Assembly: GCA_026709025.1 (NCBI GenBank)
Contig: JAPOTT010000029.1
Location: forward strand, 86,231-150,230
Source of the DNA: a bacterium
Lineage (GTDB): Bacteria > Actinomycetota > Acidimicrobiia > Acidimicrobiales > Bin134
Direction: 5' to 3'
DNA: 64,000 nucleotides
Under the pieces are notes generated by a model. That model did no database searches and was not told the DNA's origin. It was given only the letters and a program-made list of their open reading frames with translations. Shown one piece after another: positions 1 to 64,000 of the stretch (positions within the stretch are counted from its first letter, which is position 1; each line of letters begins with the position of its first letter). A program made the translations under genes and the position numbers.

Positions 1-7
1 CTCAACT

Positions 8-3000
8 TTGTATACGGTATTTAGTGGGTTGGAAGCGAATGTGTCGTATAGGTTCTTTTTCTGGTGGAGAGCTTCGTCTAGTAGTAGTTGGAAGCAAGTG
101 CATCCCAGCAGGGTGTGTTCCACTATTGCACCGCCTGTAGCACCGCCGATTACTTGCACGGCTACGGCTAGTTCTGTTTCGATTAGGTGGGGTTCGGTGC
201 GTGGGGCTGTGCGGTATCGGGTGTCGCGGGGCAGTGGTTGGGCCACAGCGTCGGGATCATCTCACACGTTCAGCAATTTATCCGAGTCAACTGCATACAC
301 GGTAAGAGTACAAGGTGGGAACTCCGCGGGTTGGGGTGATTCTGGCACAGCTACTTGTAGAACGATGGCTTCGTTGTTGTCTGCACCAACGGGTTTACGC
401 TGTGAGGCTACTTCGTCTCAGATCAGGTTGTCTTGGAATGCAGTGGCCGGGGCTAGTGGTTATTCGGCGAAGATCCAATTAGTACAGCCGGGTAGTACAC
501 AAACCGATGTTCGTACTAGTGCTACTTCAGCTACTTTTGCTGGATTGCAGCCGTCCACTCGATACTGGGTGAGCGTGTTGGCGTTGAAGAACAGCGAGCC
601 TCAGCAGTTTGCTGGCGTGTATTGCATCACTCTGGTTGCTATTGCTGCACCAACGCTTTCTTGTACAGCAACTTCAAGTAGTGTAACTGTATCATGGCCG
701 AGGGTAACGGGTGCCACAAAATATCGGGCCAGAGTGGGTGGTGGGGCTTGGACAGCAGATTTTGCTTATACGTCTTATACTTTCACTGGTTTAGCGGCTG
801 GCGTAATGCATACTGTTACTGTTCAAGCGGGCGCTAGCGGTGGTTGGGGGAGCGCAGCTAGCGTTCGGTGTGTAACCGCAGCACAAAGCGTGTCTTGCGA
901 TGACACCACCTCTAACAGCGTTTTATTGGAATGGGACGACCGAGCCGATGCGGATTACTGGTATGCGGCCATATCGCGGGGAACCGGCTATTTCAGCCCC
1001 CGATATGCAGATCGTCAGATAAACGAAGCAACATCTACGCTGTTTACAGGGTTAGATAAAGACACCCGTTACGTAATGCTGCTGTGGTGGTATGACGGAA
1101 GTAATTGGAACCAAACCATTCCGCCTCCTGAATGTCACACTAAAGCCTTAGACACCCCGAACGTAACAGAATATGCTACGGGCGGGAACACCTTAAGTAT
1201 TCAGTGGAACCCTGTAGATAGGGCACAGCGCTATCAAGTGCAAATTACGCCTATAGGTACTAGAGTAACTTTAGGTACCTCACAGAACAACCAGTGGGAG
1301 ACGGTAGTATCCACCGGTACCTTCCACACCTTCACTAACCTTGTCCCCAATACCCAATATACGGTACGACTGAGAGCTATCAACGCCCAAAACCAAGCAA
1401 GCGCAATCGCTAGGTTAGCTCGTTATACCTCACCTGCTCGCTGCAAAGCAGTAACCGCAACAACCATAACGTTAGCTTGGCAAGACCCTGACGAGGATTA
1501 TCAGTGGCGTATAAGGCGTAAGGTTGGCGAGAACCAGTATACAAATACTAGTATTCATGCAAAGGGAACTAGCACTGAGACTACTGTGACAGGGCTTACT
1601 GCCAACACCGAATACTCTTTTTCAGTAGAGCGTAGGGCATCTAGCACAGAGCCGTGGGAGCACCAGAACCCGTTCCCGCATTGTCACACCTCCCCTGCAA
1701 GCCCAACTATCACGCAGTGCCCACAAGCCGCTGATGTAGATGGAACAATACGATGGACACCAAACGGAGCCCACTACTACCGCATCACCCTCAACAAAAA
1801 CCAAACAAATCCTGTGTGGATAATTACTAACTCAAATGCACATACCTATTCCAATCTCGTCGAAGGAACAACATATAATATCGCAGTCCAAGCTAGAAAC
1901 CCACAAGGCTGGTCCACTTCTAGCGATTGCAACATGAAAACACTACCTCCTATACCAAACAACCTCATCACAGGCACTGGCACATACTACTTCACAGAGG
2001 GAACAATAAAGGGTGTCCTCTATGCCGCCGAAACTGCAATCAACGACTATGCCACAGCTAACCCTAGTACATGGAACTCTTGCAAAAGCACAATAGATAA
2101 AACAAAACTAGCAGCCATAATGCTATCAATTCCTCCAGGCGAAGTTATCAATCCACTCACTTCAGCCACAGCAAACTCACCCATGACTCTTGGGCGTAGC
2201 GATAATTTTACAATACAAGTAATAAAAAATAGCAATGGAATTAAAGCAAGCCTAAACCTTCGTACTTATTCACACACTACAGTAGAAGATTATCTTAGAG
2301 CTCACTGGAGTCCCGCTGTTGGCCCTTGGCAACTCGATAATCTTGGTGATGATATTAAATTCAACCATGCTGAACGAGCAGATATCACTAAGGGAGGCAA
2401 GATAATTGCTAGTTTTCTGCGTGATTCGCATTGTAGTAATCCGAATGAATATAGCGGGCTTAGGAGTGTCTTAAATAGTCGATGGTATGGGTGTAGTCCT
2501 GAAAAAGAAGTAGAAGATAAAGAAGGAAATAAGAGTAGGGAAGAAATCTTAGACGCATGTTATAATCGCTATATTATAAACTCAAATCGGATATATAGAA
2601 ATGGTACATTAAATATACAGTTAGCTCAAGAGAATTCACAAAAACCAAAATTAGACCAAGTAGATGGTGGCATCAATGAACGAGTTTGTAGGTGGAGCTC
2701 AGATCTAGTTCCGATGCCATGCTATCTGTATGATACCGGTAAGCCACAGGGAGCAGTAATGGACAGTACTCCCAACGGAGGACCACCCACTCACCACAAT
2801 CCTTTCACACCTTACCCAAGTGCTTTTATCTCTTTGACTGAGCCAGCCACTAGTACTAAGTATGCAGTATGGCCTTCTAAGTGGCCCACTTCAAGTAGTC
2901 TAATGCCATGGCCTACAGAAGTCGTATCTGCCAGTTTTGCAATCTATCGAGCAGTTAGGGCTGATAGGTTCGTCCGATGCAGTCCAGGGCACAACCCTAT

Positions 3001-3238
3001 CAAAAATCAAGGAGATAGTGAGGGTACTTGTCATGGTGAAACTTATGCACCTTTTGGGATAATAAAAGTTAAGGAACCCACGGTAGGAGATCCGAATGTA
3101 GAGGGGTGGTTTGATGGTTCTATCCCATATCTGAAGAATGGAACTGATAAAGATTACCATCGCCTTCAGATGGAAGCTTGCTCACAGCATTTTGTAGCTC
3201 AGGTAGCTTTTAGATACTGTTGGTGGGAAGATGTATAG
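8..3238 (+). CDS. Surface/secreted protein with about 8 tandem fibronectin type III-like modules and an unassigned Cys-rich C-terminal domain of about 430 aa. The 5' end probably lies upstream of the window.
   Basis: The frame is open to the window edge and there is no signal peptide. An 85-95 aa module recurs, for example CTATSSSVTVSWPRVTGATKYRARV...YTFTGL...HTVTVQA...GWGS...C, and each module is bracketed by Cys. After about aa 645 there is no repeat and I recognise no motif. Confidence 0.7.
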   Translation: MYTVFSGLEANVSYRFFFWWRASSSSSWKQVHPSRVCSTIAPPVAPPITCTATASSVSIRWGSVRGAVRYRVSRGSGWATASGSSHTFSNLSESTAYTVRVQGGNSAGWGDSGTATCRTMASLLSAPTGLRCEATSSQIRLSWNAVAGASGYSAKIQLVQPGSTQTDVRTSATSATFAGLQPSTRYWVSVLALKNSEPQQFAGVYCITLVAIAAPTLSCTATSSSVTVSWPRVTGATKYRARVGGGAWTADFAYTSYTFTGLAAGVMHTVTVQAGASGGWGSAASVRCVTAAQSVSCDDTTSNSVLLEWDDRADADYWYAAISRGTGYFSPRYADRQINEATSTLFTGLDKDTRYVMLLWWYDGSNWNQTIPPPECHTKALDTPNVTEYATGGNTLSIQWNPVDRAQRYQVQITPIGTRVTLGTSQNNQWETVVSTGTFHTFTNLVPNTQYTVRLRAINAQNQASAIARLARYTSPARCKAVTATTITLAWQDPDEDYQWRIRRKVGENQYTNTSIHAKGTSTETTVTGLTANTEYSFSVERRASSTEPWEHQNPFPHCHTSPASPTITQCPQAADVDGTIRWTPNGAHYYRITLNKNQTNPVWIITNSNAHTYSNLVEGTTYNIAVQARNPQGWSTSSDCNMKTLPPIPNNLITGTGTYYFTEGTIKGVLYAAETAINDYATANPSTWNSCKSTIDKTKLAAIMLSIPPGEVINPLTSATANSPMTLGRSDNFTIQVIKNSNGIKASLNLRTYSHTTVEDYLRAHWSPAVGPWQLDNLGDDIKFNHAERADITKGGKIIASFLRDSHCSNPNEYSGLRSVLNSRWYGCSPEKEVEDKEGNKSREEILDACYNRYIINSNRIYRNGTLNIQLAQENSQKPKLDQVDGGINERVCRWSSDLVPMPCYLYDTGKPQGAVMDSTPNGGPPTHHNPFTPYPSAFISLTEPATSTKYAVWPSKWPTSSSLMPWPTEVVSASFAIYRAVRADRFVRCSPGHNPIKNQGDSEGTCHGETYAPFGIIKVKEPTVGDPNVEGWFDGSIPYLKNGTDKDYHRLQMEACSQHFVAQVAFRYCWWEDV

Positions 3239-5756
3239 GTCTTATTTGAGGCTAGGGATGTTTAGTGGCCAGTTTTCTTTGCCTGGATATATCTTCGTGT
3301 TTCTTTGTTGTCTGGGTATGTTTGCGGGTGGTTGTAGTAGTACTGAGACTACTGAAGTTGCTGAAGCTGAAGTATTGTTACCATTAATTGAGTCGCGTAG
3401 TTTTTCAGATTTTCAAAATCTTGCATCTAACAGTAGTTCTTTGCAAACTCGTAATGCGGATGATGAGGTTGAAGTGGAGAGCAGTGTTGCAAATGAGCCT
3501 GCTGGTACTTCTTCAGTCAGTATTGACACGCCTCCTCCTCCACTGATTGAAGATACAGTAGTTAGTAACTCTGATGCTAACTCTTCAGATGCTGTTGATA
3601 GCTCTGTTCAGGAGGAAGATACTCAACCACTTACACCAGATAGTAATGTACTATTTTTGGATGATCGAACAGAAGAGAATGTGGTGAGGTTGGTGAAGGA
3701 ATCTATTACATTGCGAGATTGCGTGATGCGGGGGGAAATCCATAACTACTCAGAAGATCAGTATGCAAGGGATGTCACAGTAACAGTTGGAGCATTAGAT
3801 GGCAAAGAAAGTGCTGTACGGCACTGGCCTCTTACAATTGAGCCTGGAGAAAGCGCTCCATTTGAGATAGCAATTGATTGGTTTCCTCATAGATATAATG
3901 ATTTACTATATAGCTCCTTAGATTTTTCACACTGGCATAATAACCGTATATATATTGATAATTTGTTTTATAACTATTATAATATCTTTGGCAATATGTA
4001 TTTTGATGTTCAAACCAATTTATCGCTTACTCCTGATATAAAGCGAGCTATTAAACTGAATGCAGATGAAACCGCACCAGAGAACCTGTATCAAAACCCA
4101 TCTCATAATTTTTTAGTGTATGATGAACGAGCTTTTGAATTAAAAGATTCTAGAGGATGGCCTAGATCTGGACGTGATTATACAACTATTACTAAGCCAA
4201 GATTCGATTCGATATTTTCTGAAGAGATGGTACAGAGCAGCCAATTAGATCCTGCATTGATAAATTTTGAACTTTATAAATATACAGATGTATTTTATAT
4301 ACCTTCTCGCGTGTATCCTGATACATATAAGCAAGGTGTAGATGACAGTTTGTCTAATGTTAAGATTTATCAAGCATACAAAGATACATTTGGAAGAGTA
4401 TTTGATGTCCGTGAGCTAATTCCACATTCAATTATCGAAGTAAAAGATGCGCAAGGTTTAATTGTAGATCGCCAATTTAATCCTATTTACAATTTTGATA
4501 ATTATGATATTGCTAAACAAGATACTTACAGTAATAAATATGTACAAGTGTTAGATCGATTTAACTATTTTAAGGCTTCTTCTACTTCTATTACAAATGA
4601 AGAAGCTTTGACGCGTAATCCTGGTGTAGAATCGGTTTTTCTATGGAGTACTCTGTGGGCGGGGGGAGCCAGCCATTCAAAGGCATTTTCCTCTTCAGGC
4701 TTTTCACCAGTAGTTGAGGACTTTAATCCTACTGCATGTTTTTCATCCTGGCCATTGTGTAATTTCGACTTTAGTGTGCAAAGTAATTCTGGAATTCAAA
4801 TTGCAATTCGATCTAACTTTTTTGGAAAGCACAGTAAATGTCCAATTTCTGCTAGCAGCGCAACTCATAGGTATGCTCTTAAAGATAGACAAACTGATTC
4901 TATGATTATTAATACGCAATCTCTTCGAATACAAGATCAAACTATTCGTGGGAGTATTTTTAATCTATCAATGGATAAAACAGCTCGCAACGTTGTTGTT
5001 TCTGTTATTGATAAAGAATCAAGAAAAGTACTTGGGAAGCATCAGTGGTCTCTATCCGTTCAACCTAGAGAGATTGTACCTTTTGAAATTATGCTGCTTG
5101 ATGCTGGCCTGAATCTTGAGGAGATCGTATTTGATATATCTTCTGTATTATCTGAAGATATTGATCCAACAAGATCTTTTCAAATCCAGGAATATGTTTC
5201 TGGTACAGTGTATGGTAAGGGATATAAACAACTATACAAGAGCATTCCATTATATCAAAGCGACTATGAAATGTTTATAGGGGATATTCTGGGAACTGAA
5301 ATTCTGCAGTATCCACCATCTCTTCGCTACACTAAAGACGAGTTTAAGGATATCTATAGAGATATACTTGTAGATAGAGATATGGAACAGTTTGAATTAT
5401 TTAGATTTATAGATTTGTATGCTAGATTGGAGTCTTCGGATCTTCATCCAGAATTAGCAAAGATAGTTGCTAATCAATTTATTGGTAACTTGCACGCATA
5501 TATGGCTATTTTTGATGGCGATAAGGTTGTTGATGTTAAGGAAGTACCGTTATTTACTTCTATTGAGGAACAGTCTAATATTGATCAAAACTTGCTGCTG
5601 GTGGATTCTATTCCGGCACCTAATCGATGGGCCCCTAATGCTGTTAGAATGTTGGTAATCATTCCTTATACCGATGAGGAAGATTTAGATAAGGAGTATG
5701 GGTATCAGGTTTGGATTGGTGGGGCTAATTCAGAATCAAGCGTGTTGGAGGAGTAG
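3231..5756 (+). CDS. Large lipoprotein of unknown function (841 aa) with an internal duplicated beta-sandwich-like segment
   Basis: Signal peptide plus lipobox (LGMFAGGC). The ATG overlaps the upstream stop (ATGTATAG, 3231-3238). The gene is very AT-rich and N/Y/I/F-rich. An acidic/Ser-rich linker follows the lipobox. A roughly 65-aa segment occurs twice (nt 3684-3878 and 4902-5108). Confidence 0.65.
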   Translation: MYRSYLRLGMFSGQFSLPGYIFVFLCCLGMFAGGCSSTETTEVAEAEVLLPLIESRSFSDFQNLASNSSSLQTRNADDEVEVESSVANEPAGTSSVSIDTPPPPLIEDTVVSNSDANSSDAVDSSVQEEDTQPLTPDSNVLFLDDRTEENVVRLVKESITLRDCVMRGEIHNYSEDQYARDVTVTVGALDGKESAVRHWPLTIEPGESAPFEIAIDWFPHRYNDLLYSSLDFSHWHNNRIYIDNLFYNYYNIFGNMYFDVQTNLSLTPDIKRAIKLNADETAPENLYQNPSHNFLVYDERAFELKDSRGWPRSGRDYTTITKPRFDSIFSEEMVQSSQLDPALINFELYKYTDVFYIPSRVYPDTYKQGVDDSLSNVKIYQAYKDTFGRVFDVRELIPHSIIEVKDAQGLIVDRQFNPIYNFDNYDIAKQDTYSNKYVQVLDRFNYFKASSTSITNEEALTRNPGVESVFLWSTLWAGGASHSKAFSSSGFSPVVEDFNPTACFSSWPLCNFDFSVQSNSGIQIAIRSNFFGKHSKCPISASSATHRYALKDRQTDSMIINTQSLRIQDQTIRGSIFNLSMDKTARNVVVSVIDKESRKVLGKHQWSLSVQPREIVPFEIMLLDAGLNLEEIVFDISSVLSEDIDPTRSFQIQEYVSGTVYGKGYKQLYKSIPLYQSDYEMFIGDILGTEILQYPPSLRYTKDEFKDIYRDILVDRDMEQFELFRFIDLYARLESSDLHPELAKIVANQFIGNLHAYMAIFDGDKVVDVKEVPLFTSIEEQSNIDQNLLLVDSIPAPNRWAPNAVRMLVIIPYTDEEDLDKEYGYQVWIGGANSESSVLEE

Positions 5757-5799
5757 CCGGTGCATTTGGCCAGTAGTAGCTGCTACTAGGCTGGTTTAG

Positions 5800-6507
5800 A
5801 TGACCATTCTCACTGCGCCAGCCAAGCTTACGCTTTCTTTGAGTATTACCGGGGTTCGCCAAGACGGCTTTCACTTGCTTGAAGCTGAGATGGTGACCCT
5901 TGACTTGGCTGACCAGTTGGAGATTAGCGATGGTAACAGTGTTGTTATAGCCGGGGCAGATGAAGTGGATTTGTCTGACAACCTCATAACGCGGGCTTTG
6001 GAGTTGGTGGGGCGCAAAGCAAAGGTGACCGTTATAAAGAACATTCCCCCGGGTGCTGGGTTAGGCGGAGGCTCAGCAGATGCGGCGGCTGTTTTGCGCT
6101 GGGCAGGATATAGCGATGTGTGTGGCGCCGTGCGTTTGGGTGCCGATGTGCCATTTTGTTTGGCGGGTGGTCGGGCTCGGGTGCAAGGCATTGGGGAAAT
6201 TGTGCAACCGCTGCAACATATCCCCCGTACTTTCACCTTGCTGATTCCGCCGTTTGGCTGCTCCACGCCTGATGTGTATCGCTGTTGGGATGAAATGGGC
6301 GGGCCAAACGGCACAAACGGTAACGACTTAGAACCAGCCGCCCTGCAAGTGGAGCCTCGCCTCGAGCGCTACCGGCGTGAACTTCAACAAGCCACCGCCC
6401 AAACACCGCGGCTAGCTGGCAGCGGCTCTAGTTGGTTTGTGGAGGGTGCTTACCCCGGAGATGGTCGGATGGTGGTGCAAACTGTGCCTACAAGGCCCTC
6501 AAGCTAG
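5800..6507 (+). CDS. ispE: 4-diphosphocytidyl-2-C-methyl-D-erythritol kinase
   Basis: GHMP-kinase motif IPPGAGLGGGSADAAAVLRW. N-terminal APAKLTLSLSITG. The position upstream of prs/pth/mfd matches other actinobacteria. Confidence 0.85.
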   Translation: MTILTAPAKLTLSLSITGVRQDGFHLLEAEMVTLDLADQLEISDGNSVVIAGADEVDLSDNLITRALELVGRKAKVTVIKNIPPGAGLGGGSADAAAVLRWAGYSDVCGAVRLGADVPFCLAGGRARVQGIGEIVQPLQHIPRTFTLLIPPFGCSTPDVYRCWDEMGGPNGTNGNDLEPAALQVEPRLERYRRELQQATAQTPRLAGSGSSWFVEGAYPGDGRMVVQTVPTRPSS

Positions 6508-6622
6508 AACTGTGCATGCAAGCAAGCAGACTGCAAGCTAGTGGACAACAAGCTAGTGCCGCACACAGGCATCGGGGTAGCTGCCACACAGGCAGCCAGG
6601 TTAGTTATTTGTAGAAGGGTAG

Positions 6623-6724
6623 CTACTTGCCGCGTGCACGCCGCTGGAATCTGGTGCGCTTGAGCATCTTCTTGTGCTTCTTCTTACGCATCCGCTTGCG
6701 GCGTTTTTTGATCAACGATCCCAT
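6623..6724 (-). CDS. Ribosomal protein bS22 (actinobacterial 33-aa basic peptide)
   Basis: Not in the ORF track because it is under 60 aa. The reverse complement translates to MGSLIKKRRKRMRKKKHKKMLKRTRFQRRARGK followed by a stop. This closely resembles the mycobacterial bS22 peptide. Confidence 0.8.
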   Translation of the reverse strand: MGSLIKKRRKRMRKKKHKKMLKRTRFQRRARGK

Positions 6725-6835
6725 TAAGCTTCTACCCTAGCGCGACAAGGAGGCCGATAAATAACTAAAGCGGTCATCGGTGGCAGATGGTGTAGTCTGC
6801 TAGAAGTATCTGGCGTAGTATGCCAGAGCACAATA

Positions 6836-6908
6836 TGGCGAGTAGTTCAACAGGCAGAACGCCTGGCTTTGGACCAGGAGGTTGCAGGTTCGAGCCCTGC
6901 CTCGCCAG
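6836..6908 (+). tRNA. tRNA-Gln (anticodon UUG), CCA not encoded
   Basis: Manual cloverleaf. Acceptor TGGCGAG/CTCGCCA, D stem GTTC/GAAC, anticodon stem CCTGG/CCAGG with loop CTTTGGA, variable loop AGGTT, T stem GCAGG/CCTGC with loop TTCGAGC, discriminator G. Confidence 0.9.
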
Positions 6909-7052
6909 CAGGCGCAACCCGGCAGTCGCAACATGGCAGGCGCAGCCCGGCAGGCGCAATCCAACAACACAGCGCTCCAAGCAGCATCGCAACCCAACGC
7001 GCATCTAGAGTAAATCTTAGAGTAGCCAGCACACCCTTACGGAGAAGAGGTT

Positions 7053-8033
7053 ATGGAAGTCGTTACAAAAAAGAAGCTCGCGCTCATCTCGGGGCGAGCA
7101 AATGAACACCTTGCTAGTGATATTGCACGGTGTTTGAACGAACAGCTAGTGGAACCAACCCTAGCCGACTTCGCTAACGGGGAAATCCATTGTCGTTTCG
7201 GAGAGTCTGTGCGGGGCACCGATGTGTTCATCGTGCAAAGCCATACTGCTTATGGGCAAGCCACCATCAACGATGCGGTGATGGAGCACCTCATCATGGT
7301 AGATGCGGCTCGGCGAGCGTCTGCCAAGCGTATTACTGCGGTGTGTCCGTTTTTTGGTTATGCCCGCCAAGATCGCAAGGCCGCAGGCCGAGAGCCCATT
7401 ACCGCTAAGTTGATGGCCAATGCCTTTCGGGTTGCTGGGGCCAACCGGATGCTGAGCGTAGATTTGCATTCGGGGCAGATTCAGGGTTTTTTTGACGGCC
7501 CGTGGGATCACCTCACCGCAATGCCGGTGCTCACCGAGTATCTCAAGGGCGTGGATGGAGATTTGGCCGTGGTGTCGCCTGATGCTGGCCGGGTGAAGGT
7601 GGCCGAGCGCTATAGCAATGAGTTGGGTGCTGATTTGGCCATCGTCCACAAGCGCCGCGCCAAAGATGTAATGCATTCGGTGGAGGTAACCGAAGTGGTG
7701 GGCGATGTGGCGGGGCGTACTTGTGTGCTGATTGACGACATGATCGACACCGGTGGCACCATCGTGGCCGCTGCTGATGCTTTAGCCACTAGAGGTGCGG
7801 CCAACGTTGTTGCTGCTACCACTCATGGGGTGTTTTCTGGCCCAGCCATAGATCGCATCAAAAACTCGGCCATCTCTAAGGTGGTGATAACCAACACGCT
7901 CCCGTTACCGCCGGATAAGCAGATCGACAAGATTGAGGTGCTTTCGGTGGCAAGCATCATTGCCGATGCCATAGACGCTGTGTTTGAAGACACCTCTGTG
8001 TCGGAGATCTTCGGCGGCAAAAACCTTTCTTGA
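7053..8033 (+). CDS. prs: Ribose-phosphate pyrophosphokinase
   Basis: PRPP-binding loop VLIDDMIDTGGTI, plus YARQDRK and HSGQIQGFF motifs. 326 aa. Confidence 0.93.
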   Translation: MEVVTKKKLALISGRANEHLASDIARCLNEQLVEPTLADFANGEIHCRFGESVRGTDVFIVQSHTAYGQATINDAVMEHLIMVDAARRASAKRITAVCPFFGYARQDRKAAGREPITAKLMANAFRVAGANRMLSVDLHSGQIQGFFDGPWDHLTAMPVLTEYLKGVDGDLAVVSPDAGRVKVAERYSNELGADLAIVHKRRAKDVMHSVEVTEVVGDVAGRTCVLIDDMIDTGGTIVAAADALATRGAANVVAATTHGVFSGPAIDRIKNSAISKVVITNTLPLPPDKQIDKIEVLSVASIIADAIDAVFEDTSVSEIFGGKNLS

Positions 8034-8082
8034 TTGCTTTGCTGTTTACGGTGGTTTGAGAGGTAGCATTAGCGGCTGCACT

Positions 8083-8748
8083 ATGGCTGAGTTGATATTA
8101 AAAGCCGATACCACAAGGCAGTTGGGTACCCGTCCAGCTCGCAGGCTGCGTCGCGCCGGTCAGGTGCCGGGTGTGGTGTACGGGTTGGGCGGCGATTCCG
8201 TGCCGGTGGTCGTGAATGCTCGGGAGTTGCGGAATGCGCTCAATACCGAGGCTGGCTTGAATGCTCTGCTCACCCTAGATGTAAACGGCGACCACCAGCT
8301 TGGCTTGGTGAAGGAGTTGCAGCATCATCCAGTACGCAACGAGGTTGTTCATGTGGACTTCATCCGCGTGGATGCCGATGTTGCTGTTGAGGTTGAGGTG
8401 CGCTTGGTGTTGGTGGGTGAAGCCTTAGGGGTAACACACGAAGGTGGCGTGGTGGATCAAGCATCCTTTGTGGTGGGGGTTGCGGCCAAGCCTGAGGTGA
8501 TTCCCAATGAGCTCACCATCGACATTTCTGAGATGACCATGGGCGACACTCTCCGAACCGGCGATATAGCGCTGCCTGAAGGGGTGGAGTTGGTTGGCGA
8601 CCCTGAAGAGTTGGTTGCAAGCACCTCGGTGGCTGTGATTGAGGTGGCGCAGCCTGATGTGTCGCTAGACGAAGAGGGCGAACCGGTTGATGCCGAAGCG
8701 GCAGGCCAAGCCGCAGACGAGTCCTCTTCACAAGAATCCGCCGAGTAG
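8083..8748 (+). CDS. rplY: 50S ribosomal protein bL25 (Ctc form)
   Basis: RRLRRAGQVPGVVYG motif and an acidic C-terminal tail. I prefer the ATG at 8083 over the longer ORF starting at 7984, which overlaps prs. Confidence 0.85.
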   Translation: MAELILKADTTRQLGTRPARRLRRAGQVPGVVYGLGGDSVPVVVNARELRNALNTEAGLNALLTLDVNGDHQLGLVKELQHHPVRNEVVHVDFIRVDADVAVEVEVRLVLVGEALGVTHEGGVVDQASFVVGVAAKPEVIPNELTIDISEMTMGDTLRTGDIALPEGVELVGDPEELVASTSVAVIEVAQPDVSLDEEGEPVDAEAAGQAADESSSQESAE

Positions 8749-8766
8749 TACTCGGCGCCTGTCGCC

Positions 8767-9378
8767 GTGCCCGCCCGTTGGCGCTCTCGCAAAGTTTACG
8801 CTGGCACGCCTGCTGATCTTTTGGTGGTTGGGTTGGGCAACCCGGGCAAACGGTTTGCAGGTACCCGCCACAACGTGGGAGCAGACGTGGTGGAGTTGTT
8901 AGCCAGCCAACACGGACAGACCCTGCACAAGACCAAACAAGCCGCGCTGGTAGCTGAGGTATTGTTAGATAAGCGTCGGCTGGTGTTGGCATTTCCTCAG
9001 ACTTATATGAACAAATCTGGAGAGTCGGTGCGGCCTTTAGTGCGCCGCTGGAATATGGCCGAGCAACTAGAGCGCTTGGTGGTGATTCACGATGAGCTGG
9101 ATTTGCCAGCGGGTAAAATCAAGGTAAAACACGGCGGTGGGTTGGCTGGACACAACGGCCTGTCGTCCATTAAGGATCATCTTCACAGTGTTGGCTTCAC
9201 ACGCATTCGCATAGGGGTAGGCAAGCCTCCGAGTGCCCCCGCTGGGGCAGACTATGTATTGCAACGCCCGGGTATCGCAGAGCAGGGGTTGCTCCAAGAT
9301 GCCATAAGACGTTCTGCAGATGCAGCCTTAGCATTGCTAAACGAATCTTTAGAGATTGTGATGAACAGGTTCAACTGA
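8767..9378 (+). CDS. pth: Peptidyl-tRNA hydrolase
   Basis: LVVGLGNPG...YAGTRHNVG motif and a GHNG motif. GTG start; the exact start is uncertain. Confidence 0.88.
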   Translation: MPARWRSRKVYAGTPADLLVVGLGNPGKRFAGTRHNVGADVVELLASQHGQTLHKTKQAALVAEVLLDKRRLVLAFPQTYMNKSGESVRPLVRRWNMAEQLERLVVIHDELDLPAGKIKVKHGGGLAGHNGLSSIKDHLHSVGFTRIRIGVGKPPSAPAGADYVLQRPGIAEQGLLQDAIRRSADAALALLNESLEIVMNRFN

Positions 9379-12300
9379 TGCCTGTGAAAACTACAGATAC
9401 AGCTGTGGCAACTAGCGATGCAACCACAGACAATGGTAGCCAAGATGCAGTGCCAGCGTTAGCTGACTTAGGCCACAAGCTTGCCCAAGAAGGTGGCATA
9501 ATCGATGTTCTGGGCAGACAAGATGCAGCCTTGGCTGTGGCTGAGGCCGGTCAGGCTGCGGTGCTAGCTGCCATTGCCGAGTTGGGCGGTCGTAGCCCGG
9601 TGTTGGTGGTTACTCCCACTAGCAGCGATGCCGAGCGGTTGGTGGCAGATCTGTCGGTTATGTTGACGAGTGGCAGTGGCACGCCTAGCGATAGTGCGCC
9701 TGGCAACTGCACGCCTAGCAGTGGCACGCCTAGCAACGGCACGCCTAGCAATGGTGCGTCTAGCGATAGTGCAGCTACCGGTGGGGCGGCGCTGTTTCCA
9801 GCTTGGGAGACGCTCCCGTTTGAGCGGATGAGCCCAGGTGTGGAAACTATGGGCTTGCGTTCTCAGGCCGCTTGGTATCTGCGTAATCCCGATGTTGGCC
9901 CTAAGGTGTTGGTTGCCTCGGTGCGGGCATTGCTTGGCAGGCTAGTGCCAGATTTGGCGCAAGTAGAGCCAATTAGGGTGGCTCGAGGTACACGGGTAGA
10001 TCTCCGTGAGCTTACAGAGGGGCTAGTTGAGCGGGGGTATCGCCGCGATGTGCAAGTTGAGCATCGCGGGGTGTTTGCGGTGCGCGGTTCCATCTTGGAT
10101 GTGTTTGGTTCAACCGCCGATGCGCCGGTTCGCATAGACCTGTGGGGAGATGAGGTAGACCGCCTGAGCGAGTTCTCTGTGTCGGATCAGCGTTCAACTC
10201 GCCCATTAGCCGAGATAACCATCTTTGCAGCCCGAGAAGTACGGCCCACCCCGCAGATGCGCGCCATGGCTAAGAACCTAGTGAGCGTGGCTCCGTGGGG
10301 TCGCGAGCAGTGGGAGCGCATAGCTGAGGGGCAGTTCTTTGACGGCATGGAGTCTTGGTTGCCGTGGTTATGCGACAGTGAGGAGTTATTGCCCGACAGG
10401 TTAGGCCCCGATGCTCTAGTAGTTTTGCTGGAACCCGCTCGCCTGCGCGACAGGGCAGCCGACATAGCCGCAGAAGAGGCCGACCTTGCCGCAGTACTGG
10501 CCCAAACTTGGGGTGCGGGTGACACCGAGTTTCCCCAACTGCACCTGGCCTATGAGCGCTTGTTGGCCAAGTGTGCTGCCCCAGCGTGGAGCATAACCTC
10601 TGTCCCCTCAGGCCCCTCTACTCCCACGGTAACCGTAGGTGGCTGGGCATCGCCCATAGGCGACCCTGCTGCCCCGATGCAGCAAGCCAAACGTTTTTTG
10701 GCAGAGGGCTATGAGGTGCGTGTGGCCGCAGATAGTGAGGGGTCGGCCACCAGGATCAACGCCTTGCTTGATGAGCATGGCGTGGCCTTACCCGTGGTAA
10801 CTGCCCCCCTTCAGCGCGGGTTTGTGCTGCCTAATTCTAAGTTGGCTGTTTTGAGCGAGGCAGACCTTACCGGTCGCCGCCGTGCTCATCGCCCCAAACG
10901 CACCCGCAGAACCGCAGCCAAAGAACTAGACGACCTCACAACAGGCGATCATGTGGTGCATCGGCATCACGGCGTGGGTCGTTACTGCGGCATGGTGCAT
11001 CGCTCCATCGGCGGTATCAGCCGCGATTACTTGCTAGTGGAGTACCGGGGAGGCGACAAGCTGTACGTGCCTACCGATCAGCTAGATGCTATCCGCCGCT
11101 ATTCGGGTGGTGAAACACCAACGCTAAGCAAAATGGGCGGTGCCGACTGGCAGCGCACCAAGAGCGGAGTACGTACTGCCGTTAGCGAGATAGCCCAAGA
11201 ACTAGTGGTGTTGTACCGTCGTCGAATCAACACCCCAGGGCGGGCCTTTTCGTCCGACACCCCGTGGCAGGCTGAGATGGAAAGCGCTTTTGGGTATCAG
11301 CTCACCCCCGATCAAAACAAAGCCATTGCCGAGGTAAAAGCCGACATGGAACAACCTGTTCCCATGGATCGGCTCATCTGTGGAGATGTGGGTTTTGGTA
11401 AAACCGAGATAGCCATAAGAGCAGCATTCAAGGCCATTCAAGACGGCACACAAGCAGCGGTGTTGGTGCCTACAACCTTGTTAGCCCAACAGCACTACCA
11501 AACCTTCAGCGAGCGTTTTGCTGCTTATCCCATCAAAGTTGAGGTGCTTAGCCGGTTTCTTACCCCTAAACAAGCCCGCAAGGTAATACAAGGGCTAGCT
11601 GATGGCTCGGTAGACCTAGTAATCGGCACCCATCGTTTGTTGTCTGAAGACATCGTGTTCAAACAGCTTGGCCTGTTGGTGGTGGATGAAGAACAGCGCT
11701 TCGGGGTGTCTAACAAGGAGGCCATAAAGTCCCTCCAAGCCGACATAGACGTGCTCACCCTGAGCGCCACGCCCATCCCGCGCACGCTTGAGATGAGCCT
11801 TACAGGCATCCGCGACCTCACCTTGTTGCACACCCCGCCTGCGGAGCGCCAGCCAATCTTAACTTATGTGGGTACCTTCGATGAGCGGCCCGTGGCAGAG
11901 GCTATTCGCCGCGAGCTGTTGCGGGAAGGCCAAGCTTTCTTCGTGCATAATCGGGTGGCCGATATCGAGCACATAGCCCAAGACCTGCGGGAGATGGTGC
12001 CCGAGGCTCGCATTGCCGTAGCCCACGGGCAGATGGACGAGGGCACGCTAGAACAGGTGGTTATCGATTTCTGGGAACATGCTTACGATGTGTTGGTGTG
12101 TACCACCATCATCGAGTCGGGGATAGATATGCCAACGGTGAACACTTTGGTGGTGGATCGGGCCGACATGTTGGGCTTAGGACAACTCCATCAGCTGCGT
12201 GGCCGGGTGGGACGTAGCGGGGCTCGGGCCTATGCCTACCTGCTGAGCCCGCCCGATAAGGTGCTCACCGAACAAGCCTATGAGCGGCTCAAAACCATTG

Positions 12301-12959
12301 GTGAGGCCACAGAGCTGGGGTCGGGCTTCAAGATAGCCATGCGAGATTTAGAGATTCGCGGGGCTGGCAATATGTTGGGCACCGGGCAATCTGGCCATAT
12401 CGCCGCAGTTGGTTACGATTTGTATTGCGAGATGGTTTCAGAAGCAGTGGCGGAGCTAAAGGGTCAGACACCGCTAGAGGTGGTAGAGATAAGCATCGAC
12501 CTGCCTGTGCCTGCGGGCATTCCAGCAGATTACATGCCCAAAGAAGAACTGCGTTTGGAGGCTTACAGGCGGGTGGCAAGTTGCGAGCAGCCCACCGAGG
12601 TAGATGATGTGGCCAGCGAGTGGGCAGATCGTTATGGGCCAGTACCAGCTCTGGCCGAGGCGCTTTTGGAAGGTGCCCGCCTGCGTTGTGAATGCTTGCG
12701 GACTGGTGTGCGCGAGATCACCATGACCAAAGCCACAAACATGGGTGGCCCCAAGTGGGTGGCCCGCTTAGGGCCGCTTCAACTCAGAGCTAGCCGCAGG
12801 GTGCGCTTGGAGCGGCTGTATCCCAAAGCTTCCTACCATGAAAGTTCGGGTTTCTTGCGGTTACCGGTATCTTCGGCCACCCAAGCAGCCGCTAGTTTGA
12901 TCCACGTGCTTCAAGATTTAGTGCCAGATGACAACACATCGGCCGCGATGGCCTCATGA
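9378..12959 (+). CDS. mfd: Transcription-repair coupling factor
   Basis: 1193 aa. Helicase motifs GDVGFGKTE, VVDEEQRFGV, TATPIPRTL and QLHQLRGRVGRS. The start overlaps the pth stop. Confidence 0.95.
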   Translation: MPVKTTDTAVATSDATTDNGSQDAVPALADLGHKLAQEGGIIDVLGRQDAALAVAEAGQAAVLAAIAELGGRSPVLVVTPTSSDAERLVADLSVMLTSGSGTPSDSAPGNCTPSSGTPSNGTPSNGASSDSAATGGAALFPAWETLPFERMSPGVETMGLRSQAAWYLRNPDVGPKVLVASVRALLGRLVPDLAQVEPIRVARGTRVDLRELTEGLVERGYRRDVQVEHRGVFAVRGSILDVFGSTADAPVRIDLWGDEVDRLSEFSVSDQRSTRPLAEITIFAAREVRPTPQMRAMAKNLVSVAPWGREQWERIAEGQFFDGMESWLPWLCDSEELLPDRLGPDALVVLLEPARLRDRAADIAAEEADLAAVLAQTWGAGDTEFPQLHLAYERLLAKCAAPAWSITSVPSGPSTPTVTVGGWASPIGDPAAPMQQAKRFLAEGYEVRVAADSEGSATRINALLDEHGVALPVVTAPLQRGFVLPNSKLAVLSEADLTGRRRAHRPKRTRRTAAKELDDLTTGDHVVHRHHGVGRYCGMVHRSIGGISRDYLLVEYRGGDKLYVPTDQLDAIRRYSGGETPTLSKMGGADWQRTKSGVRTAVSEIAQELVVLYRRRINTPGRAFSSDTPWQAEMESAFGYQLTPDQNKAIAEVKADMEQPVPMDRLICGDVGFGKTEIAIRAAFKAIQDGTQAAVLVPTTLLAQQHYQTFSERFAAYPIKVEVLSRFLTPKQARKVIQGLADGSVDLVIGTHRLLSEDIVFKQLGLLVVDEEQRFGVSNKEAIKSLQADIDVLTLSATPIPRTLEMSLTGIRDLTLLHTPPAERQPILTYVGTFDERPVAEAIRRELLREGQAFFVHNRVADIEHIAQDLREMVPEARIAVAHGQMDEGTLEQVVIDFWEHAYDVLVCTTIIESGIDMPTVNTLVVDRADMLGLGQLHQLRGRVGRSGARAYAYLLSPPDKVLTEQAYERLKTIGEATELGSGFKIAMRDLEIRGAGNMLGTGQSGHIAAVGYDLYCEMVSEAVAELKGQTPLEVVEISIDLPVPAGIPADYMPKEELRLEAYRRVASCEQPTEVDDVASEWADRYGPVPALAEALLEGARLRCECLRTGVREITMTKATNMGGPKWVARLGPLQLRASRRVRLERLYPKASYHESSGFLRLPVSSATQAAASLIHVLQDLVPDDNTSAAMAS

Positions 12960-12975
12960 ACCCAAAAAATACCTC

Positions 12976-13725
12976 ATGAACCCACAAAATAACGGCGATG
13001 TGTGTCAGGTAATTGAGCAGTTCTTGGATTTGGCTGTGGAGTTACGCCAGAAATGCCCTTGGGATCGCCAGCAAACCCATCAGTCGCTGCGCGGCCATCT
13101 GTTGGAGGAGGCTTATGAGGTGCTTGAAGCCCTAGATGCAGTAAGCCCAGCAACCTTGAGCGGCTATGAGGACTTAGCCGAAGAACTAGGAGACCTGCTT
13201 TATCAGATTGTGTTTCACTCCTTGTTGGCTACAGAGGTGGGCCAGTTCACCTTTGCCGATGTGACCAAAGGCATCCACGACAAGCTAAAGGCCCGTCACC
13301 CCCACATTTTTGGCCCTCAGACTGATGCTGCTGGGGTTGACGTTGCAGGAGCTAAAAACACAGAGGATGGGGGTGTCGGCGCCCAAGCTGCACAGGACAC
13401 ATCGGCTCAAGATAATGGCACCGAGATCACAAAGATGGGTGCCGCACAGAACTGGGAAGCCATGAAGCGCGAACAAAAGGGACGGGCCTCGGTGATGGAG
13501 GGCATCCCGGTGGGCTTGCCCGCGCTTTTGTTTGCCGACAAGGTTATTCACAAGGCTCGTTCGGTGGGCCTAGAGCCAGAAGTAGACACCACAACCGTTG
13601 CCGGTCGCCTTTATGATGCTGTAAAAGATGCTCAATCGCACGGCCTAGATGCCGAATCAGAGCTGCGAGCCTTTGTGAACAGCATCGGTGAGCAGATTCG
13701 CCAACGCGAAATTTCTTCTATGTAA
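12976..13725 (+). CDS. mazG: Nucleoside triphosphate pyrophosphohydrolase MazG
   Basis: CPWDRQQTHQSLRGHLLEEAYEVLEAL and EELGDLLYQIVFH motifs. The ATG at 12976 lies in the second copy of a 20-bp duplication. The track start at 12928 overlaps mfd. Confidence 0.85.
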   Translation: MNPQNNGDVCQVIEQFLDLAVELRQKCPWDRQQTHQSLRGHLLEEAYEVLEALDAVSPATLSGYEDLAEELGDLLYQIVFHSLLATEVGQFTFADVTKGIHDKLKARHPHIFGPQTDAAGVDVAGAKNTEDGGVGAQAAQDTSAQDNGTEITKMGAAQNWEAMKREQKGRASVMEGIPVGLPALLFADKVIHKARSVGLEPEVDTTTVAGRLYDAVKDAQSHGLDAESELRAFVNSIGEQIRQREISSM

Positions 13726-13779
13726 TTTACCTAACGCTCTAGCCAAGACAACTTTTTTCGTCTATTTTAGCAACACTAG

Positions 13780-15479
<1,700 letters not shown>

Positions 15480-15512
15480 AGGTTTGGGGGCCTGATCCTA
15501 TAGCGTTTTGGT

Positions 15513-16175
15513 GTGACGCATTATGAGGTGCTAGATGTTGCTCCGAGTGCAACACCAGAGGCGTTGCGCCGGGCTTATCTAAATCAGGCCCGGCGTTGGC
15601 ATCCCGACAGGCCCAGCGGTGACTCCGAGCAGATGCGGGCGGTGAATGAGGCATGGACAACCCTGCGAAATCCGCTCTCGCGGCGGGCTTACGACCGAGA
15701 GTTGGCCCGACTGCATGCACAAGCTGTGGCCCGTAAACAGGCCGAGGGCGTACGGCTTGTGTACCCACAGCCCCAGCGCCAGCCTCAAGCAGGGTATCAG
15801 CCTCAGTATCAGCGCCAGCGCAAGTTTGAGCCTATAGAACAGGTGGGATTTCGCTGGCGTTGGCTTGGGGTAGTGGCTTGTGTGTTAGTGGCTTCAGCAG
15901 CAGCGTTGATCTATTTCGCACTGTCCAACATCGACAACTCCGATTCCGCCCAACCACCGCAGATTACCGCACCGGTATCGCAGGCTCGCCCTGAACTAGG
16001 TGACTGCTTTTTGAAGGGAGCTACTGCTCTTATACCGGTGGGCTGCGATCATCCTAACGATGGTCAACTAGTGCGATGGATCTTTCTTGGAGCAACTTGT
16101 CCACCGCCAACACAGCTACATTATGTGCGCTCAGCCCAACAAGCCATTTGCTACCTGCCTACAGTTCGGCCTTAG
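15513..16175 (+). CDS. J-domain (DnaJ-like) membrane protein
   Basis: HYEVLDV...LRRAYLNQARRWHPDR (HPD motif). One predicted TM segment (WLGVVACVLVASAAALIYFAL). Confidence 0.7.
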   Translation: MTHYEVLDVAPSATPEALRRAYLNQARRWHPDRPSGDSEQMRAVNEAWTTLRNPLSRRAYDRELARLHAQAVARKQAEGVRLVYPQPQRQPQAGYQPQYQRQRKFEPIEQVGFRWRWLGVVACVLVASAAALIYFALSNIDNSDSAQPPQITAPVSQARPELGDCFLKGATALIPVGCDHPNDGQLVRWIFLGATCPPPTQLHYVRSAQQAICYLPTVRP

Positions 16176-16196
16176 CGAGAGTGTGACCCAATAGCA

Positions 16197-16949
16197 ATGC
16201 CCCAAGATCATGCAACACCATCCCAAAGGCCCAAGCTGCGGTTGGTTGCCACTACCACGGTGCCAACCCGTTGGGGGCGGTTCACCTGCCATGCTTTCGA
16301 AGCTTGCGAGCCCAACAAAGCACCCCAAGAGCACATAGCGCTAAGCGTAGGAGAGGTTGTTGGTACAGATGAGGTGCTGGTGCGTGTCCACAGTGAGTGC
16401 TTAACCGGTGATGTCTTTGGCTCTTGGCGATGCGACTGCGGCGCGCAGCTACATAGCGCCATGGATGCAATAGCGTCTATGGGTACGGGGGTGCTGGTGT
16501 ATTTGCTGGGCCATGAGGGAAGGGGCATCGGCATTGGCCACAAGATGCGGGCTTATGCCCTACAAGATCAGGGCCGCGACACCGTAGAAGCCAACTTAGA
16601 GTTGGGCCTTCCAGTAGATGCCCGCAGCTACGCTATAGGCGCAGCCATCTTGGCTGAGTTGGGCGTGGAGCGGGTTGCGTTGATGACGAACAACCCCGCC
16701 AAACAAAACGAACTCGCCGCCTGTGGCCTTCACATCGTCCGCCGTGTGCCGCTAGAGACAACGCCGCGTGCAGAAAATTTGGCTTACCTGCGTACCAAGC
16801 AGCAACGCCTCGGCCACCAAATGGATCAACTAGAACACCAAACGGATCAACCAGAGCAGTCAGATGCCCAAGTAGGTGGTGGTCCACTGTTAGGGGTGGT
16901 GTCTGATGAACAGAATTCTCGCTCAAGTAACGGGTTAGCTAACCCATAG
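16197..16949 (+). CDS. ribA: GTP cyclohydrolase II
   Basis: VRVHSECLTGDVFGSWRCDCGAQL and LTNNPAK-like (LMTNNPAKQ) motifs. The C-terminal tail is extended and low-complexity. Confidence 0.88.
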   Translation: MPQDHATPSQRPKLRLVATTTVPTRWGRFTCHAFEACEPNKAPQEHIALSVGEVVGTDEVLVRVHSECLTGDVFGSWRCDCGAQLHSAMDAIASMGTGVLVYLLGHEGRGIGIGHKMRAYALQDQGRDTVEANLELGLPVDARSYAIGAAILAELGVERVALMTNNPAKQNELAACGLHIVRRVPLETTPRAENLAYLRTKQQRLGHQMDQLEHQTDQPEQSDAQVGGGPLLGVVSDEQNSRSSNGLANP

Positions 16950-16964
16950 CATACGATTACGTTT

Positions 16965-18797
16965 ATGGATGATGCCGTGATGAGCTTGGCAACCGGTTTT
17001 GATCTAGCTAGCCGCGAGCAATGGATGTCATTGGTGGATCAAGTGCTAAAGGGCGCACCTTTCGACAAAAAGCTCACCCATACCACCTACGATGGCATTC
17101 AAATCCAGCCTCTGTACACGGGAGCGGATCACACCGGCACGAACAGCTTGCCGGGGCTAAACCCGTTTATACGGGGTGGCGATTGCGTGGGCGGCTCATG
17201 GCAGGTGCGTCAAGCCCACAGCCTAGCTACCGGCAACCGGGCGATTTTAGACGACTTAGCCGGTGGTGCAGATGCGGTTGAGCTGCACGTTGAGGGCGAC
17301 ATCAGCCTGGCCGAACTAGAAGCACTGCTAGATGGAGTTCCCACCACCGTGCCGCTTATGTTGGCCCCCGGCGCAGGTGGTGCTATCTGGCATTTGATCA
17401 GCCTCTGGGAGAAAAGGGGGGTAAGCAAACAAGACTCCTCAGGGGGGTTTGGGATGAACCCCACAGCTCCCGATGTGGCAGATGTTGTTGCCAAAACCTC
17501 AGATTTAGGGTGCGACAACTTACAGGTAGCGGTGGTTGATGGCGCGGGGCTGGCCAATCAAGGTGCTACTGAAGCTCAAGAGTTGGCTGGGTCTCTTGCA
17601 GATGGGGTTAGGTACCTGCGGGCGTGTGAAAAAGCGGGCATTGATCTGGCTGTAGCAGTCCAAAAGCTGGAGTTTCGCTACTCCGCAGGGGTGGATCAGT
17701 TTTTGACTATCGCCAAGCTGCGTGCTGCTCGTGGGTTGTGGGCCAGGGTAACCCAAGCGTGCCACATTGAACCGGTAGCTCAGCGTCAACACGCTGTAAC
17801 TGCAAACACGATGATGACCCGCCACGACTCCTGGGTGAACATGATTCGCACCACCGTGGCCACCTTTGCCGCCGCTGCAGGAGGAGCTAACGCCATCACC
17901 GTGAATCCCTTCGATGCTGTTATTGGCGTGCCCGATCCGTTGGGTCTGCGGATTGCCAGAAACACGCAGCTGTTGTTGCGCGAGGAGTCCCACATTGGTC
18001 AGGTGATAGACCCTGCTGGGGGTTCGCATTATGTGGAATGGCTCACCGATGCGTTAGCCAATGCTGCTTGGGGGTTGTTTCAGGAGCTAGAGGCGGGTGC
18101 CAGCTTAACTGAGCGCATCTCGGCTAGTCGTGATGCGCGTCACAAAGATTTAGCCACCCGCAAGCTGCCGCTTACCGGAGTGAGTGAGTTTCCAAACCTC
18201 AGCGAGGAACTGCTTCAGAGGCAACCGTGGCCTCAGAACCCTCAACACACCAAGCACTCCTCAGATTCACAAGACGAAGGTGAACAAGCCAACGGCCACG
18301 ATGGTTATCGCTTGGCTGAGGCGTTTGAGGCTTTGCGCGATGCTGCTAGCGCGCATGCAAAAACCGGTTTTGAGTCAGTCGGTTCTGAGCCAATCAGTTC
18401 TGACTCAACTGGCTCTGGCGCAGCCAACAGAGCCAGCCCAACGGTGTTTTTGGCCAGCTTGGGCCCAATGGCCGTTCACACAGCCCGTTCCTCTTTTGCT
18501 GCCAACCTCTTGGCTGCGGGTGGTATTGGGGTGGTGTCTTCCGAAGGGTTTGTGAGCGCGCAAGAAGCAGCACAAAGCTGGGCAGATTCGGGGTGTTTGG
18601 TTGCTGTGGTGTGTTCATCAGATGCGATGTATCAAGATCATGGTGCTGCAACGGTTAGCGCCCTCAAAGAAGCTGGTTGTGGTTTCGTGCTCTTAGCGGG
18701 CAGGCCAGATAATCGTTGGGGTGCCGATGGCTACATCTACATTGGCTGCAACGTGCTAGCTGTGTTGCATGAGGTTCACGAGAGGCTGGGTATATGA
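16965..18797 (+). CDS. mutA: Methylmalonyl-CoA mutase, small (beta) subunit
   Basis: 610-aa mutase-like protein without the DxHxxG B12 motif. It lies directly upstream of the large subunit and overlaps it by 4 nt. Confidence 0.8.
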
Positions 18798-21082
18798 GCG
18801 TTCCAAACTTTGCTGACGTGGATTTGTTTGCCACCGCAGGCGATCATCCCTTTAGCTATGAACAGTGGGCCCAAATGCTGGCTGCTGAACGCAGCTTGGC
18901 TGCCGATCAGCTTGTTTGGGACACCCCTGAGGGTTTTGGGGTGCGCCGGCTCTACACCGCAGAGGATCGGGCCCCGCTAGACTTCTGCGACACTTACCCG
19001 GGCATCGCACCCTATGTGCGTGGCCCGTACGCAACCATGTACGCCATGCAGCCGTGGACGATTCGTCAGTACGCTGGCTTCTCCACAGCAAAGGATTCCA
19101 ATGCCTTTTATCGGCGCAACCTAGCCGCAGGTCAAAAGGGCTTATCTGTAGCCTTCGACCTAGCTACCCACCGTGGTTACGATTCGGACAACCCCCGCGT
19201 TAGTGGCGATGTTGGCATGGCTGGAGTGGCCATCGACTCCATCTTGGATATGCAGGTGCTCTTTGACGGTATCCCGTTAGATCAGATGAGCGTTTCGATG
19301 ACCATGAACGGAGCTGTTCTGCCGGTTTTGGCCATGTACATCGTGGCTGGCGAAGAACAAGGCGTTGCCCCTGAGAAGCTTGCGGGCACCATCCAAAACG
19401 ACATCCTCAAAGAGTTCATGGTGCGTAACACCTTTATTTACCCACCAGCCCCCTCCATCCGCATCATCTCAGACATCTTCGCCTACACATCGCAAAACAT
19501 GCCCAGGTTCAACTCCATCTCCATCTCTGGATATCACATGCAAGAGGCCGGGGCCACCTTAGATTTGGAGTTGGCCTACACGCTGGCTGATGGAGTGGAG
19601 TACGTGCGGGCCGGGTTGGACTCTGGCTTAGAGGTAGATGCTTTTGCGCCCAGGTTGAGCTTTTTTTGGTGCATTGGCATGAACTTCTTCATGGAGGTTG
19701 CCAAGCTGCGAGCTGCCCGTCTGCTGTGGGCCAAGCTCATGAGTCAGTTTAATCCAGCCAACCCCCGCTCGCTGTCGCTTCGTACCCACAGTCAAACCTC
19801 TGGCTGGAGTCTCACCGCCCAAGATGTGTTTAACAATGTGGTTCGCACCACTATAGAAGCCATGGCTGCAACTCAGGGTCACACACAATCTTTGCACACC
19901 AATGCTTTGGATGAGGCCCTAGCTTTGCCCACCGATTTCTCGGCTCGCATTGCCCGCAACACCCAGCTTTGTTTGCAGCACGAGTCTGGTACCTGTCGGG
20001 TGGCCGACCCGTGGGGTGGTTCTTACTATGTGGAGCGCTTAACCCATGATTTGGCTAAGCGCGCCCTAGAACATGTCACCGAGGTTGAGGCCGCAGGCGG
20101 CATGACCGCAGCCATCGAAGCGGGTATTCCCAAGATGCGTATTGAAGAGGCTGCCGCTAGAACACAGGCACGCATCGACTCCGGCACACAAACGGTGGTG
20201 GGGGTGAACCGTTACCTCAACAACGATCCCGAAGACATTGATGTGCTCAAGGTGGATAATGCCGAGGTGCGTGGCTCACAAATTGCCCGCTTAGAGCGCT
20301 TGCGGGCTGAGCGAGATAATCATGCCTGCGAGCAGGCTTTAGCTGCGCTCACCAACGCCGCCGCCCAACCTACGGGCACTGCCGGGGCCAATCTGTTGGC
20401 CTTGGCGGTGGATGCGGCGCGTGCTCGGGCAACCGTGGGAGAGATTAGCGATGCCCTAGAGGTGGTGTATGGTCGTCATGCTCCGCAGATACGCACAATC
20501 TCAGGTGTGTATCAGGCAGAATTGTCTAAGGCCGCCAATGGGGCTGGCCCTCACATCAACAACGGCACCAACATGACACCCACAGATCCCTCCGATACCT
20601 CTGGCTCAGATTCCATTAGCAGGGTTCGACATGCCGTAGCAGATTTTGGTAACCGCACCGGACGGCGGCCGCGCATTTTAGTGGCCAAGATGGGCCAAGA
20701 TGGTCATGACCGTGGTCAAAAGGTTATTGCCACAGCTTTTGCCGATATCGGTTTCGATGTGGATGTGGGCCCGTTGTTTCAAACCCCCGCTGAGGTGGCC
20801 CGCCAAGCCGTAGAGGCTGATGTACACATCGTGGGAGCATCTTCATTGGCCGCAGGACACCTCACGTTGGTGCCAGAGCTAAATGCCGAGTTGAAGGCGC
20901 TAGGTCGGGCCGACATCATGATCGTGGTGGGTGGGGTTATTCCGCCAGGAGATTATGACGAGCTACGGGCCGCAGGTGCTGAGGCTATCTTTGGGCCCGG
21001 CACGGTGATTGCCGAAGCCGCCTTGGAGTTGCTTGAAGTTTTGGATAAGCGAGATTTAGATTTAGCTCAGGCTCCTCGGTGA
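18794..21082 (+). CDS. mutB: Methylmalonyl-CoA mutase, large (alpha) subunit
   Basis: [30 protein letters not shown] and the B12-binding [13 protein letters not shown] motif. Confidence 0.93.
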
Positions 21083-22068
21083 GTTCTATCCACAACTGCT
21101 CTCTAGACGATTATGTAGACGGGGTGCTTGTAGCCGACAGAACCTGGCTGGGTCGTGCGGTTACCTTGATTGAGAGCACCCGCTCAGCGGATCGCATCGC
21201 AGCGATGGAGTTGCTGGGTCGGCTGCTGCCCCATAGTGGTGGCGCTAGGCGTATTGGCATTACGGGAGTGCCGGGGGTGGGTAAGTCCACCTTTATTGAT
21301 GCGTTGGGCACACAGCTCACCGCACAGGGTCGCCGTGTTGCGGTGTTGGCAGTAGACCCATCATCGTCGGTGTCTGGGGGAAGCATCTTGGGCGACAAAA
21401 CGAGGATGCCCAACTTAGCGGTGCAAGATGCCGCATTTATTAGGCCGTCGCCTTCGTCTGGGTCTTTGGGTGGGGTTACCCGCACTACCCGCGAAACCAT
21501 GACGGTTGTGGAGGCTGCTGGGTTTGATGTGGTGTTGGTGGAAACCGTTGGGGTGGGTCAATCCGAAACTGCAGTGGCCGACATGGTGGACTTTTTCTTG
21601 GTGCTGATGCTGCCCGGGGCGGGCGATGAGCTGCAAGGCATCAAAAAGGGTGTGTTGGAGTTGGCCGATGCGCTTGTGGTGAACAAATCAGATGGCGGCA
21701 ACGAGATTGCCGCACAGCGGGCTATGCGAGATTATCGGGCTGCGTTGTCTTTGACCGCGCCAGTTAATGCTACGTGGGTGCCACCGGTGCTCACAGCAAG
21801 CGCCATCCACAAGACAGGCTTGGAGCAAGTAATCAGCCAAATTGAGGCATACTTTGGGGCGATGACCGAGTCTGGGCATCTAGCTAGCCGCCGCTCAGCT
21901 CAACAGGTGCGCTGGATGTGGGCCATGGTGGAAGACCGCCTACGCGAACAGCTTCGAGCCAACGATCAGGTGCGTGCGTTGCTAGCAGACCTAGAACAAA
22001 AAGTAGCCACCGCCCAAACCCCACCCTCTGTCGCCGCCAACCAAATCCTCAAAGCCTTCAACCACTAA
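21079..22068 (+). CDS. meaB: Methylmalonyl-CoA mutase-associated GTPase MeaB
   Basis: P-loop [20 protein letters not shown] and NKSD motifs. The start overlaps the mutB stop. Confidence 0.9.
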
Positions 22069-22241
22069 CCCACAACAGTACGAGCACCTCCTGAGGATAT
22101 GTTTGGCTGCGATAAAGAAATACTTCAAATAATCGGGGATATCGATCAGCCTCTGTGGTCGGATGAGGATTTTGACATGATTGCTCGCCCAGGTCAGGTT
22201 GAGGTGTTAGACACAAAAAGATGAGTACTAGCATTGTCTGT

Positions 22242-22360
22242 GCCACGTGGTGTGTAAAAGCGAAGATGGTATATGTGCAAAAACGAAGGTTGATGCTATA
22301 ATTTCACAATGCCAGGGTACGTTCCTCGCCTTGTAGATTCATTATTGGCTGAGTACCTAG
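22242..22360 (+). repeat. Direct repeat copy A: promoter plus 5' end of the DUF4143-type ATPase gene
   Basis: Roughly 75-80% identical by eye to 25388-25505. Shared blocks are gccacgtg, gtaaaagcga, gtgcaaaaac, gtgctataatt (A reads gatgctataatt), cacaat and agggta. Confidence 0.75.
22294..22302 (+). promoter_or_regulatory. Extended -10 promoter element (TGCTATAAT) for a leaderless mRNA
   Basis: TGnTATAAT ends 6 nt before the ATG at 22309, and there is no Shine-Dalgarno sequence. This geometry is typical of actinobacterial leaderless transcripts. Confidence 0.6.
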
Positions 22361-23541
22361 CGGAACTGCCCTCGGTGATACTTGTTGGGCCACGCGCCTG
22401 TGGGAAGACAACAACTGCGGCCCTTCATGCTAACACCATCGTTCAGTTGGATTCTGAGGTAGCAGGAGCGGCGTTTCGTTATGATCCAGATGCTGCCTTG
22501 CGTAATCGGGTTGAGCCGGTTTTGTTAGATGAGTGGCAGGTTGTTCCAAGCGTTATGGGGGCAGTAAAGCGTGCAGTAGATGCTGAGCGTCGTCCCGGTA
22601 GGTTTTTGATTACAGGTTCAGCCCGTCGCCAGACCGATGACCAGTTGTGGCCCGGTACTGGTCGGGTGGTGATGATGCATATGTATCCAATGACAGTGGC
22701 GGAGCGTTTGCAAAGGCCGATTCGCCCATTTGTTGACCGCATTACGGCAGGCGAGTTGCTCAACCGTGCCGAGGGCCAGGTATTAGACATACAAGATTAT
22801 TTGCAGCTAGCTCTGCGGGGTGGTTTCCCCGAGCCTGCACTTGAATTGTCGGAGTCGACAGTTAGGGGTTGGTTGGAGAGCTATGCCGATCAGGTGGCCC
22901 TGCGGGATGCACGAGCGTTTGGGGAGATTCCTGATGCTGGCCGTTTGCGTCGATACTTGGAAGCCTATGCGCTTAATTCTGCTGGAACACCGCACGATAA
23001 AACGCTCTATGACTCTGCTGGGATAACTCGCGCTACTGCGCTGGCCTATGAGAGACGGCTTGGTGAGTTGATGGTTGTGGATCAACTGCCAGCATGGTCA
23101 ACCAACCGGCTCAAGCGTTTGGCTAGAACCCCGAAGCGATACATCATTGACTCAGGTTTGCTCGGTGGCATTCTTGGCATAGGCATAGACGACTTGTTAA
23201 CCGATGGGCGGCTAATGGGCAGCATGGTTGAGACGTTTGTTGTGGCCCAACTTCGGGCAGAGGCCGCTGTTGCTCGGGTTCGTTATCGGCTATCTCATCT
23301 GCGTGAGGCGAACGGACGCCACGAGATTGATGTGATTGTGGAGTTTGGCGGGGGAAGACTTGTGGGCATTGAGGTCAAAGCATCGGCAAGCGTCACGCCA
23401 AGAGATGCCAGACATTTACTGTGGTTACAAGAAGCAATGCAAGACCGTTTTATTGCTGGCGTGGTTTTACATACCGGCCACGACACCTACAAGCTAGCCA
23501 AAAACATCACAGCCGCCCCCATCTCCACCCTCTGGTCCTAA
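22309..23541 (+). CDS. AAA-type ATPase with C-terminal DUF4143/restriction-endonuclease-like domain (AAA_14 + DUF4143 architecture)
   Basis: Walker A VGPRACGKTT and Walker B-like PVLLDEWQ. C-terminal nuclease-like core HEIDVIVEF...LVGIEVKAS. Confidence 0.75.
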   Translation: MPGYVPRLVDSLLAEYLAELPSVILVGPRACGKTTTAALHANTIVQLDSEVAGAAFRYDPDAALRNRVEPVLLDEWQVVPSVMGAVKRAVDAERRPGRFLITGSARRQTDDQLWPGTGRVVMMHMYPMTVAERLQRPIRPFVDRITAGELLNRAEGQVLDIQDYLQLALRGGFPEPALELSESTVRGWLESYADQVALRDARAFGEIPDAGRLRRYLEAYALNSAGTPHDKTLYDSAGITRATALAYERRLGELMVVDQLPAWSTNRLKRLARTPKRYIIDSGLLGGILGIGIDDLLTDGRLMGSMVETFVVAQLRAEAAVARVRYRLSHLREANGRHEIDVIVEFGGGRLVGIEVKASASVTPRDARHLLWLQEAMQDRFIAGVVLHTGHDTYKLAKNITAAPISTLWS

Positions 23542-23688
23542 CCGGTCTGAGCTGAATCCTTCAGGTGCTCGCGGTGTTTCAACCTGTGTTTTGGACGGTC
23601 TTGAACACATCATTCCACGTTATGGCCTGCCTATTTGGGTAGGATTAGTTGGCTTCCCCTGAAACTGTGATAGTAGGCAGAAGGAAAT

Positions 23689-24852
23689 ATGGTAGCTAAA
23701 ACCGTTCCCATTACAGGCAAGGTACTTGCTTGGGCTCGTGAGGAGGCTGGCCTCACGCAGAGCGAACTAGCTGAACACGCTAAACTAGGTTTGGATGGGC
23801 TGAGGGCGTGGGAAGCTGCCGAGTCTTACCCAACTAAGGGCCAGTTCAGCAAACTGCTCAATGTGTTGAAGCGTCCGTCAGCACTATTTTTTCTGCCAGA
23901 ACCGCCAGTTCATGCCGCGATGCCCACATCTCTTCGTAGTGCCCCGTCGTTGGGGGAGCACAAACTTGGACCCAAGGAAGTCAAGGAGATTCGCTGGGCA
24001 CGTAGGTTGCAAGAGTTGGCAGTTTGGGTTCTCAGAGATCAAGTCGCGCCCAAAGTTCATCTGGCTCAATATCGGCCGAGTCAAGATGCTGCGGAGATTG
24101 CATTTTTAGAGCGTTCGAAGTCGGGTATTTCACCAGATGAGCAGCTTGCATGGAAGAGTGATTCGGAGGCTTTTCGTGCGTGGCGAGAGTACTTGGAAGA
24201 GATGGGAATATTGGTCATGCAGCTCACCATGGGTAAGAACAACATCCGGGGGTTCGGGGCGTGGGACGATTACGCACCTCTTGTAGTTGTCAACACTGCT
24301 TATCACCCAACGGCTCGGATTTTCACCCTCTTTCACGAGGTTGCCCACCTGCTGACACGCACTAACGCTGCCTGTCAGAGTTTTGTAGTGCCCGGTCAGC
24401 AGGAACAGTCTACAGAGAGGTGGTGTGAGCGGTTTGCGGCTGCGTATTTGCTGCCCGAAGCCGCTCTTAAGGACGTTGCGGGGAAGCATGGAGTATCAAT
24501 TAACATGCGAACTGCCAACCCTGACACAGCGCGGCGAATCGCTAATAGGTTCTCCGTAAGCACGCGTGCTGTAGCAATTCGTCTTCAAGAGGTTGGGCTT
24601 GCAGAACCAACCTTATATCCATCTGTTGTTGCTCAGCTTTCGAGTAGAGATTGGAATGATTCCGCAGGAGGCGGGGGAGGCGACCAGCCTACTCCTAAGA
24701 AACGGATTACTCAGTTGGGCACACGTTTGCCCAACGTTCTCATAGCGGCCGCAGATCAGGGTGGTCTCACCACACGAGATCTTGCAGACCATTTTAGCCT
24801 TACGACGGGACAAGTAGAAGATCTTAAGGGCTTGCTGGATGAGTATAGATGA
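23689..24852 (+). CDS. XRE-family HTH fused to an ImmA/IrrE-type zinc metallopeptidase
   Basis: N-terminal HTH (AREEAGLTQSELAEHAKLGLDGLRAWE) and an HExxH motif (FTLFHEVAHLL). 387 aa. Confidence 0.8.
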   Translation: MVAKTVPITGKVLAWAREEAGLTQSELAEHAKLGLDGLRAWEAAESYPTKGQFSKLLNVLKRPSALFFLPEPPVHAAMPTSLRSAPSLGEHKLGPKEVKEIRWARRLQELAVWVLRDQVAPKVHLAQYRPSQDAAEIAFLERSKSGISPDEQLAWKSDSEAFRAWREYLEEMGILVMQLTMGKNNIRGFGAWDDYAPLVVVNTAYHPTARIFTLFHEVAHLLTRTNAACQSFVVPGQQEQSTERWCERFAAAYLLPEAALKDVAGKHGVSINMRTANPDTARRIANRFSVSTRAVAIRLQEVGLAEPTLYPSVVAQLSSRDWNDSAGGGGGDQPTPKKRITQLGTRLPNVLIAAADQGGLTTRDLADHFSLTTGQVEDLKGLLDEYR

Positions 24853-25321
24853 AGTTGAGGTTTGGATAATCGACTCGTCGGCCTTAATCCATGCTAAAGA
24901 GATTGTGTCAGTTAAGAAGCAGTGGGATGTCTTCAAGCATCTTGAACTGATGGTTATCGAGGGGAGTATAGCTTTACCCAGGCAAGTTATTAAGGAGTTG
25001 AGCGAGATCGCCCACCCAGATCTTCCTGGGGCGTGGGCACCAGGTGTGCGTGGCCTCCTCAAGCATCCGCTAGATGCGGGCCATCAGTAAATTTCACAGG
25101 TCATGAGGACAGTAGGTGATGTGGTTGATGTGCATAAATCAGGTGAAGACGCAGATCCGTGGGTGCTTGCGCTTGCTTTGCATATCAAGGCAGAGGGCAA
25201 AGCCGTTTGTATTGTGACAGAGGATATTGTGGATCGCCAGAGCATTTCAATTGCGACCGCAAGTGATCGCCTAGTCATAGCTCACTGCCGAGTGCGGACT
25301 TTTTTGAGCACTATGGAATAG
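24839..25321 (+). pseudogene. DUF4411-like PIN-type nuclease gene interrupted by one in-frame TAA (25088-25090)
   Basis: ORFs 24839-25090 and 25103-25321 are in the same frame. Joined they give about 160 aa, with an N-terminal IIDSSALI (PIN-like acidic site) and a C-terminal ADPWVLALAL...IVTED. The gene overlaps the ImmA gene by 14 nt. Confidence 0.65.
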
Positions 25322-25387
25322 CAGTACTTAAAGAAAAAGATAAAGCTGAAAGTTAGGTAACTACGTTCGCGTAGTAGACCTTGATCA

Positions 25388-25505
25388 GCCACGTGATATG
25401 TAAAAGCGATAGTATATTATGTGCAAAAACAACAGGTAGTGCTATAATTGCACAATATTAGGGTATCTTTATTATCTTTTGGATTGAGTTGGCTGGTCTG
25501 TTAGC
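25388..25505 (+). repeat. Direct repeat copy B: decayed promoter plus 5' gene remnant (ATG changed to ATA)
   Basis: It retains TGCTATAAT (25440-25448). The position homologous to the start codon reads ATA (25455-25457). Downstream similarity to copy A continues for about 50 nt with many C-to-T differences. Confidence 0.7.
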
Positions 25506-25509
25506 CGTG

Positions 25510-26301
25510 TTAGAGGATTTGGGATAGGAAGAGTTGGGTGCGTTCTTCTTGGGGGTTGGTGAAGAAGTGCTCGGGTTCGCCTACCTCCACGATTTCACCG
25601 TCGGCCATGAAAATAACTCTATCTGCGGCTTCTCGGGCGAAGCCCATCTCGTGAGTGACCACGATTAGGGTCATGCCGGTTTTGGCTAACTCTAGGATTA
25701 CCTCTAGCACTTCGGAGATCATCTCGGGGTCTAATGCAGAGGTGGGCTCATCAAACAGCATGATTTTGGGCTGCATGGCTAGCGAACGCGCAATAGCTAC
25801 CCGCTGTTGCTGCCCACCTGAGAGCTGACCTGGGAACTTGCGAGCTTGTTCTGGTATCTTGACCCGCTCTAGTAACTCCATAGCGCGATCTTCGGCCTGT
25901 TTTTTAGGCATCTTTAGCACTTGGCGAGGCCCCAAGGTGATGTTGTCGATCACGGTTAGGTGGGGGAACAAGTTGAACTGCTGAAAGACCATACCCGTTT
26001 CTTTACGGATGAGGGCAATGTTTCGCACATCTTCTGTGAGTTCTATACCATCCACCATGATGCGCCCCCGGTCGTGGTGTTCTAACCGGTTAATGCATCG
26101 GATTAAGGTGGATTTGCCCGACCCAGAGGGCCCAATTACCACCACTACTTCGCCTTTACCTACTTTCATGTCGATGTTCGACAGGGCTTGGAATGCCCCA
26201 AAGAACTTGTCTACCCCCGATAACTCCACCATTAGCTCCCGGCCACCAATTCGTGTGGCATCAGAATCTACATGGGATGTGTTGGTTGCTGTGTTTGTCA
26301 T
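25510..26301 (-). CDS. Polar amino-acid ABC transporter, ATP-binding protein (AapP/GlnQ-like)
   Basis: Walker [10 protein letters not shown], signature [13 protein letters not shown] and Walker [13 protein letters not shown]. Confidence 0.9.
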
Positions 26302-27731
26302 CGTTCTCCCACTCCTAGGTGGCGCTCAAGGCGTTGGCTTTCTTTGGACATGGTGTAGCTGATAGCCCAGTAGATGAAGGCTGCAAAGACCAGGGTTTCA
26401 AAAATGGCGGTGGTAGTGAACTCTTGTTGTGAGTGGATTAGCTCTCGTGCCCTATAGAAATCCACAACGCTAATGAATGCGAAGAGGGTGCTGTCTTTAT
26501 ACAAGCTGATGAACTGACCCACCATGGCAGGGATGACAGCCCTTAGAGCTTGAGGTAGCACAATTAGGCGCATAATGGCGGGGGGTTGCATTCCTGCGGC
26601 TTGGCCAGCTTCGATTTGGCCTTTAGGAACAGCTTGTAAGCCACCACGCACAACCTCGGCTAGATACGCTGAGCTGAAAATGGTGAAGACGACTATCGTC
26701 CTTGTTGTTAAAGAAAGCGGTGTATCTGCACCGAGGAAGAAGTCAATGAATATCTTGGCAATAAACAACAAGACTATAAACGGTACGCCGCGGAAGATTT
26801 CTATATAGGTCACGCACAGCCAGCGCACTACCGGCAGTGAGGAGCGCCGCCCTAAAGCCAGAAGCAGGGCCAGTGGAAAAGATAAGATGATTGCTGCCCC
26901 TGAGGCCACCAAAGTGAGGTACAAGCCCGACCAGTCGTCCCAACTCACGCTAGAGGTGTCGCCGATTAGCCAGTAGGCTATGCGAACCACCACAACTGCG
27001 GCGGCGATAGAACCGATACGCAGCGCGGTTCGGTGCCAAGCAACGGTTGTTTCTAAGTTTGCGGTGGACTGCATTGCTATAAACGCAGCTAGGGCTGCTG
27101 TCCACCACCAAGCGTTGCCGTTTGTGCCTGAAACTACTTGGAAAGAAACGATAGCCATAAAGGCTGCTGCGTACCAGCAAGGTTGGCGAGCTGAGCGAGG
27201 TAGGCGCATAGCTCCAGAGCGAACCGTAAGTCCGACAGCGATGGTGGAAAGGGTGAACAGCGTGGGCCAGATGGTTTGCGTTAGCACAAGGATTACCGCA
27301 AGCATAAAGAGAACGGCCCAGTAGCGACGCAATAAATCTATGGGAGTAGGCCGATGTTTTTCTACGCCGGTATCTTCGGCTCGATCTAGGCTTTGGGCAG
27401 TGACCGTTCCCCAAGTCAATCCTAGAGCCGAGGCTATTATGTACATTTGAGCTACCAGTCGCCACTGTTCGTTGCGGGGGTAAACTCCGGTCATTAGGAG
27501 CGTGAGGTTCTTGCGAACTGCTTCCCACTCACCGGTAACCAACACGAAGCGCCCAAAGTAAAACACCAGGAGTGCTCCAACCACCCCAGCCACCACGCTG
27601 ATCAGAGCGTTATACCAGTTGTTAAATAGGTTCTTACGCATCCACGTGCTAGGTGAAACCCGCATGTCTGGGGGCAATCGTGATGGGTTGTTTTGCAGCG
27701 CAGTTTCAGAAGGAGGCATGGTGTCGGTCAT
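26298..27731 (-). CDS. Amino-acid ABC transporter permease (AapM-like, extended N-terminus)
   Basis: Multi-TM protein. EAA-like loop in the C-terminal half ([29 protein letters not shown]). Confidence 0.85.
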
Positions 27732-27735
27732 CGGA

Positions 27736-29295
27736 TCATCGTTCTTTGATTTGGATTGATCGGTTATAGAGATTCAATAGTCCTGAAACAATGAGGTTCA
27801 TGACGAGGTACACGATCATCACGATAAGCATAAGTTGGGGTGCCGGGAAGTTGATGCCCCAAGCAGTAACAGCCACCAAGTAGAGATCGGGGTAGGCTAC
27901 CGCTAGCCCTAAGGAAGTGTTTTTGATGAGGTTGGCGCACTCGCTTATGTAGGGCGGGATGGCTATTCGCTGTGCCTGGGGAAGCACAACATGGCGGTAC
28001 CTTTGGCTAGGTTTCAGCGCCACCGATGTTGCAGCCTCAGTCTGGCCTTTTGGCACTGCCAGAATAGCGCCGCGCATAATTTCAGCAACAAAGCTGGCTG
28101 TGTATAGTCCTAGCCCCACAGTGAGTGATAAGTAGCCCGAGTTTGTGCTAAAACCACCTACTACTCGCCGCCCGTTGTCTGATACCGCGGGCCAAGACCA
28201 AGAGTATGGTTGGCCTACAGCCAAAAAGAACAACACCACTAGCGTTGCGAAAACGCCTAGCGACCAAATTACTCGATGATGCGACTCACCCGTAGTTTCA
28301 CTGTAGCGAGTCCGCCAAAGCCATACGGCTCCAGCCATGATTGCTGCTAGTGCTACAAGCAACCAAAAGGTTGTGACGTTGTTTTCTGCGATTAAAGAAG
28401 GGATGGCAGATCTGTCGCGGCTAACGATAATCCAGTTAGTTTCGGAGCCGAAGAAAGTACCTTGCCAAGGAGGGTTGCTCCTGTTGAAACGGGGGAGAGG
28501 TCCGTAGGTGAAGAATGCGCTGAAAAAGATGATTACAATGAGCGGTGGGATGTTGCGCAGGGTTTCTACGTAAATGCTTGCTCCTTTTGCTATCAGCCAG
28601 TTAGAGGAGAGGCGAGCGATGCCTACAAACAAGCCGACAACTGTGGCAATGATTATGCCTACCACTGCAGCCATGACAGTGTTTTGCAGACCAACTAGCA
28701 GTGCCTCCCACACGGGAGCGCTGCCGTCTAGGCCGGGGGCATCTCGCAATGCCACTCCATAGGGATCGTTGAGGAAACCGAAACCCTTAGGTAGACCGAC
28801 CTCGTCCATTCTCACTATGAGGTTGTGGAACATCCAGCGGAGCATGGCTACCACAAAAACTAAAGCCAGACCTTGCCCTGCTATCCGAATCATTCGCACA
28901 TCGCGCCATAGTGCAGGTATATCGGGTTCAGGCACTCGAGGGTCTTCTGTGGAAAGTGTCCTCTGGGCGTTGCCGTCGTAAATTGAGCGGATACCCACTG
29001 CAGCCATGCCTGGTGTCTGTCCGATTCGCACGGTGTCTACCAACATGACGATCAAGATGGCTGTAGGCACTAAGGCGATGAACACCCAGGCGAGCGCAAG
29101 TTCTGCAATATCGCTGTAGTTATCTAGGAGCCGTAGCCCTAGTTGCCAAATTGAGATAACTCCAACCAGGGTTAAAAGCAACAGATCGCCTAGAAGCGCT
29201 AGCGCTCTTTTGCTATAAGGCGCGGACGGGACTGTGGCTAGGTCTAGTTGCGTTCTGTTGGTAGCAGCAGTTCTTTTCATAGAAGCGTGAACCAA
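27736..29295 (-). CDS. Amino-acid ABC transporter permease (AapQ-like, extended N-terminus)
   Basis: Multi-TM protein. EAA-like loop (TASFVAEIMRGAILAVPKGQTEAATSVAL). Confidence 0.85.
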   Translation of the reverse strand: MVHASMKRTAATNRTQLDLATVPSAPYSKRALALLGDLLLLTLVGVISIWQLGLRLLDNYSDIAELALAWVFIALVPTAILIVMLVDTVRIGQTPGMAAVGIRSIYDGNAQRTLSTEDPRVPEPDIPALWRDVRMIRIAGQGLALVFVVAMLRWMFHNLIVRMDEVGLPKGFGFLNDPYGVALRDAPGLDGSAPVWEALLVGLQNTVMAAVVGIIIATVVGLFVGIARLSSNWLIAKGASIYVETLRNIPPLIVIIFFSAFFTYGPLPRFNRSNPPWQGTFFGSETNWIIVSRDRSAIPSLIAENNVTTFWLLVALAAIMAGAVWLWRTRYSETTGESHHRVIWSLGVFATLVVLFFLAVGQPYSWSWPAVSDNGRRVVGGFSTNSGYLSLTVGLGLYTASFVAEIMRGAILAVPKGQTEAATSVALKPSQRYRHVVLPQAQRIAIPPYISECANLIKNTSLGLAVAYPDLYLVAVTAWGINFPAPQLMLIVMIVYLVMNLIVSGLLNLYNRSIQIKER

Positions 29296-29310
29296 AACTA
29301 TAGACGAAAA

Positions 29311-29344
29311 CAGCCCACCGGTATGTTAACCGGTGGGCTGTTTT
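29311..29344. terminator. Bidirectional intrinsic terminator/attenuator hairpin between the binding-protein and permease genes
   Basis: Perfect 11-bp stem cagcccaccgg/ccggtgggctg with an 8-nt loop. It is flanked by AAAA (29307-29310) and TTTT (29341-29344). Confidence 0.6.
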
Positions 29345-29384
29345 GGATTAGTGCTTGCTCGCCACTAGACGAGCCAGAGTTTAC

Positions 29385-30524
29385 CTAGCGGTAGGGAGGC
29401 ACGTACATGAGGCCGCCATTAGACCATAGGTCGTTAACGCTGCCTTCAAGCACTCCTAACTGCGGATAGCGGTTGAAGATCTCCTCATAGTTGCCAACTT
29501 GCTCCACCACATGGACAGCGAAGTCGTCTGGTAGTCCAAGACCTGGGTTGAAGCCATCCCCGTCTTGCCCCGCACCAATGAAGTTCAAGATGTTGGGGTC
29601 GGTGCCGCTGTAGCTCCCAATATTGCTGGAGTCAAGCCCGAACTCCCATGCTTGAACGGTTGCCATGGTGGCCCAGTTCACAACCTGTGCCCACTCGGTA
29701 TCACCATCGCGTACCACGGTGCCCAAGGGCTCCTTGGAGATAAGCTCTGTCATGATGTGCTGGTCGTCTCCGCCGTCTTGCTCAATTTCATACTTGAATA
29801 CACCAAGCACGCTGCTGTCGGCTGTCATCGCTTCACATTGGCCTTCCTCATAGGCTGGCACCAAGGTGTCAAAGCCCTCAAAGGTGACAGGGTTGAAGGG
29901 TATTTGTCGAGCTTGGAAAACTGCGGTCAGGTTCAATTCGGTAGTAGTTCCAGTGCTCACGCAGATGTTGGCATCTTCTAGGTCGTTCAATGTGGTGAAC
30001 CCTGTGGATGCGGGCACCATGATGCCTTGGCCGTCGTAGTAGGTGGTGAACAAGAAGTTGGCACCCTCATCACCGTCACGGGTGGCCGTCCAAGTGGTGT
30101 TGCGGTTCATCACCTCAAATTGGCCTGAGGCCAAAGCGGTGAAACGCTCGGCACTGGTAACGGGCACGATCTCAACTTCATCAGCATCACCAAAGATGGC
30201 TGCGGCTACCGCGCGGCACATGTCGATGTCAAAGCCCTCATACTCGCCAGCATCATTTAACAGAGCAAAGCCGGGCACATCGTCACGGGAGCCACAGCGT
30301 ACATTACCGCGATCCAACACAGTTTGCAGCGTGCCACCATTTTGAGCGAGAACAATAGGGGTTGCTTCTGCATCTGCTCCTGAGTCTGCGGTGGCTGATG
30401 GGGTTGCGGTGTTGCTTGGCGCGTCGGCGCTGCTGTCGTCGTCGTTGCCACAGGAGGCAGCGATTAGAGAAAAAGCCATAAGTAACCCAAGCAGGGCCAG
30501 CAAGCGGCTAATGGACTTTTGCAT
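29385..30524 (-). CDS. Amino-acid ABC transporter substrate-binding lipoprotein (AapJ-like)
   Basis: Signal peptide plus lipobox (LIAASCGNDDD). I prefer the ATG at 30524, which has GGAG 6 nt upstream, over the start at 30551. Confidence 0.85.
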   Translation of the reverse strand: MQKSISRLLALLGLLMAFSLIAASCGNDDDSSADAPSNTATPSATADSGADAEATPIVLAQNGGTLQTVLDRGNVRCGSRDDVPGFALLNDAGEYEGFDIDMCRAVAAAIFGDADEVEIVPVTSAERFTALASGQFEVMNRNTTWTATRDGDEGANFLFTTYYDGQGIMVPASTGFTTLNDLEDANICVSTGTTTELNLTAVFQARQIPFNPVTFEGFDTLVPAYEEGQCEAMTADSSVLGVFKYEIEQDGGDDQHIMTELISKEPLGTVVRDGDTEWAQVVNWATMATVQAWEFGLDSSNIGSYSGTDPNILNFIGAGQDGDGFNPGLGLPDDFAVHVVEQVGNYEEIFNRYPQLGVLEGSVNDLWSNGGLMYVPPYR

Positions 30525-30687
30525 GTTGTTGCTCCAAACGTTGGAATTCAAGACTTAGTTACGCTAGCGGGTGGGTTGCGGTTTTGCTAGTCTCTTGCCA
30601 AGATTTTTTCTTAAATGGTGGTTTTGGTGTTCATCTGTTGGCAAGTTGTGTTCAATGGGTGTGTAGAGTGTGCCTACAGGCGTGTTT

Positions 30688-30735
30688 GGGCGGCTATGGT
30701 CGGGTGATATGGGGCGGCTATGGTCGGGTGATATG
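30688..30735 (+). repeat. Perfect 24-bp tandem duplication (gggcggctatggtcgggtgatatg x2) at the NUDIX gene start
   Basis: Units 30688-30711 and 30712-30735 are identical. Each ends in an in-frame ATG. Confidence 0.95.
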
Positions 30736-31227
30736 GCTTGGACTTTGCAGCGCCCGGCGGCTCGGGTTGTGCTTTTGGATAGCCAAAGTCGGGTGTTTTT
30801 GATGCGGGCCAGCGACCCAGTAAACCCTCAAAAGCTACCCTGGTGGGAAATCCCCGGTGGCGGGCTAGACCCAGGAGAGGATTTTGTGGATTGTGCCCGT
30901 CGTGAGCTGTGGGAGGAGGCTGGTTTTTTAGATGTGGAGATGGGGCCATGTATCTGGACACAGCAGGTTAGCTTTGAGTTTGCTGGCCTTTGGTTTGATT
31001 CCAGCGAGCAGATTTTTGTGGCGTGGGCCAAGGATGGGGGCCAGTGGGCACCACAGCGCCTAGAGATGTTGGAAGCAGCAGCTTTTATTGAAGCTCGCTG
31101 GTGGAGCCTAGAGGAACTGTTGGCTAGCAAGGAGAAGGTGCTGCCTGAGCGCTTGCGAGAGTTCTTACCCGACGTTGTGGCAGGCAAGCTGCCAGATGCA
31201 CCGATTGATATAAGCCCCGTTGTTTAG
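30733..31227 (+). CDS. NUDIX hydrolase
   Basis: Nudix box GGGLDPGEDFVDCARRELWEEAG. The start is ambiguous (30670 GTG, 30709 ATG or 30733 ATG) because of the duplication. Confidence 0.85.
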   Translation: MAWTLQRPAARVVLLDSQSRVFLMRASDPVNPQKLPWWEIPGGGLDPGEDFVDCARRELWEEAGFLDVEMGPCIWTQQVSFEFAGLWFDSSEQIFVAWAKDGGQWAPQRLEMLEAAAFIEARWWSLEELLASKEKVLPERLREFLPDVVAGKLPDAPIDISPVV

Positions 31228-31309
31228 GTAAGGCCACTCAGTCAGCTCACTTAGATAGCTAGCGAGTTCAGCTAAGAAACCTCTGCACGGCCAGTTTAGA
31301 AATCATTGC

Positions 31310-32032
31310 TCAGATAGAACGGCTGACCCCAAGATATGCCTCTTGGAGGTCAAAGCGGGTGGCGAAATCCTCGGTAGCTAAGTCCACTACGATCTCGCCT
31401 CGGTCTATCACCAAAACCCGTTCAGACAACCTCAGCGCCACATTGAGGTTTTGTTCCACAACTAGGATTCCCATGGGCGAAGCCTCGATGAGGGTGTTGC
31501 AAGCTGCAACTAGGTTGTCGATAATCACCGGGGCAAGCCCTTCTGAGGGCTCATCCATGATTAGCAGCTTTGGCCCTACCGAAACCGCACGGGCAATGGC
31601 CAGCATCTGTTGTTCGCCTCCCGACAGGTTCTTGGCGAGGCTGGAACGTCTAGCTCGCAGGGCGGGAAAGATCTCAAACAGCCGTTCCATTGGCCATTCG
31701 GGAACGCAAAGGCTTCCTAGCATGGCAAAGTGTTCTTCTACGGTACAGCTGTTGAATATGCGGCGACCCTGGGGCACATAACCCACCCCTAAACGGCCGA
31801 TTTGGCGGGGGCGCAAGCCACGAATGTTTTTACCCTCACAACGGATCACACCAGCGGTGCTGCGGTGCAGGCCGGTGATAGCTGAGCAGAGAGTGGTTTT
31901 GCCAGCACCATTGCGCCCCAAGATGGCTAGCCGTTCTTTGGTCATGGAGAACTTCACGCAGCGCAGAACCTGTGCTGTGCCGTAGGAGGCATCGGTGATG
32001 TCCACCTCTAGCAGGCAAGGGTGACTCATCAC
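31310..32032 (-). CDS. HAAT-family (LivF-like) ABC transporter ATP-binding protein
   Basis: Walker A GRNGAGKTT, signature LSGGEQQMLAIAR and Walker B LLIMDEPSEGL. Confidence 0.9.
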   Translation of the reverse strand: MMSHPCLLEVDITDASYGTAQVLRCVKFSMTKERLAILGRNGAGKTTLCSAITGLHRSTAGVIRCEGKNIRGLRPRQIGRLGVGYVPQGRRIFNSCTVEEHFAMLGSLCVPEWPMERLFEIFPALRARRSSLAKNLSGGEQQMLAIARAVSVGPKLLIMDEPSEGLAPVIIDNLVAACNTLIEASPMGILVVEQNLNVALRLSERVLVIDRGEIVVDLATEDFATRFDLQEAYLGVSRSI

Positions 32033-32874
32033 CTATTAGTGCCGTTCATTGCTTTACTGGTTGTTTGCTGGAGTTGTTGTTGGCCGTGTTGTTCGCCAAG
32101 ATAGACGGCCCTCACCACTGGGTTGGCCTCGATCTCTGCGGGTTTGCCGGCGGCGATGAGCCGACCAGATTCCAGCACCAAAACCCTATCTGCAACGGTA
32201 AGCGCCACATTCATGTCGTGTTCCACAAGTACCAAGGCCACCGAGGAATCTAAACCAACTAGCAACCCGGTGAGATGCTCTCGTTCGCTAGGTGAGAGGC
32301 CCGCAGCCGGTTCATCCAACAAGATGATGTGGGGGTTTGTGGCTAGGGCCATGGCTACCTCAAGCTGCCGGAGTTCACCATGGCTGAGCTGGTTAGATTT
32401 GGTATGCATCTGGTTTTGCAGCCCCACTTGGGCTGCAATGCCAAGAGTGGCTTGGGCAATTTGGGTGCGACCACGGCTGTTGGGCCACAGCGATAGCCGC
32501 CCCGGAACCGGCCCTCGCCGGGCAAGGTACAGGTGTTCTTGTACTGTTAAATCTGCAAACACAGATGAGGTTTGGTAGGTGCGGGCCAAGCCACGACGCA
32601 CCCGGTGATGCAGCGCTAAAGCGGTTACGTCTTGGCCCCGTAGGTAAACCTGTCCGGAGTCCGCAACAAGATCGCCGCATATAAGGTTAAACAGTGTGGA
32701 CTTGCCAGCTCCGTTAGGGCCTAAGATGGCAAGGCGCTCCCCAGCGCAGAGAGTAAAGCTAACCTGTGAGACGGCACTAACACCGCCAAAAGACCGCGAG
32801 AGCGAATCCACCTTGAGGGGAACAGGTGGGTTCGGTTGCTGATCCATGTTAGCTAGCCGCATGCTGAGGAGCAC
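32029..32874 (-). CDS. HAAT-family (LivG-like) ABC transporter ATP-binding protein
   Basis: Walker A GPNGAGKST, signature LSHGELRQLEVAMAL and Walker B ILLDEPAAGL. It overlaps the downstream ATPase gene by 4 nt. Confidence 0.9.
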   Translation of the reverse strand: MLLSMRLANMDQQPNPPVPLKVDSLSRSFGGVSAVSQVSFTLCAGERLAILGPNGAGKSTLFNLICGDLVADSGQVYLRGQDVTALALHHRVRRGLARTYQTSSVFADLTVQEHLYLARRGPVPGRLSLWPNSRGRTQIAQATLGIAAQVGLQNQMHTKSNQLSHGELRQLEVAMALATNPHIILLDEPAAGLSPSEREHLTGLLVGLDSSVALVLVEHDMNVALTVADRVLVLESGRLIAAGKPAEIEANPVVRAVYLGEQHGQQQLQQTTSKAMNGTNR

Positions 32875-32894
32875 CTAGCCTTTAGCCGCAGCTC

Positions 32895-34322
32895 TTAGCC
32901 GCAGGGAGGGTTGTTACGGCTGAAGCTGCCCTTGGCGATGTAGGAGTCGCGCTCAAAGCCCAAGGTGGCGTTCACCTGAGGCAAGGTGTCAATGGTGACC
33001 TGAGCTCCATCTTGTACTTCGCGCAGGTAGATGTCAACCACTGCTTGGCGATTCTCATCTAGGTATACGGGGCCGATTGGGGTATCCCAACGCAGGTCGG
33101 TTAAGGCCGCTTGAAAGGCTGAGCTGCCATCGGAGATGTCACCACCCACCATTTCTAGTGCTGCAAGGGCCGATTTGGTGGCTATGTAGTAGTAGACGTT
33201 GAAGATGTTGGGTGTTTGCCCATCGAATACCTCATCTAGGCGAGCAGCAAAGGCGTTGAAGTTGGCCAAACCTGAATCATCCACCACAGGCCCAGATGAG
33301 ATCATGCCCTCGGCCCGATCGCCTAGTTCGGTAAGCACGGATTGGTCTACAGCAGTCGGTCCAGCGATAAGCGGGATGGCCTGGCCGGTGAAGTCGTCGT
33401 ATTGTTTGACGAAGTTAATAGCATCGGTTCCGCCCATGGCAAAGAACACGGCATCCACATCGTCGGGAATCTGCGCGATGAACGAGGAGTAGTCTTGTGT
33501 GCCTAACGGCACCCAAATCCTGTCGGTAACTGTTCCTCCAGCAGCGCAGAACTCGGTGAGCACAGCACCCACCTGATCGTATGGGTAGGAGTAGTCCTCT
33601 GCGATGGTGGCGATGCGCCTGTGCCCCAGCCCCTCATAAGCGTAGGTGCCCACGCCATAGGCCCACATTGCACCGTCAGCCCCGAAGCGGAACACGTTAG
33701 GTGCTGGATCACGCAGGGTTAGATCTTGGGATGCGGATGTTCCGTTAACCAGAGTTACCGCGGGAATGTCGCGGATGTAGTCCTTTAGGGCCAGACCTTC
33801 ATCGCCCGATAATGGGCCGATGATGATGTCGGCGTTGTCTTGTTCAACCATCTTGCGGGTGGCCTCGACTGCCACATCAGGCGTGGCATCGGATCCTTCA
33901 ATCACCAAACGGATGGGCACTCCAGCCACAGATGCGCCTGAGACACCGTCGCGGGTTCCGCTGCCGTCAAGCACTCCGCCGTATTCCATTAGCGCCAACT
34001 TCACGCCATGCATGGAGAAGTCGCCAAGGCCAGCAAAAGGGCCATCCAAGGTGGAGATTGCGCCGATGGTGATCTCTTGGGTGCGCGGTGTTGGCTCGCT
34101 GGGCACCTCGGTTGGCTCGCTAGGGGCCGATGGTTGGTCTGGCACGTTAGCTGTGGCTGCAGCAGTGGCTGCAGTTGTGGCTTGGGCAGCTAGTGGCGGC
34201 TCATCTGCGTTGTCGTCATCGTTGCCGCAGGCTGCGATCACTAAACAGAAGACGGCTAAGAGGGTCACAAGCCGCCATAGCGGCTTGAAGTTGTTGGTTT
34301 GCATGATGGTATTGCCTTTCAT
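32895..34322 (-). CDS. HAAT-family (LivJ-like) substrate-binding lipoprotein, ligand unknown
   Basis: Signal peptide plus lipobox (VIAACGNDDD), then an Ala/Pro/Thr linker and a type I periplasmic-binding fold region. 475 aa. Confidence 0.8.
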   Translation of the reverse strand: MKGNTIMQTNNFKPLWRLVTLLAVFCLVIAACGNDDDNADEPPLAAQATTAATAAATANVPDQPSAPSEPTEVPSEPTPRTQEITIGAISTLDGPFAGLGDFSMHGVKLALMEYGGVLDGSGTRDGVSGASVAGVPIRLVIEGSDATPDVAVEATRKMVEQDNADIIIGPLSGDEGLALKDYIRDIPAVTLVNGTSASQDLTLRDPAPNVFRFGADGAMWAYGVGTYAYEGLGHRRIATIAEDYSYPYDQVGAVLTEFCAAGGTVTDRIWVPLGTQDYSSFIAQIPDDVDAVFFAMGGTDAINFVKQYDDFTGQAIPLIAGPTAVDQSVLTELGDRAEGMISSGPVVDDSGLANFNAFAARLDEVFDGQTPNIFNVYYYIATKSALAALEMVGGDISDGSSAFQAALTDLRWDTPIGPVYLDENRQAVVDIYLREVQDGAQVTIDTLPQVNATLGFERDSYIAKGSFSRNNPPCG

Positions 34323-34325
34323 TGG

Positions 34326-35414
34326 TTAGGGATTTGTTTGCGGGTAGGGTTGTTTGGCTTTCAACCGCTGGCCGCCGAACAACTTGATTGCTTTGTGTGC
34401 TTTTGTTCTGGCGTTGATAAATATGCCGAGCAAGCCGTTGCGGGATATGAGCACGATCACCATGAACACAGCACCCACTAGGGTTGAGGTGCGGTTGGTG
34501 AACTCGTTGGCGTAGTTGCGAAGCAAGGTAACCACTAGAGCGCCCAAAAATGCCCCTTCTAAGCGGATGGTGCCGCCGATGGTCACCACTATGAGGAGCT
34601 CAATGATCCGCGCTATATCTATAGAGCCCGGCGAGATCGCGCCGTTGTACCAAACCGCAAGCACACCCCCGATGCCCGCGGAGAAACCGGCCACCGCAAA
34701 GGCTGAAACTGTGGTGGCTGCGGTGCTGTAGCCCAAGGCACTTAGCCTTTTGCGATTATCTCGCAACCCCCGATAGGCCAATCCCGCGGGGCTTTGTGCA
34801 ACTAGGCGTAACAAGATAACCACTCCCACAGCAGCTATGGCGCTTACATAGAACAGGGGTTCGCGCTCTTGTAGGTTGACCCCCTTGATGATCGGGGCAT
34901 CGAACCCGTTGAACCCTGTGTGACCTCGGGTGATGGGCTGGTACTGCTGGGCAAAAAAGAAAACAAAAACGCCTATGGCTAGGGTTAGCATCATCAGGTA
35001 GAGGCCAGATGAGCGTTGGCTGATGATGCCGATAATCAGCCCCGCCACAGGTCCAGCAATGCAAGCGGCAGCCACCGCAACCCAAATACCCACGTCGTGT
35101 TCCAGAACCAAAATGGCCATGAGATATCCCGAAGTGCCAAACACGGCAGTTTGGGCCAGTGAGATTAGGCCAGCTTGTCCGATCAAAAAGGCTAAGCTGC
35201 TGCCAGCGATTCCCAACCAAAGCGACTTGATTACGATTTGCAGCAGGACAAAGTCTGAAACCAACACAGGGGTGGCTGCGATGGCAGCACCTATAACAAG
35301 CAGCAAAGCGCAGTTTGCTAGAAGTCGACCAGATTTAGCGCTAAACACACCCCCCAACTCCCCACGCTCCCTAAGCTCAGAGCCGTTAGTTACAGCGTGC
35401 TCAGGCCTGTACAT
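34326..35414 (-). CDS. HAAT-family (LivM-like) ABC transporter permease
   Basis: Multi-TM protein. The ATG at 35414 overlaps the upstream permease gene by 14 nt, whereas the track start at 35474 would overlap it by 74 nt. Confidence 0.8.
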   Translation of the reverse strand: MYRPEHAVTNGSELRERGELGGVFSAKSGRLLANCALLLVIGAAIAATPVLVSDFVLLQIVIKSLWLGIAGSSLAFLIGQAGLISLAQTAVFGTSGYLMAILVLEHDVGIWVAVAAACIAGPVAGLIIGIISQRSSGLYLMMLTLAIGVFVFFFAQQYQPITRGHTGFNGFDAPIIKGVNLQEREPLFYVSAIAAVGVVILLRLVAQSPAGLAYRGLRDNRKRLSALGYSTAATTVSAFAVAGFSAGIGGVLAVWYNGAISPGSIDIARIIELLIVVTIGGTIRLEGAFLGALVVTLLRNYANEFTNRTSTLVGAVFMVIVLISRNGLLGIFINARTKAHKAIKLFGGQRLKAKQPYPQTNP

Positions 35415-36348
35415 GGGTTGCCCCTTTGATAAGGCCCTGTGGACGCAGCACCAAAATGGCGATGAGGCTGCCAAAGGTGATCAGCACGCTCAGCACCGGG
35501 TGGTGGGTTTGAGCGAAGGCTTCTACTAGGCCCACAATGATTGCTGCGGCACCAGCGCCTCTTAGGCTGCCTAATCCGCCAGCTATCACCACGATTAGCG
35601 ATGCCAACAAGATGCGGTTGTCTTCACCTTGGGCCAAAGACAGATAGGTTCCGCCTGCGGCACCTGCAATCCCGGCGAGAGCGCCAGCCAGCATGAACAC
35701 GCTGGCAAGCACCAGCGGTACACGAATACCCAGAACAGAAACCATGTCTGCGTCATCCACTCCAGCCCGAATAAGCATTCCGAGCCTTGTTTTGTAAAGG
35801 AGTACCCACAACAAAAGGCCCGCTAACACCGCTAGAGCTACCACTGCCAGCCTGAACTTGGGGTAAAGCAGGGGCGACCCAGGAAGGTGGATGGAGCCGG
35901 TGAGAAACGAGGGAGGAGCCAAATCGGTGGGTATCCCGCCCCAAGTGGCTAGAGTTTGATCTGCGATCACGATGGTTGCGCCCAAGGTGAGCATCGTCTC
36001 GCGGAGGTCGTCTCCTTTGAGCAAACGTAGCAATAGGTACAGCACCAAGCTCACACCTGCGGCAAACAAAGCGCCTAGCATCACAGCTAAAAACCAGTTA
36101 CCGGTTGTTCTTTGCACCGACAAGGCCCCGTAGCCGCCCAAAAGATATATGCCCCCATGGGCTAGGTTGGTCACCCGAGCCAACCCAAACACCAAGGTGA
36201 ACCCGCTGGCCATTAGAAAGTACAAGCCCGCGGCGGTCAGGCCGTTCAACAGCACCAGCAGCGAGCGGTCGCCAATCTCCACCGACTTGGATACCGCGTA
36301 ATAGGCCAATAACACCGCCACAGCCACTCCGAGTAAACGGCGAGCCAT
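35401..36348 (-). CDS. HAAT-family (LivH-like) ABC transporter permease
   Basis: 315 aa, multi-TM, with LivH-like Gly-rich segments. Confidence 0.85.
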   Translation of the reverse strand: MARRLLGVAVAVLLAYYAVSKSVEIGDRSLLVLLNGLTAAGLYFLMASGFTLVFGLARVTNLAHGGIYLLGGYGALSVQRTTGNWFLAVMLGALFAAGVSLVLYLLLRLLKGDDLRETMLTLGATIVIADQTLATWGGIPTDLAPPSFLTGSIHLPGSPLLYPKFRLAVVALAVLAGLLLWVLLYKTRLGMLIRAGVDDADMVSVLGIRVPLVLASVFMLAGALAGIAGAAGGTYLSLAQGEDNRILLASLIVVIAGGLGSLRGAGAAAIIVGLVEAFAQTHHPVLSVLITFGSLIAILVLRPQGLIKGATHVQA

Positions 36349-38148
36349 TTAGATGTGCTGTTCCTCGCGCAGAGCTGTGGCGTAGTCGGCTAGATGTTCT
36401 TGTGGGGCGGTGGGCAGCAGCGGGAAGTCCCACCAGCCCACCACCTCGGCGGCTGCTATAGAACTGTCTCTGGTGATGATGGTTTCCACCACAGCTGGCT
36501 CACCAGATGAGATGGCCTTTTGGAGAACCCTAGGCAGGTCTTGTGGGTCGGTAACCTTCTGCGCCTGAGAGATGCCAAAAGTTTTAGCCATCTCGGCAAA
36601 CTCCACTGAGTATTCCCTGCCGTTCAGGTGGTTGAACTCTGAGCCCACCTGTCGGTTCATCAGGTTGATTTGCCCATCTCGAATAGAGATGAAGCCTGAG
36701 TTGTTTAGCACCAAAAACACAACGGGTATGTTGTAAATCACACACACCGCCAGTTCTTGCATGGTCATCATGAAGTCGCCATCGCCCACGATGCACACCA
36801 CCGCTGTGTCGGGTTTGGCCAACTTGGCACCGATTGCTGCGGGCACTGCGAAACCCATGGGCGAAAAGCTGCCCGAGGTGATGTGGGTGCGGGGCTCATA
36901 TATCGGGAAGGCTTGCTTGGTAGATGATTGTGGATGGCCCGAGCCCACGGTGACGATACCGTTGCGTGGTAGCACCTTGCGCAGTTCGCTTAGCACCCTG
37001 AGCATGGTCATAGGCGAACCCTGGTGATCGCGCCGGTGGCTGAGGTCTTTTTCCCACTGTGCTTTGAGGCCAGCTAGCTCATCTAGGTAGCCCGCCCTTT
37101 GCTTTCGTGCCCGGTCGGCATCGGTTTTGGAGGTGGCGGCCACCATGTCGGCCAACGCCGAGGAGACATCGGCCACTATTCCCACCTCGGCGGGATAGTT
37201 TTTGCCAATCTCTGTGGGGTCAATGTCTATTTGGATGAGTTGGCCTGGAGGCAACGAAAAGGTGGCACCTTTGCGCCATGAAGACGAAGACCAGTCGGTG
37301 AACTTGCAACCCAGCGACAACACCACATCGGCGCTAGCTGCCAGCTTGTTACCAGGTAACGAGCCAGGCCAGCCTGCGGTGCCAGCGTTGAGGGTATGGT
37401 CGTCGCTCAGGGCACCCTTGCCGTTCCATGTGTAGACAACGGGTATGGCTAGTTTCTCAGCCAGTGATGCCAACTCAACAGAAGCGTCCGACATAACTGC
37501 ACCTCCGCCAGCCACAATGCAAGGCCGTTTAGCTGAAAGGAGCATTTCGCAGGCGGTCAGCACAGCGTCTTCATCGGCCCGCTGCAGGCCATGAGGTAGG
37601 CGCGGCTTCAGGTCGGCTACGTTCACATCTGCTTGTTCCACCTGTACATCCAGGGGAATCTCAATGTGTACAGGCCCGCGCCGCCCCGAGAGCATGGCAT
37701 TAAATGCCCTGTGCATCAAAAAGGGGGCTTCAATGGCCTTGACCATTTCGAAACTGCGCTTGGTGATGGGCCCGGTTACCTGCTTGAAGGGGAACCGGTC
37801 GAGGCCTTGCATAACTCCGTGGCTACGCATGTGGGTGGCAACCGAGCCTGTCAACAACAAACACGAGGTGGAGTCGGCTTGAGCGGTGGCTAGACCGATG
37901 ACCGTGTTGGCTGCACCAGGGCCGATAGAAGTGGTAGCGGCGATTGGCTGACCGGTTACCCGGTAGTGGGCATCTGCTATGTGAACTGCCGACTGTTCGT
38001 GAAACACCTGCACAAACGGGAGTTGGCAGTTGTCGTCTAAGAAGGCATCTAGCAGGCTCCAGTTCCCGTGCCCAGGCAGGCCGGTAACATAGGGAACCCC
38101 GTAGGCTTTTAGAGCGCTAGCGATTATTTGGCCTGTGGTTTGCATCAT
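36349..38148 (-). CDS. Thiamine-diphosphate-dependent enzyme (acetolactate synthase / IolD / Xsc superfamily), specific function unknown
   Basis: N-terminal PYR domain (TSIGPGAANTV) and ThDP-binding motif GDGDFMM...NNSGF. The start is taken at ATGATG (38148). The track extension to 38358 lies inside the upstream gene. Confidence 0.8.
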   Translation of the reverse strand: MMQTTGQIIASALKAYGVPYVTGLPGHGNWSLLDAFLDDNCQLPFVQVFHEQSAVHIADAHYRVTGQPIAATTSIGPGAANTVIGLATAQADSTSCLLLTGSVATHMRSHGVMQGLDRFPFKQVTGPITKRSFEMVKAIEAPFLMHRAFNAMLSGRRGPVHIEIPLDVQVEQADVNVADLKPRLPHGLQRADEDAVLTACEMLLSAKRPCIVAGGGAVMSDASVELASLAEKLAIPVVYTWNGKGALSDDHTLNAGTAGWPGSLPGNKLAASADVVLSLGCKFTDWSSSSWRKGATFSLPPGQLIQIDIDPTEIGKNYPAEVGIVADVSSALADMVAATSKTDADRARKQRAGYLDELAGLKAQWEKDLSHRRDHQGSPMTMLRVLSELRKVLPRNGIVTVGSGHPQSSTKQAFPIYEPRTHITSGSFSPMGFAVPAAIGAKLAKPDTAVVCIVGDGDFMMTMQELAVCVIYNIPVVFLVLNNSGFISIRDGQINLMNRQVGSEFNHLNGREYSVEFAEMAKTFGISQAQKVTDPQDLPRVLQKAISSGEPAVVETIITRDSSIAAAEVVGWWDFPLLPTAPQEHLADYATALREEQHI

Positions 38149-39538
38149 TGCTCTGCTCCGTTCGTTGTGGCATCTGCTGTTGTGATGTCTGCTGATGTGG
38201 TGGTTTGTCTGGCCCGTTGTGTTGGCTTGGCCCGTTGTGCTGGTTGTGTGTGTCTGCGATGCGGATTGTGGCTGTGAGCCCGTGGCCGAACATTCCCTCG
38301 GCATCGCTGATTGCAGCAGTAGCTTCAGCGATGGGTACCGATGCAGCGGCGTTGTCAACGATTTGGTACGAGGGTGTCTTCAAGAAACTGCCCACCCAAA
38401 GCCCACTTGTGTAGCGGGCAGCACCTCTAGTGGGCAGCACGTGGTTGGTTCCGATTGCCTTATCGCCATAGGCCACGGTGGCGTGTCTCCCTAAAAAGAT
38501 GCTTCCGTAATTCTTGAGCCGGTTGTGCCACCAGTGCAGTTCGCGGGCATGAACTTCAAGGTGCTCAGGAGCCATCTCGTCGCACAAGGTTGCCGCGGCC
38601 TCGCGGGAATCGCAGTAAACCACGGTGCCAAAATCACGCCATGACTGTCCTGCCACCTTTGCAGTGGGGTAGTCGTTAGCTAGCAGTTCTTCGGTTTTGG
38701 CTATCGTTTGTTTGCCGATTTCGCGGCTAAGGGTTATCAAGATGGCCGGGCTGTCCACCCCGTGTTCGGCTTGTCCTAGCAGGTCGTAGGCCAACAGCGT
38801 GGAGTCGGCGGTGTCGTCTGCTACCACCAATATTTCGGTAGGGCCAGCAAGCAGATCGATCCCGACTGTTCCAAAGAGTTGTCGTTTGGCCTCAGCCACA
38901 TAGGCGTTGCCCGCTCCGCATATCAGGTCTACTGGATGGCCAAAGCCATCTGCGCCAAAGGCCATTGCGGCTAGGGCTTGTATGCCTCCTACTGCGTATA
39001 TCTCATCGGCACCTGCTCTGGACATGGCGGCAAGTTGCGTAGGGTGTATTCCGTTGTATTGAGGTTTGCCGGGAGCACAAGCCACAACGCGGCTTACTCC
39101 CGCAACTTTGGCTGTAGCAATCGTCATCAGCGCCGAGGCAATAAGGGGATACACCCCTCCGGGCACATAGCAGCCCACCGATCCCACGGGAACAATCTTG
39201 TGTCCAAGTTCCACACCTGCGCTGGGTTTATATGAGAGTGGCTTGATGCATTCCTTTTGGGCTGCGGCGAAACCCCTGATTTGGCGCAGGGCAAAGTCAA
39301 TTTGTTGCAACAACTCGGGCGATGTTTCGGCTTGAGCCCTATGTATGGTGGTATCTGGTATGCGGAAATCTGGAGGATTCCAGCGGTCAAACTCATTGCT
39401 CCAATGCCGCACAGCCGCGATGTTGCGCTCACGCACATCTGCGATTACCTGTTGAGCAGCACCTGATACATCTGGGCGCTGGGCTGCGTGGCTGGGTGCT
39501 TTTAGGAACTCTCGATGTTGAGTGCTGGCGTGTGCCAT
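38117..39538 (-). CDS. Histidinol dehydrogenase-family (HisD-like) NAD-dependent dehydrogenase, probably not biosynthetic HisD
   Basis: GPTEILVVADD, LLGQAEHGVDS and HVLPTRGAARYTSGLWV motifs. The gene has a catabolic-looking context and no other his genes are nearby. Confidence 0.8.
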   Translation of the reverse strand: MAHASTQHREFLKAPSHAAQRPDVSGAAQQVIADVRERNIAAVRHWSNEFDRWNPPDFRIPDTTIHRAQAETSPELLQQIDFALRQIRGFAAAQKECIKPLSYKPSAGVELGHKIVPVGSVGCYVPGGVYPLIASALMTIATAKVAGVSRVVACAPGKPQYNGIHPTQLAAMSRAGADEIYAVGGIQALAAMAFGADGFGHPVDLICGAGNAYVAEAKRQLFGTVGIDLLAGPTEILVVADDTADSTLLAYDLLGQAEHGVDSPAILITLSREIGKQTIAKTEELLANDYPTAKVAGQSWRDFGTVVYCDSREAAATLCDEMAPEHLEVHARELHWWHNRLKNYGSIFLGRHATVAYGDKAIGTNHVLPTRGAARYTSGLWVGSFLKTPSYQIVDNAAASVPIAEATAAISDAEGMFGHGLTATIRIADTHNQHNGPSQHNGPDKPPHQQTSQQQMPQRTEQSNDANHRPNNR

Positions 39539-39845
39539 TTGTTGTCTCGGTGCCTTTCTGCTTAGGGGTAATGCTTTATTTGTGCATTCGTATGCCTAGC
39601 TTGGTACACGCGTCCTAGCAAGTCAAGTCGTAGCTTAAAGATTTGGTATCAACTATGAGATTAGCTTTTTGAATGGCTAAAATCATGATTTCGTGTGTCA
39701 GGTAAAAAGGTGCAGACTCAGCTAAAGTTCATCTAGCAATACCGCTAGGCGCATGCTTGGATAGCACTAGGTGTGCAATTTATTAGTATTATGCATAAAA
39801 TGGCACTATGCAAGCATGTTGAGGGTATATGATTAGAGGCTGGCT

Positions 39846-40892
39846 ATGAGCAAGGCTATGAGTACACATCCGCAGGCGCGTCAACAAACCTCTTCGGCTA
39901 GGGCATTGAGCCGCGATGTGGCTGTTGCGGCTGGTGTGAGTCAATCCACGGTGTCAAGAGCGCTGCGAGACGATCCCCGTATCAGCTCAGCTACTCGCGA
40001 GCGAGTGCGCTTAGCAGCACAACAGCTTGGTTACGTCCCCAATAGCGTGGCTAGAAACCTGCGCGAACGGCGCAGCCGAGTGGTAGGTGTGATGGTGGAG
40101 GATATCGACAACGCCTTCTATCAGGAACTGCTTGCAGACATGCACCAAGAACTGCTCTTGGCTGGTTACGCCTTTACCTTGATTGTGGATCCGCTACATT
40201 TGCGTTCCGACGTCGCACGGTTAACGCACCTGTTGGATGCTTCTTTAGATGGTCTTATCGTGACCACTGCCACCCTTGGCAGTGATGCTCCTGCAACGCT
40301 TCAGCGGCGTGGTGTGCCGATGGTGCTATCGGTTCGCTCGGTGCCTAATCTGCAAGTAGACATAGTGGAATCCGACAACGTTGCAGCAGGTCAGCTTGCG
40401 GCTCGCCATCTTGTGAGCTTGGGCCACCAAGATGTGGCCGCGGTTATGGGGCCAGAGGTTACCTCTACCACCCAGGATAGGATTGTTGGCGCTAAACAAG
40501 TGTTTGGGCATTCATTGTTGCCCCACAGGGTGTTGCATGGCCCGTATTCTCATGAGTCAGGCCACGCACATTGTCGGCGACTGCTTCAGAGCGAGCAACC
40601 TCCTACGGCAATCATGGCCGCCAACGATGTGCTAGCTATCGGTGTTATGGATGCTGCACGGCAGATGGGTTATTCCATCCCAGAAGATGTTTCTGTGATC
40701 GGCTTTGACGATATACAAATGGCTTCTTGGCACTCATTTCGACTCACCACCGTGCGTCAAGACACCAAGTCCATCGCGGTGCAGTCGGCTAGGCGACTGA
40801 TTGAGCGGATCGAAGACCCAAACAGCCCTATTACACACGACAAGTTTCCGGTAAGCCTCACGATGCGGTCTACCACTGCTCCGCCAAAGTGA
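39846..40892 (+). CDS. LacI-family transcriptional regulator
   Basis: N-terminal HTH (VAVAAGVSQSTVSRALRD) and a C-terminal periplasmic-binding-protein-like domain. It is divergent from the 7-gene operon. Confidence 0.9.
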   Translation: MSKAMSTHPQARQQTSSARALSRDVAVAAGVSQSTVSRALRDDPRISSATRERVRLAAQQLGYVPNSVARNLRERRSRVVGVMVEDIDNAFYQELLADMHQELLLAGYAFTLIVDPLHLRSDVARLTHLLDASLDGLIVTTATLGSDAPATLQRRGVPMVLSVRSVPNLQVDIVESDNVAAGQLAARHLVSLGHQDVAAVMGPEVTSTTQDRIVGAKQVFGHSLLPHRVLHGPYSHESGHAHCRRLLQSEQPPTAIMAANDVLAIGVMDAARQMGYSIPEDVSVIGFDDIQMASWHSFRLTTVRQDTKSIAVQSARRLIERIEDPNSPITHDKFPVSLTMRSTTAPPK

Positions 40893-40923
40893 TCTGGCAA
40901 AGTGATCTGGCAAAGTGGTCTGG
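40885..40923 (+). repeat. 13-bp tandem repeat x3 (caaagtgatctgg) that includes the lacI-family stop codon
   Basis: Units 40885-40897 and 40898-40910 are identical. Unit 40911-40923 has 1 mismatch. Confidence 0.95.
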
Positions 40924-40964
40924 CTTTGGTGGCGAAGCTGGGTTTTGTTAGCTAAACCGTGGTA

Positions 40965-41240
40965 TTAGAGTGGGTCTTCGCGGTTGGCAGCCCGCACTGC
41001 GTAGCTGAACACGATGGCGGGGGCTAGCACCAGCGATCCAACCACCAAGCACACCGTGATGGCGCTTACCAATGGGTTGCTAAATCGGCTGGCGAAACCT
41101 ATAAAAAACATAGTCATCGCAGCCAAATAGAGCAGGTAGCCCAGCCGTTGGCCTGCTTTGGTTAGCCAAACAATGCGTTTTCGCCGGGCAGCCAGAGCTT
41201 TGTTGTGATTGCTGGCATTGTCGTAGTTCATGGCAGCCAA
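40965..41240 (-). CDS. Small membrane protein (2 predicted TM segments)
   Basis: 91 aa with hydrophobic segments LGYLLYLAAMTMFFIGF and ITVCLVVGSLVLAPAIVF. The start overlaps the stop of the upstream GT4 gene. Confidence 0.5.
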   Translation of the reverse strand: MAAMNYDNASNHNKALAARRKRIVWLTKAGQRLGYLLYLAAMTMFFIGFASRFSNPLVSAITVCLVVGSLVLAPAIVFSYAVRAANREDPL

Positions 41241-42355
41241 CCCGCAGTGCTTAACAGTGCTTCTAAGTCTGCCCGAACACGCTTTAGCGAAAAGTGGGTT
41301 ACCGCCACAGCTCGATTGTGCTCCAAAATGTGAGCTGCGCTGGTATCAGCGGTTGTGGTGGTATCTGCGGCAACATCTGTGATGTCGTCCAAAAAACTCC
41401 TCACCTCGTTTAAGTTGGTGGCGCTGAACCACCTAAACCCGAACGCGGCCAGTTCTTTGGCCACCGGATAGTCGCCCACCACGCAGGGTTTCCCCCAGAT
41501 GGCGGCCTCAATCGGTGGGTTGCCAAAGCCCTCCCACTCAGATGGGAAGACCACTAAGTCGGCTGCGGCGTATATGTCGGGGGTTCTGGCTACTGGGCGG
41601 TGGATAACCTCACATCTAGCAGCTGCTAACACCTTATCTAGAGTTGGCTGATAGCCATCTTCAGCCTCACCCAACAGCCAATAGGTGCCTCCCAGAGCCT
41701 CGGCAATGGCCACCGCAGCAGGTATATTTTTGCGGGGGATAGCCCTAACCGGATGGGCTATCAGCAAGGTTTGATCGTCTACGCCGAGGGTGGCACGCAA
41801 TCCAGAGCGGTTTGCTGGTGCGGCATTTGTGTTGAAGCCGTTGTAGATCACAGTGGCATCTAGACCTCGTTCGCGAAACTGTTCGGCGGTCAGGCGGTTG
41901 ATCACAACATGTCGCCACCGGGGATCGGTAGGTGGCAATTCGGTAACAGCGGCGAACCTTGAGCGCTGCCACGGTGGATCGTGATGGTGCAAGATGGCCG
42001 GTTGCCCTTTGAGCACTTGAGCCACAGCCCTTGCCGCAGGCAGGTTCAAAGGGATAGTGCAAAGGTTCTCCACCACCGTGAGATCAACATCGGCCAGAGC
42101 ATCGCTAACCGCTTCCGCTAAGCCACGAGCATCTGCTGTTCCACTCCTGTGGCTGCCACCTGTGTCGTCGCCACCACCTGAGTGCGCTCCGATACTCAGG
42201 CCGGGCACCAGTCGGTCTACGGGGCCTTCGCCCGCAACCGTCACAACCTCAAAGCCGATGGCCTCCAATATCTGCTGCCAATGGCCAGCAACCACAGATA
42301 CCCCATCGCTCAACCCCAGTCGAAACGAAACAATCGCGCACCGAATCATACCCAT
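41228..42355 (-). CDS. Glycosyltransferase, GT4 family
   Basis: C-terminal EX7E-type motif FPSEWEGFGNPPIEA. 375 aa with GT-B-like organisation. Confidence 0.8.
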   Translation of the reverse strand: MGMIRCAIVSFRLGLSDGVSVVAGHWQQILEAIGFEVVTVAGEGPVDRLVPGLSIGAHSGGGDDTGGSHRSGTADARGLAEAVSDALADVDLTVVENLCTIPLNLPAARAVAQVLKGQPAILHHHDPPWQRSRFAAVTELPPTDPRWRHVVINRLTAEQFRERGLDATVIYNGFNTNAAPANRSGLRATLGVDDQTLLIAHPVRAIPRKNIPAAVAIAEALGGTYWLLGEAEDGYQPTLDKVLAAARCEVIHRPVARTPDIYAAADLVVFPSEWEGFGNPPIEAAIWGKPCVVGDYPVAKELAAFGFRWFSATNLNEVRSFLDDITDVAADTTTTADTSAAHILEHNRAVAVTHFSLKRVRADLEALLSTAGWLP

Positions 42356-42395
42356 GAGATAAGCAGACCAGCGCTAAGTATGAGACCTTGTAGGG

Positions 42396-43634
42396 ATGGA
42401 ACAGCCTGAGATGCATGATGCAGCGTTGGTTAGGGAGCGGGCTCGTGCGGTGCTGCTAGCTCATTGGGTATCTGCCGGTTATGCGGTGCCTAACCCCACT
42501 ACCTACCCCTGGCAGTGGCTGTGGGATTCCTGTTTTCACGCTGTGTGTTGGGCTGATTTGGGTGACGACAGGGCCCTAGTAGAATTACAAACAGCATTAT
42601 CGGTGCAAAGCGAAGATGGTTTCGTGCCTCACATGAATTATGTGCGCCAACCTACCGCCTCTGTTGATTATTGGGGGCGCGCCGGTGCCTCTTGCATCAC
42701 GCAGCCACCGATGTATGGGCACGCGGTTAGCGAGCTGATACGCCGAGATATAGATGTCCCCGAAGAGACGGTGGCTAGGGCAGAGCGTGGCTTGGAGTTC
42801 TTGTTGTTCAAACGCCAGAGATGCCCAAGTGGGCTCATCGCGCTGTGCCACCCCTGGGAGAGCGGTGCCGACAATAGCCCCCGCTGGGATGACTGGTGCC
42901 CTGGAGGGTTCGTGCTAGCTCGCTGGCGAAAAACCAAGCAGCAGCTGTTGGGCAGCATCGTGAGCAACGATCAGGGTTCTGCTGTGTCTAACCCTGATTT
43001 TGCTGTGGGGTCGGTGGGGTTTAACGCCTTGGTGGTGTTCAACGCCAGAGAACTGGTGGGGAAAACGGGCAACCCCCACCTGTCTAAAGCCGCAGAAGAG
43101 TTGGCCGAATGTTTGGCTTCTCGCTGGGATGCTTCTTTGCGTACCTGGGTTGACGATGCTGCAGATCAAGCTGGTTCGGTTCGGGCGCGCACCGTAGACA
43201 GCTTGTTGGCGATGCTGGTGGTAGACGCACACAACAACAGTGCTGCAATCTGTGCCGTTGCTGAAGACTTAGCAGACCCTGCTGCCTACGGCGCTACCTA
43301 TGGCCCCACTGGGGTGCATCGCGCTGAGCCTACCTATGATCCCAACACCTATTGGCGGGGCCCGGCTTGGCCGCAACTCAACTATCTTTTGTGGTTGGGG
43401 TTGCTCAGACACGGGCTAACACAGGTTGCTGCTCAGATAGCTCGTTGCACGGTGCAAGGTGCTATGCAGAGCGGCTTTGGCGAGTATTGGAACCCCGATG
43501 ACGCATCCACAACGGGCGCAGTGCCACAGTCTTGGACTGCTCTAGCAGCGGTGCTGGCCAACACTGGAGCAGACTTGCCAGATAGCTCAGGTAACTCAGC
43601 AGACCAAGACAACTCAGTAGATGTGCAGGGCTGA
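42396..43634 (+). CDS. GH63-like (alpha/alpha)6-barrel glycoside hydrolase (glucosyl-/mannosylglycerate hydrolase-like)
   Basis: Motifs YPWQWLWDSCFHA, HPWESGADNSPRWD and YWRGPAWPQLNYL. Confidence 0.65.
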   Translation: MEQPEMHDAALVRERARAVLLAHWVSAGYAVPNPTTYPWQWLWDSCFHAVCWADLGDDRALVELQTALSVQSEDGFVPHMNYVRQPTASVDYWGRAGASCITQPPMYGHAVSELIRRDIDVPEETVARAERGLEFLLFKRQRCPSGLIALCHPWESGADNSPRWDDWCPGGFVLARWRKTKQQLLGSIVSNDQGSAVSNPDFAVGSVGFNALVVFNARELVGKTGNPHLSKAAEELAECLASRWDASLRTWVDDAADQAGSVRARTVDSLLAMLVVDAHNNSAAICAVAEDLADPAAYGATYGPTGVHRAEPTYDPNTYWRGPAWPQLNYLLWLGLLRHGLTQVAAQIARCTVQGAMQSGFGEYWNPDDASTTGAVPQSWTALAAVLANTGADLPDSSGNSADQDNSVDVQG

Positions 43635-43650
43635 CAGCGGGCAAATAGCT

Positions 43651-44286
43651 CTACAGGGCTATGTTTTGCATGTTTCCGATGATAAGTAGGTCTTGATAGC
43701 TGTGGACAAAACACGACACGCGGCGCTGTGCATCAGCACCCTCCCAATCGGTGCGGCTAGGTGCGATTAGCCCGATGTCTAGTTGTGAACGTTCATAAAC
43801 CTCCCCAATAAACGGCTCAAACCGCTCATAACACTGCATCTGGCCCCATTCGTTGAGGGCCTCTTCACCCGGGTAGGGGGTTTGTGCTGGCGCAGGATGA
43901 AGCACGATGGCGTACACCTGGGCGTTGTGCGGGCGAGAACAGCCAACTGCCGTTGTGAGTTGGGCTGGTAGGTCGTTTCGATCCAAATAGGAGTACTGGT
44001 TGAAGCATGCACCAACCTGCAACTCGTCAGGCTCCGTCACCCGGCCTTCAAAGCGGTCTCGCAGATCCTCTTCGGTAGGCAGCAGGTCGGGTTCAGGAGT
44101 GGGTGTCACAAACACCTCAGGTATTCCATCCGATTGCGTGCTGTCGCCGCCGCATCCTGCAGCGAAAATCACCAACACTGCAATGATGCCCGCTAGTGAT
44201 ACCGCGCGAAGCACTGTCTGCCACTTGGGCTGCCACTTGGGGTCAGGTTTAGATAGGCCAAAGAGCATGCTTTGCTGGGCGGGCAT
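43651..44286 (-). CDS. Septum-formation-family lipoprotein
   Basis: Lipobox FAAGCGG. Conserved Cys pattern (VGACFN...VGCSRPHNAQVYA...QCYERF...VSCF). Confidence 0.6.
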   Translation of the reverse strand: MPAQQSMLFGLSKPDPKWQPKWQTVLRAVSLAGIIAVLVIFAAGCGGDSTQSDGIPEVFVTPTPEPDLLPTEEDLRDRFEGRVTEPDELQVGACFNQYSYLDRNDLPAQLTTAVGCSRPHNAQVYAIVLHPAPAQTPYPGEEALNEWGQMQCYERFEPFIGEVYERSQLDIGLIAPSRTDWEGADAQRRVSCFVHSYQDLLIIGNMQNIAL

Positions 44287-44301
44287 GAGTTGCTAGATAA
44301 A

Positions 44302-45864
44302 TCAGTAGGAGGGGAGGGCTTGGTCGATGTGCCAGAAAGCCATAAACATCACCACAGCTAGAGGTAGCGCAGCCACAGCATAGGCCGGTAAGCGCTTGTA
44401 GCGATGGCCCGCAAACAGTGCAGTCATCCACATCGCTAAAAGGGCTATTCCCCACACAACAGCAGGCCCAACTGCACCCGAGTCACCGTCCAAACCCTCT
44501 CCAAAAGAGCTCACGCTCATAGAACTGCTAATCCCTCTCACCCCTGCTGTTCCAGTCCCAGTGCTGTCACTAGCCGAGTTGCTTCCAGAACTCTGCCCAG
44601 AGGTGTTGTTGCCCCCAGACGTGCTGCCTCCAGCGGCCACAGCATCAGCGTTGTCGGCATTATCTGAGGTGCCAGATCCTGCTTGTGGGCTTTCACCGGG
44701 CGTTTGGGCTGTTCCCAAAGCAGCGTCGGGGCTAGAGGTAACCGTTTGTAGGCTGTCTTGGACACCGTTGGCGTTGGCGTTTCCAGTTATGTTGGCGTTA
44801 GTGCTGGCACTGTTAGCTGCGTTGCCACCAGCCGCTGAGCCGTTTTGTTGCTCATCGGTTAGCTGCTCGTTAGTTAGCGGTTCATCGGGCAAAGCTTCAG
44901 AAGCAAGCTGAGGAGGGCTTGAGGTTTGTTGCCCCGGTCGCACAAAGGTTGGAGCGGGAGGGCCTAGCAGTTCAGCCACAACGATAATTCTCTGTCGCGC
45001 CGAGCCTCGAGGATGACAGGCTGTCAGGGTCAACCGGTTGGGATGAACAGAAAAGTTTTGGTTCAACACCTCAACTGCAGAAGGTGGCACGATGAAGTGG
45101 CCGTGTCCTGCGCCTTGGGGCACCACCTGATAGGTAAATTGGCCTTGCACGGTGGTTATCACGATCTCATCGCCGGGCTTCAGCTTGTCTATCTGCCCAA
45201 ATGGGGCACCGTAGGTTGTGCGATGTCCGGCGATGGCAGCGTTGCCAGCCTGACCGGGTAGGGGAGTAGCGGGATAGTGTCCCGGCCCCTTGCGTAAATC
45301 GCCCGACCTCACCCCCGCTACCACCGTCTTTTTGACGTCCAGTGAGGGGATCTCGATTCGGGCGATGGCCTCTCCTGGGTTACGGTACAGCAGCCTTGCC
45401 CATTCTTCATCCACTATTGGCACCGTTGCAGGTTGCGCTGCGGCTGGCTGTGCCTGTTCGTTGCTAGGTGTATTAGATACTTCGGCTACTTGGGTATCTG
45501 AATCTGCATATACACCGTTGGTTTGGGCAGCCGGTTGAGTTTGTTGGGTGGTTTCTGGGTTTTGGATTTGTGTGTTGGTTTGTAGGCCCGTGGCAGTGGG
45601 GTTGGCGCTATCTTGGCTAGAGTTGTTGGTTGCATTAGAGCCGGTGGCAGCAGGAAATGCCGCCACAGGAGGTGTCGCTGGCCTGAGCGCCTCCGACTCG
45701 TTGAGCAGATTGTCAAAGTCGTTGCTCAAGGAATCTTGGTTGCGGGCTTCGATTAGGCCGGTGCCCCAAAGCTGGAACATGCCAAACAGCAGTATCACGA
45801 TGCCGATAGCGATGATGGTTTTGCCCAAACCGCCGATTATGCGAACAACGCGTGCCACTGACAC
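44302..45864 (-). CDS. Class E sortase with long low-complexity insertions
   Basis: AIAGHRTTYGAPF and LTLTACHP catalytic motifs, with N- and C-terminal TM segments. I propose a GTG start at 45864 (or 45858). The track ORF up to 46113 would overlap the divergent acyl-CoA synthetase gene. Confidence 0.75.
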   Translation of the reverse strand: MSVARVVRIIGGLGKTIIAIGIVILLFGMFQLWGTGLIEARNQDSLSNDFDNLLNESEALRPATPPVAAFPAATGSNATNNSSQDSANPTATGLQTNTQIQNPETTQQTQPAAQTNGVYADSDTQVAEVSNTPSNEQAQPAAAQPATVPIVDEEWARLLYRNPGEAIARIEIPSLDVKKTVVAGVRSGDLRKGPGHYPATPLPGQAGNAAIAGHRTTYGAPFGQIDKLKPGDEIVITTVQGQFTYQVVPQGAGHGHFIVPPSAVEVLNQNFSVHPNRLTLTACHPRGSARQRIIVVAELLGPPAPTFVRPGQQTSSPPQLASEALPDEPLTNEQLTDEQQNGSAAGGNAANSASTNANITGNANANGVQDSLQTVTSSPDAALGTAQTPGESPQAGSGTSDNADNADAVAAGGSTSGGNNTSGQSSGSNSASDSTGTGTAGVRGISSSMSVSSFGEGLDGDSGAVGPAVVWGIALLAMWMTALFAGHRYKRLPAYAVAALPLAVVMFMAFWHIDQALPSY

Positions 45865-45987
45865 GCCTTTCAGTCTAGGGCTTTGAGCTTGCTGTGGGGT
45901 GTTGGGCTTCTTATGGTGTGTGTTGTGAGGCTCTGGGACTCTGGGCCTTGGGGGAATCTGTCTGGTGGTTTGCGCTAGGCTAACGCC

Positions 45988-47523
45988 ATGAAGGTTGCCT
46001 TGAACGTACTGGACTTTTTGAACCGTGCTGAAGCTGTCTATGGGCAGCGTGTGGCTATAACCGATGAGCCCGATCAACCGGCCAAGAGTTGGGGCGACAT
46101 TACGTTTGCGCAAATTGCCGAGCTAGCCCGCAAACAAGCTGCTGGTCTGGATGCTCACGGCATCGGTTTTGGAGAGCGAGTGGCTGTGGTGTCGCAGAAC
46201 TCGGCACGAATGTTGGTGTCTTTTTTTGGGGTGAGCGGCTTTGGCCGTGTGTATGTGCCTATTAATTTTCGCCTCCAAGCTCCAGAGATCAACTACATAG
46301 TGGAGCACTCTGGGGCCTCCATGTTGTTGGTAGACCCTGAACTGAAAGACTCGCTAGCTGGGGTTGATTGCGCCCACCGTTATGTATTAGGTGCCGAAAG
46401 CGATGAGGCCCTTTTTGGGGCCAACTCCGAGCCTCAGCCGTGGCAGGCCAACGAAGATGCTACAGCTGTTATTAACTACACATCTGGTACCACCGCCCGC
46501 CCTAAGGGTGTTCAGATGACACATCGTTCTTTGTGGCTCAACGCGGCTATCTTCGGCTGGTCTGTTGGTGTGAGCGACCGGGATGTGTACTTGCACACTT
46601 TGCCTGCTTTTCACTGCAACGGGTGGGGTATGCCGTATGCACTCACTGGTGTCGGTGCCCGCCAAATTGTGCTACGCAAGATAGACGGTGCAGAGATATT
46701 ACGTCGCATAGATAAATATGGTGTTACCTACTTTTGTGGAGCGCCCGCAGTAGTGGCTGCTGTTTTGGATGCAGCTCAACGCTGGGAAGGCCCTATCCCA
46801 GGTGCTGGGAAGGTACGCATATCGGTGGGGGGAGCCCCGCCACCTACCCGCACCATCGAGCGTATAGCAACCGAGTTGGGTTGGGAGTTCATCCAGTTAT
46901 ATGGCCTTACCGAAACAGCCCCGGTGCTCACCTTAAGCCGTCAACGCCAAGAGTGGGACGATCTCAGCACCGCCGAGCGGGCGGCCAAGTTGGCAAGAGC
47001 GGGTGTGCCTGTGCTGGGGGTTTCGTTAGATACCGATCCTCAGGGCGAGGTGTTAGCAAAGGGCAACAATGTGTTGGAGGCTTACTGGGAGCAGCCCGAA
47101 GCAACAGCCGAAGCGTTGGAGGGAGGCTGGTTTCATACCGGTGATGGCGGGTTTATAGACGAAGATGGTTATCTGAATATCTCAGATCGCAAGAAGGATG
47201 TAATCATCTCGGGTGGAGAGAATGTGTCTTCCATAGAGGTGGAAGATGCTTTGTTTGCACACCAAGCGGTAGCGGAGGTGGCTGTGATTGGTGTGCCCGA
47301 CGACAAATGGGGTGAAACCGTGAAGGCGTTGGTGGTGCTAGCGCCGGGCGCAGAAGCCACAGAGCAGGAACTGATTGGGCATTGTCGCAGCCTGATCGCT
47401 CACTACAAGTGTCCCACCTCAATAGAGTTCCGAGACGAACTAGCCCGCACCGCCACCGGCAAGCTACAGAAATACCGCTTACGTGAGCCCTACTGGGCTG
47501 ACCAAAGCCGCCAAGTAAGCTAA
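45988..47523 (+). CDS. AMP-dependent acyl-CoA synthetase/ligase
   Basis: AMP-binding motifs YTSGTTARPKGV, GWFHTGDGG and DRKKDVIISGGENV. Confidence 0.9.
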   Translation: MKVALNVLDFLNRAEAVYGQRVAITDEPDQPAKSWGDITFAQIAELARKQAAGLDAHGIGFGERVAVVSQNSARMLVSFFGVSGFGRVYVPINFRLQAPEINYIVEHSGASMLLVDPELKDSLAGVDCAHRYVLGAESDEALFGANSEPQPWQANEDATAVINYTSGTTARPKGVQMTHRSLWLNAAIFGWSVGVSDRDVYLHTLPAFHCNGWGMPYALTGVGARQIVLRKIDGAEILRRIDKYGVTYFCGAPAVVAAVLDAAQRWEGPIPGAGKVRISVGGAPPPTRTIERIATELGWEFIQLYGLTETAPVLTLSRQRQEWDDLSTAERAAKLARAGVPVLGVSLDTDPQGEVLAKGNNVLEAYWEQPEATAEALEGGWFHTGDGGFIDEDGYLNISDRKKDVIISGGENVSSIEVEDALFAHQAVAEVAVIGVPDDKWGETVKALVVLAPGAEATEQELIGHCRSLIAHYKCPTSIEFRDELARTATGKLQKYRLREPYWADQSRQVS

Positions 47524-47535
47524 CAAGTAAGCTAA
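47512..47535 (+). repeat. Perfect 12-bp tandem duplication (caagtaagctaa x2) that includes the acyl-CoA synthetase stop codon
   Basis: Units 47512-47523 and 47524-47535 are identical. Confidence 0.95.
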
Positions 47536-47581
47536 CCCACCAGACGCAACTCTAGACGCGCTGTAGTTAATGTGTTCTTAG

Positions 47582-48766
47582 TTAATTTGTTCCTAGTTCT
47601 TTCAGGATAATTCGCTCAGGTACCAGGTCGGTCAATCTGGTTAAGTTGCCTACACGTTCCAAATAGCCTGACAGCGTAAGTCGTCTATTGATCCCATAGG
47701 CAGTATCTGGGTTTTGACCAGTTTGTCGTGCGATGTCCACAATTTTTGCTTCTCCTCCCAAATCTACAAGTCCTCGTAAATGGCATCTTTCAGAGTCAGA
47801 CAAATCATAAAAGGCTGGTTCACTGATCTTTTCATCAAACTGCTTTTGCGCTAACCTAGCTGCTTGTCTTACTGCAAGCGTGTCAATATCCTGCGTGGGA
47901 GCATTGGCCACAGTCCATGCTGAGTGTCCTAAGAGTTGGAGCTTGTAGGGCGAACTTGCAGTGCTTTCTACAGCAATGTTGAGCGCATTATCTGTAATAT
48001 TACCGCCAGAATCCTTTATAGGATGTAGTAATCCTTTAGTCACTTCAGCTTCGCTTAATGCAGGCATATCGTATTGTTGGCATCGCTGAAAGAAGGTCAT
48101 TTTTTTGTCTTGCATAATTGTATATTTCATCTCAGATAGGCCCGCGCCTATAAAAGCTAGGGGTAACTCATCTCTTTTGGTTATATGTTGCAGGTCGTTG
48201 GAGAGCCTTCGTCCTTCATTTCTTTCGACAGCATGAAGTTCATCCACAGTCAGTATCACTGCTGTATTGTGTGTTTGGGCTTGTTCTGCAAGATAAGTTA
48301 ATTGCCTCCTGAGCCCCATCATGCTAATGTTCAGGTTAGATTCCGCCTCAGTTATCTCCCCTTTGAACACTCCAATATCTATGCTTTTAGTTTTCTCGAC
48401 AGTTCGCGAATCGGTCAGTCTGGATAAATCAATGTCTGGGTATCGTTCGGGTAAGGATTGAATTGCGTCTTGTATTCGTTCCAAAAGACTGTTTGTGCCA
48501 GCATCCACAGATATCACAATCCAACCGTCGGATGCTGCACGATCCTCAATTTCGGTTAGCAGAACTGTCTTGCCAGATCCCCGAACCCCCAGCAAAAGAC
48601 TGGTGTATCGCGGATCTCTCGGGCCGGTCACTAATCCAGTGCCAAGTTCAGCTAGGAGATCGTCTCGGCCTACCAACATTGCAGGAAGCTGCCCAAATCC
48701 AGGTGAAAAAGGGTTAGGGTTCGCCTGCCCCAATGCCGATGTAGTGCCCTTTTGCGTGTTCTGCAT
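47582..48766 (-). CDS. P-loop AAA+ ATPase with C-terminal winged-helix domain (Orc1/Cdc6- or AAA_16-like)
   Basis: Walker A GVRGSGKTVLL, Walker B ILTVDELH and a C-terminal wHTH-like region (IVDIARQTGQNPDTAYGINRRLTLSGYLERV). GC is clearly lower than the neighbouring genes. The ATG at 48766 is preferred; a GTG at 48769 is also possible. Confidence 0.7.
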   Translation of the reverse strand: MQNTQKGTTSALGQANPNPFSPGFGQLPAMLVGRDDLLAELGTGLVTGPRDPRYTSLLLGVRGSGKTVLLTEIEDRAASDGWIVISVDAGTNSLLERIQDAIQSLPERYPDIDLSRLTDSRTVEKTKSIDIGVFKGEITEAESNLNISMMGLRRQLTYLAEQAQTHNTAVILTVDELHAVERNEGRRLSNDLQHITKRDELPLAFIGAGLSEMKYTIMQDKKMTFFQRCQQYDMPALSEAEVTKGLLHPIKDSGGNITDNALNIAVESTASSPYKLQLLGHSAWTVANAPTQDIDTLAVRQAARLAQKQFDEKISEPAFYDLSDSERCHLRGLVDLGGEAKIVDIARQTGQNPDTAYGINRRLTLSGYLERVGNLTRLTDLVPERIILKELGTN

Positions 48767-48970
48767 CACTCCAACTTAGCGCACCAGCACACATAAATCC
48801 GCACCAACGCACAGAAAGTCATTATACTACACAGACACCTCACCGGCACACAGGAAATTGATCGGCGCACAGAACTCACACGAACCCACAAGGGGATGGC
48901 CTTAGGCCATTGAGGAATTGCCAGCCCGCTGTTAGCGCATAGGTATGGGTGTCGTTTTGTCAACAAAAAT

Positions 48971-49006
48971 ATTATTCTATTAAGTGAATTTACTCAATAG
49001 AATAAT
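48971..49006. repeat. 15-bp inverted repeat (attattctattaagt / actcaatagaataat) with a 6-nt spacer
   Basis: 14 of 15 positions are complementary. It sits exactly at the 5' truncation point of the DUF4143-type remnant and at the edge of the low-GC segment. Confidence 0.8.
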
Positions 49007-49342
49007 TGTGGTTACAGCTTTGAGGAGGCACAAGCCGACCGCTCCCATTGGGGTCGTTTAGTAGAGAGCAGTGTGGGTGCCCATTTACTGAATGCTGCTT
49101 CGGCTAGAACCGAGGTTAAATACTGGCGCGATAAGGGCCATGAGGTGGATTTCGTGCTTCAACGCGGGCCGCAAATCGTAGGTGTGGAGGTAAAGAGCGG
49201 ACAAGGTGTTTCACATACAACGGGCATTGCGGAGTTTGAAACCCGTTTCAATCCAGTCAACACCGTTGTTGTTGGCGGTTCTGGTGTGCCTCTTAACGAG
49301 TTCCTAACCCGCCCTCCTGATCACTGGTTTGGTTCTGTATGA
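49007..49342 (+). pseudogene. 3' remnant of a DUF4143-type ATPase gene that retains the restriction-endonuclease-like core
   Basis: HWGRLVESSVGAHLL...KGHEVDFVLQRGPQIVGVEVKSG aligns with the C-terminus of the intact paralogue at 22309-23541 (GRLMGSMVETFVVAQL...GRHEIDVIVEFGGGRLVGIEVKAS). The P-loop half is absent. The stop overlaps the next gene's ATG (ATGA). Confidence 0.65.
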
Positions 49343-51744
49343 GCGTGTATGTAGCCCGTACTTGCACCGAAGTTGACTTTGCTGACAAGGGTTGTTCTAG
49401 TGCTCCTCTCAGCAGCTTTAGGGAGCAGTCTGGGTATGTGCTGTTAGGCGATCCCGGCTCAGGGAAGACCACCGAGTTCAAGCGAGAGCAGGCGGCGTTG
49501 GGTGATTCCGCAGTGTGTATAAGTGCCCGAGACTTCTGTACCTTCTCGGTAAGCTCTCACCCCGAGTGGCAAGGTAAGACTCTCTTTATCGACGGGCTTG
49601 ACGAGGTGCGGGCCGGAGCCACTGATATGCGCTCAGCTTTGGATAAGATACGCAGGCAGCTTGATCAGCTTGGTAAACCACGGTTTCGCCTATCGTGCCG
49701 AGAGGCCGACTGGTTGGGCAACAACGATCTCCAGAGCTTGAAGGCAGTTTCTCCCGATTCCCAGATAACCGTTCTGCGACTTGATCCCCTCAGCGAAGAC
49801 AACATAGCCAAGCTGCTTAGACAGCATCATGGTTTGAGTGATGCATCAAGTTTTATGGATGAGGCTGAACAGCGAGGACTGATCGGGCTGCTCGGCAATC
49901 CGCAGACGCTGGTATTGCTGCTTGACGTGGTGGCACAAGAGGGACACTGGCCAGAAAGTCGCTTAGAGACGTTTGAGAGGGCTTGCCAGCAAATGGCCGT
50001 AGAACAAAACGAAGAGCATTGCATTGGCTCAGGAGTCTCGTCAGAAGATGCGGTATTGGATGCTGCTGGTTACCTGTGCGTGGTGTATCTGCTTGCCGAT
50101 GTTGCAGGATTTTCGTCTGCTCCTAATGCTGATAATCACCTAACGACTCCGATCCACTCCCTACAAGAGCTGCCCAACCTGCCAAGTAGAGAACACATGG
50201 AGCGTGTACTTAAAACAAGGCTGTTCGTTGCTCAAGACGAACACGGCCACAGCCCGGTCCACCGCCATTTAGCTGAGTTTCTAGCTGGCCGTTATCTCGC
50301 CAAGTTGATTGGTGATGGTTTATCAGCCACAAGGATAGTTGCACTGTTAACCAGACCAGAGGATGAGCGAGTTGTCACCACCTTACGAGGTCTTTCTGCA
50401 TGGCTTGCGGCTTGTTCGCCTCGTGCGCGGCAGTTATTGATAGATGCCGACCCTGTTGGGGTTGGTTTGTATGGCGACATCGGCAATTTCTCAGCCGAAG
50501 AGAAGAAGCGCTTGCTGGAATCGCTAGGTCAGTTTGCAGCAAGCGGGCCATTGCTGGGCTACGAACAGCGTGATGGGCAGTTTGTTGGCTTCCGGGATTC
50601 CACGGCTTGGGCTTTTCGATCCCTCATATCTAAAGATACAGCACCTGCCGTCAAGGAGTTGTTGTGTATCTTAGATCAGGGGGCCAAAAACAACCGAATA
50701 GCCGACTTTATCTTGACGTTGCTTAAGTCTGTAGAGAAGGAAACTTTGCAGTTATTTGACGACATCGGTACAGGCATTGAGACAATTGTCCGCAACCCGA
50801 AGCAATCTTCTATGTCTCGTTGCCTAGCGTTGGATGTTTGCATTCGTTTAGTAATTGAATGTGATATTGGGGCTGCTTGTTTGCTTCAGCTTTTGGGCGA
50901 TATATGTGCTGGTACGGTGTCCGACCCCGAGGATGATTTACGTGGCACCCTCTTGCAATACCTGTACCCAGCGCAGATACATCCATCAAAGATATGGGAT
51001 TATATTTTACCATGCAATCAGCGCTACTACTCGGGTCGTTTTTCTAAGTTTTGGCGTTCTCAGATTCTTGAACAATCTGAAGCCGGTCATCTGGCGGAGT
51101 TACTCGACTCGCTCAGTGAAGACAATTCAAAGATTATTTTGGCTTTAGAGCAGGCTGGTTTCAGAGACTTGCCTTTTGAGCTACTGTGCCAGGGTTTAGA
51201 GGCTTGGGGAGATAAAATAGAGCCGTCACGTCTATATAACTGGCTAGATGCTCCGAAACGTTCCCAAAACCCTAGATATCTACAAGAGCTGCGGTATGAA
51301 AACGATAGTCCAGCATGGCGGATTAAAAAGTGGCTGGAAGCTCATCCTAACATTCAGAAATTAGTTTTCTTAGCATGGATCAGGCGGCACAAGAGCGATA
51401 CCCGTAGAGTCAATTACGATCCTCAACTTTGCAATGCCTTGCACTGGAGTAAGCCTGCGGGTGACTTCGGTGTTTGGTGCCTTAGCACTGCGCTTCAGTT
51501 GGCAGATTCCGAACAGTCTACCGCAGATGCGCTGCTGTTGCTGGCTTACCGTTCTCTGCAAGACCCTGCCATTAGTGAAGAGCTCACGATTGAGCGCCTA
51601 CAACGTCAAACAAAAGGTAACACCAGGCTAGCCGCGCTGCTTGAGAGCCTTTGTAAGCCTTCGCTTCCACGAAAAGAAGAACTGGAGTGGCAGCAAGAGG
51701 AGCAGAAGCGTATAGAAGATTATGAAGCAAAAAGGCGTAAATAG
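49339..51744 (+). CDS. NACHT/STAND-type NTPase with a helical C-terminal region. It ends at an in-frame TAG and the reading frame continues.
   Basis: Walker A LGDPGSGKTTE, Walker B LFIDGLDEV, then RLSCRE, GNPQTLVLL and the NACHT-like HRHLAEFLAGRYLA motif. Confidence 0.75.
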   Translation: MSVYVARTCTEVDFADKGCSSAPLSSFREQSGYVLLGDPGSGKTTEFKREQAALGDSAVCISARDFCTFSVSSHPEWQGKTLFIDGLDEVRAGATDMRSALDKIRRQLDQLGKPRFRLSCREADWLGNNDLQSLKAVSPDSQITVLRLDPLSEDNIAKLLRQHHGLSDASSFMDEAEQRGLIGLLGNPQTLVLLLDVVAQEGHWPESRLETFERACQQMAVEQNEEHCIGSGVSSEDAVLDAAGYLCVVYLLADVAGFSSAPNADNHLTTPIHSLQELPNLPSREHMERVLKTRLFVAQDEHGHSPVHRHLAEFLAGRYLAKLIGDGLSATRIVALLTRPEDERVVTTLRGLSAWLAACSPRARQLLIDADPVGVGLYGDIGNFSAEEKKRLLESLGQFAASGPLLGYEQRDGQFVGFRDSTAWAFRSLISKDTAPAVKELLCILDQGAKNNRIADFILTLLKSVEKETLQLFDDIGTGIETIVRNPKQSSMSRCLALDVCIRLVIECDIGAACLLQLLGDICAGTVSDPEDDLRGTLLQYLYPAQIHPSKIWDYILPCNQRYYSGRFSKFWRSQILEQSEAGHLAELLDSLSEDNSKIILALEQAGFRDLPFELLCQGLEAWGDKIEPSRLYNWLDAPKRSQNPRYLQELRYENDSPAWRIKKWLEAHPNIQKLVFLAWIRRHKSDTRRVNYDPQLCNALHWSKPAGDFGVWCLSTALQLADSEQSTADALLLLAYRSLQDPAISEELTIERLQRQTKGNTRLAALLESLCKPSLPRKEELEWQQEEQKRIEDYEAKRRK

Positions 51745-51762
51745 CAGTCTGAATGGGCAGAG

Positions 51763-52461
51763 TTGGTGGGGGGACACCGCGCAGATTTGGAGGAAAATCG
51801 GGCCGCTCCTAACTTGCTGCACAATCTGGCTATGGCTTATTTCGCTTTTATTGTTGAAGTGGATCAACGTGCCAGCCCGCAAGAACGTATCAGCCAATTC
51901 TTAGGTGACGATGTCGAGTTGACCGGCGTGGTGCTCACCGCTCTGCGTGAAGCAGCTTTCCGAGATGATCTGCCTGAGGTGGATAGCACAATCTCGCATC
52001 GCGCAGGGCTCAGGGATTTCATCGGTACTCATAACGAAAGATCCAGGCATCTAGCTGAGATGCTACGAGGCTGCGCCTACAACCAATCGTGGGGGCCTTC
52101 AATAATGGGCCAGTGCTCAGATGCAGCCCTTTTGTGCGATGTGATACAGATGCTAGGCAGTCTCTATGGGCCGCTGTTCCCAGCTGGGCGTGTAACTTTG
52201 GAAGTAGATGCCTCAGATCGCATCGCCAGCATGATCTCCCTGCTTGCTGCAATGCCTAGCGAAGCTGCCCAAGAGTCGTTGACTGACTTGTCCAGCGATC
52301 CGCAGCTAACTTCATGGCACAAGCACATCCAGCATGCAAGCGAAAGCCAGAGAGTTCTCTTAGGAGATGCCTCCTATATAACCCTAAGCACAGAGCAAGT
52401 CCAAAACACCCTCAGCAACCAAAACCCCGCCAACGTATGTGCGGTATTTACAGGGTATTAG
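51763..52461 (+). pseudogene. Continuation of the STAND NTPase reading frame after the TAG at 51742-51744
   Basis: It is in the same frame as 49339-51744 and only 6 sense codons separate the TAG from the track start. There is no independent RBS or ATG (TTG start in the track). Confidence 0.55.
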
Positions 52462-52486
52462 ACATGGTTAACTATAAGTAGAACAG

Positions 52487-54121
52487 CTAGCGGATGGTGA
52501 CTGGGGTGGATACTTGGGTGAAGAAGTCGTTGCCTTTGTTGTCGGTAACTATGAAGGCAGGGAAGTTTTCAACCTCGATGCGGAATACCGCTTCCATGCC
52601 CAACTCTGGGTACTCCAGCACCTCCACCTTGCGTATGGAGTCTTTGGCTAGACGGGCGGCGGGGCCGCCGATGGAACCGAGGTAGAATCCGCCATGGCGG
52701 GCACATGCTTCTGCCACTTGGCGGGAGCGGTTGCCCTTGGCCAGCATCACTAGGCTCCCGCCTGCTGCTTGGAACTGATCTACATAGGCATCCATGCGCC
52801 CCGCAGTGGTTGGGCCAAAGGAGCCAGAGGCGTAGCCTTCGGGGGTCTTGGCGGGCCCGGCGTAGTACACAGGGTGGTTGCACAGGTACCGGGGCATGGG
52901 TTCCCCCGCATCTAGACGTTCTTTGATCTTGGCATGGGCGATGTCTCGGGCCACCACCAAGGTGCCACTCAGCGACAGCCGAGTTTTCACTGGCCACCTA
53001 GCAAGCTCCGCGCATATCTCAGCCATGGGTTGATTTAAGTCGATGCAGACAACCTCGCCACCCAACTCGTTATCGGTTATCTCAGGCAAAAAGCGGGCCG
53101 GGTCGGTTTCTAGCTGCTCTAAGAAAACCCCCTCGGCTGTGATCTTGCCCAGCACTTGGCGGTCGGCAGAGCACGACACCGCTACCCCCACCGGACACGA
53201 AGCCCCGTGGCGAGGCAACCGGATTACCCGCACATCATGACAGAAGTACTTGCCCCCAAACTGCGCCCCGATCCCAAACTGGCGGGTCAACTCTAAGATG
53301 CGCTCCTCCCACTCTAAGTCTCTGTACCCGTGTCCGGCAGCCGAGCCTTGCGTGGGTAGCGTGTCTAGATAGCGGGCCGAGGCGTACTTGGCTACCTTCA
53401 AGGTGTACTCCGCAGACGTGCCGCCAATTACCACTGCAAGGTGATAAGGCGGGCAGGCGGCGGTGCCTAAGGTACGCAGCTTTTGATCCATAAACCTGCT
53501 GAGCGATTCGGGGTTCAACAACGCCTTAGTCTCTTGGAACAAGAACGACTTGTTGGCCGAGCCTCCGCCTTTGGCCATGAACAAAAACGAGTAGACATCC
53601 CCCGGCGTGGCATATATTTCTATCTGCGCTGGCAGGTTGTTGGCGGTGTTGCGCTCGCTAAACATAGATAGCGGCGCAAGCTGCGAATAGCGCAGGTTGG
53701 AGGTTTGATAGGTGTCAAACACGCCTTGGGCAATGGCTTGTTCATCATCGGCATCGGTAAGCACCCTCTGGCCTTTGTGGCCCACCACCACTGCGGTGCC
53801 GGTATCTTGGCAGCCCGGCAGCACCCCTCCAGCGGCGATGTTTGCGTTGCGTAACAGTTCGGTGGCTACGAAGCGGTCGTTAGCCGATGCCTCTGGGTCT
53901 TCCAAGATGGCCGCTAGTTGCGCTAGGTGCCCCGAGCGCAGCAGGTGGGCGATGTCACGCATGGCTTCGGCGGTGAGAAGTCTTAGTGCCTCGGGGTGAA
54001 CCTGAAGGAACTGGCGATTTCCCAGCTCCACAACAGACACATAGTCAGATGTTAACAGGCGGTACTCGGTGGTGGTGTCGGGCCCTTTGGGGAGCAGTTC
54101 GGTGTAGGCGAAATCAGCCAT
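52487..54121 (-). CDS. Class I (Fe-S) fumarate hydratase
   Basis: 544 aa. Motifs [38 protein letters not shown] and GPTTAGRMD. Confidence 0.9.
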
Positions 54122-54198
54122 AGGTTCGCCGCGCCGGGGTAAACAAGGTGAACAAACTCGCCGAAGGCACCAGGATCAGCAAGCTCAACAAAGGCATC

Positions 54199-54750
54199 TC
54201 AGCCCAGTGCTGCGGTGCCAGCAAACTTGGGTGGGTCGCCATCGCCGGGCAACATAGGGGAATGCCAGCTCATGGCCGTGGCAAGTTGTTTGGTGAAGTC
54301 CCACCACTCGGTGGGGTTCCAGCCCTGAGCTTGAGCCCGCACCTGAAGTTGATGATCTAAATGAACGATGGCGGGCAACGCCTGCAACCCTAAAGCCCGC
54401 ACCACAGAGCGGTCTTGGTCGGCAAAGGTGAGCATCTCAGTTGCCCACGGTCCCAGAAACTCTTGGGCCTCTTTGGGAGTGCCAGTTACCAGATACGAAA
54501 CCCTACAGTCGGCCCCCACAAAGTTGCGTAGCACTCGCCCAGATGTATCAATGATCCAAGAACTCTCGTGTGTGTAGGGGTCTAGCACCACCATCACTAG
54601 GTGAAAGGTGGTTACCCAATCGCCGATGGGACGGGCCTCGCCACCGATGGGAGCGAGCAACACATCGGCATCCACGAAAATGGGCGCAGCATCTGTGGTT
54701 GCAGGCTGAGCGTTTGTAGGTTCAACATCGGTAAGGTTTGCCATCAACAA
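54199..54750 (-). CDS. Hypothetical protein
   Basis: 183-aa ORF with backbone-like codon usage. I recognise no motif. Confidence 0.5.
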   Translation of the reverse strand: MLMANLTDVEPTNAQPATTDAAPIFVDADVLLAPIGGEARPIGDWVTTFHLVMVVLDPYTHESSWIIDTSGRVLRNFVGADCRVSYLVTGTPKEAQEFLGPWATEMLTFADQDRSVVRALGLQALPAIVHLDHQLQVRAQAQGWNPTEWWDFTKQLATAMSWHSPMLPGDGDPPKFAGTAALG

Positions 54751-54787
54751 AAGAAGTTACCCTAACCCGATGGCGTAACCTTGTGTC

Positions 54788-55738
54788 GTGCATCCCTTTG
54801 AGCATTTGAGATATGTGGCCCGGTCTGCGGGGGTCAGCCAAAAGGCCCTGTTTTATGAGGCTGCTGAGGCGCTTTTAGGTTTTGGAAATGATCCCGCTGG
54901 CTTAGTTACCTCTTGTCGGCGGTTGTTGGCGCGACAGCCCGACTCTGCGCCGTTGGTATGGCTAGCTGCTAGGGCATTGTCATCAACTAACCCCATAGAT
55001 GAGATCAGAGATTGCGTTGAAGAAATGGCCGATGATCAAACGCCTAAGGTGCTAGCTAGCGAGCTTCCCGAAGATGTGGTGGCAAGCGTGTTGGGCTGGT
55101 CGGAGTTGGCGGCAGGGGGCCTACGAAGGCGAGGTGACATACAGGTGCTGGTGGTGGACGTGCTAGGCGAAGCCAGCGATATGGTGCGGCGGCTGTCGGA
55201 TACACGAAATGGCTCAGGCAAACGCTCAGCATCACACGCTGCCAACACACACTCTGGCATCTTTGAGGTGCCTGAGGCTGGTTTGGGGGCAGCCGTAGCA
55301 TCATGCGATTTGGTGTTGTTGGAATCTGCCGCGGTGGGGCCTCATGGGTGCTTGGCCGTGGCTGGATCTTTGGCGGCTGCATCGGTAGCTCACACCTCAG
55401 GGGTTCCGGTTTGGCTGCTGGCAGGTGTGGGGGCGGTTTTGCCTGAGCCTATGTGGGCATCGCTGTTGCAACGCACTACGGGGGCTACAGCACGCACGAC
55501 GGAGGCTACAGCACGAGGCAACACTAGGCCCAGCACCACCGGTGTCCACAAAAGGGCCAGCATGATCCATGTGTGGGAGGCTGAGGTTGAACAGGTGCCC
55601 TTGCGGTTGGTGGATCAGCTTGTAACCGCTGCTGGAATGCTTCACCCCACTCAGGTAGCAACTGCAGGAAGCTGTCCTGTGGTACCGGAGTTGTTGGTTC
55701 GTTCACCAGCCCCTCAGCAGATAACCTCAAGCGGATAA
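54788..55738 (+). CDS. Hypothetical protein
   Basis: 316-aa ORF with a GTG start and backbone-like composition. I recognise no motif. Confidence 0.5.
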   Translation: MHPFEHLRYVARSAGVSQKALFYEAAEALLGFGNDPAGLVTSCRRLLARQPDSAPLVWLAARALSSTNPIDEIRDCVEEMADDQTPKVLASELPEDVVASVLGWSELAAGGLRRRGDIQVLVVDVLGEASDMVRRLSDTRNGSGKRSASHAANTHSGIFEVPEAGLGAAVASCDLVLLESAAVGPHGCLAVAGSLAAASVAHTSGVPVWLLAGVGAVLPEPMWASLLQRTTGATARTTEATARGNTRPSTTGVHKRASMIHVWEAEVEQVPLRLVDQLVTAAGMLHPTQVATAGSCPVVPELLVRSPAPQQITSSG

Positions 55739-55761
55739 CCTCAGCAGATAATTAACTAGCT

Positions 55762-56313
55762 ATGCCCATATATGCCTTAGGCGACACCCAACCCAGCATT
55801 CACCCGGATGCCTTTATTCACCCTCAAGCGGTGCTCATAGGCAAGGTTACCGTGGGCGCAGAGTCCAGCGTTTGGCCGGGGGCTGTGCTGCGGGGAGACG
55901 GTGCGGGCATTGTCATCGGCCAACGCAGTTCCATCCAAGATAATGCCGTGTTGCACAACACCATGTCGTCTGTCACACAGGTGGGCAACGATGTCACGAT
56001 AGGCCACCTAGCGCACCTAGAAGGCTGCATTATTGAAGACGAAGCCCTCATCGGGGTGGGCTCGGTGGTGCTGCCCAAAGCAGTGGTTGGCAAGGGGGCA
56101 TTGGTGGCAGCTTGCGCTGTGGTAACAAACGCTATGGAGGTTCCGCCGCTGGCTCTAGCACTAGGTATACCTGCCAAAATACGCGAGAACCACCTAGAAG
56201 AGGGGCAGAACATATTTAGTGCTAGCAGTTACGCAATCCGCAGTCGCATGTACCGCAAGAAGATGAAAGAGTTAGATCCCAAAGACCTCGGCATTTGGCA
56301 CCCAGGCAGCTAG
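55762..56313 (+). CDS. Gamma-carbonic-anhydrase-like / hexapeptide-repeat protein
   Basis: The N-terminus MPIYALGDTQPSIHPDAFIHPQAVLIGKVTVG is typical of the YrdA/PaaY family. Left-handed beta-helix hexapeptide periodicity. Confidence 0.8.
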   Translation: MPIYALGDTQPSIHPDAFIHPQAVLIGKVTVGAESSVWPGAVLRGDGAGIVIGQRSSIQDNAVLHNTMSSVTQVGNDVTIGHLAHLEGCIIEDEALIGVGSVVLPKAVVGKGALVAACAVVTNAMEVPPLALALGIPAKIRENHLEEGQNIFSASSYAIRSRMYRKKMKELDPKDLGIWHPGS

Positions 56314-56411
56314 CTCAGATATTCACCCCATCAGCAGCAAATAAGTAGTAAATGGCTTGGGGGCCGGTAGGATATCTCCAACCACGTCACGCCCACCGTT
56401 AGGATTCGGAT

Positions 56412-57815
56412 ATGTCGTCGGAAGCACTTGCTCTAGATCTTGGCCGATACAAGCTCGGCTGGAGCGATGAGGAGGATTACGTTTTCAAGCCCAAAAAAGG
56501 GCTAAACACAGACATCGTGAATGAGATGTCTTGGATGAAGAGCGAACCCGATTGGATGCGGGATTTTCGCCTCAAGTCGCTCAACCGTTTCGAAAAAAGG
56601 CCGATGCCCTCATGGGGCGGGGACATGTCGGAGATCGATTTCAACAACATCTACTACTACATCAAGCCCACTGAGGAGCAGGTGGATCAGTGGGAGGAGT
56701 TGCCCGATGCCATCAAAGACACCTACGAGAAGCTAGGCATACCCGAGGCAGAGCGCAAGTACCTAGCCGGGGTAACAGCTCAGTATGAGTCTGAGGTGGT
56801 GTTCCATCGCAACAGGGAAGATTTAGAGCGCCAAGGCGTGTTGTTCTGCGACATGGATACTGCCTTGCGTGAGTATCCCGAGTTAGTGCAAGAACACTTT
56901 GGCACCATCATCCCGCCCGGAGACAACAAGTTTGCGGCTTTGAACTCGGCAGTATGGTCGGGCGGCAGCTTTATATATGTTCCGCCCGGTGTAACGGTAG
57001 AGATGCCTCTTCAAGCTTACTTCAGGATCAATGCCGAGAACATGGGGCAGTTTGAGCGAACTCTCATCATTGCCGACGAGGGCTCACAGGTGCATTACAT
57101 AGAGGGCTGTTCGGCGCCGGTTTATACCACAGATTCGCTTCACTCGGCGGTGGTGGAGATCTTGGTAAAGGAGTCTGCCCGGGTAACCTACACAACCATT
57201 CAAAACTGGTCTAACAACGTGTACAACTTGGTTACCAAACGGGCCAAGGTGGAAGCCGAAGGCCACATGGAGTGGATAGACGGCAACATCGGCTCACGGC
57301 TCACCATGAAGTACCCGGCGGTGGTGATGGTGGGCCCTAAGGCTTCGGGAGAGGTGTTATCGGTGGCATACGCCGGGCCCGATCAGCATCAAGATGCTGG
57401 TGCCAAGATGACACACGCAGCCCCCGAGACAACCTCCAAGATCGTGTCTAAGTCTATTTCTAATGGTGGCGGACGCACCAGTTACCGTGGCCTAGTACGG
57501 GTAGAAGATGATGCTTACGGTTGTCGCAGCCATGTACAGTGCGATGCGCTCATCTTGGATGAAAACAGCGTTTCGGATACTTACCCCTACATGGAGGTAG
57601 GCACCCGCGATGCCGAGATAGGCCACGAGGCCACTGTGTCTAAGGTGGCCGATGAGCAGCTTTTTTACTTGATGAGCCGGGGTCTTACTCAAGAACAGGC
57701 CATGGGCATGATTGTTAACGGTTTCATTGAGCCGATAACCCGCACCCTGCCGATGGAGTATGCCGTAGAGTGGAGCCGCTTGATTGAGCTGCAAATGGAG
57801 GGATCAGTCGGCTGA
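56412..57815 (+). CDS. sufB: Fe-S cluster assembly protein SufB
   Basis: 467 aa. Motifs include FYLMSRGL and GHEATVSK. Confidence 0.93.
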
Positions 57816-58210
57816 TGCCAATGCGGCAAGACTGTAAGTACTTTGAGAGTCGGTCGTATCCCAACGGGGAGACCGTGCGTAAGTGCGACTTAGATTTAGC
57901 CCCCGAGGCTCCTTGGCGTTGCCCTACCGATTGCGCTGGCTATGAGCGGCGGATGGTGGATGTGAACTGGTCGCACGGCACTTTGGTAACCCCACCCACC
58001 CCCAAAGAACCAGCCAGCGTAGGCACAGACGACAGCATCGGTGCGTTGTTAGATGCTGCTGAAGATATCGTGAACGAGGCTGGTCCACGTGTGCTAGCAG
58101 ACCTAGAGCGAGAGAAGGTCCGGCGCAGGTTGCGTGGAGCGTCCGGCAGGAGTGGCGGCGGAACCGGTGGAGGTAAAACCAAACGGCGCTGGCGGCGTAA
58201 GCGTTCGTGA
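57815..58210 (+). CDS. Small Cys4 protein with a strongly basic C-terminal tail, nested between sufB and sufD
   Basis: 131 aa with Cys7, Cys24, Cys36 and Cys40. The tail is RRRLRGASGRSGGGTGGGKTKRRWRRKRS. It is coupled at both ends (TGATG with the sufB stop, GTGA with the sufD start). Confidence 0.6.
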   Translation: MPMRQDCKYFESRSYPNGETVRKCDLDLAPEAPWRCPTDCAGYERRMVDVNWSHGTLVTPPTPKEPASVGTDDSIGALLDAAEDIVNEAGPRVLADLEREKVRRRLRGASGRSGGGTGGGKTKRRWRRKRS

Positions 58211-59547
58211 TCCCACCTCAGTTTGGTCCCGAGGCGGCCGGTGCTTTGGCTGGCCCACAGTGGTTGGTGTCTCGTCGCATTGCTGCAGCCGAACAGGCAG
58301 CGGCGGGTTCTATGCCAACAGCACAAGAAGAGGTGTGGCGCTACACCCCGATTGGCCAGCTTGATCTATCCCGTTACACGCTGGGGCTACAAGCTGGGGC
58401 ACCTTCTCCAGTTTCTGGTTCGGCCCAGAGCACATTGTCAACACCGCCACACAGCGCACCTCCTGCCATTGTGGTAGATACCAGCAACGGGCATTTGTGC
58501 GGCGTGCAGTTTCCAAGCGAGGCCGCTAACGGCGTGAGCCCCCTGCACCACCCCAACAACGCCCAGCCCACCACAGGTGCCCAGCCCACCACAGGGGTGC
58601 AGGTGCGGGTTCTAGGTGAAGGCGATGCGGATTTAGCAGCCAGCGTAGATGTAGATCTGTTTGCTCAGATGAACGCAGCCTTTAGCGTGGAGCCGCTGTT
58701 GGTGAAGGTACCCGCAGGTACAGATGTGGCCGCCACTGTGTTGGTGCGTCACTGGATTGATGCTGATGGGGTTGCGGTGTTTCCACGGTTGATCATCGAT
58801 GCTGGCCCCGATTCCTCGGTGCAGGTACTAGAGATGTACAGCTCTAGTGATGTGAATGCCTTTGTGAGTCCGGTGGTAGAAATCCGAGCAGCTGCGGCTT
58901 CTCGGGTGGGCTACCTAGCGGTGCAGGATTTGGGCCCTAAGGTGTGGCACATCGGGTCGCAGGTTTGCCATGTTGGGTCGCAAGCTCACCTGCGGGCTTC
59001 CACAGCCGCATTGGGAGGCGACTACGCCCGCACGCGTCTAGACACTCACCTGTCGGGGCGTGGGGCTACTGGCGATCTGATTTCGCTCTACTATGGAGAC
59101 GGACAACAAACCTTAGACTTTCGCACCTTTCAAGATCACGCCGCCCCAGACACATCAAGCAGTTTGTTGTTCAAAGGTGCAGTGGACGATTCTTCAAGGT
59201 CGGTGTATACCGGCATGATCAGGGTGCGGCCCGATGCCCGCGGCACTAACGCACATCAAACTAACCGTAATATTAAGCTCACCGATGATGCTTGGGCAGA
59301 GTCTGTGCCCAATTTAGAGATCGAAAACAACGAGGTGCAATGCAGCCACGCTTCAGCCGTGGGGCCCATCGATAAAGATCAACTCTTTTATCTCCAGAGC
59401 CGTGGCGTGCCCACGAACACCGCCAAGCGGCTCATAGTTAGCGGCTTTTTTGGCGAGGTGTTGGAGCAGTTTCCAGTATCAGAAGCTGTGCCCGCTGTTC
59501 GCACGCGCTTAGAAGCCAAGATTTCAGGATTGAACCAACATGAGTAA
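58207..59547 (+). CDS. sufD: Fe-S cluster assembly protein SufD
   Basis: C-terminal SufBD beta-helix with LFYLQSRGV. 446 aa. Confidence 0.88.
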   Translation: MIPPQFGPEAAGALAGPQWLVSRRIAAAEQAAAGSMPTAQEEVWRYTPIGQLDLSRYTLGLQAGAPSPVSGSAQSTLSTPPHSAPPAIVVDTSNGHLCGVQFPSEAANGVSPLHHPNNAQPTTGAQPTTGVQVRVLGEGDADLAASVDVDLFAQMNAAFSVEPLLVKVPAGTDVAATVLVRHWIDADGVAVFPRLIIDAGPDSSVQVLEMYSSSDVNAFVSPVVEIRAAAASRVGYLAVQDLGPKVWHIGSQVCHVGSQAHLRASTAALGGDYARTRLDTHLSGRGATGDLISLYYGDGQQTLDFRTFQDHAAPDTSSSLLFKGAVDDSSRSVYTGMIRVRPDARGTNAHQTNRNIKLTDDAWAESVPNLEIENNEVQCSHASAVGPIDKDQLFYLQSRGVPTNTAKRLIVSGFFGEVLEQFPVSEAVPAVRTRLEAKISGLNQHE

Positions 59548-59553
59548 TACCCC

Positions 59554-59961
59554 ATGAGCACAAGTGGAAACGCTCCAAGCGGACACGTCCCTAGCGGAAA
59601 CGCTCCAAGCAACGGTGGCAACAAAAAGAACCGAGTCAACCTATGCCTCCAAGAGGAGCTAGGCCACTGTGAGGCTCGGCGTTTCGACGTGGCAAAGGGT
59701 GAGTTCAGTTGCAAGGTGGCGGTAATCCGCCTTGGTGACGATCTTTATGCTCTGGGCGATACCTGTAGTCACGCTGATTTTTCTTTGTCGGAGGGAGAGG
59801 TAGATCCTGAAGAGCAAACCATAGAATGCAACAAGCACGGCAGCTTGTTCTCCTTAGCCACCGGTGAGCCTCAAACCCTTCCCGCCACCCGTTCTGTGCC
59901 TGTGTATCGAGTGGGTGTGACTGATGGGCAGGTGTGGTTGGAGCTAGGCGAGCCCTCCTAG
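59554..59961 (+). CDS. Rieske [2Fe-2S] ferredoxin-like protein of the actinobacterial suf operon
   Basis: CSHADFSLSEG...CNKHGSLF (CxH...CxxH). Confidence 0.85.
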   Translation: MSTSGNAPSGHVPSGNAPSNGGNKKNRVNLCLQEELGHCEARRFDVAKGEFSCKVAVIRLGDDLYALGDTCSHADFSLSEGEVDPEEQTIECNKHGSLFSLATGEPQTLPATRSVPVYRVGVTDGQVWLELGEPS

Positions 59962-60830
59962 TGACCTCAGCACAAACCCCAGCACAAACACCCAGTCAAA
60001 GCCGCCTGGTTATTGAGGGTCTCCAAGTACGGGTTGGAGAGCAGATGGTGCTGAACGGCATCAACCTAGAGGTGGCTTCGGGTGAGGTTCACGCTGTGAT
60101 GGGCCCCAACGGTTCGGGCAAGTCCACCTTGGCGTATGCCATCATGGGTAAGCCTGGCTATGAGGTTGTTGCAGGCACGATTACTTTGGTGTCTGAGGGT
60201 TCATCTGTGGCTTCGCACTCTGGGCAATCTCAGGTAGGGCAATCTCAGGTAGATTTGGTGCCCTTGTCGCCTTGGGAGCGGGCCCATGCTGGGCTTTTCT
60301 CCACACAACAATATCCCACCGAGGTACCCGGGGTGGGTTTAGAGAACATGCTAGAAGAAGCAGTAGCCGCTGTGGGTGGAGATCGTGGCTCCGTGGAGGC
60401 TCAGGTGGCTGCTGAGGCAGCCTTGGTGGGCTTCAATCCTGATTTGTTGTATCGTTCCTTAAACGTAGATCTCTCAGGTGGTGAGATGAAGCGCAGCGAG
60501 GCCGTACAGCTTGGCGTTTTGCGTCCTCGCATCGCCATATTGGACGAGCTAGATAGTGGTTTAGATGTGGATGCTCTGGCAGCGGTTAGCCATCGCATTG
60601 AACAAGCCACTCAGCAAGATAACTTGGGTGTGTTGGCTATCACCCATTTCAGCCGTCTGCTCACCGTTTTACATGCCGATGTTGTACACATCATTATCGG
60701 TGGTGTTATTCGGGAAACCGGCGGCCCCGATTTGGCTGCTCAGCTAGAAGAAACCGGCTACGACCCGTGGATAGATAAGCGCGCCGAGTCGCCAGTGGAT
60801 ATCCATATAGGCTCAGAGCTAGGGCTCTAA
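59961..60830 (+). CDS. sufC: Fe-S cluster assembly ATPase SufC
   Basis: Walker A GPNGSGKSTL, signature LSGGEMKR and Walker B AILDELDSGLD. The proposed GTG start at 59961 overlaps the Rieske stop (TAGTG). The gene contains a 15-bp perfect tandem duplication. Confidence 0.9.
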   Translation: MTSAQTPAQTPSQSRLVIEGLQVRVGEQMVLNGINLEVASGEVHAVMGPNGSGKSTLAYAIMGKPGYEVVAGTITLVSEGSSVASHSGQSQVGQSQVDLVPLSPWERAHAGLFSTQQYPTEVPGVGLENMLEEAVAAVGGDRGSVEAQVAAEAALVGFNPDLLYRSLNVDLSGGEMKRSEAVQLGVLRPRIAILDELDSGLDVDALAAVSHRIEQATQQDNLGVLAITHFSRLLTVLHADVVHIIIGGVIRETGGPDLAAQLEETGYDPWIDKRAESPVDIHIGSELGL

Positions 60831-60855
60831 GCGAAAGAGCGAAGACAACGAAGTT

Positions 60856-61179
60856 ATGACCACCAATACAGGATCATCCGCCACGCCAGATAGCAAGCGT
60901 CTTTTGTCTACCCAAGAGATTGCCGAAGCGTTAGCTAAATCAGATTTAGACGGGTGGGAGCGTGAGGGCCACAAGCTAGTAGCCAGTTTCAAGTTTGGCG
61001 ATTTTTCCGAAGCTTTTGGATTTATGTGTCGGGTAGCGCTTATTGCAGAGAAGCTCTTTCATCATCCCGAGTGGTCAAACGTATGGTCTAGCGTAGAGAT
61101 TGCCATCACCAACCACGCCGCAGGGGGCATCACAGAACTAGACATAGATTTCGCTCGCCACGTCAACGCACTACTTTGA
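60856..61179 (+). CDS. Pterin-4-alpha-carbinolamine dehydratase
   Basis: HHPEWSNVWSSVEIAITNH motif. 107 aa. Confidence 0.8.
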   Translation: MTTNTGSSATPDSKRLLSTQEIAEALAKSDLDGWEREGHKLVASFKFGDFSEAFGFMCRVALIAEKLFHHPEWSNVWSSVEIAITNHAAGGITELDIDFARHVNALL

Positions 61180-61308
61180 ACTGCTTGAGGAGGCTCGCAA
61201 TCTACGAGTGAGTAAAGCGAGACCTGTGAACACTGCTGTCTGTAGTGCCATCTTTTTTGCTCTCGCGGAAATGGCAGTCGGGTGGGAGACTAGGTGCTAG
61301 CTGTGGGG

Positions 61309-64000
61309 TTAGTTGTATATCGATTCTCCGGTGTTGTGGTAGCTGGTGTAGATGTGCTCGTAGATGGTGTCCACTTTGCGGTTGAACAGCTCGAGTTCGT
61401 AGGCATCGGGGAGTTCGTTATCTAGAACAGTCTTGATGGCCACTTTGACGGCTGAGCGGGTCTGCTGTTTGCGCTTCCAATCTAAGACGAGCTTCTCGGT
61501 TATGTGAGCGAGTAGGTTTTTGGCTGCGTTTTTCACTTGGACGGCTTGGGCTCGGGTGAGGTCGGGCTCAGGTTTGGTGAGCAGGTCGAAGATGGCCAGC
61601 TCTGCCTCTGTAATGCCCTCTCGCACGGCACGCTGCTCCTCGTCGGTCAGCTCATCGTTTATGGCCTTGAGTCGGCGCAGGAACTCTTCGAGGTTGTGGG
61701 TTCCAGCGTTGTACTCCTCGATGAGGTGCCGGAATCGCTCGGCCAGTTCGCTTCGGGTGGGGTTCTTGCGCACGGCATCATCTAGGCGGCCTGCGATGTT
61801 GTCTTGGGCAGCTTTGGCAGCGGTGCGCTTGCGGCCCTCGAAGCGCAAGAGGAACTGTTCGAAGTCGAGCTGGTTTAAGTCGATGAGGGAGTCGGTGCCG
61901 GTGGTATCGATAATGTACTCGTTGGCTGCCACAGAGCGGTCGAGCAGCTCCGCCACGGAGTCCATCACCCCAGCGATGTCGGGAGCCTCGGCAGAAGATT
62001 CGATCTTGGACGCGATGGTGCGGATCACCGCCATCTGATGGGCCACGGCGAGGGCTTCGGGGTCGGGCAGCAGGGCTTTGAAGGCTTTGCGGGCTTGCCT
62101 TGTTAGCGCCACGAAGCGGCGGCGGGTCTGTTCGTCCACCAGCAGCGCTTCCACAGCGGCCTTCTGCAAGGCGACGAACTCGAAGCCCTGAGCGGTTTGT
62201 AGGTCGGCTAGGTTGATGTCGCAGTTGTCGCAGAATTCGGCGATCTCGGCCAGCGCGGTGCTTAGCTCGGCGGCTAGCTCGGTGTTGGGCCGGATGGGGG
62301 AGTCTGCGCTTGGCATGGTGCCCGGCCCGGTGCGGTCTGCGCCTTCTCCGGTACGGTCGGCACCGTAGATGGCGAGGGCTCTCTCCAGATTCCGGAACAC
62401 ACCCACGTAGTCAACGATGAGGCCGTTGTCTTTGTCTGGGAACACCCGGTTGGCGCGGGCGATGGTCTGCATCAGGGCGTGATTGCGCATCGGCTTGTCG
62501 AGGTAAACCGTGGAGGTAGACGGCGAGTCGAACCCGGTGAGCCACATGGCACACACGAACACCAGGCGGAACGGATCCTCGGGATCTTTGAACCTGGCAT
62601 CGAGGTCTTCTGCCACCATGCGCTTGCGGTGCTTGGTGATATCGAGCCCAGCGTCGGCCATGTCGGCCACCTCGTTTTGAGCCTGCGACACCACCACGGC
62701 CATGTCGGTGGTGGTCATGAACCGGATAAGCGATTCTAGATGAGGGCGAGCTGGCGCCGGCGCGTCGGCCAGCTCGGCTTCGAGCTCAGCCCGGTAGCGG
62801 CCCCATTCGGTTTTCACCAGGTCGTACATGCGCACGGCGGTGGCCTTGTCGATGGCTACATACATGGCCTTGCCCCGAAACCCCCGGTTGACGAAGTGGC
62901 GCACCAGATCGACGGCGATCTCCTCGAGGCGCTGGGGCCGGGTGATCAGCTGGTATTGCCGGGAGAATTGGCGGGCCACCGCCTTCTCTTGGGCATCGTC
63001 GAGCGCAGCGGCCTCGAGGAGCTGTTCGAGTTCTTCGTCAAAGTCTTGGTTTACCAACTGGAGTTCGGGGATGCGGTTCTCGTAGAACAGCGGAACGGTG
63101 GCTCCGTCGGCAATGGAGTCGCGGAAGTTGTAGATCGACACGTAGTCGCCGAACACCCGTCGCGTCTCCTCCTCCCCATCTATCAGCGGCGTGCCGGTGA
63201 ACCCGATGAACGAGGCGTTGGGCAGTGCTCGGCGCATGTTGGCCGCCAGCGTGTCGTACTGAGAGCGGTGAGCCTCATCTGTGACCACCACGATGTTCTC
63301 CCGCTCCGACAGCACCGGCATGGCTTGGCCTTGCACGGGCGGGATGAACTTATGGATCAGCGTGAACACATAGCGGTGGTTCTGGCCTAGCAGCTCTCGA
63401 AGATGAGCCGAGGTCTTGGCGTGGATCTGCTGGCCAGCGGTGATCACCCCACAGTCGGCGAAATCGCCGTACAGCTGGTTGTCTAGCTCAGCGCGGTCGG
63501 TAACCATCACGAACGTCCAGTTGCCCGGTTCTTTGCGCAGCACCTTCTGGGTGAACCACAGCATCGACAACGATTTGCCCGATCCCTGCGTGTGCCAGAA
63601 CACCCCTAGCCGGCCCTCCCGCTGGCTTGCTTCCTGCAAGGCCTCCAGCGAGTTGTTTACCCCCAAGAACTGATGGTTCTTGGCCAGCGCTTTCACCAAA
63701 CCGCCCGGGCGTTCCATGTAGGCGATGAAGTTCTCCACCAGATCCAACAGGCGATGGGGCTCACAGGTGCCCCGCAGGGCGGTCTCTAGTGACACCACGC
63801 CCTGCTCGCCTTCGGTGTTGATCTTCTTCCACTCGCCGAAATGCCCCCAATCTGCGTACGTGGAGCCCACCAGCGTGTCGGCGCCGTTCGAGAGCATCAC
63901 GAACGCGTTGAACCAGAACAGGTGGGGAACCGTGTCGCGGTAGTCGCGCAGGTTTTGGTGGAAGGCATCGCGAACGCTCTTGTGCGACACCTTCAACTCA
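61309..64000 (-). CDS. hsdR: Type I restriction enzyme R subunit (N-terminus beyond the window edge)
   Basis: Motifs TQGSGKSLSM (Walker A), VTDEAHRSQY (DEAH), GFTGTP and QTIARANR. The frame is open to position 64000. Confidence 0.9.
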   Translation of the reverse strand, partial: ELKVSHKSVRDAFHQNLRDYRDTVPHLFWFNAFVMLSNGADTLVGSTYADWGHFGEWKKINTEGEQGVVSLETALRGTCEPHRLLDLVENFIAYMERPGGLVKALAKNHQFLGVNNSLEALQEASQREGRLGVFWHTQGSGKSLSMLWFTQKVLRKEPGNWTFVMVTDRAELDNQLYGDFADCGVITAGQQIHAKTSAHLRELLGQNHRYVFTLIHKFIPPVQGQAMPVLSERENIVVVTDEAHRSQYDTLAANMRRALPNASFIGFTGTPLIDGEEETRRVFGDYVSIYNFRDSIADGATVPLFYENRIPELQLVNQDFDEELEQLLEAAALDDAQEKAVARQFSRQYQLITRPQRLEEIAVDLVRHFVNRGFRGKAMYVAIDKATAVRMYDLVKTEWGRYRAELEAELADAPAPARPHLESLIRFMTTTDMAVVVSQAQNEVADMADAGLDITKHRKRMVAEDLDARFKDPEDPFRLVFVCAMWLTGFDSPSTSTVYLDKPMRNHALMQTIARANRVFPDKDNGLIVDYVGVFRNLERALAIYGADRTGEGADRTGPGTMPSADSPIRPNTELAAELSTALAEIAEFCDNCDINLADLQTAQGFEFVALQKAAVEALLVDEQTRRRFVALTRQARKAFKALLPDPEALAVAHQMAVIRTIASKIESSAEAPDIAGVMDSVAELLDRSVAANEYIIDTTGTDSLIDLNQLDFEQFLLRFEGRKRTAAKAAQDNIAGRLDDAVRKNPTRSELAERFRHLIEEYNAGTHNLEEFLRRLKAINDELTDEEQRAVREGITEAELAIFDLLTKPEPDLTRAQAVQVKNAAKNLLAHITEKLVLDWKRKQQTRSAVKVAIKTVLDNELPDAYELELFNRKVDTIYEHIYTSYHNTGESIYN

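Follow-up and report, generated by a model that had tools for sequence, protein, structure and literature searches.

Sequence comparison shows that the C-terminal domain of a long fibronectin type III (FN3) protein and the lipoprotein encoded by the gene that follows it are a two-gene unit not described before, which related genomes exchange en bloc. In layout it is reminiscent of a toxin with its antidote.

A fibronectin stalk with an undescribed end domain

The first gene of the pair, ORF1, reaches across the edge of the window (the whole 64,000-nt stretch of DNA that was analysed). The ORF listing gives it as open at its 5′ end, and the full-length gene lies at G000:C18:85365-89468 (L001:13135-17238). 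The initial annotation had described a two-gene cassette at 1-5756; the pair itself stands, while a start at base 1 does not, since ORF1 begins 866 nt upstream of the window. Its product has 1367 aa from TTG, or 1365 aa if the ATG two codons later, which is the probable start, is used. The features are as follows.

From G000:C18:85365, outside the window: 5′ part of ORF1, with signal peptide, a G/P/E/V-rich region and FN3 module 1
2..3238, + strand: ORF1 within the window
2..1942, + strand: part of the ORF1 FN3 stalk, module 2 (partial) and modules 3-10, from Pfam fn3, Cys pattern and GC3 (0.47)
1943..3235, + strand: C-terminal domain (CTD) of ORF1, 431 aa, undescribed family, from the AF2 model, conservation and GC3 (0.32)
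3231..3238, + strand: ORF1/ORF2 overlap, ATGTATAG, with the ORF2 start codon within the last ORF1 codons and stop
3231..5756, + strand: ORF2, 841 aa, predicted lipoprotein of an undescribed family
3231..3335, + strand: ORF2 signal peptide and lipobox-like FAGGC, with Cys35 as the predicted lipidated residue
3336..3656, + strand: acidic, Ser-rich linker of ORF2, predicted to be disordered, poorly conserved and unalignable among homologues
3657..4670, + strand: ORF2 module 1, a small beta-sandwich (aa 150-215), then a larger domain ending WAGGASHS
4863..5753, + strand: ORF2 module 2, in which the beta-sandwich recurs (aa 558-621), then a larger domain ending WIGGA

ORF1 has a Sec-type signal at its N-terminus, followed by a long stalk. 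Pfam fn3 (PF00041) matches the protein in six stretches (E 3e-43; 146 bits against a gathering cut-off of 25), and these repeated copies above the gathering score identify a fibronectin type III array. By the cysteine pattern the full protein has 10 modules, each bracketed by Cys, with C-x8-14-C linkers; eight are complete inside the window, as first counted. Apart from the FN3 stalk itself, Pfam and NCBIfam profiles detected no known adhesive domain in ORF1, and its C-terminus, which ends in CWWEDV, has neither LPXTG nor another sorting motif.

The CTD is rich in cysteine (2.3%) and tryptophan (2.6%), and contains CRWSSDLVPMPCY and RYCWWEDV. Sequence and profile searches of Pfam, NCBIfam and the PDB matched nothing, and the structure search proposed at the outset, run with Foldseek on the CTD model, found no match in the PDB or BFVD, in keeping with the initial description of about 430 aa rich in Cys and Trp and devoid of a recognised motif. 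The AF2 model (pLDDT 74, pTM 0.79) comprises a helical N-subdomain and a beta-rich C-subdomain. Eight cysteines are conserved in the family, and E67, R85, W122, P124, G127, W129, Q130, D132, N141, H142 and R145 are invariant. The invariant Glu, His, Asp and Arg, together with the motif W-x-P-x-V-G-x-W-Q-x-D, suggest that the core is probably enzyme-like.

The overlapping gene encodes a predicted two-module lipoprotein

The overlap of the two genes at ATGTATAG, with gaagATGTATAGg read straight from the DNA letters, implies translational coupling, and the earlier remark that ORF2 starts inside the ORF1 stop was correct. The N-terminus of ORF2, MYRSYLRLG...LGMFAGGC35, has a cysteine that is aligned in 13 of 16 homologues, and distant ORF2-type partners show the same signal and lipobox pattern. 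With its signal peptide and lipobox Cys, already recognised in the initial annotation, ORF2 is classed as a bacterial lipoprotein, its lipidation being predicted from the pattern. Judged by their export signals, the products of ORF1 and ORF2 would both be extracytoplasmic.

In the structure model, residues 1-141 of ORF2 have pLDDT below 50 and module 2 is the best-modelled part, with pLDDT of 80-90. The two modules are recognisable as an internal repeat (E 1e-10), and their beta-sandwich is common to about 180 other lipoprotein clusters. The initial view that ORF2 belongs to no recognisable family was borne out by Pfam, NCBIfam and the PDB, all without a match, a PDB profile search giving chance hits only. 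A fold search retrieved only generic beta-sandwich proteins (complement/alpha-2-macroglobulin MG domains and transglutaminase barrels) with TM below 0.11, which is uninformative. Neither the CTD nor ORF2 showed homology to any toxin or immunity family in Pfam, NCBIfam, the PDB or Foldseek searches. The idea that both are homologues of housekeeping envelope proteins fails as well, since neither has a characterised relative.

The pair is kept together and replaced together

A co-occurrence search, also proposed at the outset, found the CTD gene adjoining an ORF2-type lipoprotein gene in 41/41 evaluable loci, from at least four named Acidimicrobiia groups. The proteins that carry the CTD vary, comprising N-terminal FN3 arrays, C-terminal FN3 arrays, PPC and Cys-rich repeats, and partner proteins range from 400 to 880 aa across loci. 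CTD and partner genes overlap or abut in other loci too, and in some relatives the CTD lies ahead of the FN3 array, with the lipoprotein gene upstream.

Partner genes also occur alone. In the complete genome G032 an intact ORF2 homologue of 808 aa occupies a low-GC islet the size of a gene, and no CTD is present elsewhere in the genome; G027 retains FN3 remnants and an intact ORF2, the CTD being deleted; and contig G000:C4 carries a lone 677-aa ORF2 relative. Two tandem partner genes are found in L062, L082, L087 and L106, and alternating CTD/partner arrays in L102. At the gene level, these orphans and arrays have the form of orphan immunity and polyimmunity. No unrelated tips were found on the same stalk, only truncated stalk-only paralogues: matches 63-82% identical to the N-terminal region of ORF1 all carry this one CTD family, unless they are broken or lie at a contig edge. 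The stalk is thus associated with a single CTD family, and not with many unrelated toxin domains on one body.

The history of the stalk conflicts with that of the cassette. The tree of the FN3 part differs from those of the CTD and of ORF2: its sister pairs are rejected when tested on the CTD alignment (AU p 5e-115, lnL difference 132) and on that of ORF2 (AU p 7e-53), and the FN3 alignment in turn rejects the type-A clade (AU p 0.0013). The identity profile between G061 and G004 follows the same boundaries. Their metG genes are 97.5% identical and their stalks 89-95%; identity falls to 63% within the CTD, after which the sequences become unalignable, ORF2 being 42% identical in amino acids, and 97% identity resumes directly past the ORF2 stop.

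Base composition changes at the junction as well. In 400-nt windows GC is 47-54% in 1-2000, 30-46% from about 2000 to about 5800, and 52-62% (mostly 55-60%) beyond, so that the sliding-window plot confines low GC to about 2000-5800. By GC3, the FN3 part stands at 0.47, the CTD at 0.32 and ORF2 at 0.26, compared with 0.55-0.62 for adjacent housekeeping genes, and the GC of ORF2 (0.368) is the lowest among the 1064 long ORFs of the genome. The foreign, AT-rich composition first ascribed to the whole 5.7 kb therefore holds for the CTD and ORF2, in respect of AT-richness, and fails for the FN3 stalk, which is near-native. Of 8 high-GC loci, 7 have their GC3 change point where the FN3 part meets the CTD, with a drop in relatives from 0.84 to 0.44. 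AU tests, identity profile and GC3 change point together describe a constant 5′ body with a recombining 3′ cassette, and the adjacent partner moves with the tip, as its adjacency and the joint replacement show. L053, in which CTD and ORF2 come from different clades, is discordant and is awkward for a strict cognate pair. Gene overlap, adjacency and joint replacement of CTD and ORF2 uphold the initial proposal of one coupled functional unit.

An effector and its protector as the tentative reading

We tentatively favour, at a likelihood just short of probable, a reading in which the CTD would be an extracytoplasmic effector tip and ORF2 its cognate lipoprotein protector, in a layout like that of polymorphic toxins. 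The initial suggestion of an adhesin or toxin with a partner still covers the right range of readings, both proteins being extracytoplasmic by prediction, coupled and of no known family. ORF1 would leave the cell via Sec and form a rigid stalk of 10 FN3 modules ending in the disulfide-rich 431-aa CTD. ORF2, translated in step with ORF1, would be attached to the outer side of the cell membrane through its lipid anchor and a linker some 110 aa long, and its two modules may bind the CTD there. The CTD could then act as an effector on some target, ORF2 having a protective, immunity-like role. Exchange of CTD-ORF2 for other alleles would come about by homologous recombination, on one side within the conserved stalk and on the other in the flank downstream.

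Several features argue for this arrangement: adjacency in every evaluable locus despite differing carriers, gene overlap, 3′ cassette replacement, the GC3 change point, orphan partners, tandem and alternating arrays, extracytoplasmic proteins and the eight conserved CTD cysteines. Against it stand the single CTD family on this stalk, the CTD-first order with an upstream lipoprotein gene, which is unlike classical polymorphic toxins, and the size of the partner, far larger than usual immunity proteins. No toxin, hydrolase or other fold was recognised in the CTD by Pfam, PDB, hhalign or Foldseek searches.

The likeness to polymorphic toxin systems (PMC3482391; Rhs, CdiA-CT/CdiI) lies in a constant 5′ body that exports and presents the tip, recombinational replacement of a 3′ cassette along with the gene after it, effector-then-partner order, orphan partner genes and tandem partner arrays; tandem and alternating arrays of toxin-immunity cassettes were described by Zhang et al. 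2012 (PMC3482391). Here, however, all tips are homologous, forming one family instead of many unrelated toxins, and neither a known toxin fold nor a junction motif (VENN, PxxxxDPxGL, LXG/WXG) is present. The partner is a lipoprotein with one or two modules, the CTD is sometimes not C-terminal, and its toxicity is a proposal drawn from gene layout. In Rhs loci an AT-rich tip and downstream ORF stand beside a GC-richer body, as in the FN3-CTD-ORF2 locus. In TelC-TipC of Streptococcus intermedius, a Gram-positive system, the effector acts outside the cell and immunity comes from a membrane-bound protein; TelC itself, an LXG/T7SS substrate, has the defined fold of a lipid II phosphatase. The proposed roles would likewise put the effector outside the cytoplasm and the protector on the outside of the membrane, whereas ORF1 has Sec export on an FN3 stalk, no recognised fold and no homology to that pair.

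Alternative readings

The main rival is a docking pair: ORF2 would be anchored in the membrane and the CTD would dock onto it, keeping the FN3 stalk attached to the cell. Such a fibre would serve sponge-matrix adhesion or cell-cell recognition, with a fast-evolving lock-and-key interface under host or phage pressure. ORF1 lacks any other anchor, ORF2 has a predicted lipid anchor and a disordered spacer whose length of about 110 aa would suffice to span the wall, coupled genes would give matched amounts, and a docking domain could sit at either end of the FN3 array. Fibrillar adhesins combine repeated stalk domains with an adhesive domain and are anchored to the wall by LPXTG or a similar motif. 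Like these, ORF1 is a secreted long FN3 array in sponge-associated Acidimicrobiia, and "eukaryotic-like" fn3 proteins are enriched in sponge-symbiotic Actinobacteriota (PMC11706023). It differs from fibrillar adhesins in having no recognised adhesive domain or sorting signal, and in an end domain that is hypervariable and lipoprotein-coupled. We nevertheless consider docking doubtful: the intact ORF2 orphan of G032 would be a cargo-less anchor of no obvious use, tandem partner arrays exist, the hypervariable part would be the buried anchor end and not the exposed stalk, and the invariant polar residues clustered in the CTD are more suggestive of an active site.

An enzyme that remodels the wall of its own cell and is regulated by the lipoprotein is quite improbable; its position would be analogous to that of rpfB in the actinobacterial cluster metS-tatD-rpfB-ksgA-ispE (M. 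tuberculosis gene order). Five species of the genus carry the cassette in their metG-tatD-rsmA-ispE neighbourhood, in three different slots. By eye, the CTD also resembles SLT (PF01464) and Rpf (PF06737) domains in a helix before the invariant Glu and then G-x-W-Q-x-D (LAAIMLSIPPGE...GPWQLD). This SLT/lysozyme likeness was rejected at the reach of the tools used: five diverse CTDs had no Pfam match at E up to 10, SLT and Rpf included, the CTD profile, aligned by hhalign with 13 SLT domains from Acidimicrobiia genomes, gave probabilities of 0.1-0.2%, and the best Foldseek hit in the PDB had E 0.85, a weak fold test given a model pLDDT of 50-63 around the motif. Of the species searched, no more than about 40% carry the cassette, frequently in multiple copies, and this distribution and its hypervariability sit poorly with a housekeeping role. 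The rpfB analogue was likewise rejected, Rpf genes lying elsewhere in 40/40 genus genomes, with or without the cassette.

Recent import of a foreign genomic island from a low-GC donor, the horizontal acquisition that the initial annotation had suggested, is very unlikely: although ORF2 and CTD are extreme compositional outliers, the same locus is occupied in relatives in five species, no direct repeats flank the cassette, the housekeeping genes on either side enclose no ORF of integrase size, the GC break at the junction recurs in relatives regardless of backbone GC, and every CTD or ORF2 homologue found is in Acidimicrobiia. An island would be recognised by mobility marks and by the lack of a counterpart at this site in relatives, neither of which was seen, and a mobile-element origin was rejected for this locus, given the lack of flanking direct repeats and of an integrase-sized ORF. 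In the type-A clade, module GC3 tracks the host backbone (0.17-0.34 in two low-GC hosts, 0.39-0.49 in high-GC hosts) while staying about 0.13-0.50 (mostly 0.3-0.5) under it, though synonymous sites must be saturated. The AT-rich composition of CTD and ORF2 is maintained. Lsr2-type silencing of the AT-rich module found no support, with no Lsr2 (PF11774) found in G000. The small gene pair upstream, sm1/sm2, follows rsmA in a G061 locus that lacks the cassette, and is therefore not part of it.

The unit is instead an old, genus-wide polymorphic locus, whose 3′ module (CTD and ORF2) is replaced by recombination. The source is a sponge-associated actinobacterium, and its genus includes genomes named Ca. 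Poriferisocius at NCBI.

Significance

A bolder form of the effector-protector reading, which we regard as somewhat unlikely, would make the CTD an extracytoplasmic fold of a new kind, for enzymatic action or recognition, and would place ORF2 in a new class of large lipoproteins whose two modules recognise it specifically. The two would form a self/non-self system (kin discrimination or interbacterial competition) particular to sponge-associated Acidimicrobiia, and AT-richness would be the equilibrium of balanced, mutually unalignable alleles escaping GC-biased gene conversion, not a foreign mark.

Two protein families and a gene-pair rule are defined here. Low GC, commonly taken as a sign of recent horizontal transfer, is in this case held in place across species differing in backbone GC. 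Sponge symbionts are not culturable, and their interactions with each other and with the host are mostly inferred from "eukaryotic-like" repeat proteins such as fn3 arrays. One class of fn3 protein carries a hypervariable end domain that recombines and is paired with a lipoprotein of its own, a role that points to bacterial competition or recognition rather than simple host mimicry.

Architecture of the ORF1-ORF2 cassette

The cassette lies in an assembly of 2.2 Mb, 54.5% GC and 56 contigs (G000), of which the window covers G000:C18:86231-150230, and its parts occupy the following positions.

2..3238, + strand: ORF1 within the window, open at the window's 5' end
L001:13135-17238 (extracted ORF1 locus): full ORF1, 1367 aa with TTG as the start codon, 1365 aa with the ATG two codons downstream
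Window 1943-3235, + strand: C-terminal domain (CTD), the last 431 aa of ORF1
3231..5756, + strand: ORF2, 841 aa, starting inside the ORF1 stop (overlap ATGTATAG)

Both products are predicted to be exported, as established here from their N-terminal signals. ORF1 begins with a Sec-type signal (MACCLKGRRWKRFWVVLVAWCVGFGGSALPAEGQ), followed by a ~130-aa G/P/E/V-rich region and a stalk of ten FN3 modules, each with Cys at its first and last position and joined by C-x8-14-C linkers. Eight complete modules fall within the window, in agreement with the initial annotation. This Cys layout extends over window positions 1-1942 and L001:13600-15942; since Cys occupies both module ends, consecutive modules are connected by loops that probably form linker disulfides stiffening the stalk. 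A stalk-only paralogue of 859 aa (L060, G034:C1:774473-777052) opens with the same signal and N-terminal part, carries nine FN3 modules, ends where the last module and CTD would start, and is followed by no lipoprotein gene; its GC falls to ~0.50 in the 3' half.

The CTD has no match in Pfam, NCBIfam or PDB sequences, and Foldseek comparison of its AF2 model (pLDDT 74, pTM 0.79) with PDB and BFVD found nothing. The model comprises a helical N-subdomain and a beta-rich C-subdomain. Eight Cys are conserved, and 24 of the 47 invariant columns fall within residues 51-150, including E67, R85, W122, P124, G127, W129, Q130, D132, N141, H142 and R145. A likeness to the lytic transglycosylase (SLT) domain, seen by eye, was not borne out by hhalign (probability 0.1-0.2%). 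One paralogue (L052, G017:C1:3976545-3977834) has an in-frame TGA inside its CTD, the mark of a broken gene or of a sequencing error.

ORF2 carries a signal peptide with a lipobox-like FAGGC motif (Cys35), an acidic, Ser-rich, unalignable linker predicted to be disordered, and two modules, each starting with a small beta-sandwich (internal repeat E 1e-10). It likewise lacks matches in Pfam, NCBIfam or PDB sequences. Its model is moderate (pLDDT 60 overall, 80-90 in module 2), and a fold search retrieved only generic beta-sandwich proteins.

Pairing of the CTD and ORF2 families

An exhaustive ORF2 profile search recovered 207 representative proteins, ~25 of which have the full two-module form; the other ~180 are 300-700-aa proteins sharing only the beta-sandwich, and a Pfam scan of ten of these gave no meaningful domain. 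Two such genes checked in context each lie right behind a large secreted protein with a CTD end (HMM E 9e-68 and 1e-43), one of which has a different N-terminal part of Cys-rich repeats.

Both the coupling of the two genes and their obligatory pairing are established here. A genome-wide scan found 44 CTD loci, with an ORF2-family gene directly downstream in 37 and directly upstream in 4, that is, adjacent in all 41 evaluable loci, the remaining three running off their contigs. Most partners have a signal peptide with Cys at its end. CTD carriers have N-terminal FN3, C-terminal FN3, PPC or no recognisable domain. Some loci contain two tandem partner genes, and one (L102) has alternating CTD/partner arrays. 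A metagenome protein (P0039, ENA, 1181 aa) reads in order CTD, three FN3 modules, an internal signal peptide with lipobox and an ORF2-type module; being either two genes in one frame without a stop between them or a true fusion, it links the families once more.

Partners also occur as orphans. The complete, ~70% GC genome G032 encodes an ORF2 homologue of 808 aa, intact and with both modules, within a gene-sized islet of 46-54% GC, with no stalk beside it and no CTD genome-wide. Such orphans in genomes without any CTD are left unexplained by the alternative that ORF2 is a membrane anchor to which the ORF1 stalk docks via its CTD; we consider this less likely than the effector/immunity reading given below, although it would account for the missing anchor of ORF1 and the long ORF2 linker.

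The source genome holds two further loci. At G000:C4:158263-160281, housekeeping genes surround a solitary gene for an ORF2-family lipoprotein with one module (672-677 aa); no CTD gene lies nearby, and its GC is 0.46 against 0.55 in the flanks. The second cassette (G000:C16:246-4739) is of the short type, a group of shorter paralogous CTD/lipoprotein pairs, and looks decayed: its FN3 protein, ending in a short CTD, is split by an in-frame TAG (ORFs 246-977 and 1041-3269), and the 418-aa lipoprotein behind it contains an in-frame TAA.

The homologues found for the two proteins are from Acidimicrobiia MAGs. Among the genomes placed in the same genus, several are named Candidatus Poriferisocius sp. 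at NCBI, and more distant carriers are named Ca. Aldehydirespirator(aceae), Ca. Poriferisodalis, Ilumatobacter and "Sva0996 bin134". The pair is present in ~40% of the searched species of the genus (ORF2 in 17/36, CTD in 15/39), and carriers often have 2-4 paralogous copies. Bin134 originates from the sponge Aplysina aerophoba (PMC5649159), and sponge-symbiotic Actinobacteriota are statistically enriched in fn3 proteins (PMC11706023).

Genomic site

Gene order in G000 is metG-tatD-rsmA-sm1-sm2-[ORF1-ORF2]-ispE-tRNA-prs-rplY. The cassette is found in three different slots of the metG-ispE neighbourhood, lying upstream of metG in G004, G061 and G034 and between metG and tatD in G012; G027 has a decayed copy upstream of metG, with FN3 remnants and then an intact ORF2. 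No flanking repeats were found around the cassette, and the housekeeping genes on either side enclose no integrase-sized ORF. Together with its retention in the same neighbourhood, this argues against the initial proposal of a horizontally acquired unit, in the sense of a recently acquired island.

Just upstream of the window, between rsmA and ORF1, is a pair of small genes encoding 67 and 101 aa (L001:12545-13075; G000:C18:84775-85305). The second product ends in a RelE/ParE-toxin-like manner by eye (VYEMSW...HIVWLRIGSHDIL), with no Pfam match at E 0.001. The pair also lies downstream of rsmA in G061 (78% and 74% identity); as that genome has its cassette elsewhere, the pair is not part of the cassette. 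In G034, a 39-aa fragment resembling the metG N-terminus (62% identity; L050, G034:C1:584007-584123) directly follows ORF2, ~1.4 kb ahead of intact metG, and perhaps marks an earlier rearrangement at the edge of the cassette.

Block exchange of CTD and ORF2 behind a conserved stalk

Identity to G000 declines along the locus, from 87-89% in metG to 53-73% in the stalk, 39-62% in the CTD and 25-40% in ORF2. The trees disagree: in the stalk tree, loci of one genome or chromosomal site go together (L058+L059; L053+L054, both from G027; G000+L051), and in the CTD and ORF2 trees those of one allele type. In AU tests, the stalk sister pairs were rejected on the CTD (p 5e-115, lnL difference 132) and ORF2 (p 7e-53) alignments, and one allele clade of the CTD/ORF2 module, type-A, was rejected on the stalk alignment (p 0.0013); the groups were chosen after viewing quick trees, which makes these p-values optimistic, and the likelihood gaps are nonetheless large. 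These analyses establish that the CTD and ORF2 are replaced as a block, most clearly between G061 and G004. At L053, the CTD and its ORF2 fall into separate clades, so the module has internal breakpoints as well.

Identity between G061 and G004 along the locus
metG: 97.5% (nt)
Stalk: 89-95% (nt)
First 500 nt of CTD: drop to 78%, then 63% (nt)
Remainder of CTD: unalignable
ORF2: 42% (aa)
Right behind ORF2 stop: 97% again (nt)

Base composition

GC windows and GC3 confirmed that the cassette is AT-rich relative to the backbone, as first noted. In 400-nt windows, GC is 47-54% at 1-2000, 30-46% at 2000-5800 and 52-62% (mostly 55-60%) thereafter. The drop is a synonymous-site signal: GC3 in G000 falls from 0.47 in the stalk to 0.32 in the CTD and 0.26 in ORF2; metG, rsmA, ispE and prs have 0.55-0.62, and ORF2 ranks lowest in GC among the genome's 1064 long ORFs. 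The same break marks the cassette in its relatives: for 7 of 8 high-GC loci, maximum likelihood placed the GC3 change point where the last FN3 module ends, at the MKTLPxIP junction.

GC3 by host group (housekeeping; stalk; CTD; ORF2)
High-GC relatives: 0.87-0.89; 0.74-0.86; 0.40-0.49; 0.36-0.47
Low-GC hosts (G000, G012): 0.47-0.62; 0.47; 0.32-0.34; 0.17-0.26

Within type-A, module GC3 tracks the host, yet stays ~0.13-0.50 (mostly 0.3-0.5) under the backbone. Because amino-acid identity among these modules is 36-62%, their synonymous sites must be saturated, and we infer from the persistent deficit that low GC is maintained and not merely donor-derived. It might arise if diverged alleles were unable to recombine internally and hence escaped GC-biased gene conversion. 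Short-type pairs within the same genomes have normal GC.

A possible effector/immunity organisation

The cassette shares its organisational rules with polymorphic toxin systems (PMC3482391), namely export of both products, coupling, pairing, block replacement, orphan and tandem partners, and an AT-rich composition that is kept up. It differs from them in three respects: one of their defining features, many unrelated tips on one body, was tested and not found here, the ORF2 partner is unusually large, and the CTD is not always C-terminal. Owing to these mismatches, we do not place the cassette within that family; our tentative reading, to which we give slightly less than an even chance, is that by its organisation it works like an effector/immunity cassette.

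Follow-up and report, generated by a model that had tools for sequence, protein, structure and literature searches.

Genes and repeats at the locus

Three co-oriented genes lie on the plus strand between two sets of housekeeping genes in the window, by which we mean the whole 64-kb stretch of DNA that was analysed. Gene A (22309-23541) encodes an intact 410-aa ATPase-nuclease with AAA_14 and DUF4143 domains, and gene B (23689-24852) an intact 387-aa fusion of an XRE-type helix-turn-helix (HTH) domain to an M78 (ImmA/IrrE) peptidase. Gene C, with an ancestral extent of 24839-25356, is a pseudogene for a PIN-like DUF4411 protein, a putative toxin. The upstream flank of gene A consists of mutA, mutB and meaB; the downstream flank, on the minus strand, comprises an ABC ATPase, two permeases and a binding protein, as identified with Pfam. 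A first-pass annotation of this DNA had described three co-oriented genes between mutAB-meaB and a transporter operon and a 14-nt overlap of gene B with the DUF4411 gene. We see both, the overlap at 24839-24852, and Pfam and PADLOC profile searches uphold all three of the family assignments made there.

The same annotation took direct repeats to delimit the three genes as one module. The repeat itself is real (22242-22339 versus 25388-25485; 83% identity across the best 72 nt, blastn E 2e-12 in the window), and no third copy occurs in the 64 kb. It does not mark a module boundary. The upstream copy lies inside the module, where it carries the promoter-like region and first codons of gene A, and the repeat amounts to a duplicated promoter and 5' end of that gene. 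We designate as P1 the predicted promoter/operator region of gene A (22242-22308, plus strand) and as P2 its decayed second copy (25388-25498, plus strand), which extends into the first ~15 codons of the gene. P1 consists of two 23-nt tandem units, TGTGTAAAAGCG at 22251 and TGTGCAAAAACG at 22274, with an extended -10 element, TGCTATAAT (22294-22302). The ATG of gene A begins 6 nt past this element, so the mRNA is probably leaderless. The P1 motif is kept upstream of the gene A orthologues at loci L098 and L099. A conserved tandem array of 23-nt repeats is also present upstream of 70 of the 83 family members (PDC-S01-type genes), and the literature searched yielded no mention of tandem 23-nt repeats upstream of these genes.

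In P2 the start codon has changed from ATG to ATA at 25455, and an in-frame TGA is present. P2 adjoins the native spacer between gene A and the ABC transporter genes, TGTTAGCC at 25499, which matches the sequence directly after the stop codon of the L098 orthologue. The flanking repeat is probably the by-product of a rearrangement that duplicated the promoter and 5' end of gene A. Alternatively, gene A and the B-C pair may have arrived as one block, with an older resident copy of A then deleted. This alternative retains some plausibility because, upstream of the start codon, P1 and P2 are 74% identical and P2 and L098 are 70% identical.

Gene A and its genomic setting

Gene A matches the Pfam families AAA_14 (E 1e-14) and DUF4143 (E 2e-34), and the PADLOC model PDLC04790 for PDC-S01 aligns its residues 1-410 with model positions 8-419 of 422 (E 9e-107). 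The P-loop and C-terminal D/E-x-K-like core ascribed to the ATPase from the sequence alone are present, and invariant in alignments: Walker A is GPRACGKTT, Walker B is LLDEW, and the nuclease core is E339-x-D341 ... E355-x-K357. These matches place gene A in the candidate type PDC-S01, in which a single gene joins an AAA+ ATPase to a PD-(D/E)xK nuclease. This single-gene architecture has been described previously (PMC12988326, PMC3424549), and PDC-S01 ranks as the fourth most common candidate system (PMC12988326).

Two related genomes carry orthologues of gene A (77% and 76% identity) in the synteny mutA-mutB-meaB-[A]-ABC, without B-C. The divergence of A is in line with that of its housekeeping neighbours (MutB 80-83%, MeaB 79-82%, permeases 71-79%). 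Comparison of these sequences indicates that gene A probably settled between meaB and the ABC transporter earlier than the split from these two sister lineages. In the genome from which L098 derives, a B-C pair occurs, ~1.6 Mb from A.

The role of gene A itself may be considered separately. It is possible, if somewhat doubtful, that A is inherited vertically and, as an autoregulated ATPase-nuclease that binds DNA, serves a housekeeping or regulatory rather than a defensive function, and that its adjacency to B-C is incidental. Arguing for this, A holds the same position in three lineages, with conservation on a par with that of its housekeeping neighbours, the 23-nt array precedes 70/83 of the family, and the sole PDC-S01 representative with a test in the literature searched, from a cold seep, was not among the protective candidates against T4, T5 and T7 in E. 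coli B (bioRxiv 10.1101/2024.09.26.614923). Counter to this, the family has a patchy distribution, occurs in several copies and is often degraded: the window holds one intact PDC-S01 gene and two remnants (the stub at 25388-25498 and another at 49073-49342), and the genes at L016 and L028 are fragments. Further, the genomic context is already different for a homologue at 71% identity, and PADLOC picked up the family through its embedding in defence islands (PMC12988326). This reading concerns only the role of A and is compatible with the explanation of the locus that we prefer below.

Genes B and C as a linked pair

Gene B matches HTH_3 (E 1e-7) and Peptidase_M78 (E 2.5e-19) in Pfam, and its HExxH motif reads HEVAH (H216, E217, H220), invariant in 35 homologues. 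Foldseek searches with its AF2 model (pLDDT 87) match IrrE/PprI and XRE HTH domains, including IrrE (3dte), PprI with ssDNA (8sln) and the HTH domains of ImmR, DdrO and CapH. Profiles, motif and fold thus agree on the proposed fusion of an XRE HTH to an HExxH ImmA/IrrE peptidase; a C-terminal four-helix domain occupies residues 335-386. Gene B also matches 14 PADLOC RmrA models (best E 7e-25), PADLOC capP (E 8e-13) and PHROG 2439, 'transcriptional regulator' (E 3e-44). We classify it from these similarities as RmrA-like, a putative antitoxin/regulator of the Rosmer family. The region upstream of the pair (23637-23688, plus strand), a predicted promoter, has a -10-like TAGGAT at 23640-23645 followed by a leader of ~40 nt with GAAGGA before the ATG. 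A similar block (TAGCAT ... CTTTCCC ... GGCAGAAGGA) precedes gene B orthologues in unrelated contexts (L015, L016, L020, L095).

When repaired, gene C matches DUF4411 (PF14367) at 26.4 bits against a gathering cut-off of 23.5, and PF14367 is also precomputed on its orthologues. The AF2 structure model (pLDDT 84) is that of the orthologue P0244, which shares 72% identity with the repaired gene of the window, rather than that of the broken gene. The top PDB matches of the model all belong to PIN proteins (HARP, VapC11, Nmd4 and Rv0301; probability 0.96-1.0, TM 0.43-0.62), which backs the PIN-like fold proposed for DUF4411. The invariant acidic residues D12, E53, D106 and D129 (P0244 numbering) are all encoded in gene C of the window, as seen in its alignment with 23 intact orthologues.

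Gene C carries two lesions, both visible in DNA alignments: an in-frame TAA at 25088-25090 and the deletion of one nucleotide from a T-run near 25299-25304. This deletion makes the present frame end at 25321, short of the ancestral stop, the TAG at 25354-25356. Five assemblies, each from a different sample and each matching the window at 100% identity, share the TAA, which is therefore not an assembly error, although they represent one population. Given two disabling mutations, the killing arm, putative toxin C, is dead in this genome, with only the antitoxin/regulator B surviving. Gene C is also truncated or split at L019, L020 and L096, where gene B is intact, and of 95 database homologues 21 fall below 140 aa, where intact proteins have about 170 aa. 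Loss of C before B is the expected order of decay for a toxin-antitoxin pair. It seems far-fetched that the pair still functions, whether through readthrough or recoding of the TAA or through joining of the 83-aa and 72-aa fragments of C as a split PIN nuclease. The acidic residues (D12, the E53 equivalent, ADP and VTED) are indeed still encoded, the identical sequence persists in five samples, and an ATG at 25103 could restart translation. However, no Shine-Dalgarno-like sequence precedes 25103, the independent deletion replaces the conserved C-terminal ~19 residues, and the break falls between the first catalytic Asp and the remaining acidic residues of what is one compact domain in the model; the orthologues, moreover, are uninterrupted at 167-174 aa.

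Across many phyla, a DUF4411 gene lies directly downstream of gene B on the same strand, at 73/80 genome loci (two of the seven exceptions stop at a contig edge) and 28/29 viral loci. The first-pass description of ImmA-type proteins and DUF4411 as a recurring pair is thereby confirmed. A short overlap of the two genes is frequent across loci, and the 14-nt overlap is identical in close relatives. The pair moves as a two-gene unit among unrelated contexts rich in restriction-modification and Abi genes; the commonest genes upstream of it are those of restriction-modification, not DUF4143. No PADLOC model matched the repaired C of the window or three intact orthologues, even at E up to 10, and since no RmrT model matches DUF4411, standard tools would not call RosmerTA here.

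The literature searched holds only predictions for this pair, in agreement with the first-pass statement that its function is not established: HTH-DUF955 with DUF4411 was predicted as a toxin-antitoxin system in 2017 (PMC5499597), and an ImmA node was paired with PIN-like toxins in NetFlax in 2023 (PMC10440598). For related systems, an rmrA deletion construct could not be transformed (bioRxiv 10.1101/2022.05.11.491447), and cells need RipB, an XRE-ImmA protein, only if they carry the RipA toxin (bioRxiv 10.1101/2025.09.02.673660). By analogy, we regard B-C as a probable Rosmer-family toxin-antitoxin pair with a predicted PIN-like toxin.

Two probably independent modules and known systems

The first-pass annotation had joined all three genes into one module. 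We find the ATPase without conserved linkage to B-C, from the A side and the B side alike. Neither B nor C occurs near A homologues at any of 86 loci, 50 of which include at least 1.7 kb of downstream sequence, and a DUF4143 ATPase of any kind lies within 8 kb of B-C at only 4/80 genome loci, with none nearby at 29 viral loci. Co-occurrence statistics for the three families thus link B with C and leave A apart, and PADLOC makes separate calls, PDC-S01 for A and RmrA for B, with nothing for C. That A, B and C form one defence or addiction system, with the ATPase-nuclease as sensor or effector under protease-repressor control, is very unlikely on this evidence, and synteny and statistics largely refute it: the syntenic orthologues of A have no B-C beside them, the pair is missing from 86/86 A loci, and ~95% of B-C loci have no DUF4143 gene. 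In its favour, the three genes are adjacent and co-oriented, and DUF4143 ATPases lie within ~2.5 kb of the pair in four other independent lineages (L016; L019/L097; L028; L058), all four hits among the 80 genome loci falling in the ~5 kb closest to it out of an examined span of 16 kb. These neighbours are mostly upstream and on the same strand as the pair (the window, L016, L028, L058, L097). However, those outside the window are only 26-34% identical to A, not orthologous and often degraded (a fragment at L016, a frameshift at L028), and other genes intervene between ATPase and pair at L028 and L058. The ATPases of L097 and L019, 99.5% identical to each other and 34% to A, are placed on opposite sides and strands of the pair, and PDC-S01 genes are very common, as the copy and two remnants in the window illustrate.

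The placement of DUF4143 neighbours nevertheless suggests more order than pure chance would give. The recurrence of an upstream, co-oriented ATPase could reflect facultative coupling with B-C or preferred landing sites rather than island crowding, a reading to which we give little credence. Under coupling, the ATPase-nuclease might, for example, activate the M78 peptidase by making a DNA or ssDNA signal; it seems to have lineage-specific 23-bp DNA sites of its own. Alternatively, DUF4143 genes might create preferred landing sites for the B-C pair. It is also improbable that B-C is the leftover switch of a lost mobile element, in the manner of ICEBs1 ImmR/ImmA or a prophage repressor/antirepressor. 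Consistent with such an origin, XRE plus M78 is the ImmR/ImmA-type architecture, the model of B matches IrrE/PprI and the ImmR and CapH HTH domains, B matches PHROG 2439, and the pair occurs on 28 (pro)viral contigs. Counter to this, no integrase, recombinase or phage gene lies beside the pair in the window or the chromosomal relatives examined, and the constant partner is a gene for a PIN-like nuclease, not a repressor target. The pair also travels as two genes among restriction-modification- and Abi-rich contexts, and repeated loss of C with B kept fits a toxic partner.

We therefore favour, as the likely explanation, a mosaic of two independent modules: a resident A, and a mobile B-C toxin-antitoxin or abortive-infection pair that was added later and whose C is now dead. 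The family and fold assignments, linkage statistics, synteny and gene lesions are observed here, and each step of how the intact pair might work, given below, is inferred. The mobile Rosmer-family pair would have inserted downstream of A. In the intact pair, the XRE domain of B would bind DNA and repress the operon, and B would restrain C, a PIN-like RNase, in an inactive state. On the model of ImmA, IrrE and CapP, a phage or DNA-damage cue would activate the M78 peptidase of B; B, or its HTH, would then be cleaved, and freed C would cut RNA and arrest growth.

Both modules are of catalogued kinds, and we consider the locus largely ordinary and of little weight as a lead to a defence system; in this genome the more interesting of the two is broken. 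The locus illustrates that genes can be mistaken for a three-gene system on adjacency alone, and it is a worked example of toxin-antitoxin decay, in which the toxin goes first and the antitoxin is kept. The 23-nt tandem repeats offer a concrete handle on what PDC-S01 ATPase-nucleases bind. The HTH-M78 and DUF4411 genes are tightly linked in many phyla and on viral contigs, are missed by PADLOC models, and have no experimental test as a pair in the literature searched. With the intact P0002 and P0244 of an Acidimicrobiales MAG (OZ242356), there is a clean candidate through which a PIN-like toxin could join the Rosmer family.

Among known systems, gene A is identical in architecture to the PADLOC candidate PDC-S01 (AAA_14 + DUF4143; COG1373), with no difference. 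In ImmR/ImmA (ICEBs1), DdrO/IrrE (PprI) and CapH/CapP, a DNA-damage or ssDNA signal leads an M78 peptidase to cut an XRE-type repressor. Gene B has in common with them the HExxH M78 metallopeptidase and XRE-type HTH; there, however, repressor and protease are separate and control a regulon, an element or CBASS, whereas in B they are fused and paired with a nuclease. With VapBC, gene C shares the PIN-like fold and acidic active-site residues (the best structural matches include VapC11, VapC21 and Rv0301, TM 0.5-0.6), and the toxin gene likewise comes second, overlapping the antitoxin gene. Unlike the small RHH/AbrB/Phd-type VapB, B is a 387-aa HTH-peptidase fusion, and C is only 10-18% identical to VapC proteins.

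RosmerTA (RmrT/RmrA; Millman et al. 2022, bioRxiv 10.1101/2022.05.11.491447) is, like B-C, a two-gene unit. In RosmerTA and in the ImmA 'D25' hub of NetFlax (PMC10440598), the antitoxin joins an N-terminal XRE HTH to a Zn-peptidase (M78/ImmA), as in B, and both occur in defence islands and on phages, like B-C; the toxin partners vary, PIN-like domains being among those noted in NetFlax. B-C differs from RosmerTA in that its toxin candidate is DUF4411, without a PADLOC RmrT match, and the validated RosmerTA toxins are unrelated to it (unknown fold; membrane-depolarising in phage Kita). B covers only ~290/363 RmrA model positions and has an extra Gly-rich linker and C-terminal four-helix domain; the antitoxin gene comes first, and the toxin gene of the window is a pseudogene. 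RipAB (Spr1630/Spr1629) of Streptococcus pneumoniae, placed in the Rosmer family by its authors (bioRxiv 10.1101/2025.09.02.673660), includes RipB, an XRE and ImmA-like fusion like B. However, B scores 48.6 bits against the RipB equivalog NCBIfam NF052239 (cut-off 335) and is not a member, and the RipA toxin targets the sliding clamp, is not PIN-like and is encoded first. The three-component HTH / DUF955 (ImmA) / DUF4411.1 arrangement of Matelska et al. 2017 (PMC5499597) is, like B-C, a prediction only. According to that paper, DUF4411.1 is monocistronic in most Actinobacteria; here and in Acidimicrobiia relatives DUF4411 is paired with B, and the fused HTH-DUF955 followed by DUF4411, with four conserved acidic residues, is exactly the architecture of B-C.

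The ATPase, its regulator-like neighbour and the broken nuclease

The segment 22309-25321 holds three co-oriented genes, and every sequence feature that the first-pass annotation saw there is borne out by Pfam, PADLOC and the coordinates: an ATPase with a P-loop and a D/E-x-K-like core (A), a fusion of an XRE helix-turn-helix (HTH) to an HExxH ImmA/IrrE peptidase (B), and a DUF4411 gene (C) that B overlaps by 14 nt. PADLOC and HMM searches place A in PDC-S01, B in RmrA and C in DUF4411 (Pfam). Gene A (22309-23541, + strand, 410 aa, Pfam AAA_14 and DUF4143) is intact and matches the PADLOC model of the PDC-S01 candidate system, PDLC04790, end to end (E 9e-107). Its Walker A (GPRACGKTT) and Walker B (LLDEW) motifs and the PD-(D/E)xK core (E339, D341, E355, K357) are invariant in an alignment of 28 homologues; searches of PDB sequences with A alone and with A as a profile gave no meaningful match. 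A is an ordinary representative of PDC-S01, whose genes are extremely common (PMC12988326) and whose only published test was negative (bioRxiv 10.1101/2024.09.26.614923).

Gene B (23689-24852, + strand, 387 aa, Pfam XRE-type HTH and Peptidase_M78) is also intact. The motif H216-E217-x-x-H220 is invariant in 35 homologues, and 14 PADLOC models of RmrA, the RosmerTA antitoxin, match the protein (best E 7e-25). Its AF2 model (pLDDT 87) resembles IrrE/PprI, including ssDNA-bound PprI, as well as the XRE HTH domains of SinR, ImmR, DdrO and CapH. A run of 5-6 glycines (window 24661-24690, residues 325-334) is conserved in B and all close homologues; the Gly-rich linker at residues 325-331, predicted to be disordered, could be a cleavage linker. 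Beyond it, a small four-helix C-terminal domain (residues 335-386; window 24691-24849 encodes residues 335-387), well predicted by AF2 and without Pfam coverage, might bind the toxin or serve as a second DNA-binding (HTH) element. Scanning metagenomes with B as the only query returned no match.

Gene C (+ strand) is a pseudogene whose present frame ends early, at 25321. Its DUF4411 match lies just above the Pfam threshold once an in-frame TAA at 25088-25090 is masked; five orthologues have CAC or TAT at this position of the DNA alignment. A second lesion is a 1-nt deletion in a T-run near 25299-25304, after which the +2 frame reads FFEHYGIAVLKEKDKAES and then stops, matching the C-termini of orthologues (for example RTFFEHCGIAVLKEDEED in comparison locus L015), so the ancestral gene ran from 24839 to 25356. 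The identical sequence, lesions included, occurs in five assemblies from five samples, so the lesions are real, although these assemblies stem from a single population. Even broken, the gene still encodes every one of the conserved acidic residues. For an intact orthologue, P0244, the AF2 model (pLDDT 84) has only PIN proteins as its top PDB structure matches: HARP RNase P, VapC11, Nmd4, Rv0301 and VapC21 (TM about 0.5-0.6).

Conserved linkage of B with C and not with A

We took 80 loci of B homologues in species-representative genomes from an alignment of these proteins, including Acidimicrobiia, Chloroflexota, Acidobacteriota, Myxococcota, Proteobacteria, Patescibacteria and Micrarchaeota. 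In 73 of these loci, iterative HMMs placed a DUF4411 gene immediately 3' of B; two of the remaining seven end at a contig edge. On IMG/VR viral contigs, the same arrangement with a B-like gene occurs in 28/29 loci. The proposal that ImmA-type and DUF4411 genes form a recurring pair thus holds. Close relatives share the identical 14-nt overlap, with an intact C of 167-174 aa. About 50 nt upstream of B are conserved among orthologues whose surroundings are unrelated; they comprise a -10-like element (TAGCAT/TAGGAT) followed by GGCAGAAGGA ahead of the ATG. The pair thus seems to bring a promoter of its own.

The neighbours of the B-C pair (type I restriction-modification genes, DNA methylases, AbiEii, AAA_21/RloB, ApeA, Fic) are a typical defence-island set. 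When the gene next upstream was classed by Pfam at 74 loci, restriction-modification components were the commonest class (N6_N4_Mtase 7, N6_Mtase 3, Eco57I 3, HSDR_N 2, Methylase_S 2), and DUF4143 fell outside the top 25 families. Within the flanks fetched, a DUF4143 gene lies near B in only 4/80 genome loci and in 0/29 viral loci; one additional metagenome locus, L097, also has one. These few neighbours are all within about 2.5 kb of the pair, mostly upstream and co-oriented, and a weak association beyond chance may exist. The ATPases concerned are fragments or only 26-34% identical to A. Two of them, in L019 (an Acidimicrobiales MAG chromosome) and L097, share 99.5% identity but differ in the side of the pair on which they lie and in their strand relative to it. 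In an Acidimicrobiaceae MAG (JAPOYA010000017, L016 7400-7900), the pair lies just 3' of a DUF4143 fragment whose ORF starts with the peptide AELADAQASG..., typical of a translated tRNA gene, which suggests an insertion beside a tRNA locus. In L019, part of the pair is also present a second time: a - strand segment at 14582-14827, opposite in strand to the main pair and some 5 kb away from it, corresponds to window 24646-24891 (67% identity) and holds B's 3' end with the beginning of C. This partial copy speaks for a rearrangement or duplication of the pair inside that island.

Seen from the side of A, neither DUF4411 nor a true B homologue occurs in any of 86 loci of A homologues (47-77% identity, 598 kb; in 50 of them the downstream sequence extends for 1.7 kb or more). 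The closest homologues of A, P0123 (77% identity) and P0122 (76%), occupy the same site as in the window, mutA-mutB-meaB-[A]-ABC ATPase-permeases-binding protein. There B-C is absent, and 10-28 nt separate the stop codon of A from the ABC gene's end. In the genome of L098, a comparison locus with an A orthologue, a B-C pair (P0017) is found about 1.6 Mb away from A. At these orthologous loci the flanking proteins show similar identities (MutB 80-83%, MeaB 79-82%, permeases 71-79%, ABC ATPase 89-92%). A has diverged much as its housekeeping flanks have, so it has probably been resident at the meaB/ABC site since before the three lineages diverged. Taken together, the linkage counts and the synteny show that the three families lack conserved linkage where the ATPase is concerned, an outcome that the first-pass annotation itself had named as refuting, and its candidate single defence or addiction module of A, B and C does not stand.

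Repeats and putative promoters at the ATPase site

The same annotation had the three genes delimited by direct repeats. Such a repeat is present, at 22242-22339 and 25388-25485 (83% identity over 72 nt, E 2e-12), between an upstream flank of mutA-mutB-meaB and a downstream ABC amino-acid-type transporter on the opposite strand; its copies are the promoter-like region and 5' end of A, the second decayed, rather than att-like boundaries of a three-gene unit. The 64 kb contain no further copy. We considered att sites or a repeated element of the genome and rejected both: no other copy exists in the window or the fetched loci except on same-strain contigs, and no integrase is nearby. The upstream copy, P1 (+ strand), spans the promoter-like region of A and its first ~15 codons, with 23-nt units TGTGTAAAAGCG... 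at 22251 and TGTGCAAAAACG... at 22274 and an extended -10, TGCTATAAT, followed 6 nt later by the ATG. This layout is repeated upstream of the A orthologues in L098 and L099. P2 (25388-25498, + strand) has the same units and -10, a start codon changed to ATA and an in-frame TGA, and it directly abuts TGTTAGCC, the sequence that follows the stop codon of A in L098 (the native A/ABC spacer). P2 thus appears to be what is left of another copy of A, nearly all of its coding region deleted, with B-C lying between both copies. Such a remnant implies that the ATPase gene was once duplicated or replaced and that a large internal deletion followed. The upstream identities (P1-P2 74%, P2-L098 70%, P1-L098 63%) are too close to decide the order or orientation of the P1/P2 duplication; P2 may stem from a local duplication or from a block that arrived beside an older resident copy.

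The meaB/A junction is a variable spot. About 170 nt (22069-22241) separate meaB from the A promoter. L098 lacks them, its promoter units reaching into the end of meaB, and L099 has a citrate synthase gene at the corresponding position. A 41-aa ORF between meaB and P1 (22099-22224) has no PHROG match, and an apparent structural variant 5' of A in locus L001 is merely a scaffold gap of Ns. A simple scan for sigma-70 promoters and terminators yielded no more than expected from shuffled sequence; having overlooked the TGnTATAAT element, it is uninformative on operon structure.

PDC-S01-type sequence occurs three times in the window: intact gene A, the stub at 25388-25498 and a remnant at 49073-49342 (an 89-aa C-terminal part, PADLOC PDLC04791, E 4e-23). 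The remnant sits in a possible second small defence-like island (47582-52461), with an AAA_16/STAND-like ATPase (47582-48769, - strand), an 801-aa P-loop protein (49339-51744) whose start the remnant overlaps and which has no Pfam or PADLOC match, and a 232-aa ORF (51763-52461), also without a match.

In the 130 nt 5' of A homologues, tandem direct repeats with a period of exactly 23 nt are usual. The arrays lie at 22251-22302 in the window and, in loci L098-L183, within the roughly 130 nt that precede each AAA_14/DUF4143 gene. Scored as the best 20-nt self-match at lags 19-27, 50/82 upstream regions reached at least 15/20, against 0/82 in each of two controls, which are coding rather than intergenic and make this enrichment figure a rough one. 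The lag was 23 in all 63 loci scoring at least 14. Arrays of 2-4 units occur in 70/83 loci, with a median end 20 nt before the start codon. The last unit adjoins the -10 element, and PDC-S01-type genes look leaderless. Units of one locus resemble each other more closely (69%) than units of different loci do (49%, best rotation); their sequence is lineage-specific, with a loose core G-G/C-G-n-AAA-n2-GGTA. Transposon-like end repeats flanking the ATPase gene were rejected as an explanation: no extra copies lie beyond the arrays in 515 kb of loci, where a search gave 6 matches versus 2 for shuffled units, five of the six belonging to one longer array. A fixed 23-nt period is also hard to explain by composition. 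The arrays may instead be lineage-specific, autoregulatory operators or iterons, possibly bound by the ATPase itself. We found no description of 23-nt arrays 5' of PDC-S01 genes in the literature searched.

Proposed working of the B-C pair and known systems

By analogy, in an intact pair the HTH of B would repress its own operon and B would keep C inactive. A phage-related or DNA-damage cue would activate the M78 peptidase, as in ImmA/ImmR, IrrE/DdrO and CapP/CapH, and B would be cleaved; the PIN-like nuclease C would then cut RNA, arresting growth. Several published observations support this scheme. An rmrA deletion was not transformable (bioRxiv 10.1101/2022.05.11.491447), and the XRE-ImmA antitoxin RipB, a Rosmer-family member, is needed for viability only alongside its toxin (bioRxiv 10.1101/2025.09.02.673660). 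NetFlax ties an ImmA node to PIN-like toxins (PMC10440598), and HTH-DUF955 with DUF4411 was predicted to be a toxin-antitoxin system by Matelska et al. (PMC5499597). Indirect support comes from C itself, which is truncated or split, with B intact, in three further loci (L019, L020, L096); of 95 homologues of C in databases, 21 have fewer than 140 aa. Decay of C beside an intact B fits the expectation for a toxic partner, in which the toxin is lost first. Read from its sequence, the module in this genome can no longer kill, and B may persist here as an orphan regulator or antitoxin.

Among known systems, B scores 48.6 bits where the spr1629 equivalog requires 335, and so is not a member of it. 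The pair misses one formal feature of RosmerTA as implemented in PADLOC, where no RmrT model matches DUF4411, but in its predicted working it resembles a toxin-antitoxin pair of the Rosmer family, and its match to the HTH-DUF955 plus DUF4411 architecture of Matelska et al. (2017) is exact. Both modules belong to known kinds.

Follow-up and report, generated by a model that had tools for sequence, protein, structure and literature searches.

The stretch of DNA analysed here (the window, 64,000 nucleotides) carries, between two housekeeping genes, an interval at 47536-52470 that holds a P-loop ATPase gene, a small nuclease-like ORF and a long NACHT-like frame interrupted by one stop codon. The question it raises is whether this arrangement is an undescribed antiviral STAND system or the remains of a known one. 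Every element listed in an earlier, sequence-only reading of the locus was recovered where it had been placed. Its identification of an accessory interval, a NACHT-type STAND protein and a DUF4143 remnant held up, but what it made of the effector, of the repair of the stop codon, of novelty and of an Orc/Cdc6-like ATPase did not. The host is in all likelihood a sponge symbiont of the Acidimicrobiia, close to Candidatus Poriferisocius.

The interval is an accessory insert with a GC content below that of both flanks, namely 0.458 for 47536-49006 and 0.511 for 49007-52461, against 0.55-0.59 in the flanking genes and 0.54 in the whole window. To its left lies an acyl-CoA synthetase gene (45988..47523, + strand; an ORF with a Pfam AMP-binding match on identical loci), which directly adjoins the fumarase gene in the relative L099, and to its right a gene for a class I fumarate hydratase (52487..54121, - strand; an ORF with Pfam Fumerase and Fumerase_C matches on identical loci), whose product has 0 amino-acid differences from that of the sister strain. 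The junction of these genes is empty in L099 (135 bp) and filled with other cargo of the restriction-modification type in two further relatives, L098 and L100. The junction being empty or differently filled in relatives and its composition atypical, the interval qualifies as a hotspot for cargo, bounded by the acyl-CoA synthetase gene on one side and the fumarase gene on the other. A tRNA scan, an Rfam scan and the ORF list revealed no tRNA gene, Rfam match or recombinase ORF within or beside it, the last as already noted from the letters. Likewise, no flanking direct repeats, integrase, target duplication or transposon ends were found at the island, and promoter and terminator scans returned counts not above those for shuffled sequence.

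The bulk of the insert is a + strand frame with a first part of 801 codons (49339..51744), whose start overlaps the stop of the upstream 89-aa ORF by 4 bp. A single in-frame TAG (51742-51744, codon 802) separates it from a second part, over which the frame stays open for 238 codons (51745..52461). Among the family databases, NCBIfam alone recognised this frame: the 801-aa part matches the EruA model (NF058535; curated equivalog cut-off 1000 bits) with E 7.4e-143 and 478 bits at profile positions 14-745 of 1318, and the tail, which is also aligned by blastp to the intact relative P0004, scores 74 bits at positions 1068-1146. Pfam and PADLOC gave nothing significant for it, the Pfam NACHT profile (PF05729) reaching 11.2 bits (E 0.32), below its gathering score of 26.7. 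The translation displays the NACHT NTPase motifs of Erebus/EruA, with a Walker A GDPGSGKT at residues 37-44 (49447-49470) and a Walker B LFIDGLDE at residues 82-89 (about 49582-49605). Since neither a whole-family profile nor one built on the C-terminal domain had a match in PDB sequence searches, folds were compared instead, and the predicted structure of residues 1-430 matches the NACHT proteins NOD2, NLRC4, NLRP3 and NAIP5 (Foldseek E 7e-10 to 1e-5; E 7e-10 to 1e-9 for NOD2 and NLRC4). Together, the NCBIfam match and the predicted fold identify the large frame as a NACHT STAND NTPase.

We read EruA as Erebus/Avs10 on the basis of the names and of both being NACHT antiphage proteins. The claim that the locus matches no described system can therefore not be upheld, as the NACHT protein falls in the Erebus/Hypnos/bNACHT64 family, equivalent to Avs10, a sensor of the HK97-fold major capsid protein of phages (PMC13581612, Lee et al. 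Nature 2026). The intact relative P0007 aligns with the EruA profile from end to end (positions 12-1317 of 1318, 876 bits), and homologues on proteobacterial plasmids score 776-792 bits. Because no member of the clade, intact or not, reaches the cut-off, we regard the clade as a subfamily related to EruA, whose trigger may differ from the capsid protein.

Alignment with intact relatives of about 1385 aa reveals extensive losses from the conceptual window protein of 1040 aa. Window residues 1-896 correspond to residues 1-894 of P0004 (1386 aa; blastp) and window residues 883-1034 to its residues 1057-1208, with an internal loss of about 162 aa of the sensor and a deletion junction near 51994-52026. 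A second loss, which truncates the 3' end near 52440 at a distance of about 45 bp from the fumarase stop, has removed the last ~178 aa including the nuclease. Accordingly, the relic is not collinear with the 1318-position EruA profile from end to end, positions ~746-1067 and 1147-1318 being absent. The C-terminal domain that is missing from the window contains invariant E, D, ExK and Q residues in the intact relatives, and its predicted structure (pLDDT 83) matches the PD-(D/E)xK nucleases Can2, R.BspD6I, Hjc and PaqCI in weak Foldseek matches (best E 2e-4, TM 0.3-0.4). It is presumed to be a PD-(D/E)xK nuclease-like domain and the effector of the family. The NACHT protein had been said to lack an effector of its own, but its family possesses this conserved nuclease-like domain, which has been deleted in the window. 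Nor would repair of the stop restore the gene, since correcting the TAG still leaves ~162 internal and ~178 C-terminal residues missing.

Upstream of the NACHT relic lies what is left of an AAA_14-DUF4143 (PDC-S01-type) ATPase-nuclease gene truncated at its 5' end (49007..49342, + strand), recognised by tblastn, Pfam and PADLOC. The 89-aa ORF within it occupies 49073-49342 (+), and the DUF4143 similarity begins earlier, at 49007. Against the full-length partner gene of related loci (tblastn, 80% identity, E 5e-56), the relic keeps only residues 314-424 of 424, that is, the PD-(D/E)xK part with the motif EVDFVL...VEVK. The ORF matches Pfam DUF4143 (6.9e-8; 32.8 bits against a cut-off of 28.1) at profile positions 116-160 of 160 only, and the PADLOC PDC-S01 model PDLC04791 (3.9e-23) at positions 309-394 of 395. 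A PHROGs search yielded no match for the relics. The N-terminal AAA_14 P-loop domain is absent from the window, as nothing upstream of 49007 matches the partner in tblastn; the first 313 codons and the natural start of the gene are gone, with the cut lying exactly at a palindrome. The small ORF had been correctly recognised as the C-terminal nuclease part of a DUF4143 gene, but its reading as the candidate effector is not supported, the ORF being a truncated relic without its ATPase domain.

The palindrome (48971..49006) lies at the end of a non-coding stretch (48770-49006, the ORF gap up to the start of the DUF4143 similarity) and coincides with the breakpoint between a low-GC cassette and the DUF4143 relic. 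An inverted repeat of 15 bp had been reported here; the repeat is present but larger, being a spacer-less, AT-rich palindrome of 36 bp with 18-nt arms that are 89% complementary. The window contains a single copy, against a chance expectation of 0.01 matches, and among the fetched loci the palindrome is restricted to alleles of the same island. A role as a repeated element or shared operator was considered and rejected, the palindrome being unique to the island and relatives of the adjacent ATPase carrying unrelated upstream palindromes.

The rest of the low-GC cassette is the sole intact gene of the insert (47582..48769, - strand), an ORF for a 395-aa AAA_16 P-loop ATPase (Pfam AAA_16, 2.3e-10) with a C-terminal winged-helix-like segment. 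Its GC content of 0.458 is indeed below that of the backbone, as had been observed. Its description as Orc/Cdc6-like is not sustained: besides AAA_16, Pfam returns AAA_22 and weak nSTAND and ATPase_2 matches and no Orc/Cdc6 ATPase or Cdc6 C-terminal winged-helix profile, NCBIfam and PADLOC return nothing meaningful, and there is no PDB sequence match. The 231 relatives of this protein (about 430-450 aa) stand alone in changing neighbourhoods; residues 9-393 align to residues 10-394 of one of them (P0122) with 70% identity. Compared with the sister strain, its dN/dS is 0.31, calculated on only 6 differences.

Outside the window, the two decayed genes have intact counterparts in a conserved arrangement. 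Of 80 related loci, drawn from at least six phyla, 77 have a full-length DUF4143 gene immediately 5' of the NACHT gene, which agrees with the prediction, set beforehand as a test, that STAND homologues co-occur with DUF4143 genes; the two genes overlap by 4 bp in 65 of the 77 pairs. The full-length partner (about 424 aa) combines AAA_14 and DUF4143, it shows no variation in its Walker A, Walker B and D/ExK motifs among the 77, and its divergence is correlated with that of the NACHT protein (rho 0.85). The pair is thus strictly conserved, and no description of it was found in the literature searched; that literature, which did not include the defining Erebus and bNACHT papers, contained no mention of a DUF4143 partner for Erebus/Avs10. 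An intact module at the junction seen in the window was looked for without success, none of the 80 related loci being flanked by the synthetase or the fumarase gene. Many of the genomes with the pair belong to named sponge symbionts.

The sequence is not an assembly artefact, because it is present on contigs from five different samples (L001-L005), one of which (L001) matches the window with 100% identity for 22.4 kb, the TAG included. Three near-identical strains carry alleles of the NACHT relic (the window, L006/L007 and L105). Their 3' ends were aligned, and the two deletions are common to all three. Beyond these, the window allele has the TAG where its sister alleles have CAG (Gln), the L006/L007 allele has a Walker A K43E substitution and a 159-bp (53-aa) deletion, and the L105 allele retains an uninterrupted frame of 1049 aa with an intact Walker A. 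Decay thus appears, from these differing lesions, to be independent in the three strains. The alleles are mosaics; their most divergent tract (49501-51000) has a dS of 0.72 and a dN/dS of 0.175, and therefore some constraint has acted on the alleles at some time. Segment comparison against 118 homologues uncovered no close donor of this tract.

Taken together, these observations lead us to interpret the insert, with a probability of roughly 0.85, as the dead remains of a two-gene antiphage module of the Erebus/Avs10 type, together with one intact ATPase gene, in a cargo hotspot. The first ancestral gene would have encoded an AAA_14-DUF4143 ATPase-nuclease of about 424 aa, and the second, translationally coupled to it, an Erebus/Avs10 NACHT STAND protein of about 1385 aa, in which the NACHT NTPase at the N-terminus is followed by a long helical sensor and, at the C-terminus, by a PD-(D/E)xK nuclease-like domain. 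In the intact relatives, the sensor would bind a phage protein (the HK97-fold major capsid protein in the case of Avs10), whereupon the NACHT module would oligomerise, activating the C-terminal nuclease and causing death of the infected cell; the DUF4143 partner may be an obligate co-factor or serve as a second nuclease. In the window, the first gene has lost its first 313 codons where the lower-GC, palindrome-ended cassette with the AAA_16-wHTH ATPase abuts on it, and the second gene has lost ~162 sensor residues and the whole nuclease domain, with the TAG nonsense codon as an additional lesion in the window strain.

The strongest competitor holds that the shortened NACHT protein is not a pseudogene product but a functional derivative without an effector, which might serve as a sensor-only decoy, have a regulatory role or pair with full-length paralogues. 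Consistent with this are the uninterrupted L105 frame with its intact Walker A, the low dN/dS of a tract with so high a dS, and the retained 4-bp overlap with the upstream relic. However, two of the three alleles are independently disabled, by the TAG at codon 802 in the window and by K43E and the 53-aa deletion in L006/L007, and a family-invariant domain is missing along with 162 sensor residues. Moreover, a low dN/dS is expected if the tract was copied by recombination from a functional paralogue or allele, and the alleles are mosaic. We accordingly consider such a derivative improbable.

The original proposal of a STAND system not yet described, with the coupled nuclease-core ORF as separate effector of a short NACHT sensor that has no N-terminal part, and with function restored by repair of the stop, could appeal to the D...ExK motif of the 89-aa ORF, to its 4-bp overlap with the NACHT start and to the DUF4143 genes that accompany the NACHT clade. 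Those very genes speak against it: in 77 of 80 loci the upstream gene encodes about 424 aa and its ATPase domain is invariant, and the window has residues 314-424 without the natural start. In addition, the NACHT family's own nuclease domain is missing and the family has already been described, making this proposal very unlikely. As little credit can be given to the TAG having arisen in sequencing or assembly, or being recoded or read through within what is really one 1040-aa frame. The CAG in the sister alleles and the 238 codons in phase beyond the stop would fit, but the 801-aa product is called on contigs of five samples. Recoding was rejected because TAG closes normal genes of the window (8 of 36 long ORFs, including the fumarase gene), and a read-through protein would still be devoid of the nuclease domain.

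On the preferred reading of a dead two-gene module, this is an ordinary pseudogenised defence locus, of little direct importance in itself, and its interest lies in pointing to the conserved, co-diverging DUF4143-NACHT pair across distant phyla elsewhere. More tentatively, and at somewhat less than even odds, we propose that in sponge symbionts of at least six phyla the Erebus/Avs10-like NACHT sensor works only with a coupled PDC-S01-type ATPase-nuclease, forming a two-component STAND system in which each member brings a PD-(D/E)xK nuclease, and of which the window would contain a fossil in a recombination-active hotspot. If so, this would be the first functional context for PDC-S01 and a variant of STAND immunity requiring a second ATPase; if the pairing is functional, PDC-S01 would gain a testable role. 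The three alleles at one hotspot also offer a small natural series of module decay and recombination patching.

Among known arrangements, the locus resembles the defence islands and integration hotspots between core genes in that the same junction is empty or holds different defence-type cargo in relatives; unlike them, it yielded neither an integrase nor a tRNA or attachment repeat. With the animal NLRs NOD2, NLRC4, NLRP3 and NAIP5 it appears to share the NACHT fold (query TM 0.5-0.6 for the predicted structure), whereas the sequences are no more than 11-16% identical, sensor and effector differ, and the Pfam NACHT match of the window protein is not significant.

The closest likeness is to the family of Erebus (EruA), Hypnos (HyoA) and bNACHT64, reportedly the subject of work by van den Berg (2024) and Kibby (2023). 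As in Erebus/Avs10, some 35 aa precede the NACHT module and no effector is fused at the N-terminus, the helical region that follows is long and leads to a C-terminal domain with a D/ExK motif, and intact relatives are collinear with the EruA profile, to which even the window relic is similar at E 7e-143. The differences are scores below the equivalog cut-off (876 bits for intact relatives, 478 for the relic), the two missing profile segments and nonsense codon of the window copy, and an upstream DUF4143 ATPase gene that is almost always coupled in the window's clade, whereas 6 of 7 proteobacterial plasmid EruA-like genes are without one. The partner itself is comparable to PDC-S01, an AAA_14 + DUF4143 ATPase-PD-(D/E)xK protein (COG1373) that is a single-gene, unvalidated PADLOC candidate and is reported to rank fourth in frequency among prokaryotic defence candidates (PMC12988326), DUF4143 being listed within the PD-(D/E)xK superfamily (PMC3424549). 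The 89-aa ORF matches both its PADLOC model and Pfam DUF4143, and full-length partners have its two domains; the window retains the last quarter of the gene only, and in the NACHT clade, unlike the single-gene candidate, it forms half of a fixed pair.

The accessory island (47536-52470) lies between the genes for an acyl-CoA synthetase (45988-47523, + strand) and a class I fumarase (52487-54121, - strand). The ORF list and translations bear out its anatomy as described by the sequence-only reading: an ORF for a 395-aa ATPase (47582-48769, - strand), a non-coding stretch, an 89-aa ORF (49073-49342, + strand), and an 801-aa ORF (49339-51744, + strand) that overlaps the stop of the preceding one by 4 bp. 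The last of these terminates at a single in-frame TAG (51742-51744), beyond which 238 further codons continue in the same frame up to 52461. This stop is not an assembly artefact, because the same locus is present on contigs from five different samples, one of which (L001) matches the window at 100% identity across 22.4 kb; ordinary genes within the window also end in TAG. With GC contents of 0.458 (47536-49006) and 0.511 (49007-52461), both parts of the island are below the two flanking genes (0.55-0.59). The inverted repeat reported previously is a 36-bp palindrome without a spacer (48971-49006) that occurs once in the window. A tandem array of a 15-nt unit (TAGTTAATGTGTTCT, two to three copies) runs across the ATPase stop codon (47564-47594) at the left margin of the low-GC cassette.

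The large frame (49339-52461) is recognized by neither Pfam nor PADLOC profiles, with Pfam NACHT reaching only an E-value of 0.32. Its 801-aa part, however, matches positions 14-745 of the 1318-position NCBIfam profile NF058535 (NACHT domain-containing antiphage protein EruA; E=7.4e-143), and the tail of the frame matches positions 1068-1146; HyoA gives a weaker match. A model of the first 430 residues, folded using aligned relatives (pLDDT 72.7), has animal NLR NACHT modules (NOD2, NLRC4, NLRP3, NAIP5 and related NLRP proteins) as all 27 of its best PDB matches (E=7e-10 to 2.5e-5; query TM-scores 0.33-0.60). Together with the EruA match, these fold matches show that the STAND/NACHT assignment was right. 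Going by the names, EruA is probably the Erebus protein and HyoA the Hypnos protein; Erebus, Hypnos and bNACHT64 are handled as a single family, now Avs10, in which the HK97-fold major capsid protein is bound by the helical sensor (PMC12803255; Nature version PMC13581612). Hence, the earlier view that this is not a described system does not hold, as the large frame falls in a known antiviral family.

A protein search recovered 3690 relatives, mainly from Acidimicrobiia MAGs, including Candidatus Poriferisocius; full-length versions are about 1385 aa and contain Pfam DUF8371. One of these (P0007, 1381 aa, 62% identical) is collinear with EruA profile positions 12-1317, scoring 876 bits, below the curated 1000. 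In blastp comparisons with another intact protein (P0004, 1386 aa), the conceptual 1040 aa of the window cover residues 1-894 and 1057-1208, so that the window lacks about 162 residues internally and ~178 at the C-terminal end. Both this clade and the homologues on proteobacterial plasmids conserve the C-terminal domain absent from the window, with E52, E76, D86, E99-x-K101 and Q115 invariant in it. Its model (pLDDT 83.4) gives weak but consistent matches to PD-(D/E)xK nucleases (best E=2e-4), namely the Can2 nuclease domain, R.BspD6I, Hjc, PaqCI, OkrAI and McrC. This conservation and the nuclease-like predicted fold argue that the family carries its own candidate effector, built in at the C-terminus and deleted in the window copy, rather than having the small ORF as its only candidate, as was previously proposed.

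The small ORF is itself a relic. It matches positions 116-160 of 160 of Pfam DUF4143, a domain placed in the PD-(D/E)xK superfamily (PMC3424549), and positions 309-394 of 395 of PADLOC PDC-S01, a very common, single-gene, unvalidated candidate (PMC12988326). Compared with the full-length neighbor of an intact locus, similarity extends over residues 314-421 (80% identity) and begins at window position 49007, the base right after the palindrome; the D...ExK motif is retained and the ATPase domain is gone (remnant at 49007-49342). Since the palindrome at the end of the ATPase cassette directly adjoins the truncated gene, we suggest that arrival of the cassette may have removed the first 313 codons of the DUF4143 gene. 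The ATPase of the cassette matches AAA_16 (E=2.3e-10) and, more weakly, generic P-loop profiles. The Orc/Cdc6-like label finds no family match in profile searches (Pfam, PADLOC, NCBIfam), nor were there matches to defense models or PDB sequences. Its relatives (n=231, 430-450 aa, some annotated with MarR- or AbiEi-type helix-turn-helix domains) are solitary in variable neighborhoods, with HipBA as neighbor in one case and AbiEii and a type ISP restriction enzyme nearby in another. Residues 9-393 of the window version align at 70% identity, and only a variable C-terminal tail is missing; judging from its sequence, the gene looks intact.

Three near-identical strains share the island, with flanks about 99% identical, and all their alleles have the internal deletion and no nuclease domain. 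The window allele has the TAG at codon 802. The L006/L007 allele (P0002, 987 aa; 10001-12964) has CAG at this position, a Walker A lysine changed to glutamate (GDPGSGET) and a 159-bp deletion flanked by two GATGCCTC(C/A) repeats, lesions that are predicted to be disabling and are independent of the window TAG. The L105 allele (P0363, 1049 aa; 6001-9150) is an uninterrupted frame that ends 15 bp short of the fumarase stop, and carries, relative to the window and L006, 17 additional bases right ahead of the 3' end. A gene that was disabled once and is now accumulating further lesions would be expected to show this pattern. While the backbone of the window and L006 differs by ~1%, the tract 49800-51000 differs by up to 46% per 150 bp (dS 0.72, dN/dS 0.175). 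L105 has the L006 haplotype in this tract and that of the window at 51900-52350, and the DUF4143 relic differs among all three. As haplotype sharing switches along the relic, the alleles are mosaics of two very different haplotypes, which points to input from diverged functional copies through recombination or gene conversion. The low dN/dS is consistent with a functional paralog or allele as the source; a comparison with 118 homologs yielded no donor.

The synthetase/fumarase junction is a cargo hotspot: among the nearest other species (synthetases 76-77% identical to that of the window), three differ there. In L099 the two genes are adjacent with a 135-bp spacer (9537-9671); L100 has a type IIG-like methyltransferase-endonuclease and small ORFs in between (9537-14640); and L098 has restriction-type cargo (type IIG restriction-modification-like), transposases and only a 43-aa fumarase fragment (9783-14560). 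A search of the window for a tRNA gene, an integrase and flanking repeats found none. A second defense gene, encoding a type I restriction HsdR-like protein (~1060 aa; 61309-63999, - strand), lies ~9 kb from the island; its ORF extends past the end of the window, and at the identical locus L002 the product shows HSDR_N, ResIII and T1RH-like_C. The island was correctly observed and its accessory nature and NACHT/STAND call stand, while the effector model, the Orc/Cdc6 label and the novelty of the system do not: it is an ordinary, pseudogenized member of a known antiviral family in a cargo hotspot.

The part worth following lies outside the window, where many symbiont genomes have DUF4143 and NACHT genes as a fixed, coupled pair. 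The NACHT genes of the intact loci L009 and L011, whose contexts are unrelated, each follow an AAA_14-DUF4143 gene of 424-425 aa, and the two genes overlap by 4 bp as they do in the window. In L009 (a 4.0-Mb genome) the module lies between tRNA-synthetase genes, with a PhdYeFM/PIN toxin-antitoxin pair upstream (3005-3657) and an AbiEii-like gene downstream (12174-13071), a small defense and toxin-antitoxin cluster within a housekeeping region. Scanning one genome per species (472 relatives, 80 loci kept) recovered loci from Acidimicrobiia, Chloroflexota/Dehalococcoidia, Latescibacterota, Gammaproteobacteria, Acidobacteria and Binatia MAGs; some genomes have two copies of the DUF4143-NACHT module (L027/L029, L072/L073, L086/L089). 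MAGs that carry the family span at least six phyla, and many are named sponge symbionts, which suggests that it spread through horizontal transfer within this habitat.

A full-length partner lies immediately upstream on the same strand at 77 of the 80 loci, with the 4-bp overlap at 65 of these 77. It shows no variation in the Walker A, Walker B and D/ExK residues, and its divergence from the reference tracks that of the NACHT protein (Spearman 0.85). None of the seven EruA-like genes on proteobacterial plasmids (776-792 bits where tested) has such an upstream partner; the one on Paracoccus sediminicola plasmid p2 is followed, 105 bp downstream, by a DUF4143 gene (L103, 7008-8129), and the other six plasmid loci have no DUF4143 neighbor. 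At the Burkholderia ambifaria EruA-like locus the upstream neighbor is a Schlafen/AlbA_2-HATPase_c_4 protein. No description of the DUF4143-NACHT pairing was found in the literature searched, and the coupled pair appears to be a two-gene Erebus/Avs10 variant not described so far.
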